From Gammaproteobacteria bacterium (GTDB lineage Bacteria > Pseudomonadota > Gammaproteobacteria > Steroidobacterales > Foliamicaceae): a stretch of 64,000 nt of DNA. The stretch covers positions 5,046-69,045 of the forward strand of contig WTGP01000046.1 in the NCBI GenBank assembly GCA_011523505.1, read 5' to 3'. Numbering within the stretch: position 1 is the first letter of the stretch; every line of letters starts with the position of its first letter. Below, piece by piece: positions 1-64,000 of this stretch. The position numbers and the translations under genes are program-made. Below the pieces are notes generated by a model. That model did not search any database and was not told the DNA's origin. It saw only the letters and a program-made list of their open reading frames with translations.

Positions 1-786
1 GCTCAGGTTACGGATCAATGCGTTGCCGCCGGCAAAGGAGGTCGTCATGAAAACCATGTCCAGCTTGAGCTTGCTGCCCCAATTCAGAAAGGCCGCCACG
101 GGCGCCGGAGCGCCTACGATGATGACCGCTTCGGGATCGCCCTCCATCACGTCCAGCAGGGTCGTCTTGACCGCGATGGTGTTGCGTGGATAGACCGCGA
201 TGGCGGCCGGCTTGAGTCCTCGCCGCTCCATGGCCAACTGGGCGCCGCGGAATCCCGCACGGCCGAACGAATCGTCCTGATAGGCGACCGCCACGCGCGT
301 CAGACCCCGGCGGGTCAGGAATTCCATCATCGCCTCCGTTTCCTGGTAGTAGGAGGCGCGCAGGTTGATAACGTTCTGCCATTGCCCATCGCGCAGAAAG
401 GGGGCGCCGGTGAAAGGTGCGATATAGGGCACTCCGGCCGCCGCCGCGACCGGTACCGACGACCGCGCCGTCGGGGTGCCGACCGCGCCGATGAGCGCGA
501 ACACCTCGCGCTCATTGATCAGGGCGCGCATGTTCTCGATCGCGGCTTCCGGCTCATAACCGTCGTCAAGCGAGATCAACTCCAGCCGCCGGCCATGCAC
601 GCCGCCGTTACGGTTGGCCTCGTCGAACGCAGCCTCGATTCCGGCCCGCATCGCCTGGCCCAGCCCGCTGGCCGGCCCGGTCAGCGCCGCCGACTGCCCG
701 AACAGGATGCGCTCCGCGTCGATTCCCGGCTCGGCCGAAACTCCCGCAAAAGCCGCCAGCCCGGCGATCAGAACCAGCCCGCGCAT
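1..786 (-). CDS. ABC-transporter periplasmic substrate-binding protein, Leu/Ile/Val-binding (type 1 PBP) family; 3' end runs off the window
   Basis: Absent from the ORF track because it has no stop inside the window. My own reverse-strand translation from the ATG (complement of 784-786) stays open to position 1: MRGLVLIAGLAAFAGVSAEPGIDAERILFGQSAALTGPASGLGQAMRAGIEAAFDEANRNGGVHGRRLELISLDDGYEPEAAIENMRALINEREVFALIGAVGTPTA... It has a signal peptide plus LivK-like N-terminal motifs. Track ORFs 8..382-, 382..798+ and 614..1465+ here are Arg/Pro-rich off-frame artefacts. Confidence 0.75.
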   Translation of the reverse strand, partial: MRGLVLIAGLAAFAGVSAEPGIDAERILFGQSAALTGPASGLGQAMRAGIEAAFDEANRNGGVHGRRLELISLDDGYEPEAAIENMRALINEREVFALIGAVGTPTARSSVPVAAAAGVPYIAPFTGAPFLRDGQWQNVINLRASYYQETEAMMEFLTRRGLTRVAVAYQDDSFGRAGFRGAQLAMERRGLKPAAIAVYPRNTIAVKTTLLDVMEGDPEAVIIVGAPAPVAAFLNWGSKLKLDMVFMTTSFAGGNALIRNLS

Positions 787-805
787 GCCCCCCCGTAACA
801 CGGCG

Positions 806-1222
806 TCAGAGCCGGGTTACCAGCGTCAGCCGGTTGCGGTTGCCCTCCCGGGCGTACTTGACCTCATCCATCATCTCCCGCACCAGGTACACGCCCAGAC
901 CGCCGATACGCCGCTCCTCGATGCCCGCGTCGATGTCGGGGTCCGGCGTTTCCGTCAGGGGATCGAAGGGGCTGGCTTCGTCGATGAACTCGATCGTTAC
1001 GCTGTCGTCCGCGGCTACCAGGCGGAATTCCAGTTCCTGGGATTCATCGTTTCCGTAGCCGTGGTCGATGATGTTCAGCCCCAGTTCCTCCACCACCAGC
1101 TTGACCTTGAAGACCAGTTCCTCCGGCCATTGTTCCAACTGGGCCATTTCGTCGATGGCTTTCTCCACCAGCTCCAGTTGCCCGTGGCTGGCATGGATCT
1201 TCAGGCGGATTTCGCCGCTCAT
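806..1222 (-). CDS. RsbW-like anti-sigma regulatory factor / serine protein kinase (HATPase_c_2)
   Basis: 138 aa, acidic. GLNIIDHG and ERRIGGLGVYLVREMMDEV motifs are typical of RsbW/SpoIIAB-type kinases. It starts 2 nt after the stop of the upstream PP2C gene. Confidence 0.8.
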   Translation of the reverse strand: MSGEIRLKIHASHGQLELVEKAIDEMAQLEQWPEELVFKVKLVVEELGLNIIDHGYGNDESQELEFRLVAADDSVTIEFIDEASPFDPLTETPDPDIDAGIEERRIGGLGVYLVREMMDEVKYAREGNRNRLTLVTRL

Positions 1223-1224
1223 GA

Positions 1225-2385
1225 CTACGAACCGGACCTCAGCAGCACCAGGCAGGTGATGTCGTCCGACTGCGATCGGTCGCCCGCGAATTCCCTCACC
1301 GCCGCGAACACGGCATCGTTCGCCGTCCGCGCGCTCTCCAGCGTGGCGCCCGCGAAGACGTCCAGCAAGCGATCCATGCCGAATTCCTCGCTGTCCAGGT
1401 CTTCCGCCTCGGAGACGCCGTCCGTGTACATCACCAGCGCCTCGCCCGGTTCCAGCCGGGCCTGATCGGTGCTGAACTCGAACTGCGGAGCAACCCCCAG
1501 CGCCACTCCGCCGGTGAGCGGCAGGATGGTGGAGGACCCGTCCTTGTGGACGATCAGCGGCGGATTGTGTCCGCCATTGGCGTAGCGCACCAGTCCGGTT
1601 GCCGGATCGAACACGGCGTAGAACAGCGTCACGAACATGTTGGCGTCGTTTCCGTCCTGGAGTTGCTCGTTGACCACGGTAACGACAGCGCCCGGGTCCT
1701 CACTGCCGAGCGCCGCGCCCTTCAGCAAGGTACGGCTGGACATCATGAACAGCGCCGCGGGAACGCCCTTGTCGGACACATCCGCAATGGCCATTCCCAA
1801 GCGCCCGTTCTCCAGCCGGATAATGTCGAAGAAATCGCCGCCGACGTTCCGGGCCGGTGTCATGCTGCCGTACAGCTGGTATTGCTCGTTCTTCGGAAAT
1901 TGCTTGGGCAGGATCGACTGCTGCATGGTGTGGGCCACGTCCAGTTCGCTTTGCAGCGTCAGCAGCTTGTCCTTCGAGGCTTCGGCTTCGCGCCACATCT
2001 CCAGTTGGCGCAGGCTGCGGTCGATCGTGATTCTCAGGTCATCGAAGTCGATCGGTTTGGTGACGAAATCGAACGCGCCGCGGTTCATCGCCGCGCGAAT
2101 GTTCTTCATGTCCCCGTAGGCGGAGATGACGACCGAGCGGAGATCGGTATCGACGTCCGGGATCTTTTCCAGCAGCGTCAGACCATCCATGCGCGGCATG
2201 TTGATGTCGGAAAGCACCAGGTCGATGTCGCTGTGCTCGCCCAGGGCCTCGAGCGCCTCGACGCCGTCTCCGGCGAAAAGAAAGGCATACTGCCCGGAGC
2301 GAATCTCGCGCCGCATCCGCTGCCGGACCAGTTGCTCCAGGTCCGACTCGTCGTCGACCATCAGAATCTTGTGTTGAGCTTGCAT
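1225..2385 (-). CDS. Response regulator (REC) fused to a PP2C/SpoIIE-type serine phosphatase (RsbU-like)
   Basis: N-terminus KILMVDDESDLEQL...DLVLSDINMPRMDGLTLL...VISAYGD...FDFVTKP is a receiver domain. C-terminus GGDFFD...DVSDKGVPAALFM...YANGGHNPP...MYTDGVSEA...DDITCLVL is a PP2C/SpoIIE signature. Confidence 0.9.
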   Translation of the reverse strand: MQAQHKILMVDDESDLEQLVRQRMRREIRSGQYAFLFAGDGVEALEALGEHSDIDLVLSDINMPRMDGLTLLEKIPDVDTDLRSVVISAYGDMKNIRAAMNRGAFDFVTKPIDFDDLRITIDRSLRQLEMWREAEASKDKLLTLQSELDVAHTMQQSILPKQFPKNEQYQLYGSMTPARNVGGDFFDIIRLENGRLGMAIADVSDKGVPAALFMMSSRTLLKGAALGSEDPGAVVTVVNEQLQDGNDANMFVTLFYAVFDPATGLVRYANGGHNPPLIVHKDGSSTILPLTGGVALGVAPQFEFSTDQARLEPGEALVMYTDGVSEAEDLDSEEFGMDRLLDVFAGATLESARTANDAVFAAVREFAGDRSQSDDITCLVLLRSGS

Positions 2386-2408
2386 CGCAAGTCAGCCTGC
2401 TTGTGGCC

Positions 2409-2438
2409 ATAAAAAGGATGCCCATTGTATATGGGCAT
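2409..2438 (-). terminator. Rho-independent terminator downstream of nadA
   Basis: On the minus strand: ATGCCCA-tatacaa-TGGGCAT (7-bp perfect stem), followed by CCTTTTTAT. It starts 19 nt after the nadA stop. Confidence 0.7.
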
Positions 2439-2457
2439 TAAGGCAGGTTCCCGCCGA

Positions 2458-3465
2458 TCAGGCCTGAAGCATGCGCTCCACGGCAAGCCGCGCGCGGTCT
2501 GCGATTTCCGCCGGAACCTCTACCCGCGGCTGAAGTGTTTCCAGTGTGCGCAGGATCTTGGGAAGGGTGATGCGCTTCATGTGCGGACAGAGATTGCACG
2601 GGCGCACGAACTGCACGTCGGGATGTTCCACGGCCACGTTGTCGCTCATCGAGCACTCGGTCACCATGACCACGCGGCGGGGCTTGTTTTCACCCACGTA
2701 GCGAATCATCGCCGAAGTGGAGCCGACGAAATCGGCCTCGTCCAGGACATCGGGCGGACATTCCGGATGGGCGATGACCTGTATGCCGGAGTGCGACCGG
2801 CGATAGGAACGGATTTCATCCGCCGTGAACCGCTCGTGCACTTCGCAGCTCCCTTCCCAGAGAATGATCTCCACGTCGGTCTTGCCGGCCACATAGCGAC
2901 CCAGGTATCCGTCGGGCAGGAAAATCACGCGGTCCGCGCCCAGCGACTCGACGATCTTCACGGCATTCGCCGAAGTGCAGCAGATGTCGGATTCGGCCTT
3001 CACTTCGGCGGAGGTATTGACGTAGGTAACAACCGGAACGCCGGGGTATTTCTGCTTCAGCAGACGCACGTCCTCGCCGGTAATCGCAGCAGCCAGCGAA
3101 CAGCCGGCTTCCAGATCCGGGATCAGCACGGTTTTTTCGGGCGCCAGGATCTTCGATGTCTCGGCCATGAAATGAACGCCGCACATCAGGATCACGCCGG
3201 AGCCGGCCCTGGCGCCCAGGCGGGCCAGTTCGAGCGAATCGCCGGAGAAATCCGCCACGCCGTGGAAAATCTCCGGGGTCTGGTAATTGTGTACGAGGAT
3301 TACGGCATCGCGCTCCTTCTTCAATTCGTTGATGCGGGCGATATACGGCGCATGCACGGGCCATTCCACGTCGGGTATGACGTCGGTCAGGCGGCTGCGG
3401 ATCGCCGCGGTAATCTCCTGCACTCTCGGGGTGTACTCCAATGATCCTGTCGATTGAACCTGCAT
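2458..3465 (-). CDS. nadA: Quinolinate synthase A
   Basis: 335 aa. Motifs [45 protein letters not shown] and VMVTECSM are diagnostic of NadA, including the Fe-S cysteines. Confidence 0.95.
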
Positions 3466-3494
3466 TGACGGTCTGCTCCGTTGCCGGGGCTGTA

Positions 3495-3511
3495 ATGCTA
3501 CAAGTGAGCAT
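3495..3511. promoter_or_regulatory. Inverted repeat ATGCT-N7-AGCAT in the nadA/nrtR divergent promoter region (candidate NrtR operator)
   Basis: atgct acaagtg agcat read directly from the sequence. It lies in the 97-bp gap between divergent nadA and the NrtR-like gene. The arms are only 5 bp, so support is weak. Confidence 0.3.
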
Positions 3512-3562
3512 AAGTATTGTCAAATCCCCTCCCGCATAACGGAGCGGGTCTAAAATGGCTGT

Positions 3563-4477
3563 GTGACCGAACCGATCAGCGTGGAGCTCAGCGCCGTGGT
3601 GCTGACCGTAGTGGACGACGAGCCGCAGGTTCTGGTCCTGCCGGGCGGTCCCCCGGCCCGCTTGCCTTCCGACGGGCTGCGCGGCACGCGCGACCAGACG
3701 CTGGAATTCGGCGCCCGGCGGCTGCTCAGGCGCCAGGTCGGACTGGAGCCGGCCTGGCTGGAACAGCTCTACACCTTCGGCGACCGGCGCCGGAATTTCT
3801 GGCCGCGCAGCCCCGACCGCACCATCACGGTGGCCTACCTCGCACTGGTTCGCCATGACCTATGCTCCACCGGGGGGCAGTGGAGGGACTGCTACGGGTT
3901 CTTTCCCTGGGAGGACCAGCGTTCCGAACAGGACTCCGCGGCGCCGCTGGGCGCCGGACTCAGGAAATGGCGGAACAGGGCCCGGGCCGATGCGACCCGC
4001 AGAGAGCGCAGCGAGCGGATCGAGCGCTGCCTGGGCCTGGACCAGGCCGGCTGGACGCCGGACCTTGTGCTGGAGCGCTATGAGCTTGTCTATGAAGCCG
4101 CACTCGTGGCCGAATCCTGGCATGACCGGGGCGCCGCGGCGCCGGAGGGACGCATACTCAATGGGTCCTGCATGGCTCTCGATCACCGGCGAATACTGGC
4201 TACCGCCCTGGGAAGGATGCGGGGAAAGCTGCGCTACCGCCCGGTCGTTTTCGAACTCATGCCGCCGGAATTCACTTTGTTCGAACTGCAGCGCGTGATC
4301 GAGGCAATCAGTGGCCGCGGTCTGCACAAGCAGAATTTCCGGCGACTGGTCGCGAACCAGAGACTGGTCGAGGCTACCGGCGTGCGCAAACCGGACACCG
4401 GCGGCCGCCCGGCGCGCCTCTACCGCTTCCGGCCCGAAGCGTTGGCGGAGCGCCGAGCCGCCGGCGTGCTGTCCTGA
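3563..4477 (+). CDS. nrtR: NrtR-like transcriptional regulator (degenerate Nudix domain + C-terminal winged helix)
   Basis: GTG start. The N-terminus has a Nudix-like fold signature (VVLTVVDDEPQVLVL...GLRGTRDQTLEFGARRLLRRQVGLE), but the Nudix-box glutamates are replaced (RRLLRRQVG). The C-terminus (FTLFELQRVIEAISGRGLHKQNFRRLV...GRPARLYRF) matches the NrtR wHTH. It is divergent from nadA, the classic NrtR context. Confidence 0.7.
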   Translation: MTEPISVELSAVVLTVVDDEPQVLVLPGGPPARLPSDGLRGTRDQTLEFGARRLLRRQVGLEPAWLEQLYTFGDRRRNFWPRSPDRTITVAYLALVRHDLCSTGGQWRDCYGFFPWEDQRSEQDSAAPLGAGLRKWRNRARADATRRERSERIERCLGLDQAGWTPDLVLERYELVYEAALVAESWHDRGAAAPEGRILNGSCMALDHRRILATALGRMRGKLRYRPVVFELMPPEFTLFELQRVIEAISGRGLHKQNFRRLVANQRLVEATGVRKPDTGGRPARLYRFRPEALAERRAAGVLS

Positions 4478-4528
4478 GGCATGCGCTCCGGGCTGCCCAT
4501 TCGTGTATATTCACGCGACCGCTTTCGT

Positions 4529-4604
4529 AGGCGCGTAGCTCAGGGGTTAGAGCACTTGCTTGACATGCAAGGGGTCGGTGGTTCAATTCCACTCGCGCCT
4601 ACCA
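4529..4604 (+). tRNA. tRNA-Val (anticodon GAC)
   Basis: Folded by hand into a cloverleaf: acceptor AGGCGCG/CGCGCCT, D-arm GCTC/GAGC, anticodon stem CTTGC/GCAAG with loop TTGACAT, T-arm GGTGG-TTCAATT-CCACT, discriminator A, encoded CCA. 76 nt. Confidence 0.9.
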
Positions 4605-4619
4605 TTCCTAACATTCGCA

Positions 4620-4730
4620 GCCGCTTTGCCATCTTCCCTTTCCGGGACACGCCGACAAGCACATCCCTGTGGGCTCGGCGTCGGCATCCATGCCTCCGAC
4701 GTTCCCGGAAAGGGAAGATGGCAAAGCGGC
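4620..4730. repeat. Perfect 28-bp inverted repeat with a 55-nt spacer (111-nt hairpin element) between tRNA-Val and lhr
   Basis: Left arm 4620-4647 gccgctttgccatcttccctttccggga. Right arm 4703-4730 tcccggaaagggaagatggcaaagcggc. I checked base by base that they are exact reverse complements. The spacer has an additional gccgac/gtcggc sub-stem. Confidence 0.85.
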
Positions 4731-4755
4731 ATTCACGCATTAGTCTCGAAATGGA

Positions 4756-7700
4756 ATGAGAGCAAGGGTGCAACCAACTTCGACGGCGTTGGATGGCCTG
4801 CATCCGGCGGTTCGCGAATGGTTTGACGAGTCGTTCGATCGGCCCACGGCGGTTCAGGAAGGCGCCTGGCCCGCCATCGCCGCGGGCCGGCACGCGCTGC
4901 TGGCGGCGCCCACCGGTTCCGGCAAGACACTGGCGGGCTTTCTATCCGTCATCGACGAACTGCTGCGGCGCAGCCTGCGGGACGATCTGCCGCAGCGAAC
5001 CGAAATCGTTTACGTGTCGCCCCTGCGGGCCCTTTCGAACGACGTGCGCCGCAACCTCCGCGCGCCTCTCGCGGGAATCGATCGGCGTCTCGAGGCCCGG
5101 GGCCTGCCGGCCTCGGGAATTACCGCCGGCCTGCGAACCGGGGACAGTACCGCGGCCGACCGTCGCAGGCTGCTCAAGACACCGCCCCACATCCTGGTAA
5201 CCACGCCGGAGTCCCTGTACCTGCTGCTCACTTCGGAAGGCGGCCGGGGGCTGCTCTCGCACGCAGGCACCGTGATCCTGGATGAACTGCACTCGCTTGC
5301 GGGGGGCAAGCGGGGCGCACACCTCACCCTCAGCCTCGAGCGCCTGGAAATGCTGACAGGGCGGCCGTTGCGGCGAATCGGCATGTCGGCCACGCAGCGG
5401 CCGCTGGACCGCATGGCCCGGTTCCTGCTCGGTGCGCGAGAGGACGATTGCGCGATTGTCGATGCCGGCGCCGCGCGCGATCGGGACCTGGCCCTGGAAC
5501 TGCCCGGATCGCCGCTGCAGGCCGTCATGCCGCTGGAAGTCTGGTCGGAGCTCTATGACCGGCTCGCGGATCTCGTGCGCGGTCACGATTCGACGCTGGT
5601 TTTCGTCAATACGCGGCGGCTGTGCGAGCGGGCCGCGCGCCAGCTGAGCGAACGGCTGGGCGAGGACGCGGTCGCTTCCCACCACGGCAGCATGTCCAAG
5701 GACCACCGGGGCGAGGCCGAGCAGCGCCTCAAGCGAGGAAGTCTCAAGGTGCTTGTCGCCACGGCCTCGCTGGAACTGGGTATCGATATCGGCTCCGTGG
5801 ACCTCGTATGCCAGTTGGGTTCTCCGCGCGGAATCTCGCGGTTTTTACAGCGCGTCGGGCGTTCGGGCCACGCCGTCGGCGAGGTCCCCAGGGGCCGCCT
5901 GTTCCCGCTGACCCGTGGCGAACTGGTCGAGAGTCTGGCGCTTCTGAAGGCGGCGGGCAGAAACGAAATCGAGGAAATCCGCATCCCGCCAGGCGCCATG
6001 GACGTGCTGGCGCAGCAGATCGTGGCCGAGGGAGCCTGCGGCGAGAAAAGCGTCGATGAACTGCGCGCGGCGTTTTCACTGGCCTGGCCGTACCGCAAAC
6101 TGGACCGCGAGCGCTTTGCCCGCGTGGCGCGGATGCTGGCGGACGGTTACTCCACGCGGCGCGGGCGCTCCGGCGCCTACCTGCATTTCGACAGCGTGAA
6201 GCGGCTGTTGAGGCCGCGGCGCTCGGCCCGCATCACCGCCCTGACCAATGGCGGGACCATCCCGGACCAGTTTGACTACGACGTGCTGCTCATGCCGTCG
6301 GAAACCCGCATCGGCACGCTGAACGAGGACTTTGCGTTCGAGAGCCTGCCGGGGGACATATTTCAGCTCGGCAACGCCTCCTACCGGATACAGCGGGTCA
6401 CTTCCGGCAAGGTATACGCCGAGGACGCGCATGGGGCTCCGCCCACCATCCCGTTCTGGTTCGGCGAAGCGCCGGGGCGCAGCACGGAACTTTCGGGGCG
6501 GGTCGCGAGACTTCTCGACGGCGTGGAGACGCGTTTGGCCCGGGACGCGGACGCGATTGCCTGGCTTGCCTCCATTCCCGGCGGATCGCACGAGGCCGCC
6601 CGCCAGACGGTCGAGTACCTTGAGGCCGCGCGGGCCACCCTGGAATCGCTGCCGGGCGTGGGGCGCTTCGTGATCGAGCGCTTCCTCGACGAACTGGGCG
6701 ACATGCACGTCGTCATTCATTCGCCGCTGGGCTCCCGCCTCAACCGCGCCTGGGGACTGGCGCTGCGCAAGCGCATCTGCCGGAAGTTCAATATCGAACC
6801 GCAGGCGGCGGCGCTGGACGACAGCATCGTGATTTCGCTGGGTCCGGGGCACAGCTTCCCGTTGAAGGAAATCACCGGCTGGCTGCATTCCTCGACCGCG
6901 CACGAACTCCTGATACAGGCCGTGCTCGACTCGCCGATGTTCCCCACCCGCTGGCGATGGACGGCTTCGACGGCGCTGGCCATACTCCGCAACTGGAAAG
7001 GCGAGCGCCGGCCGGCGCAGTTTCAGCGCGGCGACGCGGAGGACCTCATGGTCGCGCTGTTCCCCGATCTGGTCGCCTGCGCCGAGAACCTCACGGGGGA
7101 CCGCGCGGTCCCCGACCATCCGCTGGTCGACCAGACCCTGGACGATTGCCTGCACGAACTGATGGACGTCGATGGCCTGCTGGCCCTGCTGCGCTCCTTC
7201 GAGCAGGGTCAGGCCGAAGTGCGCTTTGCCGAACCCGCCTCGCCGTCGGTCCTGGCCCAGGAAGTCATTACCGCCAAGCCCTATGCCTTCCTCGACGATG
7301 CGCCGGCCGAGGAGCGCCGCACCCAGGCGATCCGCACCCGCCATCTGCTGGATGTCGAAGACGCCGCAACCCTGGCGCGGCCGGACCCGCAGGCGATCGC
7401 CGAAGTGTGTGCCCAGGCCTGGCCGAACCCGCGCGATGCGGACGAATTGCACGACGCGCTGAACCTGGCGGGATTCCTGACCGAAGCCGAACTGGCGGAT
7501 TTCCCGGATTTTCTGGCGGAACTGACGTCGCAGGGCAGGGCGCTGGCCTTTTCGGCCGGCGACGGCCGGAGGGTCCGGGCCTGCGTGGAACGCCGCGAGG
7601 AACTGGCCACAGCCCTGGCGAAAACGGACGAGGCGGCAACGGCAATTCGTGAACTGCTCCGCAGCCGGCTTGAAGTCCTGGGGCCCGTAACCGCCGCCGA

Positions 7701-8919
7701 ACTGGCCCAGCCTTTGGGGCTGGAAACGGCAGCCGCGGCCGAGGCGCTGGTGGCGCTGGAAGGAGAAGGCTTCGTGGTTCGCGGCCGTTTCCGCACCAGC
7801 GCGGAAGCGGACGGTCCCGAAGAGTGGTGCGAACGCGGCCTGCTGGCGCGAATCCACCGGCGAACGCTGAAATCCCTGCGCCGGCAGATCAAACCGGTCA
7901 GCGCCGCGGAATTCACATCGTTCCTGTTGCATTGGCAGGGGCTTGGTCCCGACCGGCGGCAGGGACCGGAGAGCCTTCGCCTGGCGCTCGACCGACTGGA
8001 AGGCTGCGGCGCCCCGGCGTCGGCCTGGGAAAGCGTGGTGCTGCCGGCGCGGATCGGCGATTTCTCCGCGGCGATGCTGGACCAGGTGCTCGCGTCGGGC
8101 GAATGGCTTTGGAAGCGGACCGAGCCGTTTCCGGGGCGAGCGGGCGGCCGACTGTCCGCCAACACGCCGATAAGCCTGCTCAGGCGCGAATTCTGGGACT
8201 GCTGGCCGTTGGCGCCCGGCCGCATGGAAGGCCTCTCGTTCGGCGCGCGCAAGGTTCTCGAAGTTCTCCGCGAGGGTGGAGCGGACTTCTTCCTCGGCCT
8301 GGTCCGCAACACCGGCATGCTGCGCAGCCAGGTGGAAATGGCGCTGGGAGAACTGGCCGCCGCCGGGCTGGTGACTTCGGACAGCTTTACCGGCCTTCGC
8401 GCACTGATCACTCGGGCCGACAAGCGTCCCCGCTTCGGCGGGCTGCGGGCCCGGATGAGCGGCGTGCAGGCCGGAGGCCGATGGTCCGTACTGCCCGCGC
8501 CTGCCGGCGATGAAGTCAACGGGGAGGACCGAGTCCGGTACCTGGCCGAAGCGATGGTCCGCCGGTACGGAATCGTGTTCCGGGCCCTGCTGGCGCGCGA
8601 CCGCGGGCTGCCGCCATGGCGCGCCTGGCTGCGGGTCTACAGGCGCATGGAGGCCCGGGGCGAACTGCGCGGCGGCCGCTTCGTGGGAGGGTTCAGCGGC
8701 GAGCAGTTTGCCGCTCCCGCCGCGGTGGAGGAACTGCGGTCCATGCGCCGCAGAAACGACTTTGCTGCGCGGATCCGCATCTCCAGCGCGGACCCGGCCA
8801 ATCTGACCGGCGTGTTGTCGCCCCGGCGCATCCCGTCGCAACCGGCGCGGTGGATACGGTACGAAAGCGGAGAGCCCCGAACGGAGGCGGAGCAGGACGC
8901 CGCTGCCGGCGCCTTATAA
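4756..8919 (+). CDS. lhr: Lhr-family large ATP-dependent DEAD/DEAH-box helicase
   Basis: 1387 aa. Motifs: AAPTGSGKTLAGFL (motif I), LDELH (II), MSATQ (III), HHGSMS, QRVGRSGH (VI), followed by a long Lhr-type C-terminal extension. Confidence 0.9.
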   Translation: MRARVQPTSTALDGLHPAVREWFDESFDRPTAVQEGAWPAIAAGRHALLAAPTGSGKTLAGFLSVIDELLRRSLRDDLPQRTEIVYVSPLRALSNDVRRNLRAPLAGIDRRLEARGLPASGITAGLRTGDSTAADRRRLLKTPPHILVTTPESLYLLLTSEGGRGLLSHAGTVILDELHSLAGGKRGAHLTLSLERLEMLTGRPLRRIGMSATQRPLDRMARFLLGAREDDCAIVDAGAARDRDLALELPGSPLQAVMPLEVWSELYDRLADLVRGHDSTLVFVNTRRLCERAARQLSERLGEDAVASHHGSMSKDHRGEAEQRLKRGSLKVLVATASLELGIDIGSVDLVCQLGSPRGISRFLQRVGRSGHAVGEVPRGRLFPLTRGELVESLALLKAAGRNEIEEIRIPPGAMDVLAQQIVAEGACGEKSVDELRAAFSLAWPYRKLDRERFARVARMLADGYSTRRGRSGAYLHFDSVKRLLRPRRSARITALTNGGTIPDQFDYDVLLMPSETRIGTLNEDFAFESLPGDIFQLGNASYRIQRVTSGKVYAEDAHGAPPTIPFWFGEAPGRSTELSGRVARLLDGVETRLARDADAIAWLASIPGGSHEAARQTVEYLEAARATLESLPGVGRFVIERFLDELGDMHVVIHSPLGSRLNRAWGLALRKRICRKFNIEPQAAALDDSIVISLGPGHSFPLKEITGWLHSSTAHELLIQAVLDSPMFPTRWRWTASTALAILRNWKGERRPAQFQRGDAEDLMVALFPDLVACAENLTGDRAVPDHPLVDQTLDDCLHELMDVDGLLALLRSFEQGQAEVRFAEPASPSVLAQEVITAKPYAFLDDAPAEERRTQAIRTRHLLDVEDAATLARPDPQAIAEVCAQAWPNPRDADELHDALNLAGFLTEAELADFPDFLAELTSQGRALAFSAGDGRRVRACVERREELATALAKTDEAATAIRELLRSRLEVLGPVTAAELAQPLGLETAAAAEALVALEGEGFVVRGRFRTSAEADGPEEWCERGLLARIHRRTLKSLRRQIKPVSAAEFTSFLLHWQGLGPDRRQGPESLRLALDRLEGCGAPASAWESVVLPARIGDFSAAMLDQVLASGEWLWKRTEPFPGRAGGRLSANTPISLLRREFWDCWPLAPGRMEGLSFGARKVLEVLREGGADFFLGLVRNTGMLRSQVEMALGELAAAGLVTSDSFTGLRALITRADKRPRFGGLRARMSGVQAGGRWSVLPAPAGDEVNGEDRVRYLAEAMVRRYGIVFRALLARDRGLPPWRAWLRVYRRMEARGELRGGRFVGGFSGEQFAAPAAVEELRSMRRRNDFAARIRISSADPANLTGVLSPRRIPSQPARWIRYESGEPRTEAEQDAAAGAL

Positions 8920-9042
8920 GAAAGTTCCATCGAATCAAAAAGCTCCGTCAACACGACGCGGGCTGCTGCAATATGTGGGCTAGAATCTCGCATCTTGCCC
9001 GGCCGCGCAAAGCCGGGCGGGACCTTTGGACGGGAGGGGAAT

Positions 9043-10611
9043 ATGAGCCAGGAAATTCTTCAGGAACTGTCGGGCCTGCTGGGCGATGAGCATGTGGTGA
9101 CGGACGATGCGGAGCGCCGTTACTTCACGATGGACGTATACAACGCCCGCGAAATGCCGCTGGCAGTGATCCGGCCCGGTACCGTCGAAGAGTTGCAGCA
9201 GGCCGCCCGCATCGCCCTGCGCAACAAGGTGCCACTGGTACCGCGCGGCGGTGGCGCGTCCTACACCGATGGCTATCTTCCGGCGCAGTCGAATTCGCTG
9301 CTTGTGGACACCTCGCGGCTGAACCGCATTGTGGAGATCAACTCCACCGACATGTATGTAACCGTGGAGCCGGCGGTCACCTGGGAGCGCCTGAATGCGG
9401 CACTGGTCAAGGAAAAGCTGCGCACCCCGTTCTGGGGACCGTTTTCGGGGCTGAAGGCCACTGTTGGAGGATCAACCTCGCAGAATTCGGCAAGCATGGG
9501 CACCGGCAACTACGGGCTTTCGGCGGAATCCGTGCTGTCCTTCGACGTGGTTCTTGGCAACGGCGAGTTGCTGCGCACAGGCTCCGCCTCGATCAGTACT
9601 TCAAAACCGTTTTTCCGCTGGTACGGGCCGGACCTGACCGGCTTGTTTACCGGCGACACGGGCGCCATGGGAATCAAGGCGCGCATCACGCTGCGGCTGA
9701 TCCAGCGTCCGCCAAGAACCGGCACGGCATCCTTCGGCTTTGAGTCGTTCGAGGGCATGTCCGGCGGGATGGCGGCCGTGGCGCGATTGGGCGTGGTGGC
9801 TGACAACTACGGTCTGGACCCCAAGCTGCAACAGGGGCAGCTCACCAAGACCAACACTTCCGACGCGGCTCGCGCGGTGTGGAACGTGGCCCGCGATTCC
9901 TCCAATCCGCTCGAAGCGGTTAGCCGGCTGACCCGGATGGCGCTGTCCGGCAAGCGGTTTTTCGGCGGTTTCAGCCATTCCGCGCACTATGTGGTGGAGG
10001 GGCACAGCGCAGCAGAGGTAAAAACCAAGCTCAGGCTGGTGCGTGAAACCATGCGCCCGCATGGAACCGAAATAGCCAATACCGTGCCCACCGTGCTTCG
10101 GTCCATGCCGTTTATTCCCATGTATTCCGTTTTGGGCGTCAATGGTGAGCGCTGGGTGCCGCTGCACGGGATCATGCCGTTTTCGCGCGTGGCGGAATTT
10201 CGCCGCCAGTTGATGAACATGTATGAAGAGAACGCGGCTCGGATGAAGGAATTACGCGTTGATAAAGGTGCGATGTTCATGACCGTGAGCTCCAACGCCT
10301 TCCTGTACGAGCCGGTGTTTTACTGGGAGGACAGCCGTACGGTGTTTCACAAGCGCTTCATGCCGCAGGACTACCTCAAGACCCTGCCCGAACACGCTGA
10401 GAACCCGGAAGGCCGGGCGCTGGTGGCCGAGCTGCGCCAGAAAATCCTGGATATTTTCTGGCAGGTGGGCGCGATCCACCTTCAGGTGGGCAAGACCTAT
10501 CCGTATTTGCGCGGCAGACAGCCGGAAGCGGAAAGGCTGCTGCGTGAATTCAAGGGCGGAGTGGACCCCGACAACCTCATGAACCCCGGCGCGCTCGGCT
10601 TGGGCTCCTAG
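9043..10611 (+). CDS. FAD-binding (PCMH-type, GlcD/vanillyl-alcohol-oxidase-like) oxidoreductase
   Basis: The track ORF starts at 8995. I prefer the ATG at 9043 (MSQEILQEL...), preceded by gggagggga. VIRPGTVEELQQAARIA...VPLVPRGGGASYTDG is the FAD_binding_4 signature. Confidence 0.85.
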   Translation: MSQEILQELSGLLGDEHVVTDDAERRYFTMDVYNAREMPLAVIRPGTVEELQQAARIALRNKVPLVPRGGGASYTDGYLPAQSNSLLVDTSRLNRIVEINSTDMYVTVEPAVTWERLNAALVKEKLRTPFWGPFSGLKATVGGSTSQNSASMGTGNYGLSAESVLSFDVVLGNGELLRTGSASISTSKPFFRWYGPDLTGLFTGDTGAMGIKARITLRLIQRPPRTGTASFGFESFEGMSGGMAAVARLGVVADNYGLDPKLQQGQLTKTNTSDAARAVWNVARDSSNPLEAVSRLTRMALSGKRFFGGFSHSAHYVVEGHSAAEVKTKLRLVRETMRPHGTEIANTVPTVLRSMPFIPMYSVLGVNGERWVPLHGIMPFSRVAEFRRQLMNMYEENAARMKELRVDKGAMFMTVSSNAFLYEPVFYWEDSRTVFHKRFMPQDYLKTLPEHAENPEGRALVAELRQKILDIFWQVGAIHLQVGKTYPYLRGRQPEAERLLREFKGGVDPDNLMNPGALGLGS

Positions 10612-10621
10612 TCCTCCATTG

Positions 10622-12379
10622 ATGCTTCGATCCCTCGCGTTGACGGCTCTGTTTGCCTGCCTGTTTTCGCTGGGCCTCCACGGTCCCGCGGAGGCGGAGA
10701 GCAGCGAGCGGGTGGTGGGGGTGCTGTTCGTGATCCACGGCGGTTCGGAGGACTGGACCGACCGCGGGGCCTTCGACACGGCCGCGCAGCTTTTCTCGTA
10801 CGATCACAACAGCGCCGTCTATCAGCGTTTTCTCTGGGACCCGCGCATCTGGCCGCGCTTCATGGACTTCGGCAACGGGCCCAAGGAAGCCCTGAAGTAT
10901 CGGTTCGAGTACGACCGGATCGACGGGCCGAGCCCCTTCTACGGCATCACTTACTCGCAGATGCGCGCGCTCGAAGAGGCGCTTGGCGCCCGCGAGCAGG
11001 AGCTGGGGGTGCGCTTCGTCGTGGACCTGGCGTCCTGGATGGCGGCGGACCCGAAGAACCACCCCTGGCCCCGCCTCGTTTATGGGCCGGGCAGTCCGCA
11101 AGGCCAGCCACTCACGTATTGCGGGCCGGCGGACGATCCCTGGCCCGGCTGCGATCCGGAACGGCACAACGTGGACGGTCCCATCCCGCGGCTGCTGGAT
11201 CAGGGCGTGACCGAGATCCTGGCCATCGACATGACCGTGGGTGGCGCCCGGTTCTCCAAGACGCATGACGTGGTCCGGACGCTGCGCGCGCGCCTGGCCG
11301 CCGAGGCGGGGGAGGACGGGGAACCGGTTCCATTGCGCTGGCTGAACGACCCCAGGGACCTGATGCGCGATTCGTACCCGGTCGAACCGGCGGGATGGAC
11401 GCGTTCTCTCGGCCCGCCGGTAGCCGACCGCAGCGTGCCGTTGAAGGACGGGCCCAATCCGGTGGTTTCCTCGCCGCTGCTGGCGTTGCTGCACGCCGAG
11501 GGTATCGCCGAGCGGTTCAACCCGGAGGTGGAAGAGGCCGAGACCGGCATTGTGCTCCTCGGCCATGCGCTGCGCCGCTACGACGAGTATTTCGACCCGA
11601 AGATCGATGACACCCTGACGCTGCACCAGACCATAGCGCTGGAATTGCTGCGCCTGTACCCGGAGCTCAAGGAACACAGGATCGTGGGCGCCTGGGCCGG
11701 GGACATGGTCCTGAACGAAGCGCTGACGGACACGCCCGCCGGCGGTTACGAGCGCAGCCGGCCCATGCGCGGCGAGAACCTCGGCTACGCGGCGCTGTAC
11801 GAGCAGCCGGGCGTTCACCCGCAGGGCAAGTGGGGCTACCGTTACTGGGAGGCGCTGGACTATCTGCGTTCCGACGGCGTCGAGCACATCGTCGTGGCGT
11901 TTCCGCAGATCGTGGCCGAATCGGTGCTCAACATGGTCGAGGTGCCCAACCAGATCGGCAAGGAAGTCGGCTACCGCAACTGGCTCTACTACGAAAAGGG
12001 CGATTACGACCGCTACCCGAAGGTGGGGCACCCGTTCGCCGACTACTGGGGCATCTGGGTGAACACGGAGTGCAGGGACGGCGATTCAACGGTCGCCTGC
12101 TGCCTGGAATTGGGTGGCTGCGCCGACGGACGGCCCTATCCGCCGGCACGCCAGACGCCTCCCGACCGGCGGCGCAACGACATGGACCCGTCACTGGGTT
12201 ACGACATACCGGCATTCGGCCATATCGGTTATGACCCGGCCCAGGGCAGCCCGTCGGACGACCGTCCTGTCCAGCAGCAATACCGCGGAACCTGGGCGAT
12301 GTGGCGTCCCCCGAACGACGACCCGCGCATGGGGGAACTGATGGCAAGGTTTATCGTCGAGGCCGTGCAGCAGCGATGA
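10622..12379 (+). CDS. Secreted hypothetical protein with class II chelatase (ferrochelatase/CbiX)-like motifs
   Basis: Signal peptide MLRSLALTALFACLFSLGLHGPAEA. Segments VGVLFVIHGGSEDW, TGIVLLGHALRRYDEYF and VEHIVVAFPQIVAESVLNMVEVPNQIGKE resemble the two lobes of ferrochelatase-like folds, from memory only. It starts 8 nt after the FAD-oxidase stop. ATG at 10622, with TTG at 10619 as an alternative. Confidence 0.7.
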   Translation: MLRSLALTALFACLFSLGLHGPAEAESSERVVGVLFVIHGGSEDWTDRGAFDTAAQLFSYDHNSAVYQRFLWDPRIWPRFMDFGNGPKEALKYRFEYDRIDGPSPFYGITYSQMRALEEALGAREQELGVRFVVDLASWMAADPKNHPWPRLVYGPGSPQGQPLTYCGPADDPWPGCDPERHNVDGPIPRLLDQGVTEILAIDMTVGGARFSKTHDVVRTLRARLAAEAGEDGEPVPLRWLNDPRDLMRDSYPVEPAGWTRSLGPPVADRSVPLKDGPNPVVSSPLLALLHAEGIAERFNPEVEEAETGIVLLGHALRRYDEYFDPKIDDTLTLHQTIALELLRLYPELKEHRIVGAWAGDMVLNEALTDTPAGGYERSRPMRGENLGYAALYEQPGVHPQGKWGYRYWEALDYLRSDGVEHIVVAFPQIVAESVLNMVEVPNQIGKEVGYRNWLYYEKGDYDRYPKVGHPFADYWGIWVNTECRDGDSTVACCLELGGCADGRPYPPARQTPPDRRRNDMDPSLGYDIPAFGHIGYDPAQGSPSDDRPVQQQYRGTWAMWRPPNDDPRMGELMARFIVEAVQQR

Positions 12380-13209
12380 CAAATCAAACGGGCCTGAGCC
12401 GCCGCGAATTGCTGGCCGGGGCCGGAAGTCTGGCGGTCCTGGGCGCGCCCTTCAGCGCCCTGGCGGCGGGCGATTCGGCGCCTGAAATCAAGCTGGCGAC
12501 GCCGCGCGACAACCTACTGGCCCTGGTGCGCATCCAGGCGAGCCTGCGCGAGGAAGACGTGCCCTGGTGGTACAGCGGCATCATCTACGGCGCGGAAGAC
12601 GGCAAGGCGCCGCGTCTCCTGTTCGCTTTCGAAGGCATGGAGATGTACTGGATGCGCCACCTCGGTCAGGAGGAGTTCGAGCTGATCGGCCACACCGTAT
12701 CATTCCTCAAGGACGGCCAGACAGGCGAATGGCTGCGCGAATGGAGGAATCCCTACACCGGCGAACTGCTGGAAGTGCCGGCGGCGACGCAAGGCGGAGG
12801 CGCCGGGCGCGGCTTCAACTACTCCACCAGGGGAATACGCCCGACACTGTTCGTCGACCAAATGCCGGAACGGCCGCCCGCCTACCGGATCCTGTCGGGC
12901 GGAGGACGCATCTGGCTCACGAAGGAAACCGAGTACCCGCCCGGCATGGCCCAGCCCCGCCTGCAGCGGCAGACCATGAACTGTTCACTGGAGGAATTCA
13001 CCGATCCCGCCAGGGAACGCCTGAACACCCAGTTTGCCTCCACCGTGTTCATGCCGTGGCGCAACTGGATGAACATGGGCGACCGGCCCGGTCATCTGAT
13101 CTGGCACGCGGCGGGGCTGAAGCTGGACTCGGTGGATTCGCTGCCGGCCAACTATCGCGCCCGCCTCGACGCCGAATATCCCGACAAACTGACCGCCCGC
13201 CCCGTTTAG
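12376..13209 (+). CDS. Tat-exported DUF1838-like protein
   Basis: I prefer the ATG at 12376 (ATGA overlap with the upstream stop), giving MTNQTGLSRRELLAGAGSLAVLGAPFSALAA, a twin-arginine signal. WRNPYTGELLEV and the surrounding pattern match my recollection of DUF1838. Confidence 0.7.
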   Translation: MTNQTGLSRRELLAGAGSLAVLGAPFSALAAGDSAPEIKLATPRDNLLALVRIQASLREEDVPWWYSGIIYGAEDGKAPRLLFAFEGMEMYWMRHLGQEEFELIGHTVSFLKDGQTGEWLREWRNPYTGELLEVPAATQGGGAGRGFNYSTRGIRPTLFVDQMPERPPAYRILSGGGRIWLTKETEYPPGMAQPRLQRQTMNCSLEEFTDPARERLNTQFASTVFMPWRNWMNMGDRPGHLIWHAAGLKLDSVDSLPANYRARLDAEYPDKLTARPV

Positions 13210-13233
13210 ACGGGCTGCAGACGAAAGTTCGAC

Positions 13234-14064
13234 CTACTCCGGCCAGCCTTCGCCGGCGGCGCCCGCCTGCAGGGCGCGAACCTCGTCCAGGTCCGCGGGC
13301 GGCCGCAGCCACATGGGCACCTCCTTCCTGGCCCACTCAAGCAACGCCGGCGGGAACTCGTCATGGCTCTCGACCCGCCAGGACAGCAGGTGATAGATCG
13401 CGTTCCCTTCTCCGGCGAACGGCGGCAGCGCACCGTAGCGCTGCCAGCTCAATTGGTGGGGCTCATCCGCGACATCAGCCGAGTGTATAAAGAAGTCGTA
13501 GTTTTCCCAGGCCTGGTAGCGGTTGCCGCCGGGCACCGGGAAATCCAGGAAAACCGAAGCGGTAATCGCGGTCGTGCCCCGGCCCAGCTTGCGCACCTGC
13601 ATGCCGTTTCGGGACTTGATTCTCTGGACGCTTTCGCCGACTCCCTGCTCGACTTCTCCGTAGATGCGCCCGTCCCTTATGCGGTAACGGATGAGCTGGT
13701 AGGGATAGGCGATCGGCAGCACCGGCCGGCCCTTGTACTCGGTAAGGATTTCACCGCTCACCGGATCGGTATATGTGTACGTCTTTCGTGTCAGGTGAAT
13801 GACGGTACCGTCCGGATCGTCGGGCCAGATCACCGTGGAGCTGTCAAAACCGATCATTCCCAGCAGCTTCTCGCCGGAGGGATAGTCATAAACGCCGCCC
13901 TCCGAAACCCAGTGGACCGGGGCGCCGGTGCCCGCCCGCGCATCGACCCAGGTCCGCAGCACTTCCGGCGCCGCAGTGCGGGATACCGGTGGTTCGCCGG
14001 CGGCGCCGCACGGTGCAATAACGGCCGTGCAGGCGCCGAGAAAGAGTGCAGGAATGATTCGCAT
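13234..14064 (-). CDS. Secreted (possibly lipoprotein) DUF1838-like paralogue
   Basis: 276 aa. N-terminus MRIIPALFLGACTAV has an LGAC lipobox-like motif. YTDPVSGEILTEYKGRPV parallels the WRNPYTGELLEV segment of the neighbouring gene. SD aggaga lies upstream. Confidence 0.65.
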   Translation of the reverse strand: MRIIPALFLGACTAVIAPCGAAGEPPVSRTAAPEVLRTWVDARAGTGAPVHWVSEGGVYDYPSGEKLLGMIGFDSSTVIWPDDPDGTVIHLTRKTYTYTDPVSGEILTEYKGRPVLPIAYPYQLIRYRIRDGRIYGEVEQGVGESVQRIKSRNGMQVRKLGRGTTAITASVFLDFPVPGGNRYQAWENYDFFIHSADVADEPHQLSWQRYGALPPFAGEGNAIYHLLSWRVESHDEFPPALLEWARKEVPMWLRPPADLDEVRALQAGAAGEGWPE

Positions 14065-14161
14065 AGGTGTCTCCTGGTGGAAAGGTGCAGGGCCCTGGTA
14101 ACAAGGCCTGAAGGGTATCAGCGGCAGACGCGATGGAGCAGCGGGTCGGGGTGAACACGGT

Positions 14162-15442
14162 CTAGTCGAACAGCCCCGGCAGCGCCAGCGAGATGGAGGG
14201 AACCGCGGTCACCAGCAAAAGCACAAGGAGCATCGCGCAATAGAAGGGCCAGATGGAACGCAGGCTCTTCTCTATCGTAATGCCGCCTACCGCGCAGCCC
14301 ACGAACAGGACCGCGCCCACGGGGGGCGTGACCAGGCCGATGCCGAGATTCAGGATCATCACGACGCCGAATTGCACCGGGTCCATGCCGAGCTGGGTGG
14401 CCACCGGCAGGAAGATCGGCGTGGTGATGATGATCAGCGGCGCCATGTCCATGAACGTACCCAGCATCAGCAGGATCAGGTTGATGATCAGGAACAGCAC
14501 CAGCGGGTTCTCGCTGATGCCGAGAAGCGCCTCCGACATTCGCAAAGGCACTTCCGCGACAGCCATCAGCCAGCCGAAGGCCGAGGCCGCGGCAATGATC
14601 AGCATCACGATGGCCGTGGTCCGGGCGGCGTTGCGGGTCGCGGTGACGAACTTCGACCAGTTCAGGCTGCGATATACGAAAGCGGCAATAACGACCGTAT
14701 AGACGACGGCAATCGCCGACGATTCGGTGGCCGTGAACACGCCCGACAATATCCCGCCCACGATGATGATCGCAGAAAGCAGCCCGGGCGCGGCCTGCAT
14801 GAAGGCAATCAGGAGTGGGCGCCACCCCGGGAAAGAGCCGCCCGGATAACCTCGCCTGACGGCAACCAGCCAGGTCGCGGCCATCAGGGCGAGACCCAGC
14901 AGGATTCCCGGCAGCACGCCGGCAAGGAAAAGAGACACGATGGACACGCTGCCGCCCGCCGCGATCGAGTAGATGATCATGTTGTGCGAGGGCGGAATGA
15001 GCAGACCGGTCGCGGAGCCCGTCGCGGTGACGTTAACAGCGAAATCCCGCGTATAACCCTTCTCGCGCATGATCGGGGTCAAGGCCGATCCCATCGCGGA
15101 AACGCTGGCCACGGCCGAACCCGAGACCGCGCCGAACATCATGCAGGAGAGCACGCTCACCTGCCCCAGTCCGCCCCGGGCCCTGCCCAGTATCGACTCC
15201 GCCAGGCGCACCAGCTTCGCCGCAATCCCCGACTGGTTCATGAGCTCCCCGGCGAAAATGAAGAACGGAATGGCGAGCAGCGCGAACACGTCGATGCCGG
15301 CCGCCATGCGCTGGAAGGCCACGATCAGGGGAATGTCCAGATAAAGCAGCGTGGCCAGCGCCGAGAGGCCGAGACAGAAGGCAACGGGTACTCCGAGGGC
15401 CAGCAGGACCACGAAGGTACCGAACAGGATGGCTAGTTCCAT
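14162..15442 (-). CDS. dctM: TRAP transporter large permease
   Basis: The track ORF extends to 15700. The real start is the ATG at 15442 (MELAILFGTFVVLLALGVPVAFCLGL), overlapping the dctQ stop. The protein is polytopic and hydrophobic with a typical DctM N-terminus. Confidence 0.9.
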   Translation of the reverse strand: MELAILFGTFVVLLALGVPVAFCLGLSALATLLYLDIPLIVAFQRMAAGIDVFALLAIPFFIFAGELMNQSGIAAKLVRLAESILGRARGGLGQVSVLSCMMFGAVSGSAVASVSAMGSALTPIMREKGYTRDFAVNVTATGSATGLLIPPSHNMIIYSIAAGGSVSIVSLFLAGVLPGILLGLALMAATWLVAVRRGYPGGSFPGWRPLLIAFMQAAPGLLSAIIIVGGILSGVFTATESSAIAVVYTVVIAAFVYRSLNWSKFVTATRNAARTTAIVMLIIAAASAFGWLMAVAEVPLRMSEALLGISENPLVLFLIINLILLMLGTFMDMAPLIIITTPIFLPVATQLGMDPVQFGVVMILNLGIGLVTPPVGAVLFVGCAVGGITIEKSLRSIWPFYCAMLLVLLLVTAVPSISLALPGLFD

Positions 15443-15939
15443 GGGTCGGCGTCCCTCCTTCCGAGAAAAACGTTCACGCAGTTGACGCAGGCGAACAGCG
15501 CCATGAGTCCGCCGCACACGACGAACGGCCAGTAGGCCACCGACCGGGATATGCCCAGCGTGGGGATGATGTGCGTTGCCGTGTAGTCGACCAGCGCCAT
15601 GCCGTTGACGGCCATGGCGGCGCCGAAAGCCAGGATCAGCGCCTGCCCGAATACGAACGCGGCCCGTCTGTATTGAATCGGAAGCCTGGTCACGAGCCAC
15701 CGGAAACCCAGGTGGAACTTCTCATACACACCCACGGCCGCGGCCAGCAGCACAAAGCTGACCATCACGATGAGGGCGGCCGCTTCGGACCACGGCGGGC
15801 TGGCGTTCAGCACGTAGCGAGCGAATACCTGCCAGGCAATGACCAGCGTCATCACGACCAGTCCGGCGGCTGCGGCCTTCAGAACCAATCCGGCGAGCCT
15901 CCCGGCTGCGCGGTCCAATCGTTGCTCAAGGCGCCGCAC
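15433..15939 (-). CDS. dctQ: TRAP transporter small permease
   Basis: 168 aa with four hydrophobic segments, positioned between dctP and dctM with overlapping stops and starts. Confidence 0.85.
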   Translation of the reverse strand: MRRLEQRLDRAAGRLAGLVLKAAAAGLVVMTLVIAWQVFARYVLNASPPWSEAAALIVMVSFVLLAAAVGVYEKFHLGFRWLVTRLPIQYRRAAFVFGQALILAFGAAMAVNGMALVDYTATHIIPTLGISRSVAYWPFVVCGGLMALFACVNCVNVFLGRRDADPWN

Positions 15940-16939
15940 GGATTCTCTCCACCAGGTCCTTGAGCTTCGGGTCCTTCAGGTACTGCTCGTACAGCGGCTG
16001 CATCGCGTCCATGAAGGGTTGCTTGTCGACATTGTCGACAATCTGCACGCCGGCTTCCACCATGGCGTTGCGGGACATCGTGACCCGCGCGTCCCAGAGT
16101 TCGCGCATCACCGGCACCGATTCCTTGGCCGCCCGGCGAACCAGGGCCTGGTCCTCGGGGGAAAGTTTTCGCCAGCGGTAGCGCGACATGAGCAGCACTT
16201 CGGGCACCATCACGTGTTGGGTAACGCTGTAGTGCGGCGCCACTTCGAAGTGCCGGGAGGACTCGTAGGACGGCCAGTTGTTTTCCGCCGCTTCGATCGT
16301 TCCCAGCGCCAGCGATTCATACACCTGTCCGAACCCCATGGGCGTGGCGTTGCCGCCCAGAGTCGAGATCATGTCCACGAAGACTTCCGAATTCATCACC
16401 CGGACTTTCATACCCCGAATGTCGGCCGGCGAGTGGATCGGACGGAGGTTGTTGTACATGCTGCGCGCGCCGGCGTCGTAGTAGCAAAGCCCCACCAGCC
16501 CGTGGGGCTCCAGGGCGGCAAGGATTTCATCGCCGATCGGACCGTCGAGGACGCGCCGCATGTGCTCGGTGGAACGAAACAGGAACGGCAGCGAATACAC
16601 GCCGGTCTCGGGCGCGATCGAATTGAGCGGCGCGATGCTGGTGCGGCTGATGTCGATGCCGCCGAAGATCGTCATCTCGAGCATGTCGCGCTCGTCGCCC
16701 AACTGGGCCCCCGGGTAGATTTTCACCCGGATCCGCCCCCCGGTTTCGCTCTCCAGCCGGTCCGCCATCGCCTCCATGCCGCGAACGGTGGGATAACCGG
16801 CATCCTGAATGTCGGCGGCGCGCAGCCGGATGGATTCCTGCGCGCCGGCGGACGGACCCGCAAGCGCCGGAAGCGCGGCGAGCAGGAGAACCGCTATCGG
16901 GCGCAGGCCCGGCGCCACGTTGAACACGCCTCTTCGCAT
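15926..16939 (-). CDS. dctP: TRAP transporter substrate-binding protein (DctP family)
   Basis: 337 aa with a signal peptide. It shows the DctP-family pattern (IRLRAADIQ..., GGIDISRTS, MKVRVMNSEVF, EAAENNW). Its start overlaps the kduD stop (TGATG). Confidence 0.9.
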   Translation of the reverse strand: MRRGVFNVAPGLRPIAVLLLAALPALAGPSAGAQESIRLRAADIQDAGYPTVRGMEAMADRLESETGGRIRVKIYPGAQLGDERDMLEMTIFGGIDISRTSIAPLNSIAPETGVYSLPFLFRSTEHMRRVLDGPIGDEILAALEPHGLVGLCYYDAGARSMYNNLRPIHSPADIRGMKVRVMNSEVFVDMISTLGGNATPMGFGQVYESLALGTIEAAENNWPSYESSRHFEVAPHYSVTQHVMVPEVLLMSRYRWRKLSPEDQALVRRAAKESVPVMRELWDARVTMSRNAMVEAGVQIVDNVDKQPFMDAMQPLYEQYLKDPKLKDLVERIRAAP

Positions 16940-17703
16940 CAGCGCCCCATCCAGCCGCCGTCAACGAGCAGGATGCTGCCGTTCACGTAGTCAGAGGCCC
17001 GGGATGCCAGGAACACGGCCGCGCCCTTGAAGTCGTCCGGCGTTCCCCAGCGGCCCTGCGGGATCCGTTCCAGGATCGCACCGTACCGTTGCGCATCGTT
17101 GCGAAGTGCTTCGGTGTTGTCGGTCTCGACGTAACCGGGCGCAATGCCGTTGACGTTCAAGCCTCTGCCCGCCCATTCATTCGAGAGCGCCATTATGAGT
17201 TGTTTGAGCCCGCCCTTGCTGGCTGCGTAACCGGGAACCGTGATTCCGCCCTGGAACGAAAGCAGCGAGGCCGTGAAGATGATCTTCCCCGAGCCTCTTT
17301 CGACCATGTCGCGGCCCAGTTCGCGGCTCAGGATGAACTGGGCGCTCAGGTTCACCTCCAGCACCCGGTCCCAGCAGTCGTCGCCATGCTCCGCGACAGG
17401 CGCCCGCCCAATCGTCCCGGCGTTGTTCACGAGCACATCCGGCGCGCCGTGCCGTTCCCGGACATCGGCAATGAACTCGTAAAGCCCGGCCCGCTGGCCG
17501 AAGTCGCATTGATAGGCGTTGAAGGACCCGCCGGCCTTGCCTACGGCCTCTTCAACCTCCGATCCGGACGGTTCGAGCGTGGCCGAAACGCCGATGATGT
17601 CCGCGCCCGCCTCGGCAAGCCCGATAGCAATTGATTTGCCAATGCCGCGCTTGCACCCCGTCACCAGAGCGGTCTTGCCGTCAAGATCGAACAGATCGCT
17701 CAT
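16939..17703 (-). CDS. kduD: 2-dehydro-3-deoxy-D-gluconate 5-dehydrogenase-like SDR
   Basis: 254 aa. Motifs TGCKRGIGKSIA, NNAG, YAASKGG, and C-terminal GRWGTPDD...YVNGSILLVDGGWMGR, typical of KduD. Confidence 0.8.
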   Translation of the reverse strand: MSDLFDLDGKTALVTGCKRGIGKSIAIGLAEAGADIIGVSATLEPSGSEVEEAVGKAGGSFNAYQCDFGQRAGLYEFIADVRERHGAPDVLVNNAGTIGRAPVAEHGDDCWDRVLEVNLSAQFILSRELGRDMVERGSGKIIFTASLLSFQGGITVPGYAASKGGLKQLIMALSNEWAGRGLNVNGIAPGYVETDNTEALRNDAQRYGAILERIPQGRWGTPDDFKGAAVFLASRASDYVNGSILLVDGGWMGR

Positions 17704-17886
17704 TGCGGCTGGATCCTCCGTTGCGCGCGAATGTTATGTCTCGCGAAGGCATTTGTGAGACACAAGATTGGAATTATGCTTCATACTGCAGGCCATAACC
17801 ACTGGAGTCTGATGGGTCGTAATTAGGGGACTGATGGTGCGCGCGAAGGCGAAGAACGCCTGGTCAATTCTCGATAATCGATATTA

Positions 17887-17899
17887 TTGGTATTACCAA
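17887..17899. promoter_or_regulatory. Perfect 13-bp palindrome TTGGTATTACCAA (FadR/GntR-type t.GT-N-AC.a operator candidate)
   Basis: Read directly from the sequence. It lies in the AT-rich 281-bp divergent region between kduD-dctPQM and the TBDR-gntR-PL6-PL17-SDR operon, which encodes a FadR-type GntR regulator. Confidence 0.5.
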
Positions 17900-17984
17900 T
17901 TTGGCATGAAAGGACATACAGAAAGGTCATATTACTTTACTATTTTCGGTATATACTCGTGGGGAAACTGCTGGAGGAATCGAC

Positions 17985-20900
17985 ATGCGGGCAAACACGA
18001 CCGGGACTCATATTGGGCTGCGGATGCTGGCTTCGATTTGCACGGGGCTGGCAGCGCCGCTGATTGCGGCTTCGGTGCTGGCGCAGGATGCGCCGGACGG
18101 CGAAGACGCGCTGAGCGAAGCGCCTATAGAAGAAATCGTCGTAAAAGGAGTGCGGCGAACGATCCAGGATTCCATCGACCTCAAGCGGAATTCCGTCACA
18201 ATCGTTGACGGACTCAGTGCCGAGGAGATCGGCGCACTGCCGGCCCTGTCAATCGGTGAGGCGCTGGAGACCGTTACAGGTGCTGCGACTCATCGCGAGA
18301 ACGGCGGCGCTACCGAGGTTGCCATCCGGGGATTGGGGCCCTACCTGGGCAATACGGTCGTCAATTTTCGCGAGTCCACCAACGGAAGCGGCAATCGCGC
18401 GGTCAACTTCAGTATCTTCCCGTCCGAATTGTTCAATGCCGTTTCCATTCACAAAACTCAGACTGCGAGCTATCTTGAAGGCGCCGTCAGCGGTCAGGTT
18501 CACTTGAGCACCCGTCGGCCGATCGAGTACGGTGAACAACGCGCGCAATTCAGCCTCAAGAGCTCGGCGCATCCCGACGACAGCAACATCATTGGCCAGG
18601 ACGAGCGTGGTTACCGCGCCACCGCCAGCTACATCAATTCATGGGAATTTGAAGGTTTGGGCAAGATCGGCATATCCATCGGAGGGCAATTGCGCGACGA
18701 TTCCAATCCGGAAGCCGAGGCCACTCATACGACCGGCGGCGGGCGGTTCGAAGCCTGTGTGCTGGAATCATTCGATTCCACGGCGCAGCCGCTTGACACA
18801 TCCGGCCGCTGCGATGAAAACGCGGGCGACCCCGACTTGAGCAATGACCAGCTTCAGGACCTGATCGATTCCAATCCCAATTACAACAGTGTTTCGGATA
18901 TTCCATTCGCCTACATAGCTCGCGATCGCCAGTTCCGCCGCAATACAACGGACGATGACCGCGAGGCCCTGTTCGGGGTGATCCAGTGGCAGCCCAATGA
19001 CCGTCTGGATTTCATGCTCGATTTTCAGCAGTCCGAGCGGGATCAAAAGGAACTTCGCCAGGACCTTCAGTTCGGAGGAACCCAGAATAACCTGCGGGAC
19101 GTCGTTTCCAACCCGCGCACCGGGCTTCTGGAGAGTTTCGTCGCGGATACCGATATCCGATCCAAGACCACGGACTTCGTGCGCTTTGAAGAATATGAAG
19201 GCGCCGGCCTTAACATTGCCTGGCAGGCCACCGACGCGCTCGAAGTTTCATTCGATGCGGCGTTCGCGGACACCCGGCGTGTCGAGACGGATGTGGAGGT
19301 TCGACTGGCCGCGAACGAAGTGCTGATCACGGAACCCGACCGCGTTTCCAGCAGGGAAGAGTTCTGGGTCCGTTTCGATGTGGATGTGCCCGGCACGGAT
19401 GGACTTACGCTGCCGACGGTTCTCAGCACGGACGGCAGTAGTTCGCGCGATCCTGCATCGCTGCTGGATTTCGACATCAACGATCCCCGTTACTTTACCG
19501 CCCGCGACCGCGCGCAAGTTCGAGCCAGGCAGCAGATTCGCGAGCACACGATTGATGCCTTCAGGCTGGATCTGTCCTGGGACACCGACCTGGGTATTGT
19601 CAGCAATCTCGAGGGCGGCGTGCGCTTTTCTTCCCTTGAGTACCGCACCTTCGGCGGCAATCGCAATCGAGCCGGATTCAGCCTGTTTGACGACGAGGAT
19701 CTCGACGGCGTGCCGCACGGGAGCTCCAACACGCCCGAAGCCCGGGCGGTGGTCTTCAATGCCGCCAACAATTGCGGACAGGGCAGCTTCCCGGAGCCTG
19801 GTTTCCTTTCGGAATCCAGGGGCGGCAACGATCTCATCACGTTCGCGCACGGCATTGGCACCGGAACCGGATGGGCGACATTCGATCATGGCTGTTTGCT
19901 GGATGAGCTGCTTGCAAACTACGGCGGCAGGTCCGCGATCGGCTTCCAGAACGGCATCCAGACCAACAGCATCGACCTGACCGAAGATGTGACGGCGATC
20001 TACTTGCAGGCAAACTACGAATCACAAATGTCCGGCAGACCGGTGCGGGGTAATTTTGGCGTGCGCGTCGTGCGATCCGATGTCGATTCGATCGGTTACC
20101 GGACCCCGCTCACCGTAACGCAGGAAGAGGGCTTGTACTTTGTCGAGGAAGTGCCGGGCGCCGAGTACGAAGAGGTATTGCAAACCAATAGCTATACGGA
20201 AGTCCTGCCCAGCCTCACCTTCATCATGGATCTCAATGACGACTGGCTCTTCCGGGCTGGAGTGTTCAGAGGCCTTTCGCGTCCGGACCCCCACTCCTAC
20301 GGCAATAGTCGCTCCATCAACACCAACGACTCCGACGATCCGGACTCCGGCTACGCCAGCCTGGAAGAAGCAGTGCATGGCATCAGCTCGCCTGGCAACC
20401 CGAAATTGCAAGCCCTGCCGTCCTGGAATGTTGACGTGAGCCTGGAATGGTATGCCAACGAAGACACATTGTTGGCGGCCGGCGTCTATTGGAAGCAATT
20501 TCAGGGCGCTTTTGAAAACGCCTACCAGCCGGAAGACATTCTGATTGACGGAAACGTGGTGGCCGGCTCTGTGAGGACAACGCAGGTTTCCGATGACAAG
20601 AGCGACCTCATTGGTCTTGAAATCACCGCTACGCACGCCTTCGACTATCTGCCCGGCTTTTTGAGCGGCTTCGGCGCGAAGTTCAGCTACAACTACGCGG
20701 ATTCCGATTTCGAATTCGAGGATGGCCACGGCGGCGACGGCACAGCCTATGATGCGGACGGCAATCCGATTCGGCTACTGGGCCTTTTGCCGCCGGCCGG
20801 CTTATGGGGCCTGTCGCGCCATACCAGCGCAACGCAGCTTTACTGGCAGAATGATCGCTTCAGCGCGCAGGCGATTTTCAAGGCGCGTTCCCGGTACTTC

Positions 20901-21125
20901 CAGGGCTTCGGCCGAGATACTACAGCCCGCGTTCGATATGTGGATGACTATAAAACGCTGGACCTTCGCTTGAGATACGACATTACCGACAATATTGAGC
21001 TGTCGCTGGAAGGCATTAACGTGCTTAGCGAGCCGCGTATCGATTTCCGTGCGTTGGTGGGCGAGGTCGTTCAGACCCTCGAGTATGGTCCACGTGTGTT
21101 CGCCGGTGTCAGAGCGAGGTTTTGA
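17985..21125 (+). CDS. TonB-dependent receptor (T1), polysaccharide-locus type
   Basis: 1046 aa. SD ggagga lies 6 nt upstream. It has a signal peptide ending SVLAQD, the plug motif EEIVVKGVRRT...VTIVDGLSAEEIGALP and a C-terminal aromatic residue (...AGVRARF). Confidence 0.9.
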   Translation: MRANTTGTHIGLRMLASICTGLAAPLIAASVLAQDAPDGEDALSEAPIEEIVVKGVRRTIQDSIDLKRNSVTIVDGLSAEEIGALPALSIGEALETVTGAATHRENGGATEVAIRGLGPYLGNTVVNFRESTNGSGNRAVNFSIFPSELFNAVSIHKTQTASYLEGAVSGQVHLSTRRPIEYGEQRAQFSLKSSAHPDDSNIIGQDERGYRATASYINSWEFEGLGKIGISIGGQLRDDSNPEAEATHTTGGGRFEACVLESFDSTAQPLDTSGRCDENAGDPDLSNDQLQDLIDSNPNYNSVSDIPFAYIARDRQFRRNTTDDDREALFGVIQWQPNDRLDFMLDFQQSERDQKELRQDLQFGGTQNNLRDVVSNPRTGLLESFVADTDIRSKTTDFVRFEEYEGAGLNIAWQATDALEVSFDAAFADTRRVETDVEVRLAANEVLITEPDRVSSREEFWVRFDVDVPGTDGLTLPTVLSTDGSSSRDPASLLDFDINDPRYFTARDRAQVRARQQIREHTIDAFRLDLSWDTDLGIVSNLEGGVRFSSLEYRTFGGNRNRAGFSLFDDEDLDGVPHGSSNTPEARAVVFNAANNCGQGSFPEPGFLSESRGGNDLITFAHGIGTGTGWATFDHGCLLDELLANYGGRSAIGFQNGIQTNSIDLTEDVTAIYLQANYESQMSGRPVRGNFGVRVVRSDVDSIGYRTPLTVTQEEGLYFVEEVPGAEYEEVLQTNSYTEVLPSLTFIMDLNDDWLFRAGVFRGLSRPDPHSYGNSRSINTNDSDDPDSGYASLEEAVHGISSPGNPKLQALPSWNVDVSLEWYANEDTLLAAGVYWKQFQGAFENAYQPEDILIDGNVVAGSVRTTQVSDDKSDLIGLEITATHAFDYLPGFLSGFGAKFSYNYADSDFEFEDGHGGDGTAYDADGNPIRLLGLLPPAGLWGLSRHTSATQLYWQNDRFSAQAIFKARSRYFQGFGRDTTARVRYVDDYKTLDLRLRYDITDNIELSLEGINVLSEPRIDFRALVGEVVQTLEYGPRVFAGVRARF

Positions 21126-21148
21126 ATCCAACGGCTTCGCCGAAAAAT

Positions 21149-21895
21149 ATGAAGGAACAAAGGTTGTATGAGGACGTTGCGCAAAGGATTGCGCAACGGA
21201 TGCAGGAGGGTGTGTATCCGTCCGGCACCCGCTTGCCCGGCGAGCGCGAGCTGGCCGAGCAATTCAATGTCAGCCGGGTCACGGTCCGCCAGGCGCTGAT
21301 TTCGCTGCAGGCTCTCGGAAAGCTCGAAGTGCGGCCCGGGTCGGGAGCTCATGTGCTGGACGCCGCGGTCTCCCAAGTGGACGTGCTGCCCAGCGTAAGC
21401 GCGCTTGAATTGACCGAGGCGCGCTCCTTGTTCGAGTCCGAGGTGGCGGCGCTGGCGGCGCCCGATATCAGCGACGAGACTCTGGCCAAGCTTGAGCAAC
21501 TCATCGTGGACATGAGCAGCGACGACCACGATGACGTGGACGCGGCGGAACTCGCGGACCGGGACTTTCACTTGACCATTGCCGCCGCTGCCGGGAATTC
21601 CGTGCTCTACTACATTGTCGAGAAGCTCTGGCGGATGCGCATGGAGCTGGCGCCGGTCAAGAAGGTGTATGACTCCGTTTGCTCGGAAGACGCGACGGTT
21701 CGGGGCGGCGAACACCGTGAGATTCTCGATGCGCTGCATAGCCGCGATCCTTCCCTGGCGCGGCTGGCGATGAGAAAGCACTTCACGCGGCTGCTGGAAT
21801 CCATGCTGGACGTGACCGAACAGAAGGCGCTCAGGGACGTTCGCAGGAAGGCCAGCGAGAGCCGCGAGCGTTTCCTCAAAAGCGCACGAATCTAG
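21149..21895 (+). CDS. GntR-family (FadR subfamily) transcriptional regulator
   Basis: HTH LPGERELAEQFNVSRVTVRQALISLQALG plus an all-helical FCD-like C-terminus. I prefer the ATG at 21149 over the track's TTG at 21122. Confidence 0.85.
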   Translation: MKEQRLYEDVAQRIAQRMQEGVYPSGTRLPGERELAEQFNVSRVTVRQALISLQALGKLEVRPGSGAHVLDAAVSQVDVLPSVSALELTEARSLFESEVAALAAPDISDETLAKLEQLIVDMSSDDHDDVDAAELADRDFHLTIAAAAGNSVLYYIVEKLWRMRMELAPVKKVYDSVCSEDATVRGGEHREILDALHSRDPSLARLAMRKHFTRLLESMLDVTEQKALRDVRRKASESRERFLKSARI

Positions 21896-21919
21896 CTTTC
21901 CTTCTGCGTTAGCCCGCGC

Positions 21920-22013
21920 CAGTTTCCGTTACCCCTGTCTGAAGAGGCGCCATCCTTGGCTCGGTTCCGCAGTCCCTGCTCCAACGCTCTTCAGACAGGG
22001 GTAACGGAAACTG
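21920..22013. repeat. Perfect 27-bp inverted repeat with a 40-nt spacer, ending 9 nt before the PL6 start codon
   Basis: Left arm 21920-21946 cagtttccgttacccctgtctgaagag. Right arm 21987-22013 ctcttcagacaggggtaacggaaactg. I checked base by base that they are exact reverse complements. Confidence 0.85.
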
Positions 22014-22021
22014 CCGCTACC

Positions 22022-24223
22022 ATGATGAAAGGCGTTCTGGTAGCTTCCGCGCTCGCCCTTATCGCGGCGGGAAGCGCATCCGCAGCCGAAACGCTCGTCA
22101 CGAATCAGGAGGAATACCATGATGCGGTCGAGCGCGCCAGGCCGGGAGACGTCATCGTGCTCGCCAACGGGGTCTGGCGCGATTTCGAGATTCTCCTTGT
22201 CGGCAACGGGGAGCCGGACCGTCCGATTACCCTGACGGCGCAAACCAAAGGGCAGGTCGTGATCAGCGGCCAGTCCAACCTGCGGCTTGCCGGCAGCCAC
22301 CTGGTCGTTTCCGGATTGGTGTTCCGGGACGGCTACACGCCAACCAGCACCGTGATTTCCTTTCGCCGAACGAAGGGCGAACCCGCCAATCACTCGCGGG
22401 TCACAGAGACCGTAATCGACCGGTTCAACAATCCGGAGCGACATGAGATTGACTTCTGGGTGTTGATGTTCGGGCGCCATAACCGTTTCGACCACAACCA
22501 TGTCGTGGGCAAGGGCAATCTGGGGGTCACGATGGCCGTGCGGCTGGACGCTGAGGAAAATCAGCGAAACCACCACCGCATCGACCACAATTACTTCGGC
22601 CCGCGGCCGATACTCGGATCCAACGGCGGCGAGACGCTGCGTATCGGTACCAGCCACTACTCCATGACCGATTCGCTGACCGTCGTCGAGAACAACGTGT
22701 TCGATCGCTGCGACGGCGAGCTGGAGATCATTTCCAACAAGTCGGGCGGCAACGTCTTCCGCGGCAACCTGTTCCTGGAATCGCGCGGCACGCTCACGAT
22801 GCGGCACGGCAACAACGCCGTGATCGAGGACAACGTCTTCCTCGGCAACGGTGTGCCGAACACCGGCGGCATACGGGTCATCAACAAGGGGCATGTGGTC
22901 CGCAACAACTACCTGCATGGGCTTACCGGCTACCGCTTCGGGGCCGCCTTCACGGTCATGAACGGGGTTCCGGATTCGCCGTTGAACCGCTATCACCAGG
23001 TCGAGGACGTGCTGATGGAGAACAACTCGATCATCCAGTGCGACTACATCGAAATGGCCGGGGGCAGCGATGAAGAACGCTCGGCCACGCCCATCGACAG
23101 CGTGTTCCGTTCCAACCTGGTGTTCAACACCGACGGGAATAACGTCATCCGCGTGCACGACGACATCGGCGGTATCACCTTTGAGGGCAATGCGGCGAAC
23201 GCCGTCGATGACCTGCCGGTAAAGAGCGGTTTTTCGAACGCCACGATCGAGATGCGGCAGGCCGACAACGGGCTCTGGTATCCGGTCGGAGACGACCTCG
23301 CTTCAATCGGCGTTCGCGCGGACCTGAAGGTGCTGGACGTGGACGCAACGGGTGTTGCGTGGTATCCGAAACCCGGTTCCTCCCAGGCGACGCCACCCAC
23401 AATCCGCGTAACGCCCGGCGAGGACGCCCTGTTTGATGCCGCGAAGCGGGCTGAAGCGGGTTCGATTCTGGAGTTGGCCCCCGGCGATTACCGGGTCAGG
23501 AAGACCATCGTGATCGACCGGCCGTTGACTATAAGAGCGGGGCAGGGCCGCGGAACGGTGAGGCTGGAGTTCGAGCGCCCGGCGCTGTTCGAGCTTGACG
23601 ATGGCGGGCGCCTGGAACTTTCGGGCCTGGAGATATCCGGCGCAGCTTCTCCCGACATGTCGGGCAACGCGGTAATACGCACCAGCCGCTATTCGATGAC
23701 GAGCAACTACGGCCTGGTGGTCGACGACTGCTCGGTAAGCGACCTGGACGTCAATTACCTCTTCAATTTCTTCCTGGTGGCCAAGAACACGTTTGCGGAC
23801 GAGATTCGCATCACGCGCTCCGAATTCAGCGACATTACCGGCAGCGTGATTGCGCTGAGCCGGGAGACCGACGACCTGGGCCGCTATAACGGCGAGGTCA
23901 TTTCGGTCGTCGACAGCCGGTTCAGCAACATCGGCGGCGCCGTGTTCGACATTTACCGCGGCGGAACGGACGAGAGCACCTTCGGCCCCCGCCTCGAATT
24001 GCGTTCCAGCGTACTGGACTCGGTGGGCCACAATGCGCGCAACAAGACGGCCGCGTCGATACGGCTGCTCGGTGTGCAGGTGGCGGACATTCACGACAAC
24101 GATTTCATCGACAGCCGGCCGATCCGCGTAACGCACACGGTCGGCGATCCGATAACCCGAATCGCAAACAATCGGTTTACGGGCACGCCGGAACCGATCG
24201 TCGGCGAGATCGGCGCGCCTTGA
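22022..24223 (+). CDS. Two-domain PL6-family alginate lyase (chondroitinase-B-like beta-helix)
   Basis: I prefer the ATG at 22022 (MMKGVLVASALALIAAGSASA signal). NHHRIDHNYF, NGGETLRIG and ELEIISNKSGGNVFRGNLFLESRGTLTMRHG match the PL6 catalytic Lys/Arg region. At ~730 aa it has a second beta-helix domain. Confidence 0.85.
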   Translation: MMKGVLVASALALIAAGSASAAETLVTNQEEYHDAVERARPGDVIVLANGVWRDFEILLVGNGEPDRPITLTAQTKGQVVISGQSNLRLAGSHLVVSGLVFRDGYTPTSTVISFRRTKGEPANHSRVTETVIDRFNNPERHEIDFWVLMFGRHNRFDHNHVVGKGNLGVTMAVRLDAEENQRNHHRIDHNYFGPRPILGSNGGETLRIGTSHYSMTDSLTVVENNVFDRCDGELEIISNKSGGNVFRGNLFLESRGTLTMRHGNNAVIEDNVFLGNGVPNTGGIRVINKGHVVRNNYLHGLTGYRFGAAFTVMNGVPDSPLNRYHQVEDVLMENNSIIQCDYIEMAGGSDEERSATPIDSVFRSNLVFNTDGNNVIRVHDDIGGITFEGNAANAVDDLPVKSGFSNATIEMRQADNGLWYPVGDDLASIGVRADLKVLDVDATGVAWYPKPGSSQATPPTIRVTPGEDALFDAAKRAEAGSILELAPGDYRVRKTIVIDRPLTIRAGQGRGTVRLEFERPALFELDDGGRLELSGLEISGAASPDMSGNAVIRTSRYSMTSNYGLVVDDCSVSDLDVNYLFNFFLVAKNTFADEIRITRSEFSDITGSVIALSRETDDLGRYNGEVISVVDSRFSNIGGAVFDIYRGGTDESTFGPRLELRSSVLDSVGHNARNKTAASIRLLGVQVADIHDNDFIDSRPIRVTHTVGDPITRIANNRFTGTPEPIVGEIGAP

Positions 24224-26439
24224 TGCGCCTGTCCCTTGTCGTTCCGGCCCTGGCGGCCCTGGCGATCGGCAGCTGGCCGCAGGATGGCCTGACTTCCCAT
24301 CCCAGCCTGCTGCTGACCGCCGCAGATGTTGCCGATATCACCGCCACGATGCAGGATTCGCCGGGTTTCATGCGCTCGCTGGAACGGACCCGGGCGCGCG
24401 TCGACCGCTATTTCGCAGCCGAGCCCGATGTGCCGGCGCCCACCGATGCCGGCGGCGGCTATTCGCACGAGCAGCACAAGCGCAACGGCGTCGCGATCCG
24501 CGAGGCGGGCGTCGTCTATCAGCTCACCGGGGCCAGGCGCTACGCCGATCATGCCAGGTCGTTGTTGCTGGCCTACGCGGACCTGTATCCGGGCCTGGGC
24601 GAGCATCCGATGAAGAAGGAACAGACGCCGGGCCGGCTGTTCTGGCAGAGCCTCAATGAGTCGGTCTGGCTGGTTCACGCCATCCAGGGCTACGACGCGA
24701 TCGTCGATACCCTTTCCGGCGACGAGAAAAGCGCTATTGAGGAACGTCTGCTGCGGCCCATGGCCGATTTCCTTTCGGTGGAATCTCCGCAGACCTTCGA
24801 CCGGATTCACAACCACGGAACCTGGGCGGTGGCCGCCGTGGGGATGACCGGATACACGCTCGGCGACCCGTCGTACGTGGAAACGTCGCTTTACGGTCTC
24901 AATCGCGACGGCAAGGCCGGGTTCATCCGGCAGCTCGACCTGCTGCTGTCGCCGGACGGCTACTATGCCGAGGGTCCGTACTACCAGCGTTACGCATTGA
25001 TGCCGCTGGTGGTTTTTGCCCGGAGCATCGAGAACAACGATCCGGAACTGAAGATCTTCGAGTATCGCGACGGCCTGTTGCTGAAGGCGATCTACGCCTG
25101 TATCGAGCTTTCCTACGGCGGCCTGTTCTTTCCGATCAACGACGCGATCCGGGAGAAGGGACTGGATACCGTCGAGTTGCGCCACGGCGTAGCCATCGCC
25201 CACGCGCTGACCGGCGACCCCAGGCTGCTGTCGGTGGCGCGTCGACAGGAATCCTACGTGCTTACCGGCGACGGCTTCGAGGCGGCGCTGGCGGCGGACC
25301 GCGGCGAGGCCGAGCCTTACGAGCACCGGTCCGTGCTGCTCAGAGACGGCCCCACCGGCAAGCAGGGCGGTCTGGCGGTACTTCGCAACGGCGCGGGCCC
25401 CGGCCACCAGGCGCTGGTGTTCAAGGCCACGGCGCAGGGCATGGGACACGGCCATTTCGACAAGCTGCACTGGATCTTCTACGACAACGGCAACGAGATC
25501 GTGGCCGACTACGGCGCCGCGCGTTTCCTCAATATCGAGCCCAAGAACGGCGGGCGTTATTTGCCGGAGAACGAATCCTGGGCCAAGCAGACGGTCGCCC
25601 ACAACACCCTGGTCGTGGACGGGGAGAGCCATTTCGGCGCACGGCTGGCGGTTGGCGAGCGTTTCCATCCCGAGGTGCTCTACTTCGACAGCGAAAAGGG
25701 CGTTCATGTCGCGGCGGCGTCCATGGACGGCGCTTACGAGGATGTTTCCTTCAGTCGCACCCTGATTCTGGCGGACGGCGTGCTGGCCGACGGCCCCGTC
25801 GTGGTGGACGTGCTGGAAGTGACCGGTTCGCGAGCGCGGCAATACGACTTGCCGGTCCATTTCAAGGGCCAGGTCATCGCCACCAGCCCGCCGCTTCGCG
25901 CAATGACCGAGAAACTGATGCCGCTCGGCAGCGCCAACGGTTATCAGCATCTCTGGCTGAGGGCGGAAACCGGGGTGGACGCGGGCGAGCTGTTCACGAT
26001 GACCTGGCTTGCCGGAAATCGCTTCTACACGTATTCGATCCAGGCCGAAGAACCGCTGCAGGTGCTCTTTGCCGAACTCGGCGCCAACGATCCGCAGATC
26101 AATCTGCGGCGCGAGCAGGTCGTGATCCTGCGAATGCGGAGCACGGGCGACAGCACCTTCGTTTCCACGCTCGAAGCGCATGGCGAGTACGACGCGGCGG
26201 AGGAATCCACGATCGGCAGCGAAGGGTCGATTGTCGCGATCGAGCGGTTCGGCGAGGGCGACAAAGAGCTGGTGAAGATTGTCAACAGGCAGCGCGGCGA
26301 GCGCTACCTGGCGCTTTCATACGAACCGGACGAAGACCTCGAGCATGCAATGAGGGTCGCCGGCCGGGAGTTCGTGTGGAGCGGTTACTACGGTCTGTTC
26401 GATCAGAACGGGCCGGTCGCCTCGAATCATTCAAATTAG
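24220..26439 (+). CDS. PL17-family oligoalginate (exo) lyase: alginate-lyase N-domain + heparinase II/III-like C-domain
   Basis: ATGA overlap with PL6, and a signal peptide. Motifs: GGGYSHEQHK, IHNHGTWAVAA, YYAEGPYYQRYAL, GHGHFDKL, TVAHNTLVVDG. Confidence 0.85.
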   Translation: MMRLSLVVPALAALAIGSWPQDGLTSHPSLLLTAADVADITATMQDSPGFMRSLERTRARVDRYFAAEPDVPAPTDAGGGYSHEQHKRNGVAIREAGVVYQLTGARRYADHARSLLLAYADLYPGLGEHPMKKEQTPGRLFWQSLNESVWLVHAIQGYDAIVDTLSGDEKSAIEERLLRPMADFLSVESPQTFDRIHNHGTWAVAAVGMTGYTLGDPSYVETSLYGLNRDGKAGFIRQLDLLLSPDGYYAEGPYYQRYALMPLVVFARSIENNDPELKIFEYRDGLLLKAIYACIELSYGGLFFPINDAIREKGLDTVELRHGVAIAHALTGDPRLLSVARRQESYVLTGDGFEAALAADRGEAEPYEHRSVLLRDGPTGKQGGLAVLRNGAGPGHQALVFKATAQGMGHGHFDKLHWIFYDNGNEIVADYGAARFLNIEPKNGGRYLPENESWAKQTVAHNTLVVDGESHFGARLAVGERFHPEVLYFDSEKGVHVAAASMDGAYEDVSFSRTLILADGVLADGPVVVDVLEVTGSRARQYDLPVHFKGQVIATSPPLRAMTEKLMPLGSANGYQHLWLRAETGVDAGELFTMTWLAGNRFYTYSIQAEEPLQVLFAELGANDPQINLRREQVVILRMRSTGDSTFVSTLEAHGEYDAAEESTIGSEGSIVAIERFGEGDKELVKIVNRQRGERYLALSYEPDEDLEHAMRVAGREFVWSGYYGLFDQNGPVASNHSN

Positions 26440-26457
26440 TCGTTGGGGGATACAAGT

Positions 26458-27204
26458 ATGGAAGGCAAGGTAGCAATCGTCACCGGCGGTTCCAGGGACA
26501 TCGGCAGGGCCGTGTCGCTGGCCCTGGCCGAGGCCGGCGCCAGCGTGGCCGTCAACTATTTCAACGACGCGTCCGCCGGGAAGGAGACCGTCGAGAGCAT
26601 CCGGCACGCGGGCGGAACCGCGACCGCCATCGCCGGCGATATGACCAGGCGCGCGGACGTCGAGAAGCTGGTGGCCGAGACCCGCCGCGCATTCGGCGAC
26701 TCGATTGACGTCCTGGTCAACGTCGTGGGCGGTCTGGTCGCGCGCAAGGCCTTGCCGGAAATGGACGAGGAGTTCCTGGAGCATGTCCTGCGGCTGAACG
26801 TAACCAGCACCTTCCTGACTACGCAATGCGTTCTTCCCCACATGGCGGAGGGAGGTTCCATCGTCAATTTCGCCTCACAGGCCGGCCGGGACGGGGGCGG
26901 TCCGGGTGCGGCGGCCTACTCCACGTCCAAGGGCGCGGTGATGTCGCTGACCCGGGCGATGGCCAAGGAACTGGGGCCGAGCGGCATCCGGGTCAATTGC
27001 GTTTGCCCGGGAATGATCGACACGAGCTTCCACGACACGTTCACCAAGGACGCCGTGCGCGCCAACGTCGCCGCGGCCACGCCACTGCGGCGCGAAGGGG
27101 GACCCGAGGAGGTCGCGGACCTGGTCGCCTACCTTGCCTCGCCGCGGGCGAGCTTCATTACAGGCGCCAGTTTCGACATCAACGGAGGCACCTTCTTCTC
27201 CTGA
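26458..27204 (+). CDS. SDR oxidoreductase, candidate 4-deoxy-L-erythro-5-hexoseulose uronate (DEH) reductase
   Basis: ATG at 26458 (MEGKVAIVTGGSRDIG). YSTSKGA catalytic motif. The position directly after PL17 is typical of DEH reductases; the substrate is inferred from context only. Confidence 0.8.
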   Translation: MEGKVAIVTGGSRDIGRAVSLALAEAGASVAVNYFNDASAGKETVESIRHAGGTATAIAGDMTRRADVEKLVAETRRAFGDSIDVLVNVVGGLVARKALPEMDEEFLEHVLRLNVTSTFLTTQCVLPHMAEGGSIVNFASQAGRDGGGPGAAAYSTSKGAVMSLTRAMAKELGPSGIRVNCVCPGMIDTSFHDTFTKDAVRANVAAATPLRREGGPEEVADLVAYLASPRASFITGASFDINGGTFFS

Positions 27205-27315
27205 AGCCTGCAAACGCTCAGAAATCGGGATGTTTCGCCTAGTATTCCGGGGCTATTGATTGGGGCGGCGTGGGTACAATGGCTGCCCAGCGCACCCGCT
27301 TTTCTGGAACGACCC

Positions 27316-29076
27316 ATGTCCGAGTATCGGCCACCTGTCGATGAAATGCTGTTTATTCTGGATTCCGTGGCCGGGATCCACGCGGTCGCGGAGTTGCCGG
27401 GCTGCGAGATGGTCACGAGCGAGTTGGCGCGTTCAATCATGGACGAAGCCGGTGAACTGGCCTCGAACGTGCTCGCGCCGCTCAATGCCAAGGGCGATCA
27501 GGCCGGCGCCGATGTGCGCGACGGGCAGGTTCACGTTCCGGATAGCTTCCGCCAAGCGTACGAGGCGTTTGTCGAAGGCGGCTGGGGCGGGATTTCGGCG
27601 CCGGAGACATACGGCGGCCAGGATTTGCCGCAGCTCGTTTCCATGCCGGTCCAGGAGATGTGGCAATCGGCCAACCTGGCCTGGTCGCTCTGTCCCCTTT
27701 TGAGCCAGGGCGCACTGCACGCCCTGGAGCTGCACGCAAGCGAGGACCTTCGCCGGCAATTCCTGCCGCGCCTGGTCAGCGGCGAGTGGACCGGCACCAT
27801 GAACCTCACCGAGCCGCAGGCGGGCTCGGACCTGGGACTGGTGCGCTGCCAGGCAAGGCCGGAGAACGGGCACTACCTGATCAACGGCCAGAAAATCTTC
27901 ATCACCTTCGGCGATCACGACATGGCCGGCAACATCCTGCACCTGGTGCTGGCGCGCCTTCCCGATGCGCCGCAGGGCACCCGCGGGCTTTCGCTGTTCC
28001 TGGTCCCCAAGTTAATCCAGGACGAAAACGGAGAGCCCGACCGGCCCAACAACGTGAGCGCCGTCTCGGTGGAGCACAAGCTGGGGCTGCACGCCAGCCC
28101 GACCTGCGTCATGAGCTACGAGGACGCCGTGGGCTACCTGGTGGGCCAGGAAAACCAGGGTCTGCCGCACATGTTCGCAATGATGAACGACGCCCGGGTG
28201 TCGGTCGGACTGCAGGGAGTGGCGATCGCGGAGCGGGCCTATCAGCAGGCCGTGGAGTACGCGCGCAACCGCATGCAGGGCAGGGCGCCGGGAAGCGCGG
28301 GCACCGTCTCCATTCTGCGCCACCCGGACGTGCGGCGCATGCTGATGGAAATGAAATCGCAGATCTTCGCGATGCGCTCGCTCTGTTACATGGCCGCCCT
28401 GCATACCGACCATGCGCGCCGCCACCCGGACAAGGACAGGCGAGCCCGGCACCAGCGCCGGCTGGACCTGCTGACGCCGATCGTCAAGGGCTGGATCTGC
28501 GAAGTGGCGATCGAATTGACCTCGATCGGCATACAGGTGCACGGCGGCATGGGCTACGTGGAGGAGACGGGCGCGGCGCAGCACTATCGCGACGCCCGGA
28601 TCATCACGATTTACGAAGGCACTTCCGGAATCCAGGCCGGCGACCTGGTCGGCCGCAAGATCATCCGCGACAAGGGCAGGGCGCTAGGTGAACTGCTTGA
28701 GGAAATCGGTGAAACCCTGGCGAGCGCTGAAGCCCTGCCGGCCGAAGACCGAATCGTCGCGGAGGCGCTCCGCGACGGACTGGACGAGACGGCATCGACT
28801 CTGGATTGGTTCCGCAGGGAGTTGGGCAACGACGACGACCTGCCCGGATCGGTGGCCTTCAACCTGATGATGATGCTCGGTTATCTCTGCGGAGGCTGGC
28901 TGCACGCCCGTTCCGCTGTGGCCGCCGCCGGCGCCGCGGACCGACAGGATATGCAGGCCCGGCGCGTATGCGCGCGTTTTTATGCCGAACACCTGATGCC
29001 TCAGGTGGCCGCCCGCGCCCGACGCGTTCGGGCCGGCGCCGCCAACACGATGGCATTGACTGAGGAGCAGTTCTAA
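27316..29076 (+). CDS. Long-type acyl-CoA dehydrogenase (FadE/DmdC-like, with C-terminal extension)
   Basis: ATG at 27316 (MSEYRPPVDEMLFILDS...). WTGTMNLTEPQAGSDLG, NGQKIFITFGDHD, ILHLVLARLPDAP.GTRGLSLFLVPK and YEGTSGIQ are typical of this ~590-aa ACAD subfamily. Confidence 0.85.
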   Translation: MSEYRPPVDEMLFILDSVAGIHAVAELPGCEMVTSELARSIMDEAGELASNVLAPLNAKGDQAGADVRDGQVHVPDSFRQAYEAFVEGGWGGISAPETYGGQDLPQLVSMPVQEMWQSANLAWSLCPLLSQGALHALELHASEDLRRQFLPRLVSGEWTGTMNLTEPQAGSDLGLVRCQARPENGHYLINGQKIFITFGDHDMAGNILHLVLARLPDAPQGTRGLSLFLVPKLIQDENGEPDRPNNVSAVSVEHKLGLHASPTCVMSYEDAVGYLVGQENQGLPHMFAMMNDARVSVGLQGVAIAERAYQQAVEYARNRMQGRAPGSAGTVSILRHPDVRRMLMEMKSQIFAMRSLCYMAALHTDHARRHPDKDRRARHQRRLDLLTPIVKGWICEVAIELTSIGIQVHGGMGYVEETGAAQHYRDARIITIYEGTSGIQAGDLVGRKIIRDKGRALGELLEEIGETLASAEALPAEDRIVAEALRDGLDETASTLDWFRRELGNDDDLPGSVAFNLMMMLGYLCGGWLHARSAVAAAGAADRQDMQARRVCARFYAEHLMPQVAARARRVRAGAANTMALTEEQF

Positions 29077-29077
29077 C

Positions 29078-30220
29078 ATGCGGTTCTCGACCCGGCAAAT
29101 CCACGCGGGAACGGAACCGGACCCCGTGACCGGATCGGTTCTGCCGCCGATCTACCAGTCCACGACCTTCGCACAGCCTTCCGTCGACGAGTACCTTGCC
29201 AAGGGGTACTCGTATTCGCGCAGCGGCAACCCCACGGTGCGGGCCCTGGAAAAGCGCCTTGCCGGGCTGGAAAACGGCGAGGACTGCACCTGCTATTCCA
29301 CCGGCATGGCGGCGGTAAGCGCGGTGCTGCACGCCTTTCTGAACGCCGGAGACCACGCTCTGGTTTCGCAGGTCGCCTATGGCGGGACCTATCGGGTATG
29401 CACCCAGGTGTTCGCGCGTTTCGGCGCCCGCTTTACCTTCGTGGACACCTCGGACCCCGCCGCCGTCAAGGAGGCGATCAGGCCCGAGACCCGGCTGCTG
29501 CTGACCGAAACGCCGGCCAACCCGACACTGGCGCTTAGCGACATAGCGGCCCTGTCGGAAATCGCCCGGGCCAACGATCTGATTCACGTCGTCGACAACA
29601 CCTTTCTTACGCCGTATTACCAGCAGCCGCTTGCGCTGGGTGCGGACGTTTCCCTGCACAGCACCACCAAGTACCTCGACGGCCACAACGCCACGGTGGG
29701 GGGCGCCAACGTGGCGGCCACCGCCGAGCTGGACGAAAAACTGCGTTTCGTGCAGAACGCCACCGGCAGCATCATGTCGCCGATGGTCGCCTGGCTAACC
29801 CTGCAGGGCGTCAAGACGCTATCCGTGCGCTTGGACAGGCAGTCGGCCAATGCCATGGCCATCGCGCAATTCCTGAGCGACCATCCGGCGGTGGGCGAAG
29901 TCTGCTATCCGGGCCTTGAGTCCTTCGCCCAGCACGAGCTGGCAGGTCGTCAGGCCAGCGGGTTCGGCGCCATGCTCTGGTGCGAGCTGAAAGGCGGACT
30001 CGAAGCCGGAAAGGCGTTGATGGACAGCGTCGAACTGTGGACGCTGGCGGAAAACCTGGGCGCGGTCGAATCGCTGATCACGCATCCCGTCACGATGACC
30101 CATGCCGACGTCGAGCCCGAAGAGAGGCAGCGCGTAGGCCTGCGCGACGGCCTGGTGCGCTTCTCCGTCGGCCTTGAGGATCCCGAGGACCTGATCGAAG
30201 CGCTGGACGCCGCCCTCTAG
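29078..30220 (+). CDS. Cys/Met-metabolism PLP-dependent enzyme (cystathionine beta/gamma-lyase, gamma-synthase or methionine gamma-lyase family)
   Basis: 380 aa. YSRSGNPT, VVDNTF, HSTTKYLDGH (PLP lysine) and RFSVGLEDPEDL. It starts 1 nt after the ACAD stop. Confidence 0.9.
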   Translation: MRFSTRQIHAGTEPDPVTGSVLPPIYQSTTFAQPSVDEYLAKGYSYSRSGNPTVRALEKRLAGLENGEDCTCYSTGMAAVSAVLHAFLNAGDHALVSQVAYGGTYRVCTQVFARFGARFTFVDTSDPAAVKEAIRPETRLLLTETPANPTLALSDIAALSEIARANDLIHVVDNTFLTPYYQQPLALGADVSLHSTTKYLDGHNATVGGANVAATAELDEKLRFVQNATGSIMSPMVAWLTLQGVKTLSVRLDRQSANAMAIAQFLSDHPAVGEVCYPGLESFAQHELAGRQASGFGAMLWCELKGGLEAGKALMDSVELWTLAENLGAVESLITHPVTMTHADVEPEERQRVGLRDGLVRFSVGLEDPEDLIEALDAAL

Positions 30221-30262
30221 GAAGGCGCGCACGCCAGGTAGCGCGATTCGGGCTCGCCGCTT

Positions 30263-31105
30263 CTACCTGAGTTGGCAGATGTCGAGAACGTTCATGTCCG
30301 TGTAATCGAGATTTTCTCCGCCCATCGCCCAGATAAAGGAATAGTTGGAGGTTCCGCTGCCCATATGAATCGACCACGGTGGAGAAATAACAGCCTCTGA
30401 ATCGCGAACGACGATATGGCGCATCGAGTCAGGCTCGCCCATGAAGTGGAACACCCTGTCATCGTCGCCCAGTTCGAAGTAGAAGTAGATTTCGGACCGT
30501 CGATCGTGCAGGTGCGGCGGCATCGTGTTCCAGACGCTGCCTGGATTGAGGATCGTCAAACCCAGCAGCAACTGTGCCGACCGGCAAGTCTCGGGCACGA
30601 TGTACTTGTAGATCGTGCGCTCATTTGAGGTCTCGAGCGAACCCAGTTCAAGAGGAACGGCCTCGTCGATGGAAATCTTGACGAGATCGAATCGCGCGTG
30701 CGCAGGCGTCGAGGCGAGATAGTAGCGCGCGGGATTGTCCCTGCTGTCACACTCGAAAGAGACCTCTTTCGATCCCATGGGAATATACAAGCCATCGCGA
30801 GGTTTCATCTCGAACGTCTTGCCGTCCACCGATATTCTCCCGCTGCCGCCACCCACGTTGACCACGCCCAGTTCGCGCCGATCCAGAAAAGGCACTCCCG
30901 CTACAGGCTCGGTCTGATCCGGCAATACGACTGTTTCCGATACCGGTGCGGCGCCGCCGACAATCATGCGTTCATTGTGCGAATAGTTCAGTTTGATTGC
31001 GTCGGCGACGAACATGCCGGTAACGAGATACAGATCGCGCAGGGCTTCGTTGCCGACTGTATCCATCATGTCCGGGTGCGTTGCCTGGTAGGTCCTTGAA
31101 TACAC
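30263..31105 (-). CDS. kduI: 5-dehydro-4-deoxy-D-glucuronate isomerase
   Basis: 280 aa. [23 protein letters not shown] and [24 protein letters not shown] are characteristic of KduI. Confidence 0.9.
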
Positions 31106-31123
31106 GTTGTGACTCCTGGTTGA

Positions 31124-32215
31124 TTACGAACTTTCCAGCTCTCGAGTCGACTCCCGGACAATCAGTTCTGGAACGGTCTGGTTTGGCCCCAATGGAACAT
31201 CTTCATCGCCAAAGGCAAGGAGGCTTTGAGCCGCGAGCCGGCCAATCTTGCGTGCCGGAGTATGGACCGTCGTCAGACGGGGCCATATTCGGGTTGCCGT
31301 CTCAAAATCGTCGAAACCGACAATCGAAAGATCTTCCGGCGCCTTCAGGCCGGCAACATGCAGTGCCTGCAACACGCCGGCAGCCATTTCGTCATTGGCC
31401 GCGAAAGCGGCTGTCGGCGGCGGATCGAGATCGAGCAGGTCGGCGCCTCTGGCCAAACCCGACTCAAACGTATAGTCGCCCTGCAATACATAGTCCGTTG
31501 GCAGGCGAATGCCGAACTCCATCAGGCCGTCCTCAAAACCGGATTGACGCTCGTACGCGGATCGAAAACTCCTGCGACCGGCGATCACGGCAATCCGGGA
31601 GTGCCCCAGGCTCGCCAGGTGCCGGGCTGCCTCACGGCCTCCCAGCCGATCGTTCGTAACGATCATTCGTCGCTCCATGTCCAGTGCGACGGAGGCGACA
31701 CGAACGTAGGCGCAACCGATTTCGCGCAACGCTTCGGCGAGACGCTCGTCCTCGGATACGGACGGCGTCAGCACCACGCCGTAGAGTTTCTGCAGTTCGA
31801 CGAACTTTCGTGCGTCCTCGATAAAGGTGTCGCTCTGGCGATTGCAGGGATGAACCACAAGTTCGAAATCGGTGCCCTTCAGACTATCCAGAATACCCAG
31901 TTGCACATTGACGACGTACTGCGGCGTCGGATTGTCGTAGATCATGCCGACAAGAAATGAACGTCGAAAGGCCAAACCGCGCGCTTGCGGGTCCGGCCTG
32001 TAGCCGATGTCACGTATGAGTTCCTTGATCCCCGCGCGCGTCGCATCGTTTACCTGCGGTGAATCATTGACGACCCTGGATACCGTTTTTTTCGAAACGC
32101 CGGCAAGCCGGGCCACATCGCTCATTGTCGGCTTTCGGCCGTCGGGATTATTCTCGAACCAACTGCGGGCGGCGGCCTTGAAATCGGTTTCTGCTTTGCG
32201 GCTTCTTCTTCCCAC
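31124..32215 (-). CDS. LacI-family transcriptional regulator
   Basis: HTH TMSDVARLAGVSKKTVSRVVN...IGYRPDPQARGL plus a periplasmic-binding-protein-like effector domain. The start is uncertain: 32215 or an internal start a few codons before the HTH. Confidence 0.85.
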   Translation of the reverse strand: MGRRSRKAETDFKAAARSWFENNPDGRKPTMSDVARLAGVSKKTVSRVVNDSPQVNDATRAGIKELIRDIGYRPDPQARGLAFRRSFLVGMIYDNPTPQYVVNVQLGILDSLKGTDFELVVHPCNRQSDTFIEDARKFVELQKLYGVVLTPSVSEDERLAEALREIGCAYVRVASVALDMERRMIVTNDRLGGREAARHLASLGHSRIAVIAGRRSFRSAYERQSGFEDGLMEFGIRLPTDYVLQGDYTFESGLARGADLLDLDPPPTAAFAANDEMAAGVLQALHVAGLKAPEDLSIVGFDDFETATRIWPRLTTVHTPARKIGRLAAQSLLAFGDEDVPLGPNQTVPELIVRESTRELESS

Positions 32216-32239
32216 GGAATTCTCCGAGCAGGACTTGCA

Positions 32240-33094
32240 TCAATTCGGCATGTTACCGCTCTGGCGTTGGGGCATGAACTTGACGTCGAACCAGCCAAAC
32301 GGGCCGAAATCAACACGCGCCGCAGAGGACACCGAAACGCGATGAATGCCCGTAACCGCGCCGGTTGAAATCAACGTTCCTTCAGGTAGTTCAATATTGC
32401 GGGTCGCGGCGAGACCCAGGAGAAACCGCAACGCCGCCAGCGGACCGCCCGGAATGGCGCTTGCCGTCGCAACACCGACAACGGCGCCGTCGATCATGAC
32501 TTTCGCAGTCATTGAATCCAGGTCTCTGGCATTCCAGTTTGCGACTGCCGGCCCCAGGAGCAATCCGGCGTTGTTGCCGAAGTCGGAAACAACGCAGGTC
32601 GGACCCAGCTTGTTGATTGCTGCCATGGGACTGCTGGCAATCTCCGCCCCGACGAACAGCGAGGACACGAGGCCGATCAGATCAGCGCCGGAGTATTCCC
32701 GATCCGAGGGGTGGACGGCGCAACCGAGCTCCAGAATGAATTCCGCCTCCACCGCCGCGAACCCACCCGCGTAAATCGGCATGGTCCTGGTGGCGCCAGG
32801 CTCAATGCCAACAATGGAAGATTTGAATATCGGGCCGGCCAGTCGCTCATTGCCAACTCGTAACCGATGGTCGGCCGGGATCATCCCGATCTTCCAACCG
32901 GCGACCGTATCCGCCCAACGCGCAATCGATGCCGCCTGAATTGCGTACGCCCCTTCCAGTGAGTCGGGAAGGGCGCCCGGGAAATCCGGCAATGCCTCGC
33001 CAGCCACTCGCGCGGCCACCAGGCGCCTGGAAATCGCGTCAATTTCTCGCGGTATTGGGTCGATGTCCGCCTTAGTGTCCAACGCGGGACTCAT
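32240..33094 (-). CDS. FAH-superfamily hydratase/decarboxylase (2-keto-4-pentenoate hydratase MhpD/HpcG-like)
   Basis: 284 aa. GAYAIQ...GWKIG, AEIASS and LPEGTLISTGAVTG are typical of the MhpD-like hydratase family. The substrate is unknown. Confidence 0.7.
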   Translation of the reverse strand: MSPALDTKADIDPIPREIDAISRRLVAARVAGEALPDFPGALPDSLEGAYAIQAASIARWADTVAGWKIGMIPADHRLRVGNERLAGPIFKSSIVGIEPGATRTMPIYAGGFAAVEAEFILELGCAVHPSDREYSGADLIGLVSSLFVGAEIASSPMAAINKLGPTCVVSDFGNNAGLLLGPAVANWNARDLDSMTAKVMIDGAVVGVATASAIPGGPLAALRFLLGLAATRNIELPEGTLISTGAVTGIHRVSVSSAARVDFGPFGWFDVKFMPQRQSGNMPN

Positions 33095-33125
33095 GGCAAG
33101 CCCCGGAAATGGTCCGGGGCTTGCC
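33095..33125 (-). other. GC-rich 13-bp stem / 5-nt loop hairpin abutting the hydratase start codon
   Basis: ggcaagccccgga-aatgg-tccggggcttgcc, a perfect stem. On the minus strand its 3' end is immediately followed by the ATG (33094). It lies 35 nt after the TBDR T2 stop, and no U-tract follows. Confidence 0.7.
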
Positions 33126-33159
33126 TGCGAAGTGAGAAGTCATCATCGATGTCCTATCG

Positions 33160-36078
33160 TCAGAAGCGGTAGATTCCGCCGACAACGATGCGTCTGTCGG
33201 GGAGTCCGACGAAACAAAGCGGTCCGCGGGTGCTGACGCAATGTTGATCGATACGCTCCTCGGTCAGGTTGACAACCTCAAGGCCGACATCCAGATGGTC
33301 GTTCACCGAGTAATTGATGCTGGCATTCAGCTGACCTCTGTCGAGCGTATGTACCGGGAAGCTGAATGTACTGCTGCCGCTCGTGTTGGCGCCGCCGCCG
33401 AAGTCCTGCGTGCGGAAGGATTCACGCCAGGTGTAGCGCGCTCTTGCGGACAGACCGTACTTCTCGTAGTAGAGCGTGATGTTGTACGCGTCTTCGGAGA
33501 AATCGAGCAGTCCCCGGGGAATGCAGACGCCGGAACCGAGAACTTGCGCACCGCGTCCCGACGTGCAGTCCACGATTGAGCCACCGCTGAAGTCCTGGTT
33601 GGTGTAGTTGAAAATGACACCGAAACCGGATGCCCAACCCAGACGATCCTCGAAGCCTGAAAGGTCGTACTGGAAGGCGAACTCGAAGCCGGACTGGGTG
33701 GTCGTTGACGGATCGTTGGTCCAGGTCTGGTAGTCGACACACAATCCCAGCCTGTTGGGGTCGCCCAGCACGTTGGGTATGACCGTCGGGTTCCAGATGC
33801 CTCCGCCCGGGCAACTTGGGTCGGTTTCACGCGCAAGACCACTGGTGGAAGTTGGATCGTTAACCAGTAATGCGCCTTCGAAGACCTGCCCGATGATGTC
33901 CGTGCGGTCCTTCGTGAAGTAACCGAGGCTGACCAGCGCCGACTCGGCAAAGTACCACTCGACCGCCAGATCCAGCGAATCGACTTCCTCTGGCTTGAGG
34001 TTGGGATTGCCCTGATCGATGGCGGAGTTCTCCTGGTTATCGGCCGCAAATGCAGTACTGATCCTGTTGAAACCCGGACGCCGGATGTCCGAGCCATAGC
34101 CGAATCGAACGATCACGTCTTCGCTTACCTCGGCCGCTACGTTCAGTCGCGGCAGCAGGAAGTCATACGTGCCCTTGGTCGATTCCAGCGATCTGTTGCC
34201 CGCGGCATCCTCAAAGCCATACGCCACCGAATCGACTTCGGTCTCGACATAGCGCACGCCTACGTTTCCGCGGAAAATGCCGGCCTGGAAGTTCGCTTGC
34301 GCATACAGAGCCGTGGTCTCTTCGCCGACGTCATAGAACTGATTCCGATCGGATGCAAGTCTGGCGGTATCCGGGCTGACCGGATCGTGCGCTACGACCG
34401 CCGCCTCCAGAATGGCCAGCGTACCGTCCGGGTCGGAAAAGGCGCGATCCGGGTCCACGAGCAGGAAATCGCGAATGAACAGCGTCCTGCCGTCGCCCTT
34501 GTCAAAGTTGCTGGGGCCCGGCACCAGCAATTCCGCGAACAGGACACCGTTCGGGCTGTCCACCATCCGGCTGAAGCCGCCGATCCGGTCCTGAATACGG
34601 TTGAATCGACTTGAGGACTCGCCGTAGCGGAAACCAAAGTCGAGTGTGGTGATGCCGTTCCAGTCCGCGTCCCAGGAGAAGTCCATGCGCAGTGCATCTT
34701 CTTCATTCTCGGTTGTATTGCGGCCAATAATGACCTGGTCCAGAACGACATTGGCCGGATCCAGCAGATCGGACGGCGCCGGTGCAAAGGGGGAATCGAA
34801 ATTGACGCCCCACGACAAGGTGCCGCCGGACAAGTCATAGATGAACGGCACGCAGTTGTCGTTGCTGCTCCCGTCGAGAGGGCAGTTCGGATTAATGAAG
34901 TTCAGGGTGGTGCTCAGGTTGGGGTTGGACGTGTCCGAGGTCGTCATTGCGTACTCTGCGCTCACGGACCATTTCTCGCCATTCCATTCACCACCGATCG
35001 CAATGATCTGGCTGTCGGTGACGCGAGAGCCGGTATCGCTCGAGAAACGCAGGTTGGGATCGTCGTCATCGTTGGCCAGGTCCGGCTCCAGCGTGCCCTG
35101 AAGCGCTGCGGGGAACCTGCCGGGACCAACGCCGAAATCAACCGTTTCATAGGCCGTGGGGACACTGAGGTTTCTCAGCGTGCTGACGCCGGAAGCCTGA
35201 AGCCTGTAACTGTCCTGGCTTCGCTCCTGCTCATTGATCACGACGTCGGCATGAAACTTCAGGCTGTCGCTGGGCGCCCACTCGAAGGTCGACGCCAGAT
35301 TGACCGTCTCGTAGTCGTAGTTTTCCTGCTCCTGAACCAGGAACTGGATGCCGAGAAATTCAGAGGGATCGACGGCGGCCGCCGGCGAAACGCGATTGTC
35401 GCGGTCGGTGCGGGGACGAAATGACACCGATTCCTGCTCGGTAACGCTGCCGCTGATCACAAAACCGACTTCGCCCGCGCCCGTTGACCAATTGTCGCCG
35501 AATGCGCCCGAGAATCTTGGCGTCATGCTTTCGGAGCTCAGGCTGCTGTCTTCGTACTGAACCCTGACCGCGCCCAACGTCGCCGGCAGATCAAGCGGGC
35601 GTATCGTCTTGAGGTTGATCGTGCCGCCAACGGAACCCTCGATGGTCCTGGCGTCTGGCGACTTGGTTACTTCGACCGCTGAAATAATCGCCGGATTGAC
35701 ATCTTCGAAGTTGATGCCGCTGCGGCCGGAGCCGGAATTCACGGTGGAAACTCCATTGAATTCGACCCGGTTTGAATTGGTGCCGCGGATCTGAACGCCG
35801 GTGCCGACGCCCGCCGTGCGGGTAATCTGGATACCGGTAATATTCTCGAGAACTTCCGCCAGATTTTGATCGGGCAGCTTGCCGATATCCTCCGCGATAA
35901 TGACTTCAACCAGTTGGTCCGAGTCCCGTTTCTGGTCCACGGCGGCAGCCAGGGATCCGCGGATGCCGGTAACGACAATCTCTTCCAAAGGCTCGTCGTC
36001 CTGCGCGACGGCCGCAGTTGAAAAGACCAGCGTCATCGCGCCCAGCGTGAGCGCAGCAATACTGGGTTGATATTTCAT
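33160..36078 (-). CDS. TonB-dependent receptor (T2), polysaccharide-locus type
   Basis: 972 aa. Signal peptide ...STAAVAQDD, plug EEIVVTGIRGS...VIIAEDIGKLPDQNLAEVL, C-terminal ...GGIYRF. Confidence 0.9.
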   Translation of the reverse strand: MKYQPSIAALTLGAMTLVFSTAAVAQDDEPLEEIVVTGIRGSLAAAVDQKRDSDQLVEVIIAEDIGKLPDQNLAEVLENITGIQITRTAGVGTGVQIRGTNSNRVEFNGVSTVNSGSGRSGINFEDVNPAIISAVEVTKSPDARTIEGSVGGTINLKTIRPLDLPATLGAVRVQYEDSSLSSESMTPRFSGAFGDNWSTGAGEVGFVISGSVTEQESVSFRPRTDRDNRVSPAAAVDPSEFLGIQFLVQEQENYDYETVNLASTFEWAPSDSLKFHADVVINEQERSQDSYRLQASGVSTLRNLSVPTAYETVDFGVGPGRFPAALQGTLEPDLANDDDDPNLRFSSDTGSRVTDSQIIAIGGEWNGEKWSVSAEYAMTTSDTSNPNLSTTLNFINPNCPLDGSSNDNCVPFIYDLSGGTLSWGVNFDSPFAPAPSDLLDPANVVLDQVIIGRNTTENEEDALRMDFSWDADWNGITTLDFGFRYGESSSRFNRIQDRIGGFSRMVDSPNGVLFAELLVPGPSNFDKGDGRTLFIRDFLLVDPDRAFSDPDGTLAILEAAVVAHDPVSPDTARLASDRNQFYDVGEETTALYAQANFQAGIFRGNVGVRYVETEVDSVAYGFEDAAGNRSLESTKGTYDFLLPRLNVAAEVSEDVIVRFGYGSDIRRPGFNRISTAFAADNQENSAIDQGNPNLKPEEVDSLDLAVEWYFAESALVSLGYFTKDRTDIIGQVFEGALLVNDPTSTSGLARETDPSCPGGGIWNPTVIPNVLGDPNRLGLCVDYQTWTNDPSTTTQSGFEFAFQYDLSGFEDRLGWASGFGVIFNYTNQDFSGGSIVDCTSGRGAQVLGSGVCIPRGLLDFSEDAYNITLYYEKYGLSARARYTWRESFRTQDFGGGANTSGSSTFSFPVHTLDRGQLNASINYSVNDHLDVGLEVVNLTEERIDQHCVSTRGPLCFVGLPDRRIVVGGIYRF

Positions 36079-36150
36079 TGAATTGCTCCCCGGTGAGTGT
36101 TCTCACCCCATAGTGGATAATCTGATTCGACGTTATTAAGGTACTCATTA

Positions 36151-36165
36151 TTACACCGGTGTCAA
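36151..36165. promoter_or_regulatory. LacI-type operator candidate: 10-bp perfect palindrome ACACCGGTGT (CG-centred) within ttACACCGGTGTcaa
   Basis: Read directly (core 36153-36162). It lies in the AT-rich 214-bp divergent region between TBDR T2 and the beta-helix gene. The T2 operon encodes the LacI regulator. Confidence 0.45.
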
Positions 36166-36292
36166 TAGTCGCCGCATTCAGCGCAAATCCGCGGCTGGCG
36201 ATTGAGGTTTGCCGCGCCGATTTCGTCTTGCTAGTATTTGTTCCGGAAAGGCCATCAACAAGGCCCGCCGCCCGTTCCATGGTAACAACTAC

Positions 36293-37984
36293 ATGATAAA
36301 TAGGCCCTTATTCGCTACACTTGGCATGACAGTCCTGTTTCTCTGTGCTCCGGTCCAGGTTTCGGGGCAATCGAAGGGCGAGTTTCCTGCGTTATTGTCC
36401 AATGAGACAATTAGGCAGGACAATTACTTGCCGGATTTTTCCTTTGCGGGCTACGGGAACGGCCTGGCCGCCATCCCGGACGCATCCGGAACCGTGGTGA
36501 GGGTTGACGATTTCGGCGCATCCGCCCACGACGAAACCGACGACACTAAGGCCATACTGGCTGCGATAGCGCATGCACATGACGTAGCCGGTCCCGTGAT
36601 CGTACGGTTTTCGGCCGGAAGATATATCGTCTCGGAAGTACTGCGAATCGAACGCTCGGATTTTGTCCTGCAGGGCGCGGGCTCCGGCCCGGGCGGCACC
36701 GTTCTTCACTTTCCCCGGCCCCTGAAACAGGTCGACCGAAGTACGTCACTGGACGAGCTCAGGCAGTACCTGGTGAAGCTCGACAAACGCGAGGTGGACC
36801 CGGAAAGGAATCTCGACGACTATTTTTCCGAGTATTCATGGAGCGGTGGTTTCATCTGGATACAGAAGCCGGGCGTGCGCGAAGCGCCTTACCTGGTCGA
36901 GTACGACCCGGAGATCGAAAAACTGGCGGACGTTGAGTCCGGCGCAAGAGGCGCCCGGACTATCGTGCTTTCCCCGACGGCCGATATCCACGCAGGCGAC
37001 ATCATTCAGTTGCAGTGGATCAACCGCACCGGACCCGACGCCGGAATCATCAAATCGCTCTACGAAACGGAATATGAAAGCGCGGGATCACATCACTGGT
37101 CGTTTCCCAAGCGGCCCCTTGTTCGCCAGACATCCCGGGTGCTGCGGGTCGAAGGACGCAAGGTGCAGCTGGCCGACCCGCTGTTGCATGATGCGAACGA
37201 CACGATCCCCGCACAGATTGCCGCCTGGGACGGCCTGCAGCACGTCGGAGTCGAAGACCTCAGAATCGAGTTCCCCGATTCACCGTTCTTCGGCCATCAC
37301 CTGGAGCGCGGCTACAACGGAATCTACTTCACAAGTTCGTTCGATTCCTGGGCGAGGAACATTCGCATCACCAACGCCGACAGCGGCATCCTGAGCTACA
37401 GCAGCGCCAACCTGACTTTCAGGGACGTGATTTCCGATGGCGCCCGGCGTGCTCACTACGCCGTACACATGGGCAACGTGCATAACGTGCTGGCGGAAAA
37501 TATTACGATCATGAATCCGGTTCTGCATTCGTTGTCCTTCAACACCCAGTCAACGAAGTGCGTCTTCAAGAACGCCGAGGTTTTCGTAAGCCCGACGCTG
37601 GACCAGCATGCCGGCGCGAATCATCAGAACCTGTTCGACAACGTAACCCTGCACATGCGGGCGGTCCGAAGCAACGATGGACCGGTCGTTCCGGTGTTTG
37701 ACGGCAGCGGCGCCGGCTACTGGCAGCCCGGCCATGGCGGATTCAATACCACCTGGAATCTGCGCGTGCTGGTAACGGGTGGCGCATACGCGGATGAAGT
37801 CGTTACGGTGCAGGGCCTGGATGAAGGACCGATGGCCCGAATCGTCGGACTGCACGGAAATCGGGAATTCAAGCTGGATTACAGGCCCACGCCGTATGTC
37901 GAGATGCTCAACGTACCGCTCGAATCGGTCCCGTCCCTCTATGATTATCAAAGGCAGCAACGCCTTGAGACGACTGATCGCTGA
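36293..37984 (+). CDS. Secreted right-handed beta-helix protein (Pectate_lyase_3 / GH28-GH55-like N-terminus); candidate polysaccharide-active enzyme
   Basis: ATG at 36293 (MINRPLFATLGMTVLFLCAPVQVSGQ signal). YLPDFSFAGYG...VVRVDDFGASAHDETDDTKAILAAIAHA...GRYIV is the hallmark start of Pectate_lyase_3-type beta-helices. Confidence 0.7.
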   Translation: MINRPLFATLGMTVLFLCAPVQVSGQSKGEFPALLSNETIRQDNYLPDFSFAGYGNGLAAIPDASGTVVRVDDFGASAHDETDDTKAILAAIAHAHDVAGPVIVRFSAGRYIVSEVLRIERSDFVLQGAGSGPGGTVLHFPRPLKQVDRSTSLDELRQYLVKLDKREVDPERNLDDYFSEYSWSGGFIWIQKPGVREAPYLVEYDPEIEKLADVESGARGARTIVLSPTADIHAGDIIQLQWINRTGPDAGIIKSLYETEYESAGSHHWSFPKRPLVRQTSRVLRVEGRKVQLADPLLHDANDTIPAQIAAWDGLQHVGVEDLRIEFPDSPFFGHHLERGYNGIYFTSSFDSWARNIRITNADSGILSYSSANLTFRDVISDGARRAHYAVHMGNVHNVLAENITIMNPVLHSLSFNTQSTKCVFKNAEVFVSPTLDQHAGANHQNLFDNVTLHMRAVRSNDGPVVPVFDGSGAGYWQPGHGGFNTTWNLRVLVTGGAYADEVVTVQGLDEGPMARIVGLHGNREFKLDYRPTPYVEMLNVPLESVPSLYDYQRQQRLETTDR

Positions 37985-38013
37985 TCACGCTGATCCTCGG
38001 TCGGCGCCCATTC

Positions 38014-38019
38014 TATAAT
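38014..38019 (+). promoter_or_regulatory. Possible -10 box TATAAT upstream of the ABC operon
   Basis: Exact TATAAT lies 27 nt upstream of the TTG start and is followed by SD ggaggaggg. The -35 region is poor. Confidence 0.3.
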
Positions 38020-38045
38020 CGGGCAAGCGTGGAGGAGGGTGCGCT

Positions 38046-38783
38046 TTGCTGCAGGCGACGAAGCTTACGAAGAGCTACGGTGACACCGAGGCCCTGAAGG
38101 GGCTGGACATGACCGTGGAGGGTGGCGACATCTACTGCCTGCTGGGCGCCAACGGCGCCGGCAAGACGACCACCATCAGCCTGTTCCTGAACTTCATTCA
38201 GCCGGATGAAGGCACCGCGACAGTCTGCGGTCTGGACGTGACCGAACAGCCGCTGGAGACCAAGAAGCTGCTGGCCTACATTCCCGAGCAGGTCATGCTC
38301 TACGGCAACCTGTCGGCGCTGGAAAATCTTCGCTATTTTTCCCAGCTGGGCGGCCACGACTACTCGCAGGACGAATACCGCGGCTTTCTGCGGCGCGTGG
38401 GACTGCAGGAGGAGGCCGTGGAGCGGCGGGTCAGAACCTACTCGAAGGGAATGCGCCAGAAGGTCGGCGTGGCCATCGCGCTGGCCAAGCAAGCCAGGGC
38501 GCTATTGCTGGACGAACCGACGGCCGGTCTGGATCCCAAGGCCAGCAACGAATTCTCGGAGTTACTGCTGAAACTCAAATCGGACGGCGCCGCGATCCTG
38601 ATGGCCACCCACGATCTATTCCGGGCCAAGGAAACCGGCACGCGCATCGGCATCATGAAGGAAGGACGCCTGGTCGATGAGCTCAGCACCGGCGAGGTAT
38701 CCCATGCCGACGTGGAGAAAATCTATCTCCAGCACATGCACGCCGGCGGACACTACGCGCAGGAGGGCGCCGGTTCCGCCTGA
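38046..38783 (+). CDS. ABC transporter ATP-binding protein (ABC-2 / NosF-like type)
   Basis: Walker A GANGAGKTT, signature YSKGMRQK, Walker B LLLDEPTAGLD, H-loop ATHD. TTG start after a strong SD. Confidence 0.9.
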   Translation: MLQATKLTKSYGDTEALKGLDMTVEGGDIYCLLGANGAGKTTTISLFLNFIQPDEGTATVCGLDVTEQPLETKKLLAYIPEQVMLYGNLSALENLRYFSQLGGHDYSQDEYRGFLRRVGLQEEAVERRVRTYSKGMRQKVGVAIALAKQARALLLDEPTAGLDPKASNEFSELLLKLKSDGAAILMATHDLFRAKETGTRIGIMKEGRLVDELSTGEVSHADVEKIYLQHMHAGGHYAQEGAGSA

Positions 38784-38799
38784 ACAAGAGGTAAAGCTT

Positions 38800-40233
38800 A
38801 TGATCGCTTCCATTGCACGCAAGGAATTCTCCGAAATCGTGCGCGACGGGCGGTTCAAATGGACCGCCGGCATCATGGCGCTGCTGCTGCTGACGGCAAT
38901 GGCCGCCGGCTACCAGAAATACGGCACGTACATGGATACGCAGCGTCTGGCCCAGGACCAGACCAACTACCAGTGGCTGAACCAGGGCGACAAGAACCCG
39001 CATTCGGGGGCGCACTACGGCAACTACGCGTTCAAGCCGGCTGGCCCGCTCGCCTTCTTCGACAACGGCATCAACAACTACGCGGGCACGGCGCTGTTCA
39101 TGGAGGCGCACAAGCAGAACTTCGCCATCGGCCGGCCCGCGACCGACCAGAGTTCCATCGGGCGCTTCGGCGACCTGAGCGGCGCCATGATCCTGCAGCT
39201 GCTGATGCCGCTTTTGATCATCTTCCTCGGATTCACGGCGTTTTCCGGCGAGCGCGAGAGCGGGACTCTGCGCCAGGTGCTGAGCATGGGCGTAAGCAAT
39301 CGCCAGTTGCTCTGGGGCAAGGCGCTGGGAATCGGAACGGCGGTATTGCTGGTCGTCGGCGCCTGCGTGCTTATCGGGGGCCTGGCGCTGTCGCTTACCG
39401 AACTGCACGCGGAGGACGAGTCGCTCGGCCTGCGGGTGGCGATCATGGCGGCGTCCTATCTTCTTTACGCGGCGATCTTCCTGTTCCTGACGCTTGCGGT
39501 GTCCGCCTGGGCGAAGAATGCCCGCACCGCGCTCATGGTCCTGGTCGGTTTCTGGGCGTTCGTCGGATTCCTGGCGCCGAAAGCCGCCGGCGAAATCTCC
39601 AGGATCGTGCACCCGACACCGGCCTTCGGCCAGTGGATGGCCGATATGCGCGCTCACCAGATGCGCGGCATCGACGGAGTGCCGCCGTTCGTGCGCTTCG
39701 AACAGGAAGCCCAGGCGATCTTCGCCGAGTACGGAGCGGAGACGGTCGCCGAACTTCCGGTCTATGTCGGCGCCCTCAGGCTGCAGAAATTCGAGGAATA
39801 CGACTTCCCCGTGTTCGAGGAGCATTACGGCCGGCTGCGCGATTCCTACATCAATCAGCGCCGTCTGCAGGACCGCCTGGGCGTGGTTGCGCCTACGCTG
39901 CCCCTGCGTTCGCTTTCGATGGCTTTGGCGGGAACCGATCTCATCCGGCACATCGACTTTGCCGACGCCGCCGAGACTTACCGGCGCGACATGGTGACCC
40001 GGATCAACGCCTACCTCGGCGAGGCGGCCGCCAGCATGAATACCGGCGGCGGCGTGCTGGTTTCGGATCAGGAGGTTTTCGGAATCGTGCCGCCGTTCGA
40101 ATTCAGATCGCAGGGATTGGGAGCAACGCTGGATGAGCACGGCGGCAATCTCATCGCTCTCGCGCTGTGGCTGCTGGCAGCGTTGGGACTGGCGCTGTGG
40201 GCGGTACGGCGCCTCAGGGTGGAGGAAGGCTGA
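38800..40233 (+). CDS. Large ABC-2-type permease (DUF3526-like), copy 1
   Basis: ATG at 38800 (MIASIARKEFSEIVRDGRFKW) after SD aagagg. It has an N-terminal TM, a large loop, a cluster of TMs, then a ~180-aa soluble tail and a final TM. Confidence 0.8.
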   Translation: MIASIARKEFSEIVRDGRFKWTAGIMALLLLTAMAAGYQKYGTYMDTQRLAQDQTNYQWLNQGDKNPHSGAHYGNYAFKPAGPLAFFDNGINNYAGTALFMEAHKQNFAIGRPATDQSSIGRFGDLSGAMILQLLMPLLIIFLGFTAFSGERESGTLRQVLSMGVSNRQLLWGKALGIGTAVLLVVGACVLIGGLALSLTELHAEDESLGLRVAIMAASYLLYAAIFLFLTLAVSAWAKNARTALMVLVGFWAFVGFLAPKAAGEISRIVHPTPAFGQWMADMRAHQMRGIDGVPPFVRFEQEAQAIFAEYGAETVAELPVYVGALRLQKFEEYDFPVFEEHYGRLRDSYINQRRLQDRLGVVAPTLPLRSLSMALAGTDLIRHIDFADAAETYRRDMVTRINAYLGEAAASMNTGGGVLVSDQEVFGIVPPFEFRSQGLGATLDEHGGNLIALALWLLAALGLALWAVRRLRVEEG

Positions 40234-41711
40234 TGAAACGGATAATCATTTCGCACGAGACGCGGGAACTCTTTCGCTCCGGGGCATTTCGAGCGCTGCT
40301 GTTCCTGGTGGCGGGAGCGTTGGCGTTTGCCGCCTTTTCGGGTCAGCGTTCCATCGACCGCCAGGTTGAAGGCGCAATGGCGGCCACCGCGTTCGAGGAC
40401 GTCCAGCGCGCAAAAATGCGGGCCGATACCGAAGCGTACGAAGCGCGGTTGGCCGCGCAAGGAGGGAAATACGAGTTCGCCGGGGCGCGGCACGCGCCGG
40501 GCGCGGGTCCCCCGCAGGGCACCAATGCCGGTGTGGTCGGTGCACAGACCGCCAAGTACCTCACATTGCCTCCCACGGGACTGGCGTCGTTCGCAGTGGG
40601 GCAGAGCGACATTCAGCTCAATTACGTGCCGGTTTCGATGAACCCCACGCACACCACCACGAACAACCTCGAACTCGAGAACCCGCTGAACCTGATGACG
40701 GGATCGTTCGACATCGCGTTCGTCCTGATCTTTCTGCTGCCGATCTTCATCCTGGCGATCAGTTACGACCTGCTCTCCAGCGAAAAGGAAAGGGGCACGC
40801 TGGCGATGATCCTGGCGCACCCGATATCGTTGAAGGAGCTGCTGGCCTCGAAGATCATCGCCCGGGCGGGCGTTCTGGTCGCGAGCATCTTGGGGCTGGG
40901 GCTTGTTGCGCTGTTCGCTGTCGGCACCAACCTTGATTCGGCCGATACCTGGTCGCGATTCGGTCTGTGGATTACGGCCACGCTGCTGTATTCGATGTTC
41001 TGGTTCGCGATGGCGGTCATGGTCAACGTGTACGGCAAAAACTCGGCCGCCAACGGCATTGCCCTGGCGGGCACCTGGCTGGCGCTGGTTGTGGTTCTGC
41101 CCACGCTCGTGAGCCTGCTCGCGACGACGATCTATCCCGCCCCTTCACGAATGGAACTGACCGTGGCCGCCCGCGACGCGCAGACCGCTGCCGAGAAAAC
41201 CTACATGGCCCGGCTGGACGAGTATTACTACGACCACCTGGAGTTCATTCCGGAAGGCGACGAGCGCGCAACGGACTTCCTTACCGTGGCGATGGCCAAC
41301 CGCAACGCGATCGAGAAGGCGGTGCGGCCGCTGTACGACGAGTTCCAGGGCCAGCTGAACCGCCAGGAAAGCCTGGTTCAGCGGTTCCAGTTCATTTCGC
41401 CCGCGATCATGATGCAGTTGGCGCTGAACGAGGTCTCCGGCACCAGCGCGGACCGTTACGAGCACTTCCTCAACCAGGCCTACGACTTCCACGCGCGCTG
41501 GGGCGAGTACTTCAGCGTCAAGTTCCTCCAGCGCGATCCCCTCAAGCCCGCCGACTACGACCGGTTCCCGGCGTTCGAGTACCAGGAGGAGCCGTTCGGC
41601 ACGGTGTTGATGCGCCTGGTCCCGTCTCTCCTGGGAATGATCGTGCTGCTTACCGGAGCGCTACTGATACCGTTCCTGCGGCTAAGGCGCTACCAGGTCG
41701 CCACCTCGTAA
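40233..41711 (+). CDS. Large ABC-2-type permease (DUF3526-like), copy 2
   Basis: ATG at 40233 overlaps the upstream TGA (TGATG). MKRIIISHETRELFRSGAFRALLFLV parallels the copy 1 N-terminus, and the overall topology is the same. Confidence 0.8.
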   Translation: MKRIIISHETRELFRSGAFRALLFLVAGALAFAAFSGQRSIDRQVEGAMAATAFEDVQRAKMRADTEAYEARLAAQGGKYEFAGARHAPGAGPPQGTNAGVVGAQTAKYLTLPPTGLASFAVGQSDIQLNYVPVSMNPTHTTTNNLELENPLNLMTGSFDIAFVLIFLLPIFILAISYDLLSSEKERGTLAMILAHPISLKELLASKIIARAGVLVASILGLGLVALFAVGTNLDSADTWSRFGLWITATLLYSMFWFAMAVMVNVYGKNSAANGIALAGTWLALVVVLPTLVSLLATTIYPAPSRMELTVAARDAQTAAEKTYMARLDEYYYDHLEFIPEGDERATDFLTVAMANRNAIEKAVRPLYDEFQGQLNRQESLVQRFQFISPAIMMQLALNEVSGTSADRYEHFLNQAYDFHARWGEYFSVKFLQRDPLKPADYDRFPAFEYQEEPFGTVLMRLVPSLLGMIVLLTGALLIPFLRLRRYQVATS

Positions 41712-41812
41712 GCCGGGCTGGGGACCTGACAGGGAGGGCATGACCCTTGCGGCGTCCCGCCCTCCGCGAAGGCAGGACGCCTTCGCTCCAAGGGTCAACA
41801 TCGCGTTTCTGA

Positions 41813-43177
41813 ATGACTGACCAGCGCGACTCAGAGCGCTTGCCCCTGCTTCTCAAGGCGAGCTGGGGCGCCGGGGGTCTTGGCGGCACCTCGATGCTCT
41901 ATCTCATCAACATGTTCGTGGTTTACTTCCTCGTTCGCCACGTGGGGATATCGGCTGCGATCGCCGGCATATTGTTTGCGATCACACGGATCTACGACGC
42001 CGTGATCGACCCGCTGATCGGCAATTTGAGCGATCGATCCGACACGCGGTGGGGCCGGCGCAGACCCTGGATGCTCGCGGGGGCGATCCTGGCGTCGGCT
42101 GCATGCATTGCCGTGTTTCATCCGCCCGATTTCGAACCGGGCCTGCTCCTGTACGCATGCGTGCTGCTGGCCCTGTTTGCCTATACCACCGGTTACTCGC
42201 TGTTTGCGATCCCGTACATGGCGCAGGGCGCGGAGATGACCGACAACTACCAGGAACGCGCCTCGCTGATGGCCTGGCGGACCTTCTTCGTTTACGGTTC
42301 CGGCCTCATGACGGTTTCCGGGGCCGCATGGCTGGTCGCAAGGCTGGGCAGCGACAAGGCGGCCTACGGCGGAATGTCGCTGGCCGCGGCCGCCGTCGTA
42401 GCCGTGACCATGCTCTGGGTTGTCGCGTTCACAGGCCGGGCCGCAACGGCTACCGGGCCGGTCAGAAAGCCGCCGTTGTTTTCCTCGCTGCTGGGCACGC
42501 TGCGCAACAAGCCGTTCCTGATCATGCTCGGCACCAAGATCATGGGGCAACTCGGGACGGCCTTTTCAGGGGCGTCGATGCTCTTTTACATCACCTATGT
42601 CATGCACCGGGACGAAACGGCAGTCGCGGTCTTCAGTCTGACCGCCAACATCATGGGGATTTGTTCCGTTCCGCTGTGGAGACGGCTGCTCAGGAATGTC
42701 GAACGGCGGACCTTGCTTCTCGCCCTGTTGACGACCAGTGCATTCGTGCACCTGACCTGGATGCTTGGCGGGCCGGACGAAAACCAGGTTGTCTTCGTGG
42801 GCCGTGCTTTTGTGCTCGGCGCGCTGGGCAGCGGCTCAGTGCTGCTCGCCATGGCGATGCTGGCGGATACCATCGAACTGGACCGCATCAGGAGCGGTGA
42901 GCAGCGCGAGGGAGCGTTTGTGGGCGCTTTCGAACTCATGCAGACCACGGCTTTCATCGTCGCCCCGCTGATCGCCGGGTTTGCATTTTCCCTGGCCGGA
43001 CTGGAATCCGGCGAGGTCGCCAGAGGCGATCAGCCCGAATCCGCGGTAATGATGATTCGCCTGCTGATGGGTGTCGCACCGGCCGTGTGCGTCGGCCTGG
43101 GCGCCGCGTTGCTGACGCTGTACCGGCTGGATGAGGCGAGACTCAAGGAGTTGCGTGCGCAATCCGCGGCCGCCTGA
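41813..43177 (+). CDS. GPH-family (glycoside-pentoside-hexuronide:cation) MFS symporter
   Basis: 454 aa, 12-TM-like. DAVIDPLIGNLSDRSDTRWGRRRPWML is the GPH signature. Confidence 0.85.
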   Translation: MTDQRDSERLPLLLKASWGAGGLGGTSMLYLINMFVVYFLVRHVGISAAIAGILFAITRIYDAVIDPLIGNLSDRSDTRWGRRRPWMLAGAILASAACIAVFHPPDFEPGLLLYACVLLALFAYTTGYSLFAIPYMAQGAEMTDNYQERASLMAWRTFFVYGSGLMTVSGAAWLVARLGSDKAAYGGMSLAAAAVVAVTMLWVVAFTGRAATATGPVRKPPLFSSLLGTLRNKPFLIMLGTKIMGQLGTAFSGASMLFYITYVMHRDETAVAVFSLTANIMGICSVPLWRRLLRNVERRTLLLALLTTSAFVHLTWMLGGPDENQVVFVGRAFVLGALGSGSVLLAMAMLADTIELDRIRSGEQREGAFVGAFELMQTTAFIVAPLIAGFAFSLAGLESGEVARGDQPESAVMMIRLLMGVAPAVCVGLGAALLTLYRLDEARLKELRAQSAAA

Positions 43178-43179
43178 AG

Positions 43180-44265
43180 TCAACAACGAAATAGAGCCCG
43201 GGCGTTGGCGGAAACCAGTTTTTCCTGAGTTGAAGCGTCCAGATCGCCCCTCTCGGCCAGCGCCTGCCGGTACATGATCGTGTCCCCGATATCGCCGGGG
43301 TGGCCGTAGTCGCTCGAGGCCATCAGGCGATCCTCTCCGAGGTAACGCATGATGTGCGGCAGGTCCTCGTGAACCTCGCAGGTGATATAGAAATTGTGCT
43401 GCTCGAGTTTTTCCCGGACGAATTCCATCAGCTCCTCCGGGCTCAGGCGCACGTGCAGCGCGGTTTGTACCGCGGCGGCCACCCAGGTGCATCCCGATTC
43501 GAAAAAGCCGAAGCGGAGGTCCGGGAACTTGGCGGGAAGCTTGCTGTTCAGAAGCACCGAGAAGGCGAGGTAGTTGGGGCTATCGGAAATGAACCGATTG
43601 AATCCCGCGCCGTCGCGGCCCTGAATGGACTCGAAGGCCGGGCTGCCGTGACCGATATGGACGCAGATGGGCATGTCCAGGTCGGCCGCAGCCGAATAGA
43701 CCGGATCGAAATCCGAATGGTCCAGGAACTTGTCGCCTTCCAGTCCCCGGAACAGGACGCCGACGGCCCCCTGGTCCCTGAAGGCGCGCATGTCCTCCAC
43801 CGTTTGTCCGGGATTCTTGAGCGAGGGCACGAAAACCCATCGCAGGCGGCCGCCTGATTCGCTGCAGCGGTCGGCCATCCACCGGTTGTATGCTCGCGTG
43901 AGCGCCAATTCGGCGCGCGGACGGGTGCAGCGTATGTTGAGAAAAAGGCTGGAAAAAACCACCTGCCTGTCCACCTGCTGACGGTCCATGTCCCCGAGTC
44001 GGGCAGGGACATCCTCGAGCGTGATGGAGCTTGCCTTGAATTCGCCGTTGGAGTGCTCGGCGATGAACTCGGCATCGTGCTTTCCGTACAAGTGGTTGTC
44101 GATCACCCAGAATTCCCGCGTAAAACCCCCTGCAAAATGGGCGCTGATGGTCGCACCCGACCGCTTGCGCAGAATCGAAGGGCGGAATTCCTCATCGCCG
44201 GACGACAGGAGGTCCCAGACGGAGCTCGGCTCCACGACATGGGTATCGGCATCAATGATCTGCAT
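43180..44265 (-). CDS. Amidohydrolase-2 (PF04909-like; ACMSD/LigI/decarboxylase-hydrolase superfamily), paralogue A1
   Basis: The track ORF extends to 44541. I prefer the ATG at 44265 (MQIIDADTHVVEP) with SD agagga. It has a metal-binding DxH at the N-terminus, ICVHIGHG and SSDYGHPGD. Confidence 0.85.
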   Translation of the reverse strand: MQIIDADTHVVEPSSVWDLLSSGDEEFRPSILRKRSGATISAHFAGGFTREFWVIDNHLYGKHDAEFIAEHSNGEFKASSITLEDVPARLGDMDRQQVDRQVVFSSLFLNIRCTRPRAELALTRAYNRWMADRCSESGGRLRWVFVPSLKNPGQTVEDMRAFRDQGAVGVLFRGLEGDKFLDHSDFDPVYSAAADLDMPICVHIGHGSPAFESIQGRDGAGFNRFISDSPNYLAFSVLLNSKLPAKFPDLRFGFFESGCTWVAAAVQTALHVRLSPEELMEFVREKLEQHNFYITCEVHEDLPHIMRYLGEDRLMASSDYGHPGDIGDTIMYRQALAERGDLDASTQEKLVSANARALFRC

Positions 44266-44354
44266 GAGCGTTTCCTCTTTCCTGGCGGCGCGGAAAATCA
44301 GGTGTTTCCGGAGATCGTATAGCGCGTGCGGCGCTTGAACAAATCCGTTTTCGG

Positions 44355-44370
44355 AATCCAATATTGGAAC
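44355..44370. promoter_or_regulatory. Box 1 of ATTCCA-N4-TGGAAT palindrome family (AATCCAATATTGGAAC)
   Basis: Read directly; the core TCCAATATTGGA is a perfect 12-bp palindrome. It lies between divergent A1 (start 44265) and iclR (start 44427). Confidence 0.6.
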
Positions 44371-44426
44371 CCTGGCCGCTTCGGCTGCTACACTGTCGGC
44401 CGGAGTAGCGGCGTATTCGAGCTGAA

Positions 44427-45197
44427 ATGGACGATCGTTCCAAGTCAGTGGCACGGGTGATTGCCATTCTTGACCAGTTGAGCGTTTCACCCCGCCCGAT
44501 GTCGAATCTGGAGCTGGCGACCGAGCTGGACGTACCGGCATCCAGCATGCATCGGCTATTGCAAAAACTGACTGCGCTTGAATTCATCAATTGCGATGCG
44601 GATACGGCCCGCTATTCGGTTGCGCCACGGCTCAGCGAACTGGGCGTGCGCCTGGCCGAGGTCGGCGGATATTCCCAGCCACTGCGGGACCTGATGGGCG
44701 AAATCCGCGACCGGACCGGTTACACGGTAAGCGTCTGGGTGCCCAGCGGTGCGCGTGTGCGGATCTCCGCATTGCTGGTGGGGACGACGCGCGGAATTAC
44801 GTCCCGGCTGCCGGGAGAGCTCGCGGAACCCTTTTCGACACCAGGGCTCGCGATCGCGCCGCAATACAGCGACGACGCGATACGAAAACTCATCGCGATG
44901 GCCCGCCGTCACGGCGCTCCACTCGGGCGGGGTTTTACCCACCTCGCCCAGGTCCGAAGCGCGGTCAGGCGGGTGGCGAAACGGGGTTACCTGGTCGGCT
45001 ACAACATCCGTGGCGATGGATGGGCGATGGCTGCGTGGCCAATCCCCGTGACGGTTTCTCCGCCCAGGCCGGGTTGCCTTGCAGTGGGCGCGCTCGTTCC
45101 GGAAATGCGCCGGCGGCAGGTTGAGCTGGTGGACTTCGTTAATGGCTTGCGCGAGACCTATCTGAAAAAGCTGGGTTGGGCGAAGGCGGGACCGTAA
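44427..45197 (+). CDS. IclR-family transcriptional regulator
   Basis: SVARVIAILDQLS...MSNLELATELDVPASSMHRLLQKL is the wHTH. The C-terminus is an IclR effector domain, ~256 aa. Confidence 0.85.
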   Translation: MDDRSKSVARVIAILDQLSVSPRPMSNLELATELDVPASSMHRLLQKLTALEFINCDADTARYSVAPRLSELGVRLAEVGGYSQPLRDLMGEIRDRTGYTVSVWVPSGARVRISALLVGTTRGITSRLPGELAEPFSTPGLAIAPQYSDDAIRKLIAMARRHGAPLGRGFTHLAQVRSAVRRVAKRGYLVGYNIRGDGWAMAAWPIPVTVSPPRPGCLAVGALVPEMRRRQVELVDFVNGLRETYLKKLGWAKAGP

Positions 45198-46182
45198 CCC
45201 CGCCCGGGCCGAACGCGCTCTCGTCTGCTGAAATGACGGCGTCGAGGAACTGTCTGGCCAGCGCGGCAACTTCCTCGGGCGCCTCCAGGGGAGGGTAGTG
45301 ATTGACGTCATCGAGCTTGTCCACCCGCACAGTCGTGGAAGCGAGCCGGCCGGCAAGCAGTTCGAGAGTATCCGGCGGCAACACCGGATCCAGCATTCCC
45401 CAGATGAGTTGCGTGGGCGCCTTCACGGCGCCGAGAAAACGCCGTACCTCGCTGTCGTCGCGCATGATCGCCGTCATGCTGGTGAACTCGGAAGCACCCG
45501 GGCGGCGATTCAGGTCGTAGTACTCGGTGACCAGCGCATCGGTTACACGCTCCCGCCGTTCGAAATACGCGCTCAGAAAATCACGCCAGCAGGTTCGGGA
45601 AAACGGTCTTGCGTAGCGGACGCACGCGCCCATGGACCAACGCAGCTTCAGCGGCAGACGCGCCCGTGCTCCCTCGTTATCGACCGGCGCCGACGGCGGA
45701 ATGTTCGACAGAATGACGGCGCGAACACGCTCCGGATAGGTCGCCGCGAACCGATAGGCAATGATCCCCCCGCTGGACGTCCCGAGCAAGGCAACCGGGC
45801 CGACACCCAAGCGGTCGAGGAACTCGCTCAGGAAGGCTTCGGAAGTGAGAAAAAATTCCGGCGGGACGGGGCCCGACAATCCCGAGGGCGGTTGGTCATA
45901 ACGAATGGTCCGGTAGCCGTCGCCGAGCTCCCGCACCATATCGTCGAACATCCGCAGGCTGCCGAATGAGCCGTGCAGCAGCACGAGCACCGGGCCGCTG
46001 CCTTCGTCACGATAATTGACGTCCACGCCGGCAACCTCGACCTGCCGGGAACCCTCGCCGTACCGGGTCTGTACTTCGGCAAAGCCGATCGGCGGCGCAC
46101 TGCGCCGCGCGGCGAAGAACTGCGCGCTAACCAGGAGCGCAACGGCTGCTGCGCACGCCACGACTATCCAAAGGGCCCGCAC
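45139..46182 (-). CDS. Membrane-anchored/secreted alpha/beta hydrolase (H1)
   Basis: N-terminal hydrophobic segment. VNYRDEGSGPVLVLLHGS, nucleophile elbow LLGTSSGG, C-terminal NHYPPLEAP. The 3' tail overlaps the convergent iclR by 59 nt. Confidence 0.85.
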   Translation of the reverse strand: MRALWIVVACAAAVALLVSAQFFAARRSAPPIGFAEVQTRYGEGSRQVEVAGVDVNYRDEGSGPVLVLLHGSFGSLRMFDDMVRELGDGYRTIRYDQPPSGLSGPVPPEFFLTSEAFLSEFLDRLGVGPVALLGTSSGGIIAYRFAATYPERVRAVILSNIPPSAPVDNEGARARLPLKLRWSMGACVRYARPFSRTCWRDFLSAYFERRERVTDALVTEYYDLNRRPGASEFTSMTAIMRDDSEVRRFLGAVKAPTQLIWGMLDPVLPPDTLELLAGRLASTTVRVDKLDDVNHYPPLEAPEEVAALARQFLDAVISADESAFGPGGVTVPPSPNPAFSDRSRASH

Positions 46183-46206
46183 AGGCGGAAAGCCCCCGGT
46201 TATTCG

Positions 46207-48561
46207 TCAGAACCGGAAGGTACCGCGAACGCCGAATGCGCGCTTGAACGGAAGTCCAGACACGAAGGCACGCTGGAAATTGTCCAGGTCGGTGTTGATG
46301 GACACGTAGTAGTAAGTGTCGTCATCGAACAGGTTTGTGACATAGGCCTCCACGCGGTAGCTTTCCGCCTCCACGCCCAAGCGCAGGTGCACGAGGTTCC
46401 GATCGCCGGTTTCCAATACGTTCGCCTGGGTAGCGTACTTGGTGGACTCGTACAAATACTCGCCGCGCACAAACCCGTCCATTCGCCCCCCGAACACCGG
46501 CCGCGTGTATGTGGCCGTGGCTGAACCGGTAAATTCCGGCGTCCAGTGCGCCTGGTTGCCCAAGTGGTCCGTGTTGCTTGCCAGGGCACCATTGCTTACA
46601 CAGAGGTTGCAGATGCCTTCCACGAACTCGGTGCTGTTGCGGGCAAAGGCGCCGGTAAGCAGCCAATGCTCCGTAAGCTGGAAGCGCGCCTCCAGTTCCA
46701 TCCCGTTGATGTCGAGCTGGCCGACATTGGTGGTAATGCCGACAGGGTTCTCAAGTCCATCCTCGTCGTCAATAAAATAGCCTATCTGCTGCACCTGCTG
46801 GTCCGTGAGCTCCCCCCAATAGCCGACCAGCGAGGCCTGCAGCCGTCCTTCCAGCAGCGTGCCCTTCACGCCCAACTCATACTGATCGAGCGTTTCCGGT
46901 TCGACTGCAAGTTGTGCCCCGGAGTTCCGCTCAAGGCTCGCGGCTTCGGCGGCGGAGAGGGTGACGATGATGGAGTTGAAAGTGCCGGGCCGGAATCCGC
47001 GCGCGTAGTTGGCGAACAGCATGAGATCGTTGTCGGTCTGGTACTGGATCGTGACCCGGCCTCCCACGTCGTTGAATTCCGTCTCAAGGTCTCCGGACGG
47101 CACGCTGACCTCGTCGTTCTGATAGCGAACCTCGCCGCTTACCGTGAGTTTTTCGGTGAAATCGTAATAGACGCCTCCGAAGATGCCCCGCGTCGATACT
47201 TCCTGAATGGGACGGCAGGTAAACCCGCGGGGCGCAAAAAACACGCCCGCCACGCAGGAGGGCACGCCTTCGCTCGTGACGATGTTGGCGCCTGCCGTCC
47301 AGCGGAATGAACCCTCGCCCCCGGAAGACAGCCGTGCCTCATGCGAGGAATTCTCGGCGTAACGTTCCACCATAAACGTATCAGCGAGTGCGGAAGTGGG
47401 TAGTCTGGGAAGCGTATTCTCGTCGCTGACCATCATCGTTTTCGTCTCATTGAAGCCGCTGATCCAGTCAAGGATCATACCGCCGGGCAAATCCGCTGTA
47501 GCTGAGAAAGTCCCGCCCTGAACGCGCTTGGCCAGCCCCATCTTTTCGATGAACACGCCCTCGTCATCGATCTGCCTCGACGAGGAATCGGAATAAAGCG
47601 AGTAGGCCTCGATCACATCCCGAACGTAGTTGTAGTTGCTTGAGTAGCCGGGTGAAAACGCATCATTGTGGCCCACCATCGACTCTGCAACGCTCACATC
47701 GGGCGGTGTCCCGCAGCGATAAGTGGCGCTTCCGTTGCCGTTGGAATCGCAGTTCGCGAAACTGCTCGGGAAGCGGAACGAGGGCTGGGGCCCATCGTCG
47801 ATCTCGATGTCCTCGAGCCTGAGCTTGAGCTTCAGCGTTTCGGTGGGCGTAGCCAGGAACGTTGCGACCAGCGACCGGGTTTCCTCGTCGCCGATTTCGC
47901 GCTCGCCGGTACGGTTGTTCTTGAAATGTCCTCCCTTCTTGTTGTTCCTGGCGGTGAGGCGAACACTCAAACGGTCGGCGACAATCGGTCCTTCCACTGA
48001 CAGCGACAGGTCCGCGGTGCCGAACCTGTCGAGGTCCAGGCCCACCGAGCCGCCGAACTCCTCACCGGGATCCTTGGTGACCATGTTCACGGCGCCGGAC
48101 AGCGTGTTGCGTCCGAAGTAGGCCGTCTGGGGCCCCCTGAGGACTTCCACGCGAACGACATCCACAAAGCTGCCGACCTCTCCGCCGAACACGGGCGCAC
48201 CGTCCACGAAAAACAGCGCCGGCGCCGACGAACTCGAGACACCGAGGATGTTCAGCCCGCGGATGATGATGTTCGGCACGCCACGGTCCGCGCGGTTGGC
48301 GGAGGCGTTCTGATAGGTCAGTCCCGGAGTGAACAGCGACATGTCCACAAAGTTCTTGAGGTTGGATATGTCCAGGTCCTCCTCAGAAAACGCGGATACG
48401 GCAAACGGGATGTCCACCAGCGCCTCCTCGCGCTTTCGCGCGGTGACCACGATCTCTTCCAGCCCCACCTGGGCGTAGACCCTGGTTTCGGGCAAGAGCA
48501 AGCTCGCGGTTACGACTGTGCAAAGCGCGAATAGCCCAATGCGATTCAGTGTCCTGGACAT
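46207..48561 (-). CDS. TonB-dependent receptor (T3)
   Basis: I prefer the ATG at 48561 (MSRTLNRIGLFALCTVVTASLLLPETRVYAQ) with SD gaaggagg. Plug EEIVVTARKREEALVDIPFAVSAF, C-terminal ...GVRGTFRF. Confidence 0.9.
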   Translation of the reverse strand: MSRTLNRIGLFALCTVVTASLLLPETRVYAQVGLEEIVVTARKREEALVDIPFAVSAFSEEDLDISNLKNFVDMSLFTPGLTYQNASANRADRGVPNIIIRGLNILGVSSSSAPALFFVDGAPVFGGEVGSFVDVVRVEVLRGPQTAYFGRNTLSGAVNMVTKDPGEEFGGSVGLDLDRFGTADLSLSVEGPIVADRLSVRLTARNNKKGGHFKNNRTGEREIGDEETRSLVATFLATPTETLKLKLRLEDIEIDDGPQPSFRFPSSFANCDSNGNGSATYRCGTPPDVSVAESMVGHNDAFSPGYSSNYNYVRDVIEAYSLYSDSSSRQIDDEGVFIEKMGLAKRVQGGTFSATADLPGGMILDWISGFNETKTMMVSDENTLPRLPTSALADTFMVERYAENSSHEARLSSGGEGSFRWTAGANIVTSEGVPSCVAGVFFAPRGFTCRPIQEVSTRGIFGGVYYDFTEKLTVSGEVRYQNDEVSVPSGDLETEFNDVGGRVTIQYQTDNDLMLFANYARGFRPGTFNSIIVTLSAAEAASLERNSGAQLAVEPETLDQYELGVKGTLLEGRLQASLVGYWGELTDQQVQQIGYFIDDEDGLENPVGITTNVGQLDINGMELEARFQLTEHWLLTGAFARNSTEFVEGICNLCVSNGALASNTDHLGNQAHWTPEFTGSATATYTRPVFGGRMDGFVRGEYLYESTKYATQANVLETGDRNLVHLRLGVEAESYRVEAYVTNLFDDDTYYYVSINTDLDNFQRAFVSGLPFKRAFGVRGTFRF

Positions 48562-48653
48562 GGCGGCCTCCTTCGAATCTCCCATCCCGCGTTCTCCAGT
48601 ATTGCACGATTTCCACGAAATGACGCTGGATTTGGGATCAATGTTTGCCAAAA

Positions 48654-48669
48654 ATTCCATTTTTGGAAT
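48654..48669. promoter_or_regulatory. Box 2 of the palindrome family (ATTCCATTTTTGGAAT; 7-bp arms AATTCCA/TGGAATT at 48653-48670)
   Basis: Read directly. It lies in the 159-bp gap between A2 (stop 48721) and T3 (start 48561), 93 nt upstream of the T3 ATG. Confidence 0.65.
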
Positions 48670-48720
48670 TACCGGCCGAATCCCAATACGCCCTAAGGCG
48701 ACTGCCTCTTCGCCCATACC

Positions 48721-49803
48721 CTATGAGAGACCGAACAATGCCTGTGCGTTGTCGCTCAGTATCCGTCTCTTCTGTTCGTCGGTGACATCCCTCCGGCCGA
48801 GGAATTTTCTCTGCACGAAAATCGATTCGTCGACGTCTCCCGGATGGCCGTAATCGCTTCCAAGGACGAGATTGGCGTCTCCGGCGTACTGAAGGATCAA
48901 CGGCAGTTCTTCGTGTTCCTCGCAGGTGACATAGAGGTTGCGCTCCCGCATCACCGACTGCGTGAATTCCTTTCGGTCGCGATGGTCGCGGACCTTGTGC
49001 GCCTGCACCACGAGGTAGGTCAGCCATGACGAACCGATCTCGAAGAAACCGAACCTGAGTTTGGGAAACACGGTCGATATCTCACTCGTCGCGATTGCGG
49101 TGAACGACATGAGCGTCGGCACGGACATGTGAAACCGGGAAGGGCGGTCCTCGGTGTTGCGCCGGATCTGCCGGAACGCGGGGCTGGCATTGCCGATGTG
49201 AACGCAGATCGGAAGGTCGAGATCTTCGGCAACGCGATAGAGGGGATAAAAATTTGGGTGGTCCACGGGCCGGTTGCCTTCGAGTCCGCGCAGATGTATG
49301 CCGACCGCACCGCGGTCCTTGCACCAGGCGATCTCCTTGAGCGTCTCGTCCATGTTCTTCAGCGAAGGCTGCATCACCCAGCGCAGCCGCCCGTTGCCGC
49401 CGCTGCAGCGATCGGCGAGAAAGCGGTTATAGGCCCGCGAGAGCGCCAGTTCCACGGCGGGAGATTCGGGCGCGAGCGCCAGGAACAGGCTCGGGAAGAT
49501 GACGTGCATGTCGACGCCCTGCAGGTCCATGGCCTTGAGACGCTCATCGGGATCGGTCATGCCGAGGGCCCCGGGCTTGACCTCTCCGCCGGAGAATTCC
49601 TCGATCATCTCCAGGTTGGTGCGGGCGTACAACTGCCCGTCGATGGCCCACACCGAGGTCATGGGCGCCTGTATTGGGGGCACCATGATCCCCTCGTCCA
49701 GTTCGATCGCCTGCGGGCGATGAACCCGCTCCTTCTCGGTCATGTGCTCCCAGATCGCGGCGGTCTCGATCAGGTGGGTATCGGCGTCGATAATTTTCGG
49801 CAC
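48721..49803 (-). CDS. Amidohydrolase-2 paralogue A2
   Basis: Clear paralogue of A1 (KIIDADTHLIE, ICVHIGNAS, GSDYGHPGD). The track start is a TTG at 49836. I prefer the GTG at 49803 (V-PKIIDADTH), 4 nt after the H2 stop. Confidence 0.85.
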   Translation of the reverse strand: MPKIIDADTHLIETAAIWEHMTEKERVHRPQAIELDEGIMVPPIQAPMTSVWAIDGQLYARTNLEMIEEFSGGEVKPGALGMTDPDERLKAMDLQGVDMHVIFPSLFLALAPESPAVELALSRAYNRFLADRCSGGNGRLRWVMQPSLKNMDETLKEIAWCKDRGAVGIHLRGLEGNRPVDHPNFYPLYRVAEDLDLPICVHIGNASPAFRQIRRNTEDRPSRFHMSVPTLMSFTAIATSEISTVFPKLRFGFFEIGSSWLTYLVVQAHKVRDHRDRKEFTQSVMRERNLYVTCEEHEELPLILQYAGDANLVLGSDYGHPGDVDESIFVQRKFLGRRDVTDEQKRRILSDNAQALFGLS

Positions 49804-49807
49804 GGCA

Positions 49808-50770
49808 TTATTCCAGTGAATCGAGAAACTTCTCAAGATCGGCGGTAAACAGATCCGGATCCTCCCACATGGGAAAGTGCCCGAACTGAGGATAGCTGAT
49901 GACCGTCAGCGGCGCTTGACTGAATCTTTCGATAGTAGCCTCAAGGGACTGATATATAACGGTATCCTGTTCACACCATTGCAAGAGCACCGGTACCGTT
50001 ACGTTCTCCGCGAGCGCCCCGACATCCATGGTGCGGAACAATTCGACATTGGATGCGATGTATTCTCTCTGGCGCTGCGCGGCGCCCGGCAGATTGTTGG
50101 CGTCGTAGATCATGTCGATCATCTCGTCGGGAGGCGCGAAACCCGGCGGCGTGGTGTCCTCCAGGACCAGGCGCCACCAGTACTTCGAGCGGTAATCCGG
50201 CAGGAACCGGTTGTGAAACCAGCCCAGGGCCCGGATGCGCCAATCGACCTTGCGGGTCTGGCTCGGCCGCTCGAGCGGCAGGACCGACATCGCCATGGCC
50301 CGCACGCGGCCGGGGTAGCGCGCGTAATAGTCGAGCGCCACGTTGACTCCATTCGAGGTTGCGAGGATCGTAAAGGGCTCCAGGTCCAGGTGCTCCACCA
50401 GCCCGGCCACGATGTCGGCCGCCCGCGCCGTCGTCAGGATCCCCCTGGGGTCGGGCTCCGTGAAGCCGTAGGGAGGCCAGTCCAGCCGGACGACCCGAAA
50501 GCGGCCCTTCAGCCGGTCCGCTATCGGGCTCCATTCGTGCATATTCAGAATGCTGCCGTGGAGCATCAGGACGACCGGCCCGCGGCCTTCGATTCGCACA
50601 TGGACATTGACGCCATCGATATTCACAAATGTTGACGGAGGCGCCGCCCAGCGCGCCTTGACGGTCTCGTAATCGGTGTCCCACCAGCCGATCCGCATGG
50701 ATCCCACGAGCGCGACCAACACGGCTGCGACCACGACAACAACGGAGATTGTTCGCTTGAACAGGCTCAT
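49808..50770 (-). CDS. Membrane-anchored alpha/beta hydrolase (H2)
   Basis: N-terminal TM ISVVVVVAAVLVALV. GRGPVVLMLHGS, variant elbow ILATSNG (AxSxG), C-terminal GHFPMWEDP. ATGA overlap with the upstream M24 gene. Confidence 0.85.
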   Translation of the reverse strand: MSLFKRTISVVVVVAAVLVALVGSMRIGWWDTDYETVKARWAAPPSTFVNIDGVNVHVRIEGRGPVVLMLHGSILNMHEWSPIADRLKGRFRVVRLDWPPYGFTEPDPRGILTTARAADIVAGLVEHLDLEPFTILATSNGVNVALDYYARYPGRVRAMAMSVLPLERPSQTRKVDWRIRALGWFHNRFLPDYRSKYWWRLVLEDTTPPGFAPPDEMIDMIYDANNLPGAAQRQREYIASNVELFRTMDVGALAENVTVPVLLQWCEQDTVIYQSLEATIERFSQAPLTVISYPQFGHFPMWEDPDLFTADLEKFLDSLE

Positions 50771-52011
50771 ACCGTGATCACCGGTTCGCCGATGTCATGC
50801 AGCGGCTCCGCTCCCTCTGCCGTAATCAGCATCAGGTCCTCGATGTGCGCGGAACCGCCGACGCCCGTGTCCATGACCGGGCAATCGACGCTGAGGATCA
50901 TGTTTTCACGCAATGTCAGGTCCAGCTTTCCGAAGAAGCCCCCGGCATCGCGGCCGGGCTCGTCCGTGTGCATCAGCCCTACGCTGTGCGGGCCGATTCC
51001 GACGGCGACGTTGAAACCCCCCTTGCGTACCGCATCCTGCCCGAGGGCGGCAATGTCGCTGTAGCGCATTCCCGGACGCAGTCGTTCACGGATTGACTGC
51101 CATGCATGCGAGACGGCCTGCGCCGCCCTCCGCGCAGCGGGTACCGGCTCGCCGACGAACACGGTGCGCGCGTAGTCGCCGTGGTAGTGGTGAGAATGGC
51201 TGACTCCGTCGATGAAGAATGCCTGTCCGTCCGAGATCACGCCGTCCGACAATTCGGAGGATACCCGGTCGACGTTCAGAAAGAGGGCGCGATTGCCGAG
51301 CCGGGCTGCCTCGACCTCGAACAAATGCCGCAGTTCGGAATGGCTCGCCCCCGCGCGCACAGCCTGGCCGACCGCGTTGACGGCGCCGACATTGGCGATC
51401 GCGGCGCGCCGCATCAACCGGACTTCCAGCGGAGACTTGATCAGTCGAATCCACCTGAGGATGTTATCGCCCGGCACGATCTCGCCAGGATGGCCGTGGC
51501 GCTCGCAGACCGCAGCCGTGACGACGTGATCGCAGGCGATACGGCCCTGCCAGAGTCCCATCTCCTTCATCGCACGTACGAGGGCCGCTCCGGCGTCGGC
51601 GCTTGTGCCGCGCGCTGCCGTAGCCGCATCGAGCGCCTGGCGCCGCCGCCGTTCGACAGGCGACAGCGGCGCCTGTTTGCGGTCCGGGAATTCGGCCCCC
51701 AGCATGTCCGGCGGCAGCAGAGCTTCACTTTCGCTGTCGTCGTCGGCCTCCTGATACAGGTAGACCTGAACGTCGCTCGCGAAACCACCGTCCACGTAGG
51801 TGTAATAGTAGATAAAACGGGAGGCCACGAGGCCCGGTTTCTGGCGCGCGTCCCGCGATAACAGGGCAAAAGTGGTCGGCGGTTGCCCCATGCGCGTCTT
51901 GCCCAGTTGGGGCCAGTACCCCAGCGCGTGGTACACGTTCACCGGTTCCCCGAGCACGAGGCCCTGGAGGTCGAATTCGTCCATGACCTCGAAGGCGCGT
52001 TCCAGATTCAT
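50767..52011 (-). CDS. M24-family hydrolase (creatinase / Xaa-Pro dipeptidase / ectoine-hydrolase-like)
   Basis: The track ORF extends to 52401. I prefer the ATG at 52011 (MNLERAFEVMDEFDLQGLVLGEP, a creatinase_N-like start). C-terminal pita-bread motifs: FIDGVSHSHHYHGDYARTV, GPHSVGLMHTDEP, ILSVDCPV, SAHIEDLMLIT. The start is uncertain. Confidence 0.7.
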   Translation of the reverse strand: MNLERAFEVMDEFDLQGLVLGEPVNVYHALGYWPQLGKTRMGQPPTTFALLSRDARQKPGLVASRFIYYYTYVDGGFASDVQVYLYQEADDDSESEALLPPDMLGAEFPDRKQAPLSPVERRRRQALDAATAARGTSADAGAALVRAMKEMGLWQGRIACDHVVTAAVCERHGHPGEIVPGDNILRWIRLIKSPLEVRLMRRAAIANVGAVNAVGQAVRAGASHSELRHLFEVEAARLGNRALFLNVDRVSSELSDGVISDGQAFFIDGVSHSHHYHGDYARTVFVGEPVPAARRAAQAVSHAWQSIRERLRPGMRYSDIAALGQDAVRKGGFNVAVGIGPHSVGLMHTDEPGRDAGGFFGKLDLTLRENMILSVDCPVMDTGVGGSAHIEDLMLITAEGAEPLHDIGEPVITV

Positions 52012-52155
52012 AGGCCCCTGCTCGCGGAGCAGGCGAGTGAGCTCCGCGTCCTTGCTGCGGAGATCCTTCCGTAAGGCTGCCTCTGATCCAGTCACTGTTT
52101 CCCGCCTGCCGCACGCCCCTGGCATATTATGACGACGCTCCGGAGCGGAGACCAC

Positions 52156-53022
52156 GTGAACGACATTGAACGCCAGTTTGTCGCACTGCGCGAGGGACAG
52201 TTGCATCTGCGTCGCCTTGAGGGGCAGGCCGAGGGCGCAAATCCGGCCGTGCCGGCCGTTTTGCTGCTTCACCCTTCTCCGGCATCGTCGTGGTTCATGC
52301 AGGGCCTGATGGTCGAACTGCGTAAGGCCGGCTGCAACGCAACGCTTATCGCACCCGACACGCTCGGTAATGGCGACTCGGCGCCACCCGGCATCGATCA
52401 CCCCGACATCGCCTACTTCGCCGACAGCATGTGCCGCATGATCGACGAACTTGCGCTCGAACGCGTGGACCTGTACGGCTCACACACCGGTGCGCGGATC
52501 GCCTGTGAGTTCGCCGCGGCCTGCCCGGATCGCGTTCGACGGGTCGTGCTCGACGGCATCATCGAGTATGACGACGACATGCGCAACGCCATCATCGAGA
52601 ACTATGCGCCGCGCGTCGAGCCGGATGAGTTCGGACGGCATTTCGTCTGGGCGTTCAACTTCGTTCGCGACCAGGCGCTGCATTTTCCGTGGTTCATGCG
52701 CGACCCGGAGCACCGCCTCGGTGGGCCCGTGCCTCCCCCGGCGGTCCTCCACCGGGCAGCGCTCGACGTGCTGAAGGCGCTCGACACCTACGCGGACCCG
52801 TACATCGCGGCCTTCGAATACCGGGCCTATGAGCGCCTGCCGCAGATCGAGGCGCCGGTGCTGCTCCTGAAGCCCGACAGCGAATTGCCGGTCCTGCAAG
52901 CCGCTGTCGCTAAGGCGGCGAGTCTGTTGCGCGATGGGCGTATCGCTACGGTACCCGGCGGTGACACGTCCAAAGCCGAGGCTATCGCTGACTTTCTGGC
53001 TGCCGTGCTGCGGAACGAATGA
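52156..53022 (+). CDS. Cytoplasmic alpha/beta-fold protein (H6) with an atypical nucleophile elbow
   Basis: AVLLLHPSPASS..., elbow LYGSHTGARIA, no signal peptide. I prefer the GTG at 52156 (SD ggagcggaga); the track ATG at 52129 is an alternative. Confidence 0.7.
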   Translation: MNDIERQFVALREGQLHLRRLEGQAEGANPAVPAVLLLHPSPASSWFMQGLMVELRKAGCNATLIAPDTLGNGDSAPPGIDHPDIAYFADSMCRMIDELALERVDLYGSHTGARIACEFAAACPDRVRRVVLDGIIEYDDDMRNAIIENYAPRVEPDEFGRHFVWAFNFVRDQALHFPWFMRDPEHRLGGPVPPPAVLHRAALDVLKALDTYADPYIAAFEYRAYERLPQIEAPVLLLKPDSELPVLQAAVAKAASLLRDGRIATVPGGDTSKAEAIADFLAAVLRNE

Positions 53023-53027
53023 GTCAG

Positions 53028-53105
53028 TAATACAAGTACAGGACCGCAGCCCTCGTCACGATAGTTGACGATCAGGCCGGCCGCTTCGAGGCGTGGGCCT
53101 GGCAC
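53028..53105 (-). pseudogene. Relic (~22 codons) of an H1-type alpha/beta-hydrolase gene downstream of TBDR T4
   Basis: The minus-strand frame reads ...RLEAAGLIVNYRDEGCGPVLVLL, against H1 VEVAGVDVNYRDEGSGPVLVLLHGS. The DNA is also visibly similar (gtcaactatcgtgacgagggctgcggtcct vs gtcaattatcgtgacgaaggcagcggcccg). It has no TM/N-terminus and no catalytic part. The position mirrors T3 followed by H1. Confidence 0.5.
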
Positions 53106-53146
53106 CGTCCTCTACTGCAATGCGTCAAAGCAGTCCGATCGCAATC

Positions 53147-55537
53147 TCAGAAGTTGTACACCGCACGCACGCCGAAGGTCCGCTTTCTTGCCAGCGAATA
53201 GCGGATTTCATTGGATCTCGCCACGGTGATCAGATCGTTGCCGATCACGGCGCTCGGCGGGCTGTCTTCCTCGAACAGGTTGGTGCCGAACGCTTCCACC
53301 GTCAGGGCGTCGGAACGAAGGCCCAGCCTCAGGTTGAAGATGTCCTGCGGCGCCACCCAGGCTTCATTGGTGTAATCGACGAAATACTTGCCCAGGTGGG
53401 CGTAATCGACCCGGGCGAACCAGTTGTAGTTGTCCGTGAGCGCGTCTTCGTAATCGGCGGACAGTGTCCACGTCCACTTCGAAGCCGACGGCAACCGGCT
53501 TCCGTCGCAGTTGTTGTCGCCGCGCACGTTCACGCCGTCGCCGCACACGAAATTCTTCACTTCGGAATCCGCCAGACCCAGTGAACCGGACAGCGTCAGG
53601 TTCTCGGTCGGGGCGGCATCGAACTCGAACTCGAAGCCCTGCAGGTCCGCTTCGCCCGTGTTGACGAACACGGACGCCAGGTTGAGCGTCCCGTCCGGAT
53701 TGGTAAACGGAATGGTGATCTGATTCTGGCCATTGCGGTAGGGATCGAAATACACGGCCAGGCGCGTTTGCAGACGGCCGCCCAGCCAGGTCGACTTCAG
53801 GCCTGCCTCGAAGTTGTCCAGCCGTTCCTCCTCGTAGGCAACCGAGGCCCCGAATTGCGCAAACTGGTCGAGGACTACCTGCGGGGAGCCCTGGAGGATT
53901 GCGTTGAAGCCGCCCGGGCGGTAACCGCGAGAGAACAGGACATAGACCATCGAACCCTCCGCGTACTGGTAATCCAGCGATACGCGCGGAGCGAAGCTCG
54001 TGAACTCGGCTTCCAGTGGCTCGCCTCCCGGGGGCTCCGGCGGGTTGCCCGTCGAGTTGATCAACAGTTGCCGCAGCAGTTCGTCCCGCTGGTAGCGGGC
54101 GTCGACGCTCAGCGTCAGCTTCTCGTTGATGTCGTACTGGAGTCCGCCGAATATGGCCGGTGTGGTCGTTTCCGCCTTGGTGATACCGGCTGCAAACAGC
54201 GAGCCGAACACCGAAAGGCCATAAACCGATCCGCCCGGAGAGTAGGAGTCCAGGTAACTGCCGCCCAAAGTCCAGCGCAGCCGCCGGTCCTGCGGCGAGC
54301 TCACGCGCAATTCCTGGCTCCAGTCGCGGAACCGGCTCTGGACGGCAAGCTGCCACCGATTGAACGGCGGCGCGCCGGGAATGACGAAGGACAGCGGGTT
54401 GGGCACGTTGCGCCGGTCCCGGAAGTTCAGATCGATGATCGTCATGTCCTTGTCGGTGTGATAGGCGGTCAGCGCGCTGAACACGTACCCCGACTCGGTG
54501 TCGTAGTCGATGCGCAACGATGCGTTTTCGGCCTCGCGGCCCAGACCCGGCTTGGGCCGGAAACTGGGGTCGAAAATGGTGGCCTGATCCACCGCGTCCA
54601 CCAGGACGGCCCTCGCCTGCTCGTCCAGTGTGTAGTGGCCGGAAATATGACTGGCGGGAAGATCACCCGTATCCGGCAATTCGCCGCAGTAATAACCATG
54701 CATCCGCCCGCCCAGATCGCAATTGAAATCGCCGGTTGAGCCCTTCAAGGCAGCCTGCGCCGGGGGGCCGTCATCGTGTTCCATGTACTGGAAGAACGCC
54801 TTCGCGGACAATCTTTCGTTTGGCCGGAACTGTGCCTGCACAACGAAGGATTCCGTCAGTTCGCCGCCCAGTTCAACGTCGGGATTGGCAAAATTCTTGT
54901 ACTGGCCGCCCTTCTCATCGCGACTGGCGCTGACCCGCACGGCCAGGCCATCCATGATCGGTCCTTCCAGGGCGACCTGTACCAGGGAGGAATCAAAGCT
55001 GGCGGCCGACGCGGTAAGCCGGCCCTGGAACTCTTCGTCGTTAAGGTTCCGCGATACGTAGTTGATGGCGCCGGACAACACCGAACGGCCGAAGTAGGCC
55101 GATTGCGGGCCCTTCAATACCTCCACCCGTTCCATGTCCACCATGGCCGGAGCCTGACCTCCCAGCAGGGGCGAACCGTCAAGAAACACCAGGCCGCCGG
55201 CCTGCTGCTCCCGGTTCAGGGTGCCCAGGTAGAGGCCGCGAAAAACCAGGGAGCTGGCGGAGCGGTCATTGCGCCCGGATCCGCCGCCGACCTGCTTGAC
55301 GTAGTGGAAACCCGGAGTAAAGGACGCGATTTCGCCCATTTCCGTGAGGTTCATTTTTTCCAGCGTTGCCGCCGACATGGCGGAAATCGCCAACGGGGCC
55401 TCCATCAGGTTTTCCTCGACCTTGCGGGCGGTAACCACGATTTCCTCAAGCGCGGGTTCCTGCGCCAAAGATGTTTGCGCAAACGTTGCGAAGACAATGG
55501 CGCCGGCTACGGCGGCCAGCCTGATTGACATTTTCAT
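53147..55537 (-). CDS. TonB-dependent receptor (T4)
   Basis: I prefer the ATG at 55537 (MKMSIRLAAVAGAIVFATFAQTSLAQ) with SD agaggga. Plug EEIVVTARKVEENLMEAPLAISAM, C-terminal ...GVRAVYNF. It is a paralogue of T3. Confidence 0.9.
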   Translation of the reverse strand: MKMSIRLAAVAGAIVFATFAQTSLAQEPALEEIVVTARKVEENLMEAPLAISAMSAATLEKMNLTEMGEIASFTPGFHYVKQVGGGSGRNDRSASSLVFRGLYLGTLNREQQAGGLVFLDGSPLLGGQAPAMVDMERVEVLKGPQSAYFGRSVLSGAINYVSRNLNDEEFQGRLTASAASFDSSLVQVALEGPIMDGLAVRVSASRDEKGGQYKNFANPDVELGGELTESFVVQAQFRPNERLSAKAFFQYMEHDDGPPAQAALKGSTGDFNCDLGGRMHGYYCGELPDTGDLPASHISGHYTLDEQARAVLVDAVDQATIFDPSFRPKPGLGREAENASLRIDYDTESGYVFSALTAYHTDKDMTIIDLNFRDRRNVPNPLSFVIPGAPPFNRWQLAVQSRFRDWSQELRVSSPQDRRLRWTLGGSYLDSYSPGGSVYGLSVFGSLFAAGITKAETTTPAIFGGLQYDINEKLTLSVDARYQRDELLRQLLINSTGNPPEPPGGEPLEAEFTSFAPRVSLDYQYAEGSMVYVLFSRGYRPGGFNAILQGSPQVVLDQFAQFGASVAYEEERLDNFEAGLKSTWLGGRLQTRLAVYFDPYRNGQNQITIPFTNPDGTLNLASVFVNTGEADLQGFEFEFDAAPTENLTLSGSLGLADSEVKNFVCGDGVNVRGDNNCDGSRLPSASKWTWTLSADYEDALTDNYNWFARVDYAHLGKYFVDYTNEAWVAPQDIFNLRLGLRSDALTVEAFGTNLFEEDSPPSAVIGNDLITVARSNEIRYSLARKRTFGVRAVYNF

Positions 55538-55600
55538 CAATGTGTTCCCTCTTCGTGCTTCGATATCCGGCAGTCCGTTGCCGCAGGGTAGGGAGAGGCG

Positions 55601-55614
55601 CTCAAGATCTTGAG
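55601..55614. promoter_or_regulatory. Perfect 14-bp palindrome CTCAAGATCTTGAG in the T4 leader
   Basis: Read directly, 64 nt upstream of the T4 start. Function unknown. Confidence 0.3.
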
Positions 55615-55691
55615 ACCACCTCACACGCGCCGGTCAATATAGACTGTTTTGAGCGTCCTTCGCGGCTGAATGGACGCAAAGTAGGGCAAGT

Positions 55692-55707
55692 ATTCCAATT
55701 TTGGAAT
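55692..55707. promoter_or_regulatory. Box 3 of the palindrome family (ATTCCAATTTTGGAAT)
   Basis: Read directly. It lies in the gap between PhyH and T4, touching the PhyH stop codon, 155 nt upstream of the T4 ATG. Confidence 0.65.
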
Positions 55708-56537
55708 CATCCGGCTGATCCGACATCGGTCCGCCGCCAGATCACGGGGAAGAATTTCCCCGACGGAGGCTCGCCTTCCGGCAGGGCGTCCACCCCGGGA
55801 ATGGAGGCCTTGTAGGGGGCCGGATACCAGCGCACGTCGTCGCCGAAGACCCGCACCGCCAATCCCGTGCGCGGTCTGGCGCTCGAATGGTTCCCCTGTG
55901 AGAAATGAGGTGTGGACGGGTGGAAAACGACCGCGTCGCCCGGTTCCATGTCGAACGAGACGAACCGGAACGGAAAGTCCGGATTGTTCCGTTCCTTCTC
56001 GAAGTCGGGACAGAGCCCGTCGGCCTGATCGGGCGCGAACCCGAAATGCAGGTCGTTTTCCACGCAATGCCGATGAAACCCGGCCACATATTCCACGCGT
56101 CCGTTCTCACGGTCCACCGGGGTCAGCGCGACCCAGATGTTGGGGGCCATCTCGCCCGTGACCGGCCATGCGGTTTCGTCGCAGTGCCAGACCATCACCT
56201 TGGTGGAACCGGGCGGCTTGTGGAACAGGTGATCGTGATAAGCGCGTATGGTGTCCGCTCCGATGACACGACCAACAACCTCCCCGACGGGCGAATTCAG
56301 GACGAAATCCCGGAACACGCCCGGCTGGCGCCACATGAAGCACACGGACGCCATCGATGCGCCGTGCGAGGGTCCGGGAATACCGTAGTTTTCCGGATCC
56401 TTCAACAGCCGGTCCACTTCCTGCCCTAACCGCTCGATCCATTGCCGATCGAACACCTGTCGAAGGTGAACCACGCCATCCCGCCGGTAGGTGTTCCGGT
56501 GTTCCGCCGTAATCGGGTTGAGGGTAGGCTTATTCAT
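55707..56537 (-). CDS. Phytanoyl-CoA dioxygenase (PhyH)-family Fe(II)/2-oxoglutarate oxygenase
   Basis: 276 aa. YRRDGVVHLRQVF, facial triad WHCDE plus distal VVFHPSTPH, and the basic residue RTGLAVR. Confidence 0.8.
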   Translation of the reverse strand: MNKPTLNPITAEHRNTYRRDGVVHLRQVFDRQWIERLGQEVDRLLKDPENYGIPGPSHGASMASVCFMWRQPGVFRDFVLNSPVGEVVGRVIGADTIRAYHDHLFHKPPGSTKVMVWHCDETAWPVTGEMAPNIWVALTPVDRENGRVEYVAGFHRHCVENDLHFGFAPDQADGLCPDFEKERNNPDFPFRFVSFDMEPGDAVVFHPSTPHFSQGNHSSARPRTGLAVRVFGDDVRWYPAPYKASIPGVDALPEGEPPSGKFFPVIWRRTDVGSAG

Positions 56538-57934
56538 TGACTCTCGTCTTTCGCGATAGAGCGTAACCTCTCAAGCTCATGCTCGCTCAAGTTGTAGCGG
56601 GAGATCGCGGCGATGCTGATCGCCTGCAGCACAAGCGGCAGGACCGCTATGCACAGATAGAGTCCGAGCAGCGCGCTTTCGGTCTGCTCGATCCGCTGGC
56701 CTTCCGTCGCTTCAACGTAGCCCATGGCGCCAAGGAATACGCCCAGGAAGGCGACTCCAAGAGCGCCGGAAATTTTCTCCACGAGAACATAGAGCCCCGT
56801 GAATGCTCCCTCGCGCCGCAGTCCTGTTTTCAGGTAGTCGAATTCCAGTGCGTCGGGCAGCATCGCCTGGGTCAGCAGGAAGGTTCCGCCGCCCGCAACG
56901 CCGATCAGGACCGATCTCAGGATGATCAGGCTGACAGGCTCGCCGGGCCCGGCAAACCACCAGGAAAAATGGGCTACGCCATAAAGCGCCGCTGCGATCA
57001 TGTAGCCGTTCCGTTTCCCCATGCGGCGCGCGACGAAAAGCCAGGCGGGCTGGGAAAGGATAAGCGCCACGCTCAGAACGCCCAGGTACAAGCCGAGCAC
57101 GTCGTCGGTAACCTCAAGGACGTGTTTCGTAAAGTAGGCGGTGGTGGAAACGGCGATCGCCAGCACCAAGAAGTACACCAGCTTGGACACCATGAGCCAA
57201 AGGAAGGGGATGTTCCCGAGAGCCGACTTCAGTTGCTCCTTCAGGGGCGGCTGTTGCAGCCGCTGAACGGTCTGGGGGGCGTGGCGAAGCGACCATACGC
57301 ACACCACCACCGCCACGGCTGCGATGCCCGCCAGTACCCAGGCCATCCGGGCGTGACCTGCCCGGGTTGCGCCCCACCAGGCCAGCAGGGCAGGGCCCAG
57401 GCTCAAGCCGATCAACGAGCCGAACGAGGAAAACACGACCCGGAACGACATGAGCTGGGTGCGCTCGTGATAGCTGGGCGTCAATTCCACGGCCATTGCT
57501 ATATAGGGGATATTGAACATCGTGTACGAAGTAGCGAACAACAGCAGAAAGGCCGACAGGTAGATCAGCAGGGGCGTCCCGCTTGTATCGGGAGTTGTGT
57601 AGAGGGCCGCAACGGAGGCGGCGCACAACAGGCCGCCTGTCGCCAACCACGGCAGCCGCCGGCCCCACCGCGTGGAAATACGGTCCGAGAATGCGCCCAT
57701 CAGCGGGTCGCTGATGGCATCCCAGACCTTCGCGCCGGCGAAGATGAACGCCGCAGTGGCCGCGGCAACGCCCAACGAATCGGTCATGAAACGCAGCAAA
57801 AGGACGTTCGACGACAGGTTCAGGATGGTGATGGGCATCGAACCGAGTCCCCATCCGAGCCGTGTTTTCAGCGGGAGCGTAGCTTTGCCCGGTCCCGCTG
57901 CGCCCCCGTCGTCGCCTGTCCTGATTCCCGGCAT
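56534..57934 (-). CDS. GPH-family MFS symporter
   Basis: DAISDPLMGAFSDRISTRWGRRLPWL is the GPH signature. I prefer the ATG at 57934, 17 nt after the cupin stop. ATGA overlap with PhyH. Confidence 0.85.
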   Translation of the reverse strand: MPGIRTGDDGGAAGPGKATLPLKTRLGWGLGSMPITILNLSSNVLLLRFMTDSLGVAAATAAFIFAGAKVWDAISDPLMGAFSDRISTRWGRRLPWLATGGLLCAASVAALYTTPDTSGTPLLIYLSAFLLLFATSYTMFNIPYIAMAVELTPSYHERTQLMSFRVVFSSFGSLIGLSLGPALLAWWGATRAGHARMAWVLAGIAAVAVVVCVWSLRHAPQTVQRLQQPPLKEQLKSALGNIPFLWLMVSKLVYFLVLAIAVSTTAYFTKHVLEVTDDVLGLYLGVLSVALILSQPAWLFVARRMGKRNGYMIAAALYGVAHFSWWFAGPGEPVSLIILRSVLIGVAGGGTFLLTQAMLPDALEFDYLKTGLRREGAFTGLYVLVEKISGALGVAFLGVFLGAMGYVEATEGQRIEQTESALLGLYLCIAVLPLVLQAISIAAISRYNLSEHELERLRSIAKDESQ

Positions 57935-57951
57935 TCCCGTCCGCGCCACAA

Positions 57952-58476
57952 TCAACCGGGCAGCAGCCGATCCAGGATGGATTCGCCCGGCGCCGGACAC
58001 AGGGACTCGTCAAGTTGCACCGACACTCCGAACTGGCCCTCGGGACCCGCGCCCGACCTGTGGCCGCTGCCGACACAATCCTCGGCGAAAAGAACGTCTC
58101 CGTGACCGAACTCGTGACGGCTTCCGTCCCGCAGCTCGACCACGAGAGTTCCGAATATCGGTATCAGGATGTTGGGCTGGTTGGCCACGTGCCAGTCATA
58201 CATGAAACCGGGCGCGATGGATCCCACGGTCACACGGTCAGCGGGATGCCGGATCAGCAGATGAGGAGGCTGCGGACCTGGACCGGTCACCGGCACTTCC
58301 CGTATTTCAGCTACTCCGCCGGCGTTGGCAAACAGGTTGAAGTATCGCTTCACCCACGGCGGCCCGTCTGCGGCCAGTGCCGGTCCCGCACCACCGCCAA
58401 CGCCGGCGAGCGCCAGCGCCGCGCTCGTGCCCGCAGTCGAGACGAAGGCCCTTCTTGTCGAACTCGATTCGCTCAT
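57952..58476 (-). CDS. Tat-exported small cupin-domain protein
   Basis: I prefer the ATG at 58476 with SD ggagaggga. MSESSSTRRAFVSTAGTSAALALAG is a twin-arginine signal. C-terminal GDVLFAEDCVGSGHRS is a cupin-type motif. Confidence 0.7.
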   Translation of the reverse strand: MSESSSTRRAFVSTAGTSAALALAGVGGGAGPALAADGPPWVKRYFNLFANAGGVAEIREVPVTGPGPQPPHLLIRHPADRVTVGSIAPGFMYDWHVANQPNILIPIFGTLVVELRDGSRHEFGHGDVLFAEDCVGSGHRSGAGPEGQFGVSVQLDESLCPAPGESILDRLLPG

Positions 58477-58556
58477 GACTCCCTCTCCGGCATCTACGCG
58501 TCGGATTCTCCCGCCTATGATGTCGCTTGTCCAATCCATCGCAAGAAGCAAATCGC

Positions 58557-59564
58557 ATGAAAAGAACGGTTCTGTTCCTGGCGCTGTCCGCCCTCGCCGT
58601 TGCAATGATCTTCGTCGGAGTTGCGCGAACAGGGCTACTCGAAGCGAACTATGAAGAAGCGCGGGTTCGCTATGGTTCCCCACCCTCGCAGTTCATGGAA
58701 ATCGATGGGACCGAGTTGCACTACAGAGACGAAGGCAAAGGCCGAGCGCTGGTCCTGTTGCACGGCTCCCGAGGCAATCTTCAGCAGTGGGACGGTTGGG
58801 TTGCCGAACTCGGCGCCGAATTTCGCATCATTCGCCTGGACGCCCTCGGGCATGGTTTGTCGGGCCCCGACGGACGGGACGATTACAGCGCCGAACGGGG
58901 GATTTACCTGTTGCGCGAACTGCTGGCGGCGCTGGGGGTAGAACGATTCATCCTGGGAGGAACCTCCAGCGGCGCCAACCAGGCGGTCCGCTACGCCGCG
59001 ATGTATCCGCAGCAGGTGGAAACGCTGCTGCTTTCGACGGTGCCTCTGCGACTGCCGTCCACGTCACGCACCCGCCTGCTCGATCGCCTGACATTCTGGG
59101 TGCATGACGAAGTGCTCGGAACGAAAGGAACGAACCTGTACTGGCGGGCGTTTCTCCGCAGTATCTACGGCGACCCGGACAAAGTCACGAACGAACTCAT
59201 CGAAAGGTACCGGACGCTCAATACGTTGCCCGGCCAGGAACGACGGTTCCGGAAACGTATCGAAGTGTGGTACGACAGCGGGGGGCCGGAACGCGATTAC
59301 GCTACGGCCGGGACGGTGACGGCGCCAACCTTCATTCAATGGGGCGGCTCCGGTCCGGTGCTGCCGGCTGAATTGTTCTGCGAGATTGCAGCCGCGTTCT
59401 CATCGACATCACCCCGGATGATTCAGTATTCAGACCTGGGGCACAAGCTGATCATGGAGGATGCCGTGCGGACAGCCCGGGACGCTCTTGCCTTCGTCAA
59501 AACCGGCGAAGTCGGAGAAGCATGCGAACCGGCGGATGCCGGCCGAGACGCTACGGCGAAGTGA
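58557..59564 (+). CDS. Membrane-anchored/secreted alpha/beta hydrolase (H3)
   Basis: ATG at 58557 (MKRTVLFLALSALAVAMIFVGV). LHYRDEGKGRALVLLHGS, elbow ILGGTSSGA, distal LGHKLIMED. Confidence 0.85.
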   Translation: MKRTVLFLALSALAVAMIFVGVARTGLLEANYEEARVRYGSPPSQFMEIDGTELHYRDEGKGRALVLLHGSRGNLQQWDGWVAELGAEFRIIRLDALGHGLSGPDGRDDYSAERGIYLLRELLAALGVERFILGGTSSGANQAVRYAAMYPQQVETLLLSTVPLRLPSTSRTRLLDRLTFWVHDEVLGTKGTNLYWRAFLRSIYGDPDKVTNELIERYRTLNTLPGQERRFRKRIEVWYDSGGPERDYATAGTVTAPTFIQWGGSGPVLPAELFCEIAAAFSSTSPRMIQYSDLGHKLIMEDAVRTARDALAFVKTGEVGEACEPADAGRDATAK

Positions 59565-61719
59565 CCGCTGTCTCGCTGTCCGCAAGCCAATGCGCTACCG
59601 CGTTGACCTCGTCGGCGTCGAGCCCCATCGCGTGGCCTTGCATGGATCCCAGGGTCAGTTTTTCCACAAGGACAGCCGCATTGAGCCGGGCCAGTTCGTG
59701 GCGGGAGGGCACGTCCGCGCGTTCCTGATCGTGGCACGCGGCGCAGCGCGCTTCGTATAGTTCCGGACCGTTCGTGGTATCGATGCCTGCTGAGCTGCTG
59801 GCATTGGAAGAGGGGCCGGCCCGCCGTCCATGAAGGCGAGATGCCTTCGCTCCCTGGCGTTCCATGGCGGCTCCCAGCCCGAAGGCCTGAATGCGGTCCG
59901 TTCCCACGAAGACCCTGCCGTCGGTAACGAGCGGTTCGTTGTACTTCCCGCTGGGATACAGCTGTCCGGGGGCGCTGCGCCAGAGGAGCTCCAGGGAAAT
60001 GGCATCGAGCGCGTAGAGCAGGGGCCGCGGCGGGTCCTCACCGTAGAGCGAAGCGGAGCGCGGAACGTTCACATCGAACACCCAAACCACGGCATTGTTG
60101 CGATTGAAGCTGGTGACGACCGGCGACGCCGGATTCCGCAGGATGAGATCCGGCTGAATGGCGTCGAGACGAAGATAGGGCGGCTCGTCCGGATTCACGA
60201 CAATCTCAACCCGCGCCAGACCCGGCGGTATGCTTTCGCTCGACTCTTCGGCGGCCTTCGCGGTGCCCGTCAGGTAGACGAGATGGCGACCGTCGGGAGC
60301 ATTCAGGTATGCCGGCGTGGTGCGGCTCTTGGCGAAATCGCCCATGCCGACGCGATCGCTGTAAGGCCCGAAGACGTTCAACGGCCCGCGCGTCCCAAAA
60401 ATCGGCTGTATGTCCGGGGACAGCAAGGAAGTGTCCGCGCCGGCGCCCTTGATGGGGTCCTCGGCGCAGGCTTGCCGCCTGACGAGGCTTCCGGGCATGC
60501 GTTTTCTGTCCAGGAGATAGGCGTTGCCCTGCTTGCTGCCGCCGTGTATGAGCAACTTCGGGTTCGGCGAGTCCTCCGGGGGCAGGTCCACAAGGATCGG
60601 CGTTCCGCTGCCGAGGTCGATGTCCTGGCCCCCGGCCTGACAATAATTGAAGGGGGCGTAGGTGCCCGCCAGACGCAGCCTGCCTCCGGCTCCCGAGGTC
60701 AGGCGCAGTATGGATTGGCTCCAGTTGCCGTCGCTGTCGGGATACACCCCCTGGTTCCCCATTCCTTCCAGCGCGTTGATGAAGCTGCTGCCGGAGGCAA
60801 CGTATAGATCTCCGTCGGAATCCATCGAGGGCCCGCCCGAAGCCCACAGGCCGCCGACGCCTTCATCCGTGCGGGCGGTTATCGAGAAAGCGCCGGCAAC
60901 GCGCCGTTCAAGCGTGTCGACCGACAGCAGCCAGCCGCTGATCGGCTCGCCGCCGAAAGCCACGTAGAGCCACCGCCCATCGGCGCTGAGATTCAGCGCG
61001 CCGCGCTGCAGCATCGCCACCCCGGACGGGAACCGATTGTCGCCGTTTGCATTGATGCCGGGACTGTTGACAGCCTCCGCCGACAGGTCGAGAGGCCAGC
61101 CGTCCACGCTGGCGCCGCTCGCCAGGTCCAGAGCATGGACGTGCCAGGCCCGGGACTCGTCGCAGCCCACGACATAGATTCGGCCGAGCCGCCGGTCGAT
61201 AACCGGAGTGCTGAGGATGCCTCGCGTGCCGTTACCGCAGGGACGGTCGAGCAGGCGTCGCTGCCAAAGAGTTGCGCCCGCCGGCAGACCGCCGGCCGCC
61301 GAAGCATTGATGGCTGCGATGAAGCCTGTGGCGCTGGCCGCGAAAACCACGTCCAGGCTGTCTGTGCGGCCGGCCTCGCCGGTCACGTCGAGGCCGGAGA
61401 CGTACAGCGGCGCCGCGAACAGCCGTGGCGGCGTCGTGCCCGCGTAACCCAGCGGTTCGGACTCCCAGAGAAGCCCGAAGCTACCGGACTTGACGGCGGC
61501 CGGCGTAAGCAAGCCTTCGTTGTCGTACCAGCCGGTCCTTTGCGCTGTCCCGTGATAGGTGAGATTGTCGGAGCTGAGGCGGGCGTTCCCCGCTTTTGCG
61601 GGGCTGTCGGCGCTGATCAGAATGACCAGAAGGCAGCAGTAAAGACTGCCGCGCAGTGTCAAGGAGACGGCGCGAAAGCGTTTCCGATGACGCCGCGTGG
61701 AGCGGCCGTCAGAGAGCAT
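59551..61719 (-). CDS. Secreted PQQ-like/BamB-like beta-propeller protein fused to a C-terminal class I cytochrome c domain
   Basis: ~720 aa. The signal-like N-terminus ends in SLYCCLLVILISADSPAKA. The long body is rich in Gly/Asp/Trp blades (WHVHALDLASGASVDGWPLDL, GRWLYVAFGG, LYALDAISLELLWRS, DGRVFVGT). The last ~90 aa contain a CAACH haem-c motif and a candidate Met ligand (GSMQGHAMG). The start is uncertain: 61719, 61764 or GTG 61668. Confidence 0.8.
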   Translation of the reverse strand: MLSDGRSTRRHRKRFRAVSLTLRGSLYCCLLVILISADSPAKAGNARLSSDNLTYHGTAQRTGWYDNEGLLTPAAVKSGSFGLLWESEPLGYAGTTPPRLFAAPLYVSGLDVTGEAGRTDSLDVVFAASATGFIAAINASAAGGLPAGATLWQRRLLDRPCGNGTRGILSTPVIDRRLGRIYVVGCDESRAWHVHALDLASGASVDGWPLDLSAEAVNSPGINANGDNRFPSGVAMLQRGALNLSADGRWLYVAFGGEPISGWLLSVDTLERRVAGAFSITARTDEGVGGLWASGGPSMDSDGDLYVASGSSFINALEGMGNQGVYPDSDGNWSQSILRLTSGAGGRLRLAGTYAPFNYCQAGGQDIDLGSGTPILVDLPPEDSPNPKLLIHGGSKQGNAYLLDRKRMPGSLVRRQACAEDPIKGAGADTSLLSPDIQPIFGTRGPLNVFGPYSDRVGMGDFAKSRTTPAYLNAPDGRHLVYLTGTAKAAEESSESIPPGLARVEIVVNPDEPPYLRLDAIQPDLILRNPASPVVTSFNRNNAVVWVFDVNVPRSASLYGEDPPRPLLYALDAISLELLWRSAPGQLYPSGKYNEPLVTDGRVFVGTDRIQAFGLGAAMERQGAKASRLHGRRAGPSSNASSSAGIDTTNGPELYEARCAACHDQERADVPSRHELARLNAAVLVEKLTLGSMQGHAMGLDADEVNAVAHWLADSETAVTSP

Positions 61720-62677
61720 CGTCGGGCGTGGCTGCCTCAAGGTATGCGGCGACGATCTTCGCAAACCTTACCGGGGATTCCAGGGGAGGGTAGTGGCCCA
61801 CATCCGGCATGAACACGGTCGAAACCTGCGTATTCTCGAGATAGCCGGCCAGCGTACCGGCGGATGCGGGAATCAGCAGCGCGTCGCGGCCACCCCATAT
61901 CAGGAGCGCCGGCGCGCGCACGCCGGCCATCGCCTTCCTGGCCTTTTCGTGATCGGCTACCAGTCCGATCATTGCGATCGGGTTGGGTTCCTTCACCCGC
62001 CGGTTGAAGTCGTAATACTCGCGCCGCGTCTGCTCTGAAATCCGCCGCGGGTCTCCGGTGTAGAAATCCAGGAACAGGTTGATGAAGTTCTCCGACTCGA
62101 AGCCTGTCTCCTCGAACTCCTCCAGCGCCGCCTTGAATGCGGGCGGATGGTTGACGTGATCGGTCGTGACCGGGTCCGACGGGGAGTTCGACATGATCAG
62201 CCGGTTCACCCGGTCGGGGTAGGTGGCCGCGAGGTACATGCAGGTCGTGCCTCCGCTGGAGACTCCGACGCAGGTCACCTGGTCTACACCCACGTGGTCC
62301 AGCAGCCCCGCGGCCAGGTCCGCCGGTTCCATGCGGGCCACGGCTTCGTCGGACACCGGGCCGGACAGGCCGTTTGGCGGCAGGTCGTAGCGGATCACAC
62401 GATAGCGATCGAGGAATTCCGGCGCTACGCGGTCCCAGGTGCGCAGCGAACTGCGCGAACCGTGGATCATCAGGATGGCCGGGCCTACACCCTGATCCTT
62501 GTAATAGATCTCGACACCGCCGATTTCCGCGATCCGCCCGTCGGAATCGCCATACTTCTGCCGCAGCTCATCCAGCGTGAGCCGCTGATCGGCGAATTCG
62601 TCCGCAAGGCCGGGAATGGGAACCGAAGGCACAAGCAGCACAAACAGCACTACGGCGAGTAACAGGTTTCGTTTCAT
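61709..62677 (-). CDS. Secreted alpha/beta hydrolase (H4)
   Basis: Signal peptide MKRNLLLAVVLFVLLVPSVPIPGLA. IYYKDQGVGPAILMIHGS, elbow CVGVSSGG, GHYPPLESP. Confidence 0.9.
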   Translation of the reverse strand: MKRNLLLAVVLFVLLVPSVPIPGLADEFADQRLTLDELRQKYGDSDGRIAEIGGVEIYYKDQGVGPAILMIHGSRSSLRTWDRVAPEFLDRYRVIRYDLPPNGLSGPVSDEAVARMEPADLAAGLLDHVGVDQVTCVGVSSGGTTCMYLAATYPDRVNRLIMSNSPSDPVTTDHVNHPPAFKAALEEFEETGFESENFINLFLDFYTGDPRRISEQTRREYYDFNRRVKEPNPIAMIGLVADHEKARKAMAGVRAPALLIWGGRDALLIPASAGTLAGYLENTQVSTVFMPDVGHYPPLESPVRFAKIVAAYLEAATPDDAL

Positions 62678-63633
62678 TGCGGTACAGCAGCCTCCATGAA
62701 TGCAGCGACGATCCGGGCAAATCTTAAGGGAGATTCCAGGGGAGGGTAGTGGCCCACGTCCGGCATGAACACGGTTGAAACCAGAGTATTCTCAAGATAA
62801 CCGGCCAGCGTGCCCGCCGCTGCCGGCGGCAACAGCTCATCGCGGACTCCCCAGATCAGGAGCACCGGTGTGCGCACGCTCGCCATTGCCCTCCTGGTTT
62901 TCTCGTGGTCGCGAACGCGTCCGGTCAGCGCCAGCCTGTTCGCCTCCTTCACCCGCCGGTTGAAATCGTGGTATTCGCGCCGTGTCTGCTTCGATATCCG
63001 CCGGGGGTCTCCACTGAAGAAATCCAGGTACAGGTCCATGAAATCCTCCGTTTCGAATCCGGTTTCCTCCAATACCCTGATAGCCTCCTCGAATGGCGGC
63101 GGTTCGTTAAGGTGATCGGTCGTGACCGGGTCGGACGGGGAGTTCGACATGATCAATCGGTTCACCCGGCCCGGGTAGGCAGCCGCAAGGTACATACAGG
63201 CAGTGCCCCCGCTGGACACTCCCACGCAGGTAACCTGGTCAACACCGAGATAATCCAGCAAACCGGCTGCAAAGTTTGCCGGTTCAAGGCGATTTGCGGC
63301 TTCGTCGGAGACCGGGCCGGACAGGCCATTGGGCGGCACATCGTATCGAACCACCCTGTATCGGTCGAGGAGTTCCGGGGCCACGCGGTCCCAGGTGCGC
63401 AGCGTGCTGCGCGAGCCGTGGATCATAAGGATGGCCGGCCCCTTGCCCTGGTCCTTGTAGTACACCTCGACACCGCCGATTTCCGCAAACTGCCCATCCG
63501 GGTCGGCATACTCTTGCCGCAGCGTTTCGAGGGTGAGTCGATCCGCCAGTACATGGTCCGCCAGGGCGGGAGTTGGACATGACGGAACCAGCAATGCAAA
63601 CAGCACTGTGCCCAGGCAGAGGTTGCGGTTCAT
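62674..63633 (-). CDS. Secreted alpha/beta hydrolase (H5), tandem duplicate of H4
   Basis: I prefer the ATG at 63633 (MNRNLCLGTVLFALLVPSCPTPALA). It is colinear with H4 and identical over long runs (GPAILMIHGSRS.LRTWDRVAPE, GVDQVTCVGVSSGGT, RVNRLIMSNSPSDPVTTDH, VSTVFMPDVGHYPPLESP). ATGA overlap with H4. Confidence 0.9.
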   Translation of the reverse strand: MNRNLCLGTVLFALLVPSCPTPALADHVLADRLTLETLRQEYADPDGQFAEIGGVEVYYKDQGKGPAILMIHGSRSTLRTWDRVAPELLDRYRVVRYDVPPNGLSGPVSDEAANRLEPANFAAGLLDYLGVDQVTCVGVSSGGTACMYLAAAYPGRVNRLIMSNSPSDPVTTDHLNEPPPFEEAIRVLEETGFETEDFMDLYLDFFSGDPRRISKQTRREYHDFNRRVKEANRLALTGRVRDHEKTRRAMASVRTPVLLIWGVRDELLPPAAAGTLAGYLENTLVSTVFMPDVGHYPPLESPLRFARIVAAFMEAAVPQ

Positions 63634-63720
63634 TGCGAAGACTGTCTGAATCGACAGATGGATTCTATGCCACAATGGAAATTCAGCGATGGCTCGATCT
63701 TGCCTGGCTCCAACGACACG

Positions 63721-64000
63721 ATGAACGACTTCGCCAATGTGCGGGTTTCGCACTCGGTGCTGCACCCGGACTGGATTGCGGCGGAAGCAGCGCGGCACTA
63801 CCCATTGAACGGCGCCGTGACGGCCTACCTCCTTTACAGAGGCATGAACGACGTTTATTTGATCAAGGACCGCGAAACCCGGTACGCGATGCGGGTCTGG
63901 CGGCGCGGCTGGCGCGATGTCGACGTCGTGAAAGTCGAACTCGACTTCCTGGATTACCTGCGCCGACGAGACTTCCCGGCGTCGACGCCATTGCGCACGC
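63721..64000 (+). CDS. Phosphotransferase-family (APH / homoserine-kinase type II-like) protein, N-terminal part; runs off the window
   Basis: Own translation from the ATG at 63721: MNDFANVRVSHSVLHPDWIAAEAARHYPLNGAVTAYLLYRGMNDVYLIKDRETRYAMRVWRRGWRDVDVVKVELDFLDYLRRRDFPASTPLRT... The G.ND.Y.....R.Y..RV......E..FL..L pattern is typical of this kinase family's N-lobe. It is absent from the ORF track because it has no stop. Confidence 0.6.
   Translation, partial: MNDFANVRVSHSVLHPDWIAAEAARHYPLNGAVTAYLLYRGMNDVYLIKDRETRYAMRVWRRGWRDVDVVKVELDFLDYLRRRDFPASTPLRT

Follow-up and report, generated by a model that had tools for sequence, protein, structure and literature searches.

The 64-kb window, the whole stretch of DNA that we analysed, comes from a sponge symbiont. 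At 59551-61719 on the minus strand it encodes a 722-aa protein in which a signal peptide is followed by a propeller of about 570 aa, a linker, and a class I cytochrome c. On balance, we take this protein to be a periplasmic dehydrogenase of the quinohaemoprotein type that belongs to an uncharacterised and deeply divergent branch of the eight-bladed PQQ-dehydrogenase superfamily. PQQ is its probable cofactor. A preliminary description of the same DNA had claimed a quinohaemoprotein-like layout, with a propeller followed by a class I cytochrome c at the C terminus, and this architecture was borne out.

Gene and domain organization

The gene and the regions of its product are as follows.

59551..61719, minus strand: whole coding sequence of the secreted propeller-cytochrome c protein, 722 aa (ORF list; equal-length, 95%-identical orthologue)
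61591..61719, minus strand: signal peptide, residues 1 to 43, with a basic n-region, hydrophobic LYCCLLVILI, and a predicted site between SPAKA and G (read from the sequence)
59872..61587, minus strand: eight-bladed beta-propeller, residues 45 to 616 (AF2 propeller-only model and Foldseek)
59785..59871, minus strand: flexible linker rich in Ala, Ser, and Gly, residues 617 to 645 (pLDDT below 50 at 621 to 642 in the full-length model)
59566..59784, minus strand: class I c-type cytochrome domain, residues 646 to 718 (PF13442, profile matches to solved cytochromes, all-helical in the model)

The open reading frame was listed as 59551..61764 on the minus strand, and the ATG at 61719 gives the 722-aa protein. 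An orthologue (P0001) that is 95% identical to it also has 722 aa. Signal-peptide cleavage is predicted from the sequence to follow SPAKA. In the full-length AlphaFold model, residues 22 to 37 of this region form a single helix with a low pLDDT. The protein has no lipobox.

The modelled propeller is closest in fold to PQQ dehydrogenases

We modelled both the full-length protein (pLDDT 83) and the propeller alone (AF2; pLDDT 92.3, pTM 0.93). Both AlphaFold models have eight four-stranded blades, which confirms the propeller that had been proposed from the sequence, and blade 8 is closed by the N-terminal strand 81 to 86 (AF2). In Foldseek searches, the best PDB match of both models was the type II quinohaemoprotein alcohol dehydrogenase (ADH) 1kv9, with an E value of 7.7e-17 for the full-length model and 4e-15 for the propeller. 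The TM score of 1kv9 against the propeller is about 0.55, at 12 to 14% identity. PQQ alcohol or methanol dehydrogenases (MDHs), including the membrane-bound ADH 8gy2, took ranks 1 to 19 with the full-length model. With the propeller-only model, ranks 1 to 11 were all PQQ ADHs or MDHs, PedH, XoxF, and MDH among them (E values of 4e-15 to 3e-12, TM scores of 0.53 to 0.57). BamB, YxaL, and tetrathionate hydrolase ranked lower, at 1e-10 to 1e-8 (BamB at about 1e-10 and tetrathionate hydrolase at about 1e-8).

The closest known system is the type II ADH (ADH IIB of Pseudomonas putida HK5, 1kv9; also 1yiq and 1kb0), which is likewise secreted and has an eight-bladed propeller joined by a linker to a class I cytochrome c at the C terminus. 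The type III ADH large subunit (Gluconobacter AdhA, 8gy2) and the type I and lanthanide ADHs and MDHs (PedH 6zcw, XoxF 6fkw and 7o6z, MxaF) share the propeller fold at E values of 1e-16 to 1e-12. Of these, 8gy2 also bears a C-terminal cytochrome c domain. Their sequences differ from the window protein in the same ways as those of type II ADHs do.

Two other redox enzyme types were rejected. Cytochrome cd1 nitrite reductase has the reverse domain order, matched the full-length model at only about 1e-7 with a TM score of 0.33 to 0.34, and is similar in sequence only in the cytochrome part. Soluble glucose/sorbosone dehydrogenases (CAZy AA12-like) are six-bladed, whereas the window protein has eight blades and no PF07995 match.

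Profile alignment with type II ADHs runs end to end

The propeller is silent in most sequence searches. PF01011 (PQQ), PF13360 (PQQ_2), and TIGR03075 did not match the window protein, and residues 1 to 640 had no match at E<1 among the Pfam and NCBIfam curated models except TIGR03074, a 40-residue hint over residues 366 to 407 with an E value of 0.087. A PDB search with the single sequence found no match. Among 41 relatives, PF13360 was the commonest weak Pfam match (9 of 41); PQQ matched 2. The searches with PQQ models, which the preliminary description had proposed together with a cytochrome model, agree with its view that the sequence is atypical.

We then compared a family profile with four type II ADHs by hhalign, and found a probability of 90% (E value of 1.5e-6) in local mode and 98% (1.6e-12) in global mode. 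The alignment spans the propeller and then the cytochrome, in the same order in both, with low posterior confidence in the propeller part; at mact 0.5, the cytochrome domain alone remains aligned. A broader PQQ profile gave an out-of-register blade match and nothing else. An N-terminal QR...LTP...FGLLW motif resembles QRFSPL...LGLAW of ADHs. A relaxed pattern found W-docking-like motifs at 196, 266, and 570, and found six in a control ADH. The earlier statement that hallmark PQQ-ADH motifs are not visible thus holds for the vicinal Cys-Cys pair, which is absent, but not for the three W-docking-like motifs or for KQGNAYLLDR, which are present.

The preliminary description had named end-to-end alignment with a type II ADH as an observation that would speak against it. 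Because the profile alignment runs end to end and keeps putative active-site residues, such an alignment does exist at the level of profile and fold. Nevertheless, the protein is not an ordinary type II ADH, since the identity is 12 to 14%, the curated models fail, and the Cys-Cys ring and the Asn metal ligand are missing.

The C-terminal domain is a class I cytochrome c

Two features of the haem-c domain could be located.

59731..59745, minus strand: haem-binding motif CAACH, residues 659 to 663 (sequence and homologue alignment)
59641..59643, minus strand: Met693 of GSMQGHAMG, candidate sixth haem ligand (in the alignment, the type II ADH cytochrome domain has its invariant Met here)

CAACH and Met693 align with the CxxCH and Met of type II ADHs, as expected of a C-terminal cytochrome of that kind. 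Of the 41 aligned homologues, 38 have CxxCH and 37 have Met693. PF13442 matched residues 648 to 712 of the window protein at 24.2 bits, below the curated threshold of 27, and matched 38 of the 41 family members. The family profile also matched solved cytochromes c6, c551, and bc1-c at E values of 1e-4 to 1e-3, and the domain is all-helical in the full-length AlphaFold model. The class I cytochrome c assigned earlier from CAACH and the Met of GSMQGHAMG is thus upheld. Some close relatives, L021 (81% identity) among them, lack the domain.

A remodelled PQQ-type active site is predicted

Conservation was counted in 41 aligned close homologues and in 44 diverse family members, some of them without a cytochrome. 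The candidate active-site residues are listed here.

61237..61239, minus strand: Cys161, aligned to the first Cys of the ADH vicinal Cys-Cys pair (hhalign)
61162..61164, minus strand: Cys186, probable disulfide partner of Cys161 (inferred)
61003..61008, minus strand: Gln238-Arg239, before the inner strand of blade 3 (conservation; DSSP of the models)
60946..60948, minus strand: Glu258, aligned to the Ca-binding Glu of type II ADH (hhalign)
60844..60846, minus strand: Trp292 in GGLWASGG, candidate for the Trp stacking under PQQ (GGTVWDS in ADH; motif likeness)
60616..60624, minus strand: Asp366-Ile-Asp368, with Asp368 aligned to the catalytic or metal-binding Asp of ADH (WDF; hhalign)
60505..60534, minus strand: KQGNAYLLDR, residues 396 to 405, resembling KNGFFYVLDR of type II ADH (hhalign and motif)

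More than 40 invariant polar or aromatic residues cluster just ahead of the inner blade strands. Trp292 is invariant in both sets (41/41 and 44/44); hhalign puts a gap at this residue, so its equivalence is by motif. Asp368 is present in 44 of the 44 diverse members, and position 366 is Asp in 38 and Asn in 5 of them. Lys396, kept in 43 of 44, is aligned with the Lys/Arg that binds the PQQ quinone oxygens. By alignment or motif, therefore, Asp368, Lys396, and Trp292 would occupy the places of the catalytic Asp, the next-blade Lys/Arg, and the stacking Trp. At position 258, Glu or Asp is found in all but two of the close homologues (39/41). Gln238 and Arg239 (42 and 44 of the 44 diverse members) may contact cofactor carboxylates.

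All PQQ dehydrogenases share a Trp floor, an Asp base, a next-blade Lys, and an acidic metal ligand. According to the alignment, the window protein would have in common with type II ADHs the catalytic Asp, the Lys of K-x-G-x-x-Y-x-L-D-R, and the acidic metal ligand, as well as the axial Met and the QR motif near the N terminus. The earlier idea that the cofactor or the chemistry might be different is accordingly weakened, because the fold is nearest to PQQ dehydrogenases and the alignment keeps the putative Asp, Lys, and acidic ligand, and probably the stacking Trp.

Other parts of the site differ. Type II ADHs have a vicinal Cys-Cys, whereas position 162 is variable here (G, R, A, S, E, T, D, or L) and the window's clade has a single Cys161 with the distal Cys186. 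These two cysteines, which probably form a disulfide, are invariant in the 41 close homologues, but not across the wider family. The metal site of PQQ ADHs is marked by Glu, Asn, and Asp (PMC13088180). Mapped at low alignment confidence, the Glu corresponds to Glu/Asp258, the Asp to Asp368, and the Asn to Ser312, a position that is Ser, Lys, or Ala in the family; Asp366 is extra. The Asp366-x-Asp368 pair can be compared with the Asp-x-Asp of lanthanide enzymes, in an ambiguous alignment register. Where MDH has Glu55 and Arg109, other residues are found, the basic pocket residues differ from those of type II ADHs, and the window protein has long insertions, such as residues 405 to 470.

These differences bear on whether the fold has kept PQQ. 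The protein could instead have lost it and use another anionic redox cofactor or none, with a different redox reaction feeding the fused haem c. The missing Cys-Cys ring and Asn ligand fit this idea, as do invariant Arg and Lys residues not seen in ADHs (R99, R239, R415, R466, K592, and R609) and the failure of every curated PQQ model. A check for pqqABCDE in the genome had been proposed; the ORFs that we scanned in the 64-kb window included no pqq gene, and neither pqqA nor pqqD was found in about 90 related loci. Moreover, there are eight-bladed propellers that work with haem d1 or without any cofactor, and two such enzymes, cd1 nitrite reductase and tetrathionate hydrolase, were among the structural matches. 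However, the putative Trp floor, Asp base, next-blade Lys, and acidic ligand that survive are typical of PQQ dehydrogenases. A tricarboxylate such as PQQ needs an Arg/Lys-rich pocket, which is what this protein has, and membrane glucose dehydrogenase uses PQQ although it is not known to have a Cys-Cys ring. Predicted PQQ propellers with non-canonical metal spheres have also been reported (bioRxiv 10.64898/2026.07.14.738520). We consider loss of PQQ unlikely.

The propeller family is associated with sugar-related domains

The propeller belongs to a large, unnamed family of about 1,000 clusters at 50% identity. To our knowledge, no member has been characterised or assayed. Members of about 906 aa have a 3-keto-disaccharide hydrolase domain (PF06439/DUF1080) between the propeller and the cytochrome, and others are fused to ThuA, malectin, or CBM96; such domains also recur in neighbouring genes. 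Among 78 loci of the family, 29 have ThuA as part of the propeller protein, 11 have it as the next gene upstream, and 4 have it no more than four genes away; Pfam searches confirmed ThuA. These fusions point to sugars or glycosides as ancestral substrates. The window's clade has neither ThuA nor DUF1080 and is paired with secreted esterase-like hydrolases.

Hydrolysis of 3-keto-trehalose has been demonstrated by experiment for the PF06439 family (PMC8121099), and ThuA, PF06439, and cytochrome c together are the partners expected of a cytochrome-linked glycoside dehydrogenase (PMC8121099). The same partners occur in periplasmic glycoside 3-dehydrogenase routes (LacABC or FAD glucoside 3-dehydrogenase with cytochrome c; ThuAB; the DUF1080 3-keto-disaccharide hydrolase BT2157). 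However, the known dehydrogenases of these routes use FAD (GMC) or NAD(P) (Gfo/Idh/MocA) and are not propellers.

Such company also raises the prospect that the propeller is a carbohydrate-active enzyme without redox chemistry, a hydrolase or lyase of glycosides or keto-glycosides, with the cytochrome as an accessory of some lineages. Malectin, CBM96, fn3, or Calx-beta modules occur in many members of the family that have no cytochrome, close relatives of the window protein lack the domain, and tetrathionate hydrolase is a cofactor-free example of the fold. We regard this reading as quite improbable. The cytochrome c is found in 38 of 41 relatives at the place it has in type II ADHs, and the covalent fusion of a haem c speaks for electron transfer. 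Members that lack the cytochrome have the same conserved core residues as those that carry it, and therefore one chemistry serves both; type I PQQ ADHs, too, lack a fused cytochrome and use a separate one. Finally, no polysaccharide lyase or glycoside hydrolase propeller was among the top 50 structural matches.

A non-catalytic BamB/YfgL- or lectin-like binding scaffold that tethers the cytochrome c is highly improbable: BamB and YxaL share the eight-bladed PQQ-like fold, BamB structures matched at about 1e-10, and PF13360 (PQQ_2/BamB) is the commonest weak match, but PQQ dehydrogenases lie 4 to 5 orders of magnitude ahead in Foldseek, the propeller, with its long insertions, is larger (about 570 residues) than that of BamB (about 350), and the protein has a fused cytochrome, no lipobox, and a place in catabolic operons rather than in envelope-biogenesis contexts. 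BamB-type propellers are compact (about 350 aa), with a lipoprotein signal and no conserved polar pocket. A scaffold of this type without a pocket, the second observation that the preliminary description had set against itself, was not what we found, as invariant polar residues precede the inner strands.

The gene is coupled to secreted hydrolases

Three α/β-hydrolase genes adjoin the propeller gene.

61709..62677, minus strand: H4, secreted α/β-hydrolase with a GVSSGG nucleophile elbow (PF00561, E value of 1e-22)
62674..63633, minus strand: H5, secreted α/β-hydrolase, tandem paralogue of H4 (76% identity; 4-nt overlap with H4)
58557..59564, plus strand: third α/β-hydrolase, convergent, with a signal or anchor at its N terminus (27% identity with H4)

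H4 and H5 both carry signal peptides, and the closest solved relatives of H4 are esterases. The H4 stop and the propeller ATG, both contained in ATGCTCTCTGA, overlap by exactly 11 nt, which makes precise the overlap of about 11 nt with the co-oriented H5-H4 pair noted earlier. The propeller gene is translationally coupled to these two secreted serine α/β-hydrolases. The 3' ends of the third hydrolase gene and the propeller gene overlap by 14 nt, and the third hydrolase is arranged alike on an orthologous contig (L004).

The operon link is conserved. The hydrolase-propeller order is kept in relatives at 74 to 95% identity. At 51 to 53% identity, a different α/β-hydrolase lies upstream; it overlaps the propeller ORF by 4 nt in three loci (L026, L028, and L035) and ends 5 nt upstream in a fourth (L001). 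The partner gene of type II ADHs is an aldehyde dehydrogenase, whereas the propeller family is partnered by esterase-like hydrolases, ThuA, or DUF1080. A comparable arrangement is the operon of polyvinyl-alcohol dehydrogenase and oxidised-PVA hydrolase (Sphingopyxis/Pseudomonas), in which a periplasmic PQQ-haem c dehydrogenase lies beside a secreted serine hydrolase of the same pathway. However, PVA dehydrogenase can be recognised as a member of the PQQ family and has its cytochrome domain at the N terminus, and the hydrolase beside it is of another esterase family.

Proposed function

We suggest that the dehydrogenase is exported by Sec and that haem is attached to CAACH in the periplasm. An organic redox cofactor, most likely PQQ with Ca2+ or a lanthanide ion, would sit in the top-face funnel of the propeller. 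Judging from the alignment, it would lie over Trp292 and be gripped by the invariant basic residues R239, K396, R415, R466, K592, and R609, with the metal held by Glu/Asp258 and Asp366/Asp368. Asp368 may be the base that removes the proton from the substrate hydroxyl. Two electrons would pass to the cofactor and then singly, over the flexible linker, to the haem (His663/Met693), and from there through a soluble periplasmic acceptor to the respiratory chain. The hydrolases most likely act in one of two ways. They may de-esterify an imported compound, so that the dehydrogenase oxidises the freed alcohol or sugar hydroxyl. Alternatively, the dehydrogenase may oxidise a hemiacetal and the hydrolases then cleave the resulting lactone.

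A bolder proposal, which we offer only tentatively, is that the family is an unrecognised class of cytochrome-c-linked carbohydrate dehydrogenases, a candidate "auxiliary activity"-type family. In this scenario, hydroxyls of glycosides would be oxidised in a remodelled PQQ-like pocket, giving 3-keto-glycosides for example, with ThuA or DUF1080 3-keto-glycoside hydrolases as obligate partners, and the sponge-symbiont Gammaproteobacteria would have swapped that partner for secreted esterases. If so, either PQQ or another molecule could serve as the cofactor, PQQ then having a non-canonical metal sphere (Asp-x-Asp together with Glu/Asp, and no Asn), and sponge symbionts would hold a new periplasmic "de-esterify and oxidise" module.

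The propeller gene and its haem domain

The propeller gene lies in a minus-strand open frame (59551..61764). Translation from the ATG at 61719 gives a protein of 722 aa, the same length as its 95% identical orthologue (P0001) from another sponge metagenome. This confirmed the coding region (59551-61719) proposed in the preliminary description, and the haem motif and candidate Met ligand that it named were both located. The following features were read from the sequence:

Residues 1-43: Sec-like signal, with a basic n-region, the hydrophobic stretch LYCCLLVILI, and SPAKA/G
Residues 659-663: haem motif CAACH
Residue 693: the Met of GSMQGHAMG (M693)

Pfam and NCBIfam models picked out the C-terminal domain alone, by a weak PF13442 match (residues 648-712) whose score of 24.2 bits falls below the threshold of 27. 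Residues 1-640 had no match at E<1, with the one exception of the membrane PQQ-dehydrogenase model TIGR03074, which matched 40 residues (366-407) at E 0.087. A single-sequence phmmer search of PDB sequences found nothing relevant, and a profile of 41 homologues found cytochromes c only. The haem domain is real despite the weak Pfam score: CxxCH is conserved in 38 of the 41 homologues and M693 in 37, and 38 of the 41 match PF13442.

Predicted fold

AlphaFold2 modeled the full-length protein with a pLDDT of 83 and a pTM of 0.83 (41-sequence alignment), and the propeller alone (residues 45-620, 60 sequences) with a pLDDT of 92.3 and a pTM of 0.93. By DSSP, the models have eight four-stranded sheets, and the N-terminal strand 81-86 closes the last blade. 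Beyond the propeller, residues 617-645 form an unstructured linker, and the C-terminal domain after it is entirely helical. In Foldseek searches of the PDB, the type II quinohaemoprotein alcohol dehydrogenase (ADH) 1kv9 came first for both models (E 7.7e-17 and 4e-15). PQQ alcohol and methanol dehydrogenases, including the membrane-bound ADH 8gy2, took ranks 1 to 19 for the full-length model. For the propeller alone, ranks 1 to 11 were PQQ dehydrogenases, with PedH, XoxF, and MDH among them (TM 0.53-0.57, identity 12-14%). BamB, YxaL, and tetrathionate hydrolase ranked lower (1e-10 to 1e-8), as did cd1 nitrite reductase (~1e-7). Because the PQQ enzymes hold the top ranks at low TM and identity, the predicted fold is a distant version of the PQQ-dehydrogenase superbarrel. 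The propeller architecture first recognized by eye is thus borne out, with eight blades.

Comparison with type II alcohol dehydrogenases

We aligned the family by hhalign with four type II ADHs, all full-length and taken from plasmid records; one of them is 90% identical to 1kv9 over the compared region. The local alignment paired family residues 61-706 with ADH residues 74-692 (probability 90%, E 1.5e-6), and the global alignment kept the register (98%, E 1.6e-12). Two other references were set aside: with a mixed PQQ profile of 11 sequences, the sole match paired repeats (blades) out of register, and E. coli Gcd alone gave a probability of 1.4%. We therefore relied on the type II ADH profile and the fold comparison. 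The end-to-end ADH alignment raised in the preliminary description does run almost the full length, but at a strict posterior threshold (mact 0.5) the cytochrome domain alone stays aligned. Because of this, and because the broader PQQ profile is out of register, the propeller alignment may serve as a guide and is no proof. It places the following residues:

D368: aligned with the catalytic or metal-binding Asp (WDF in ADH)
KQGNAYLLDR, 396-405: aligned with KNGFFYVLDR, with K396 at the Lys/Arg contacting the quinone oxygens
E258: aligned with the Ca-binding Glu
N-terminal QRTGW...LTP...FGLLW: aligned with QRFSPL...LGLAW
M693: aligned with the axial Met
W292 in GGLWASGG: resembles the stacking Trp of GGTVWDS by motif, at a gap in the hhalign alignment

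The family departs from the known enzymes at other sites. Whereas ADHs have a vicinal Cys pair, the family has a counterpart to the first Cys only (C161), and the next position is variable. The Asn metal ligand is replaced by Ser, Lys, or Ala at family position 312, and Phe101 and a variable residue stand where MDH has Glu55 and Arg109. Invariance of C161 and C186 is confined to the cytochrome-bearing clade near the window protein, where the two may form an ordinary disulfide at the site of the Cys-Cys ring. A relaxed Trp-docking pattern matched three times (at 196, 266, and 570), and six times in the control ADH. Of the hallmarks reported at first as not visible, the vicinal Cys-Cys is indeed absent, but docking-like matches do exist.

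W292, D368, R239, K592, W546, and Y354 are present in all 44 diverse representatives, cytochrome-less members included. K396 is kept in 43 of them and R415, R466, and R609 in 42; at position 366, 38 have Asp and 5 have Asn. An acidic residue (Glu or Asp) occupies position 258 in 39/41 close homologues. This conservation supports the putative residue set shared with ADH. By our own reading of the DSSP strings against the sequence, every blade has its invariant residues directly ahead of the inner strand, which is also the location of the pocket residues in PQQ enzymes. D366-x-D368 may be a lanthanide-type signature; the alignment, in an uncertain register, sets D368 and not D366 on the catalytic Asp.

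A large family with several architectures

More than 1,100 relatives were found in a word-indexed search, none with an informative name: they are labeled 'hypothetical', 'cytochrome c', or 'BamB', and one DUF1080 fusion is labeled 'family 16 glycoside hydrolase'. In an exhaustive profile search of clusters at 50% identity, 992 reached E<=1e-30 and 4,557 reached E<=1e-10. Pfam and NCBIfam have no model for the catalytic domain, and we found no study of the family in the searchable literature. Distant plasmid-borne homologues from Burkholderiaceae and Acidisarcina (25-32% identity, no cytochrome, uninformative contexts) are labeled 'PQQ-binding-like beta-propeller repeat protein' or 'pyrrolo-quinoline quinone'. 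Database annotation of the family is at most 'PQQ-binding-like beta-propeller', in such distant members.

The propeller occurs alone, with cytochrome c, with PF06439 (3-keto-disaccharide hydrolase) and cytochrome c (~906 aa), with ThuA and cytochrome c, or with malectin, CBM96, fn3, or Calx-beta domains. When species-representative genomes were scanned, 80 loci were recovered, in sponge and other Gammaproteobacteria, Steroidobacteraceae, many Xanthomonadales/Lysobacterales, Sphingomonadales, and Burkholderiales, and in metagenome-assembled genomes (MAGs) of Acidobacteriota, Verrucomicrobiota, and Bacteroidota. Cultured carriers include Lysobacter, Pseudoxanthomonas, Rhodanobacter, Stenotrophomonas, Rudaea, Novosphingobium, Massilia, and Phenylobacterium. 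In the Xanthomonadales/Lysobacterales loci among L051-L093 (for example Rudaea, Lysobacter, Pseudoxanthomonas, Rhodanobacter, and Stenotrophomonas sp. JC08), ThuA, propeller, and cytochrome c form a single polypeptide of ~940-1000 aa; these carriers are cultured, and therefore genetics is feasible. At locus L021 (Gammaproteobacteria MAG RHO1_bin_71), the homologue P0012 is 81% identical over the propeller and stops right after it. That locus as a whole lacks a cytochrome c domain, and therefore the haem domain was recently lost or gained within the clade.

Neighboring genes

The propeller gene shares a region with an unusually dense set of alpha/beta-hydrolase genes:

45139-46182: alpha/beta-hydrolase
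49808-50770: alpha/beta-hydrolase
52129-53022: alpha/beta-hydrolase
58557-59564: alpha/beta-hydrolase, convergent on the 3' end of the propeller gene
61709-62677, minus strand: secreted alpha/beta-hydrolase H4
62674-63633, minus strand: its tandem paralogue H5

H4 and H5 are 76% identical. Signal peptides were found in both and in the convergent hydrolase, the three that were checked. The propeller start codon sits within the final codons of H4, and the two genes share the string ATGCTCTCTGA, so that the co-orientation and overlap of about 11 nt noted earlier are exact. A look through RNA-seq runs found the gene in none; from this 11-nt overlap we infer that the propeller gene is probably co-transcribed with H4 and H5. 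The closest solved relatives of H4 are generic esterases and meta-cleavage hydrolases. The best NCBIfam match, a PcaD-type enol-lactonase, is far under the cut-off and was rejected; neither source assigns a substrate.

We compared neighborhoods in 78 non-redundant loci, using our own ORF calling and two small HMMs; the loci were picked by similarity to the query, and their proportions describe no more than that portion of the family. ThuA shares an ORF with the propeller in 29 loci, is encoded directly upstream in 11 (an arrangement confirmed by Pfam annotation of independent contigs), and lies within four genes in 4. In 18 loci, of which 17 have no ThuA, a window-type hydrolase is encoded no more than four genes away. 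The 78 loci thus divide into ThuA only (43), hydrolase only (17), neither (17), and both (1). The hydrolase-hydrolase-propeller order is kept in three relatives at 74-81% identity (L018, L019, and L021); a fourth, L020, has no upstream hydrolase in our ORF calls, and a single one precedes the propeller in the 95% identical orthologue. In relatives at 51-53% identity, the alpha/beta-hydrolase encoded upstream is a different, divergent one: its gene and the propeller ORF overlap by 4 nt in L026, L028, and L035, and in L001 a gap of 5 nt separates the two. Neighbor clusters c2, c3, c8, and c14 were discarded as apparent spurious antisense ORFs of high-GC DNA.

A Sphingomonas sp. MAG (L015) and a metagenome contig (L017) share a conserved operon, in the order PfkB kinase, 716-aa FGE-sulfatase-domain protein, GH127, carboxylesterase, CoA-transferase III, ThuA, and propeller-cytochrome c. 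FGE-sulfatase-domain genes recur near the gammaproteobacterial homologues of L001 and L002, with a cytochrome b561-type gene (Ni_hydr_CYTB) whose product could be a membrane electron acceptor.

Surroundings in the window

The hydrolase genes of 45139-63798 are interleaved with two TonB-dependent receptor genes and with genes for a PhyH dioxygenase, an M24 peptidase, Amidohydro_2 proteins, and a GPH-type MFS_2 transporter, and the region is an esterase-rich catabolic island. The stretch comes from a sponge-associated gammaproteobacterium: nearly all DNA runs containing it are sponge metagenomes, and its closest relatives in the genome collection are Gammaproteobacteria MAGs. A ~174-aa protein with a twin-arginine signal (STRRAFV) is encoded at 57952-58476 (minus strand); it has no Pfam match even at E<1, and a same-sized ORF lies at the matching place in the orthologous contig L004 and in L018 and L021.

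A uronate-polysaccharide utilization cluster spans 17985-37984, with two TonB receptors, an SDR, a LacI regulator, and the following genes:

21956-24223: PL6-type chondroitinase-B-like lyase
24220-26439: heparinase II/III or alginate-lyase-like protein
30263-31105: KduI
36209-37984: pectate-lyase-fold protein

An AT-skew spike at 14001-16000 (+0.26, about 0 elsewhere) coincides with a TRAP-transporter DctM gene (14162-15700, minus strand). A DUF1838 protein is encoded at 13234-14064 (minus strand); in L001, a Steroidobacteraceae chromosome, DUF1838 occurs at 6097-7008, four genes upstream of the family member and beside a Gfo/Idh/MocA oxidoreductase. The window also encodes a 1,387-aa Lhr-type large helicase with DEAD, DEAD_assoc, and Lhr winged-helix domains (4756-8919, plus strand) and an ABC transporter whose ATPase precedes a pair of paralogous ABC-2 permeases, each with DUF3526 (38046-41711, plus strand).

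Cofactor and substrate

Because a c-type cytochrome is fused at the type II ADH position and the Asp, Lys, Trp, and acidic set are retained, a quinohaemoprotein-type dehydrogenase is the most economical reading of the propeller protein. PQQ is its likeliest cofactor, since the predicted pocket keeps residues common to all PQQ dehydrogenases along with many invariant Arg and Lys residues; an Arg/Lys-rich pocket is expected for a tricarboxylate such as PQQ. Membrane glucose dehydrogenase, likewise, is not known to have a Cys-Cys ring. The usual hallmarks of PQQ-ADHs are a disulfide over the cofactor and Asn, Asp, and Glu around the metal (PMC13088180). The loss of the disulfide and the Asn ligand is the case for a non-PQQ cofactor or new chemistry, as the preliminary description had proposed; we consider this less likely than PQQ, and predictions for other PQQ propellers include non-canonical metal spheres (bioRxiv 10.64898/2026.07.14.738520). 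Neither the window nor the related loci showed any pqq genes, and a search there for pqqA and pqqD gave chance-level matches only.

The CBM-bearing and cytochrome-less members, including the 81% identical one at L021, suggest instead a non-redox, glycan-active propeller. However, the conserved core is identical with and without the haem domain, and type I ADHs too rely on a cytochrome that is separate and unfused. A BamB-like scaffold, the refutation first envisaged, is unlikely, being contradicted by the protein size, the conserved pocket, and the catabolic context.

For the substrate of a quinohaemoprotein-type enzyme, the partner domains point to sugars, because they include PF06439, named from the 3-keto-trehalose hydrolase BT2157, and ThuA, part of the ThuAB route to 3-keto-disaccharides (PMC8121099). 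In the window clade, secreted serine hydrolases take the place of ThuA and PF06439. H4 and H5 might hydrolyze an ester, after which the propeller enzyme would oxidize the freed hydroxyl; or the propeller enzyme might oxidize a hemiacetal, and the hydrolases would then open the lactone. The secreted-hydrolase context fits either order.

Implications

We rate the architecture as a known quinohaemoprotein one; what is new is the strongly remodeled active site and the new partner domains. The family overturns nothing known and is a good lead for enzyme discovery. Its fusions suggest a concrete, testable role for ThuA domains and for the many cytochrome-linked DUF1080 proteins, in a periplasmic glycoside-to-keto-glycoside route that would feed electrons to respiration. 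In PQQ enzymology, the family would show how far the pocket can drift, with the Cys-Cys ring and the Asn ligand gone, while the fold is retained. For sponge symbionts, the propeller gene flags an esterase-rich catabolic island.
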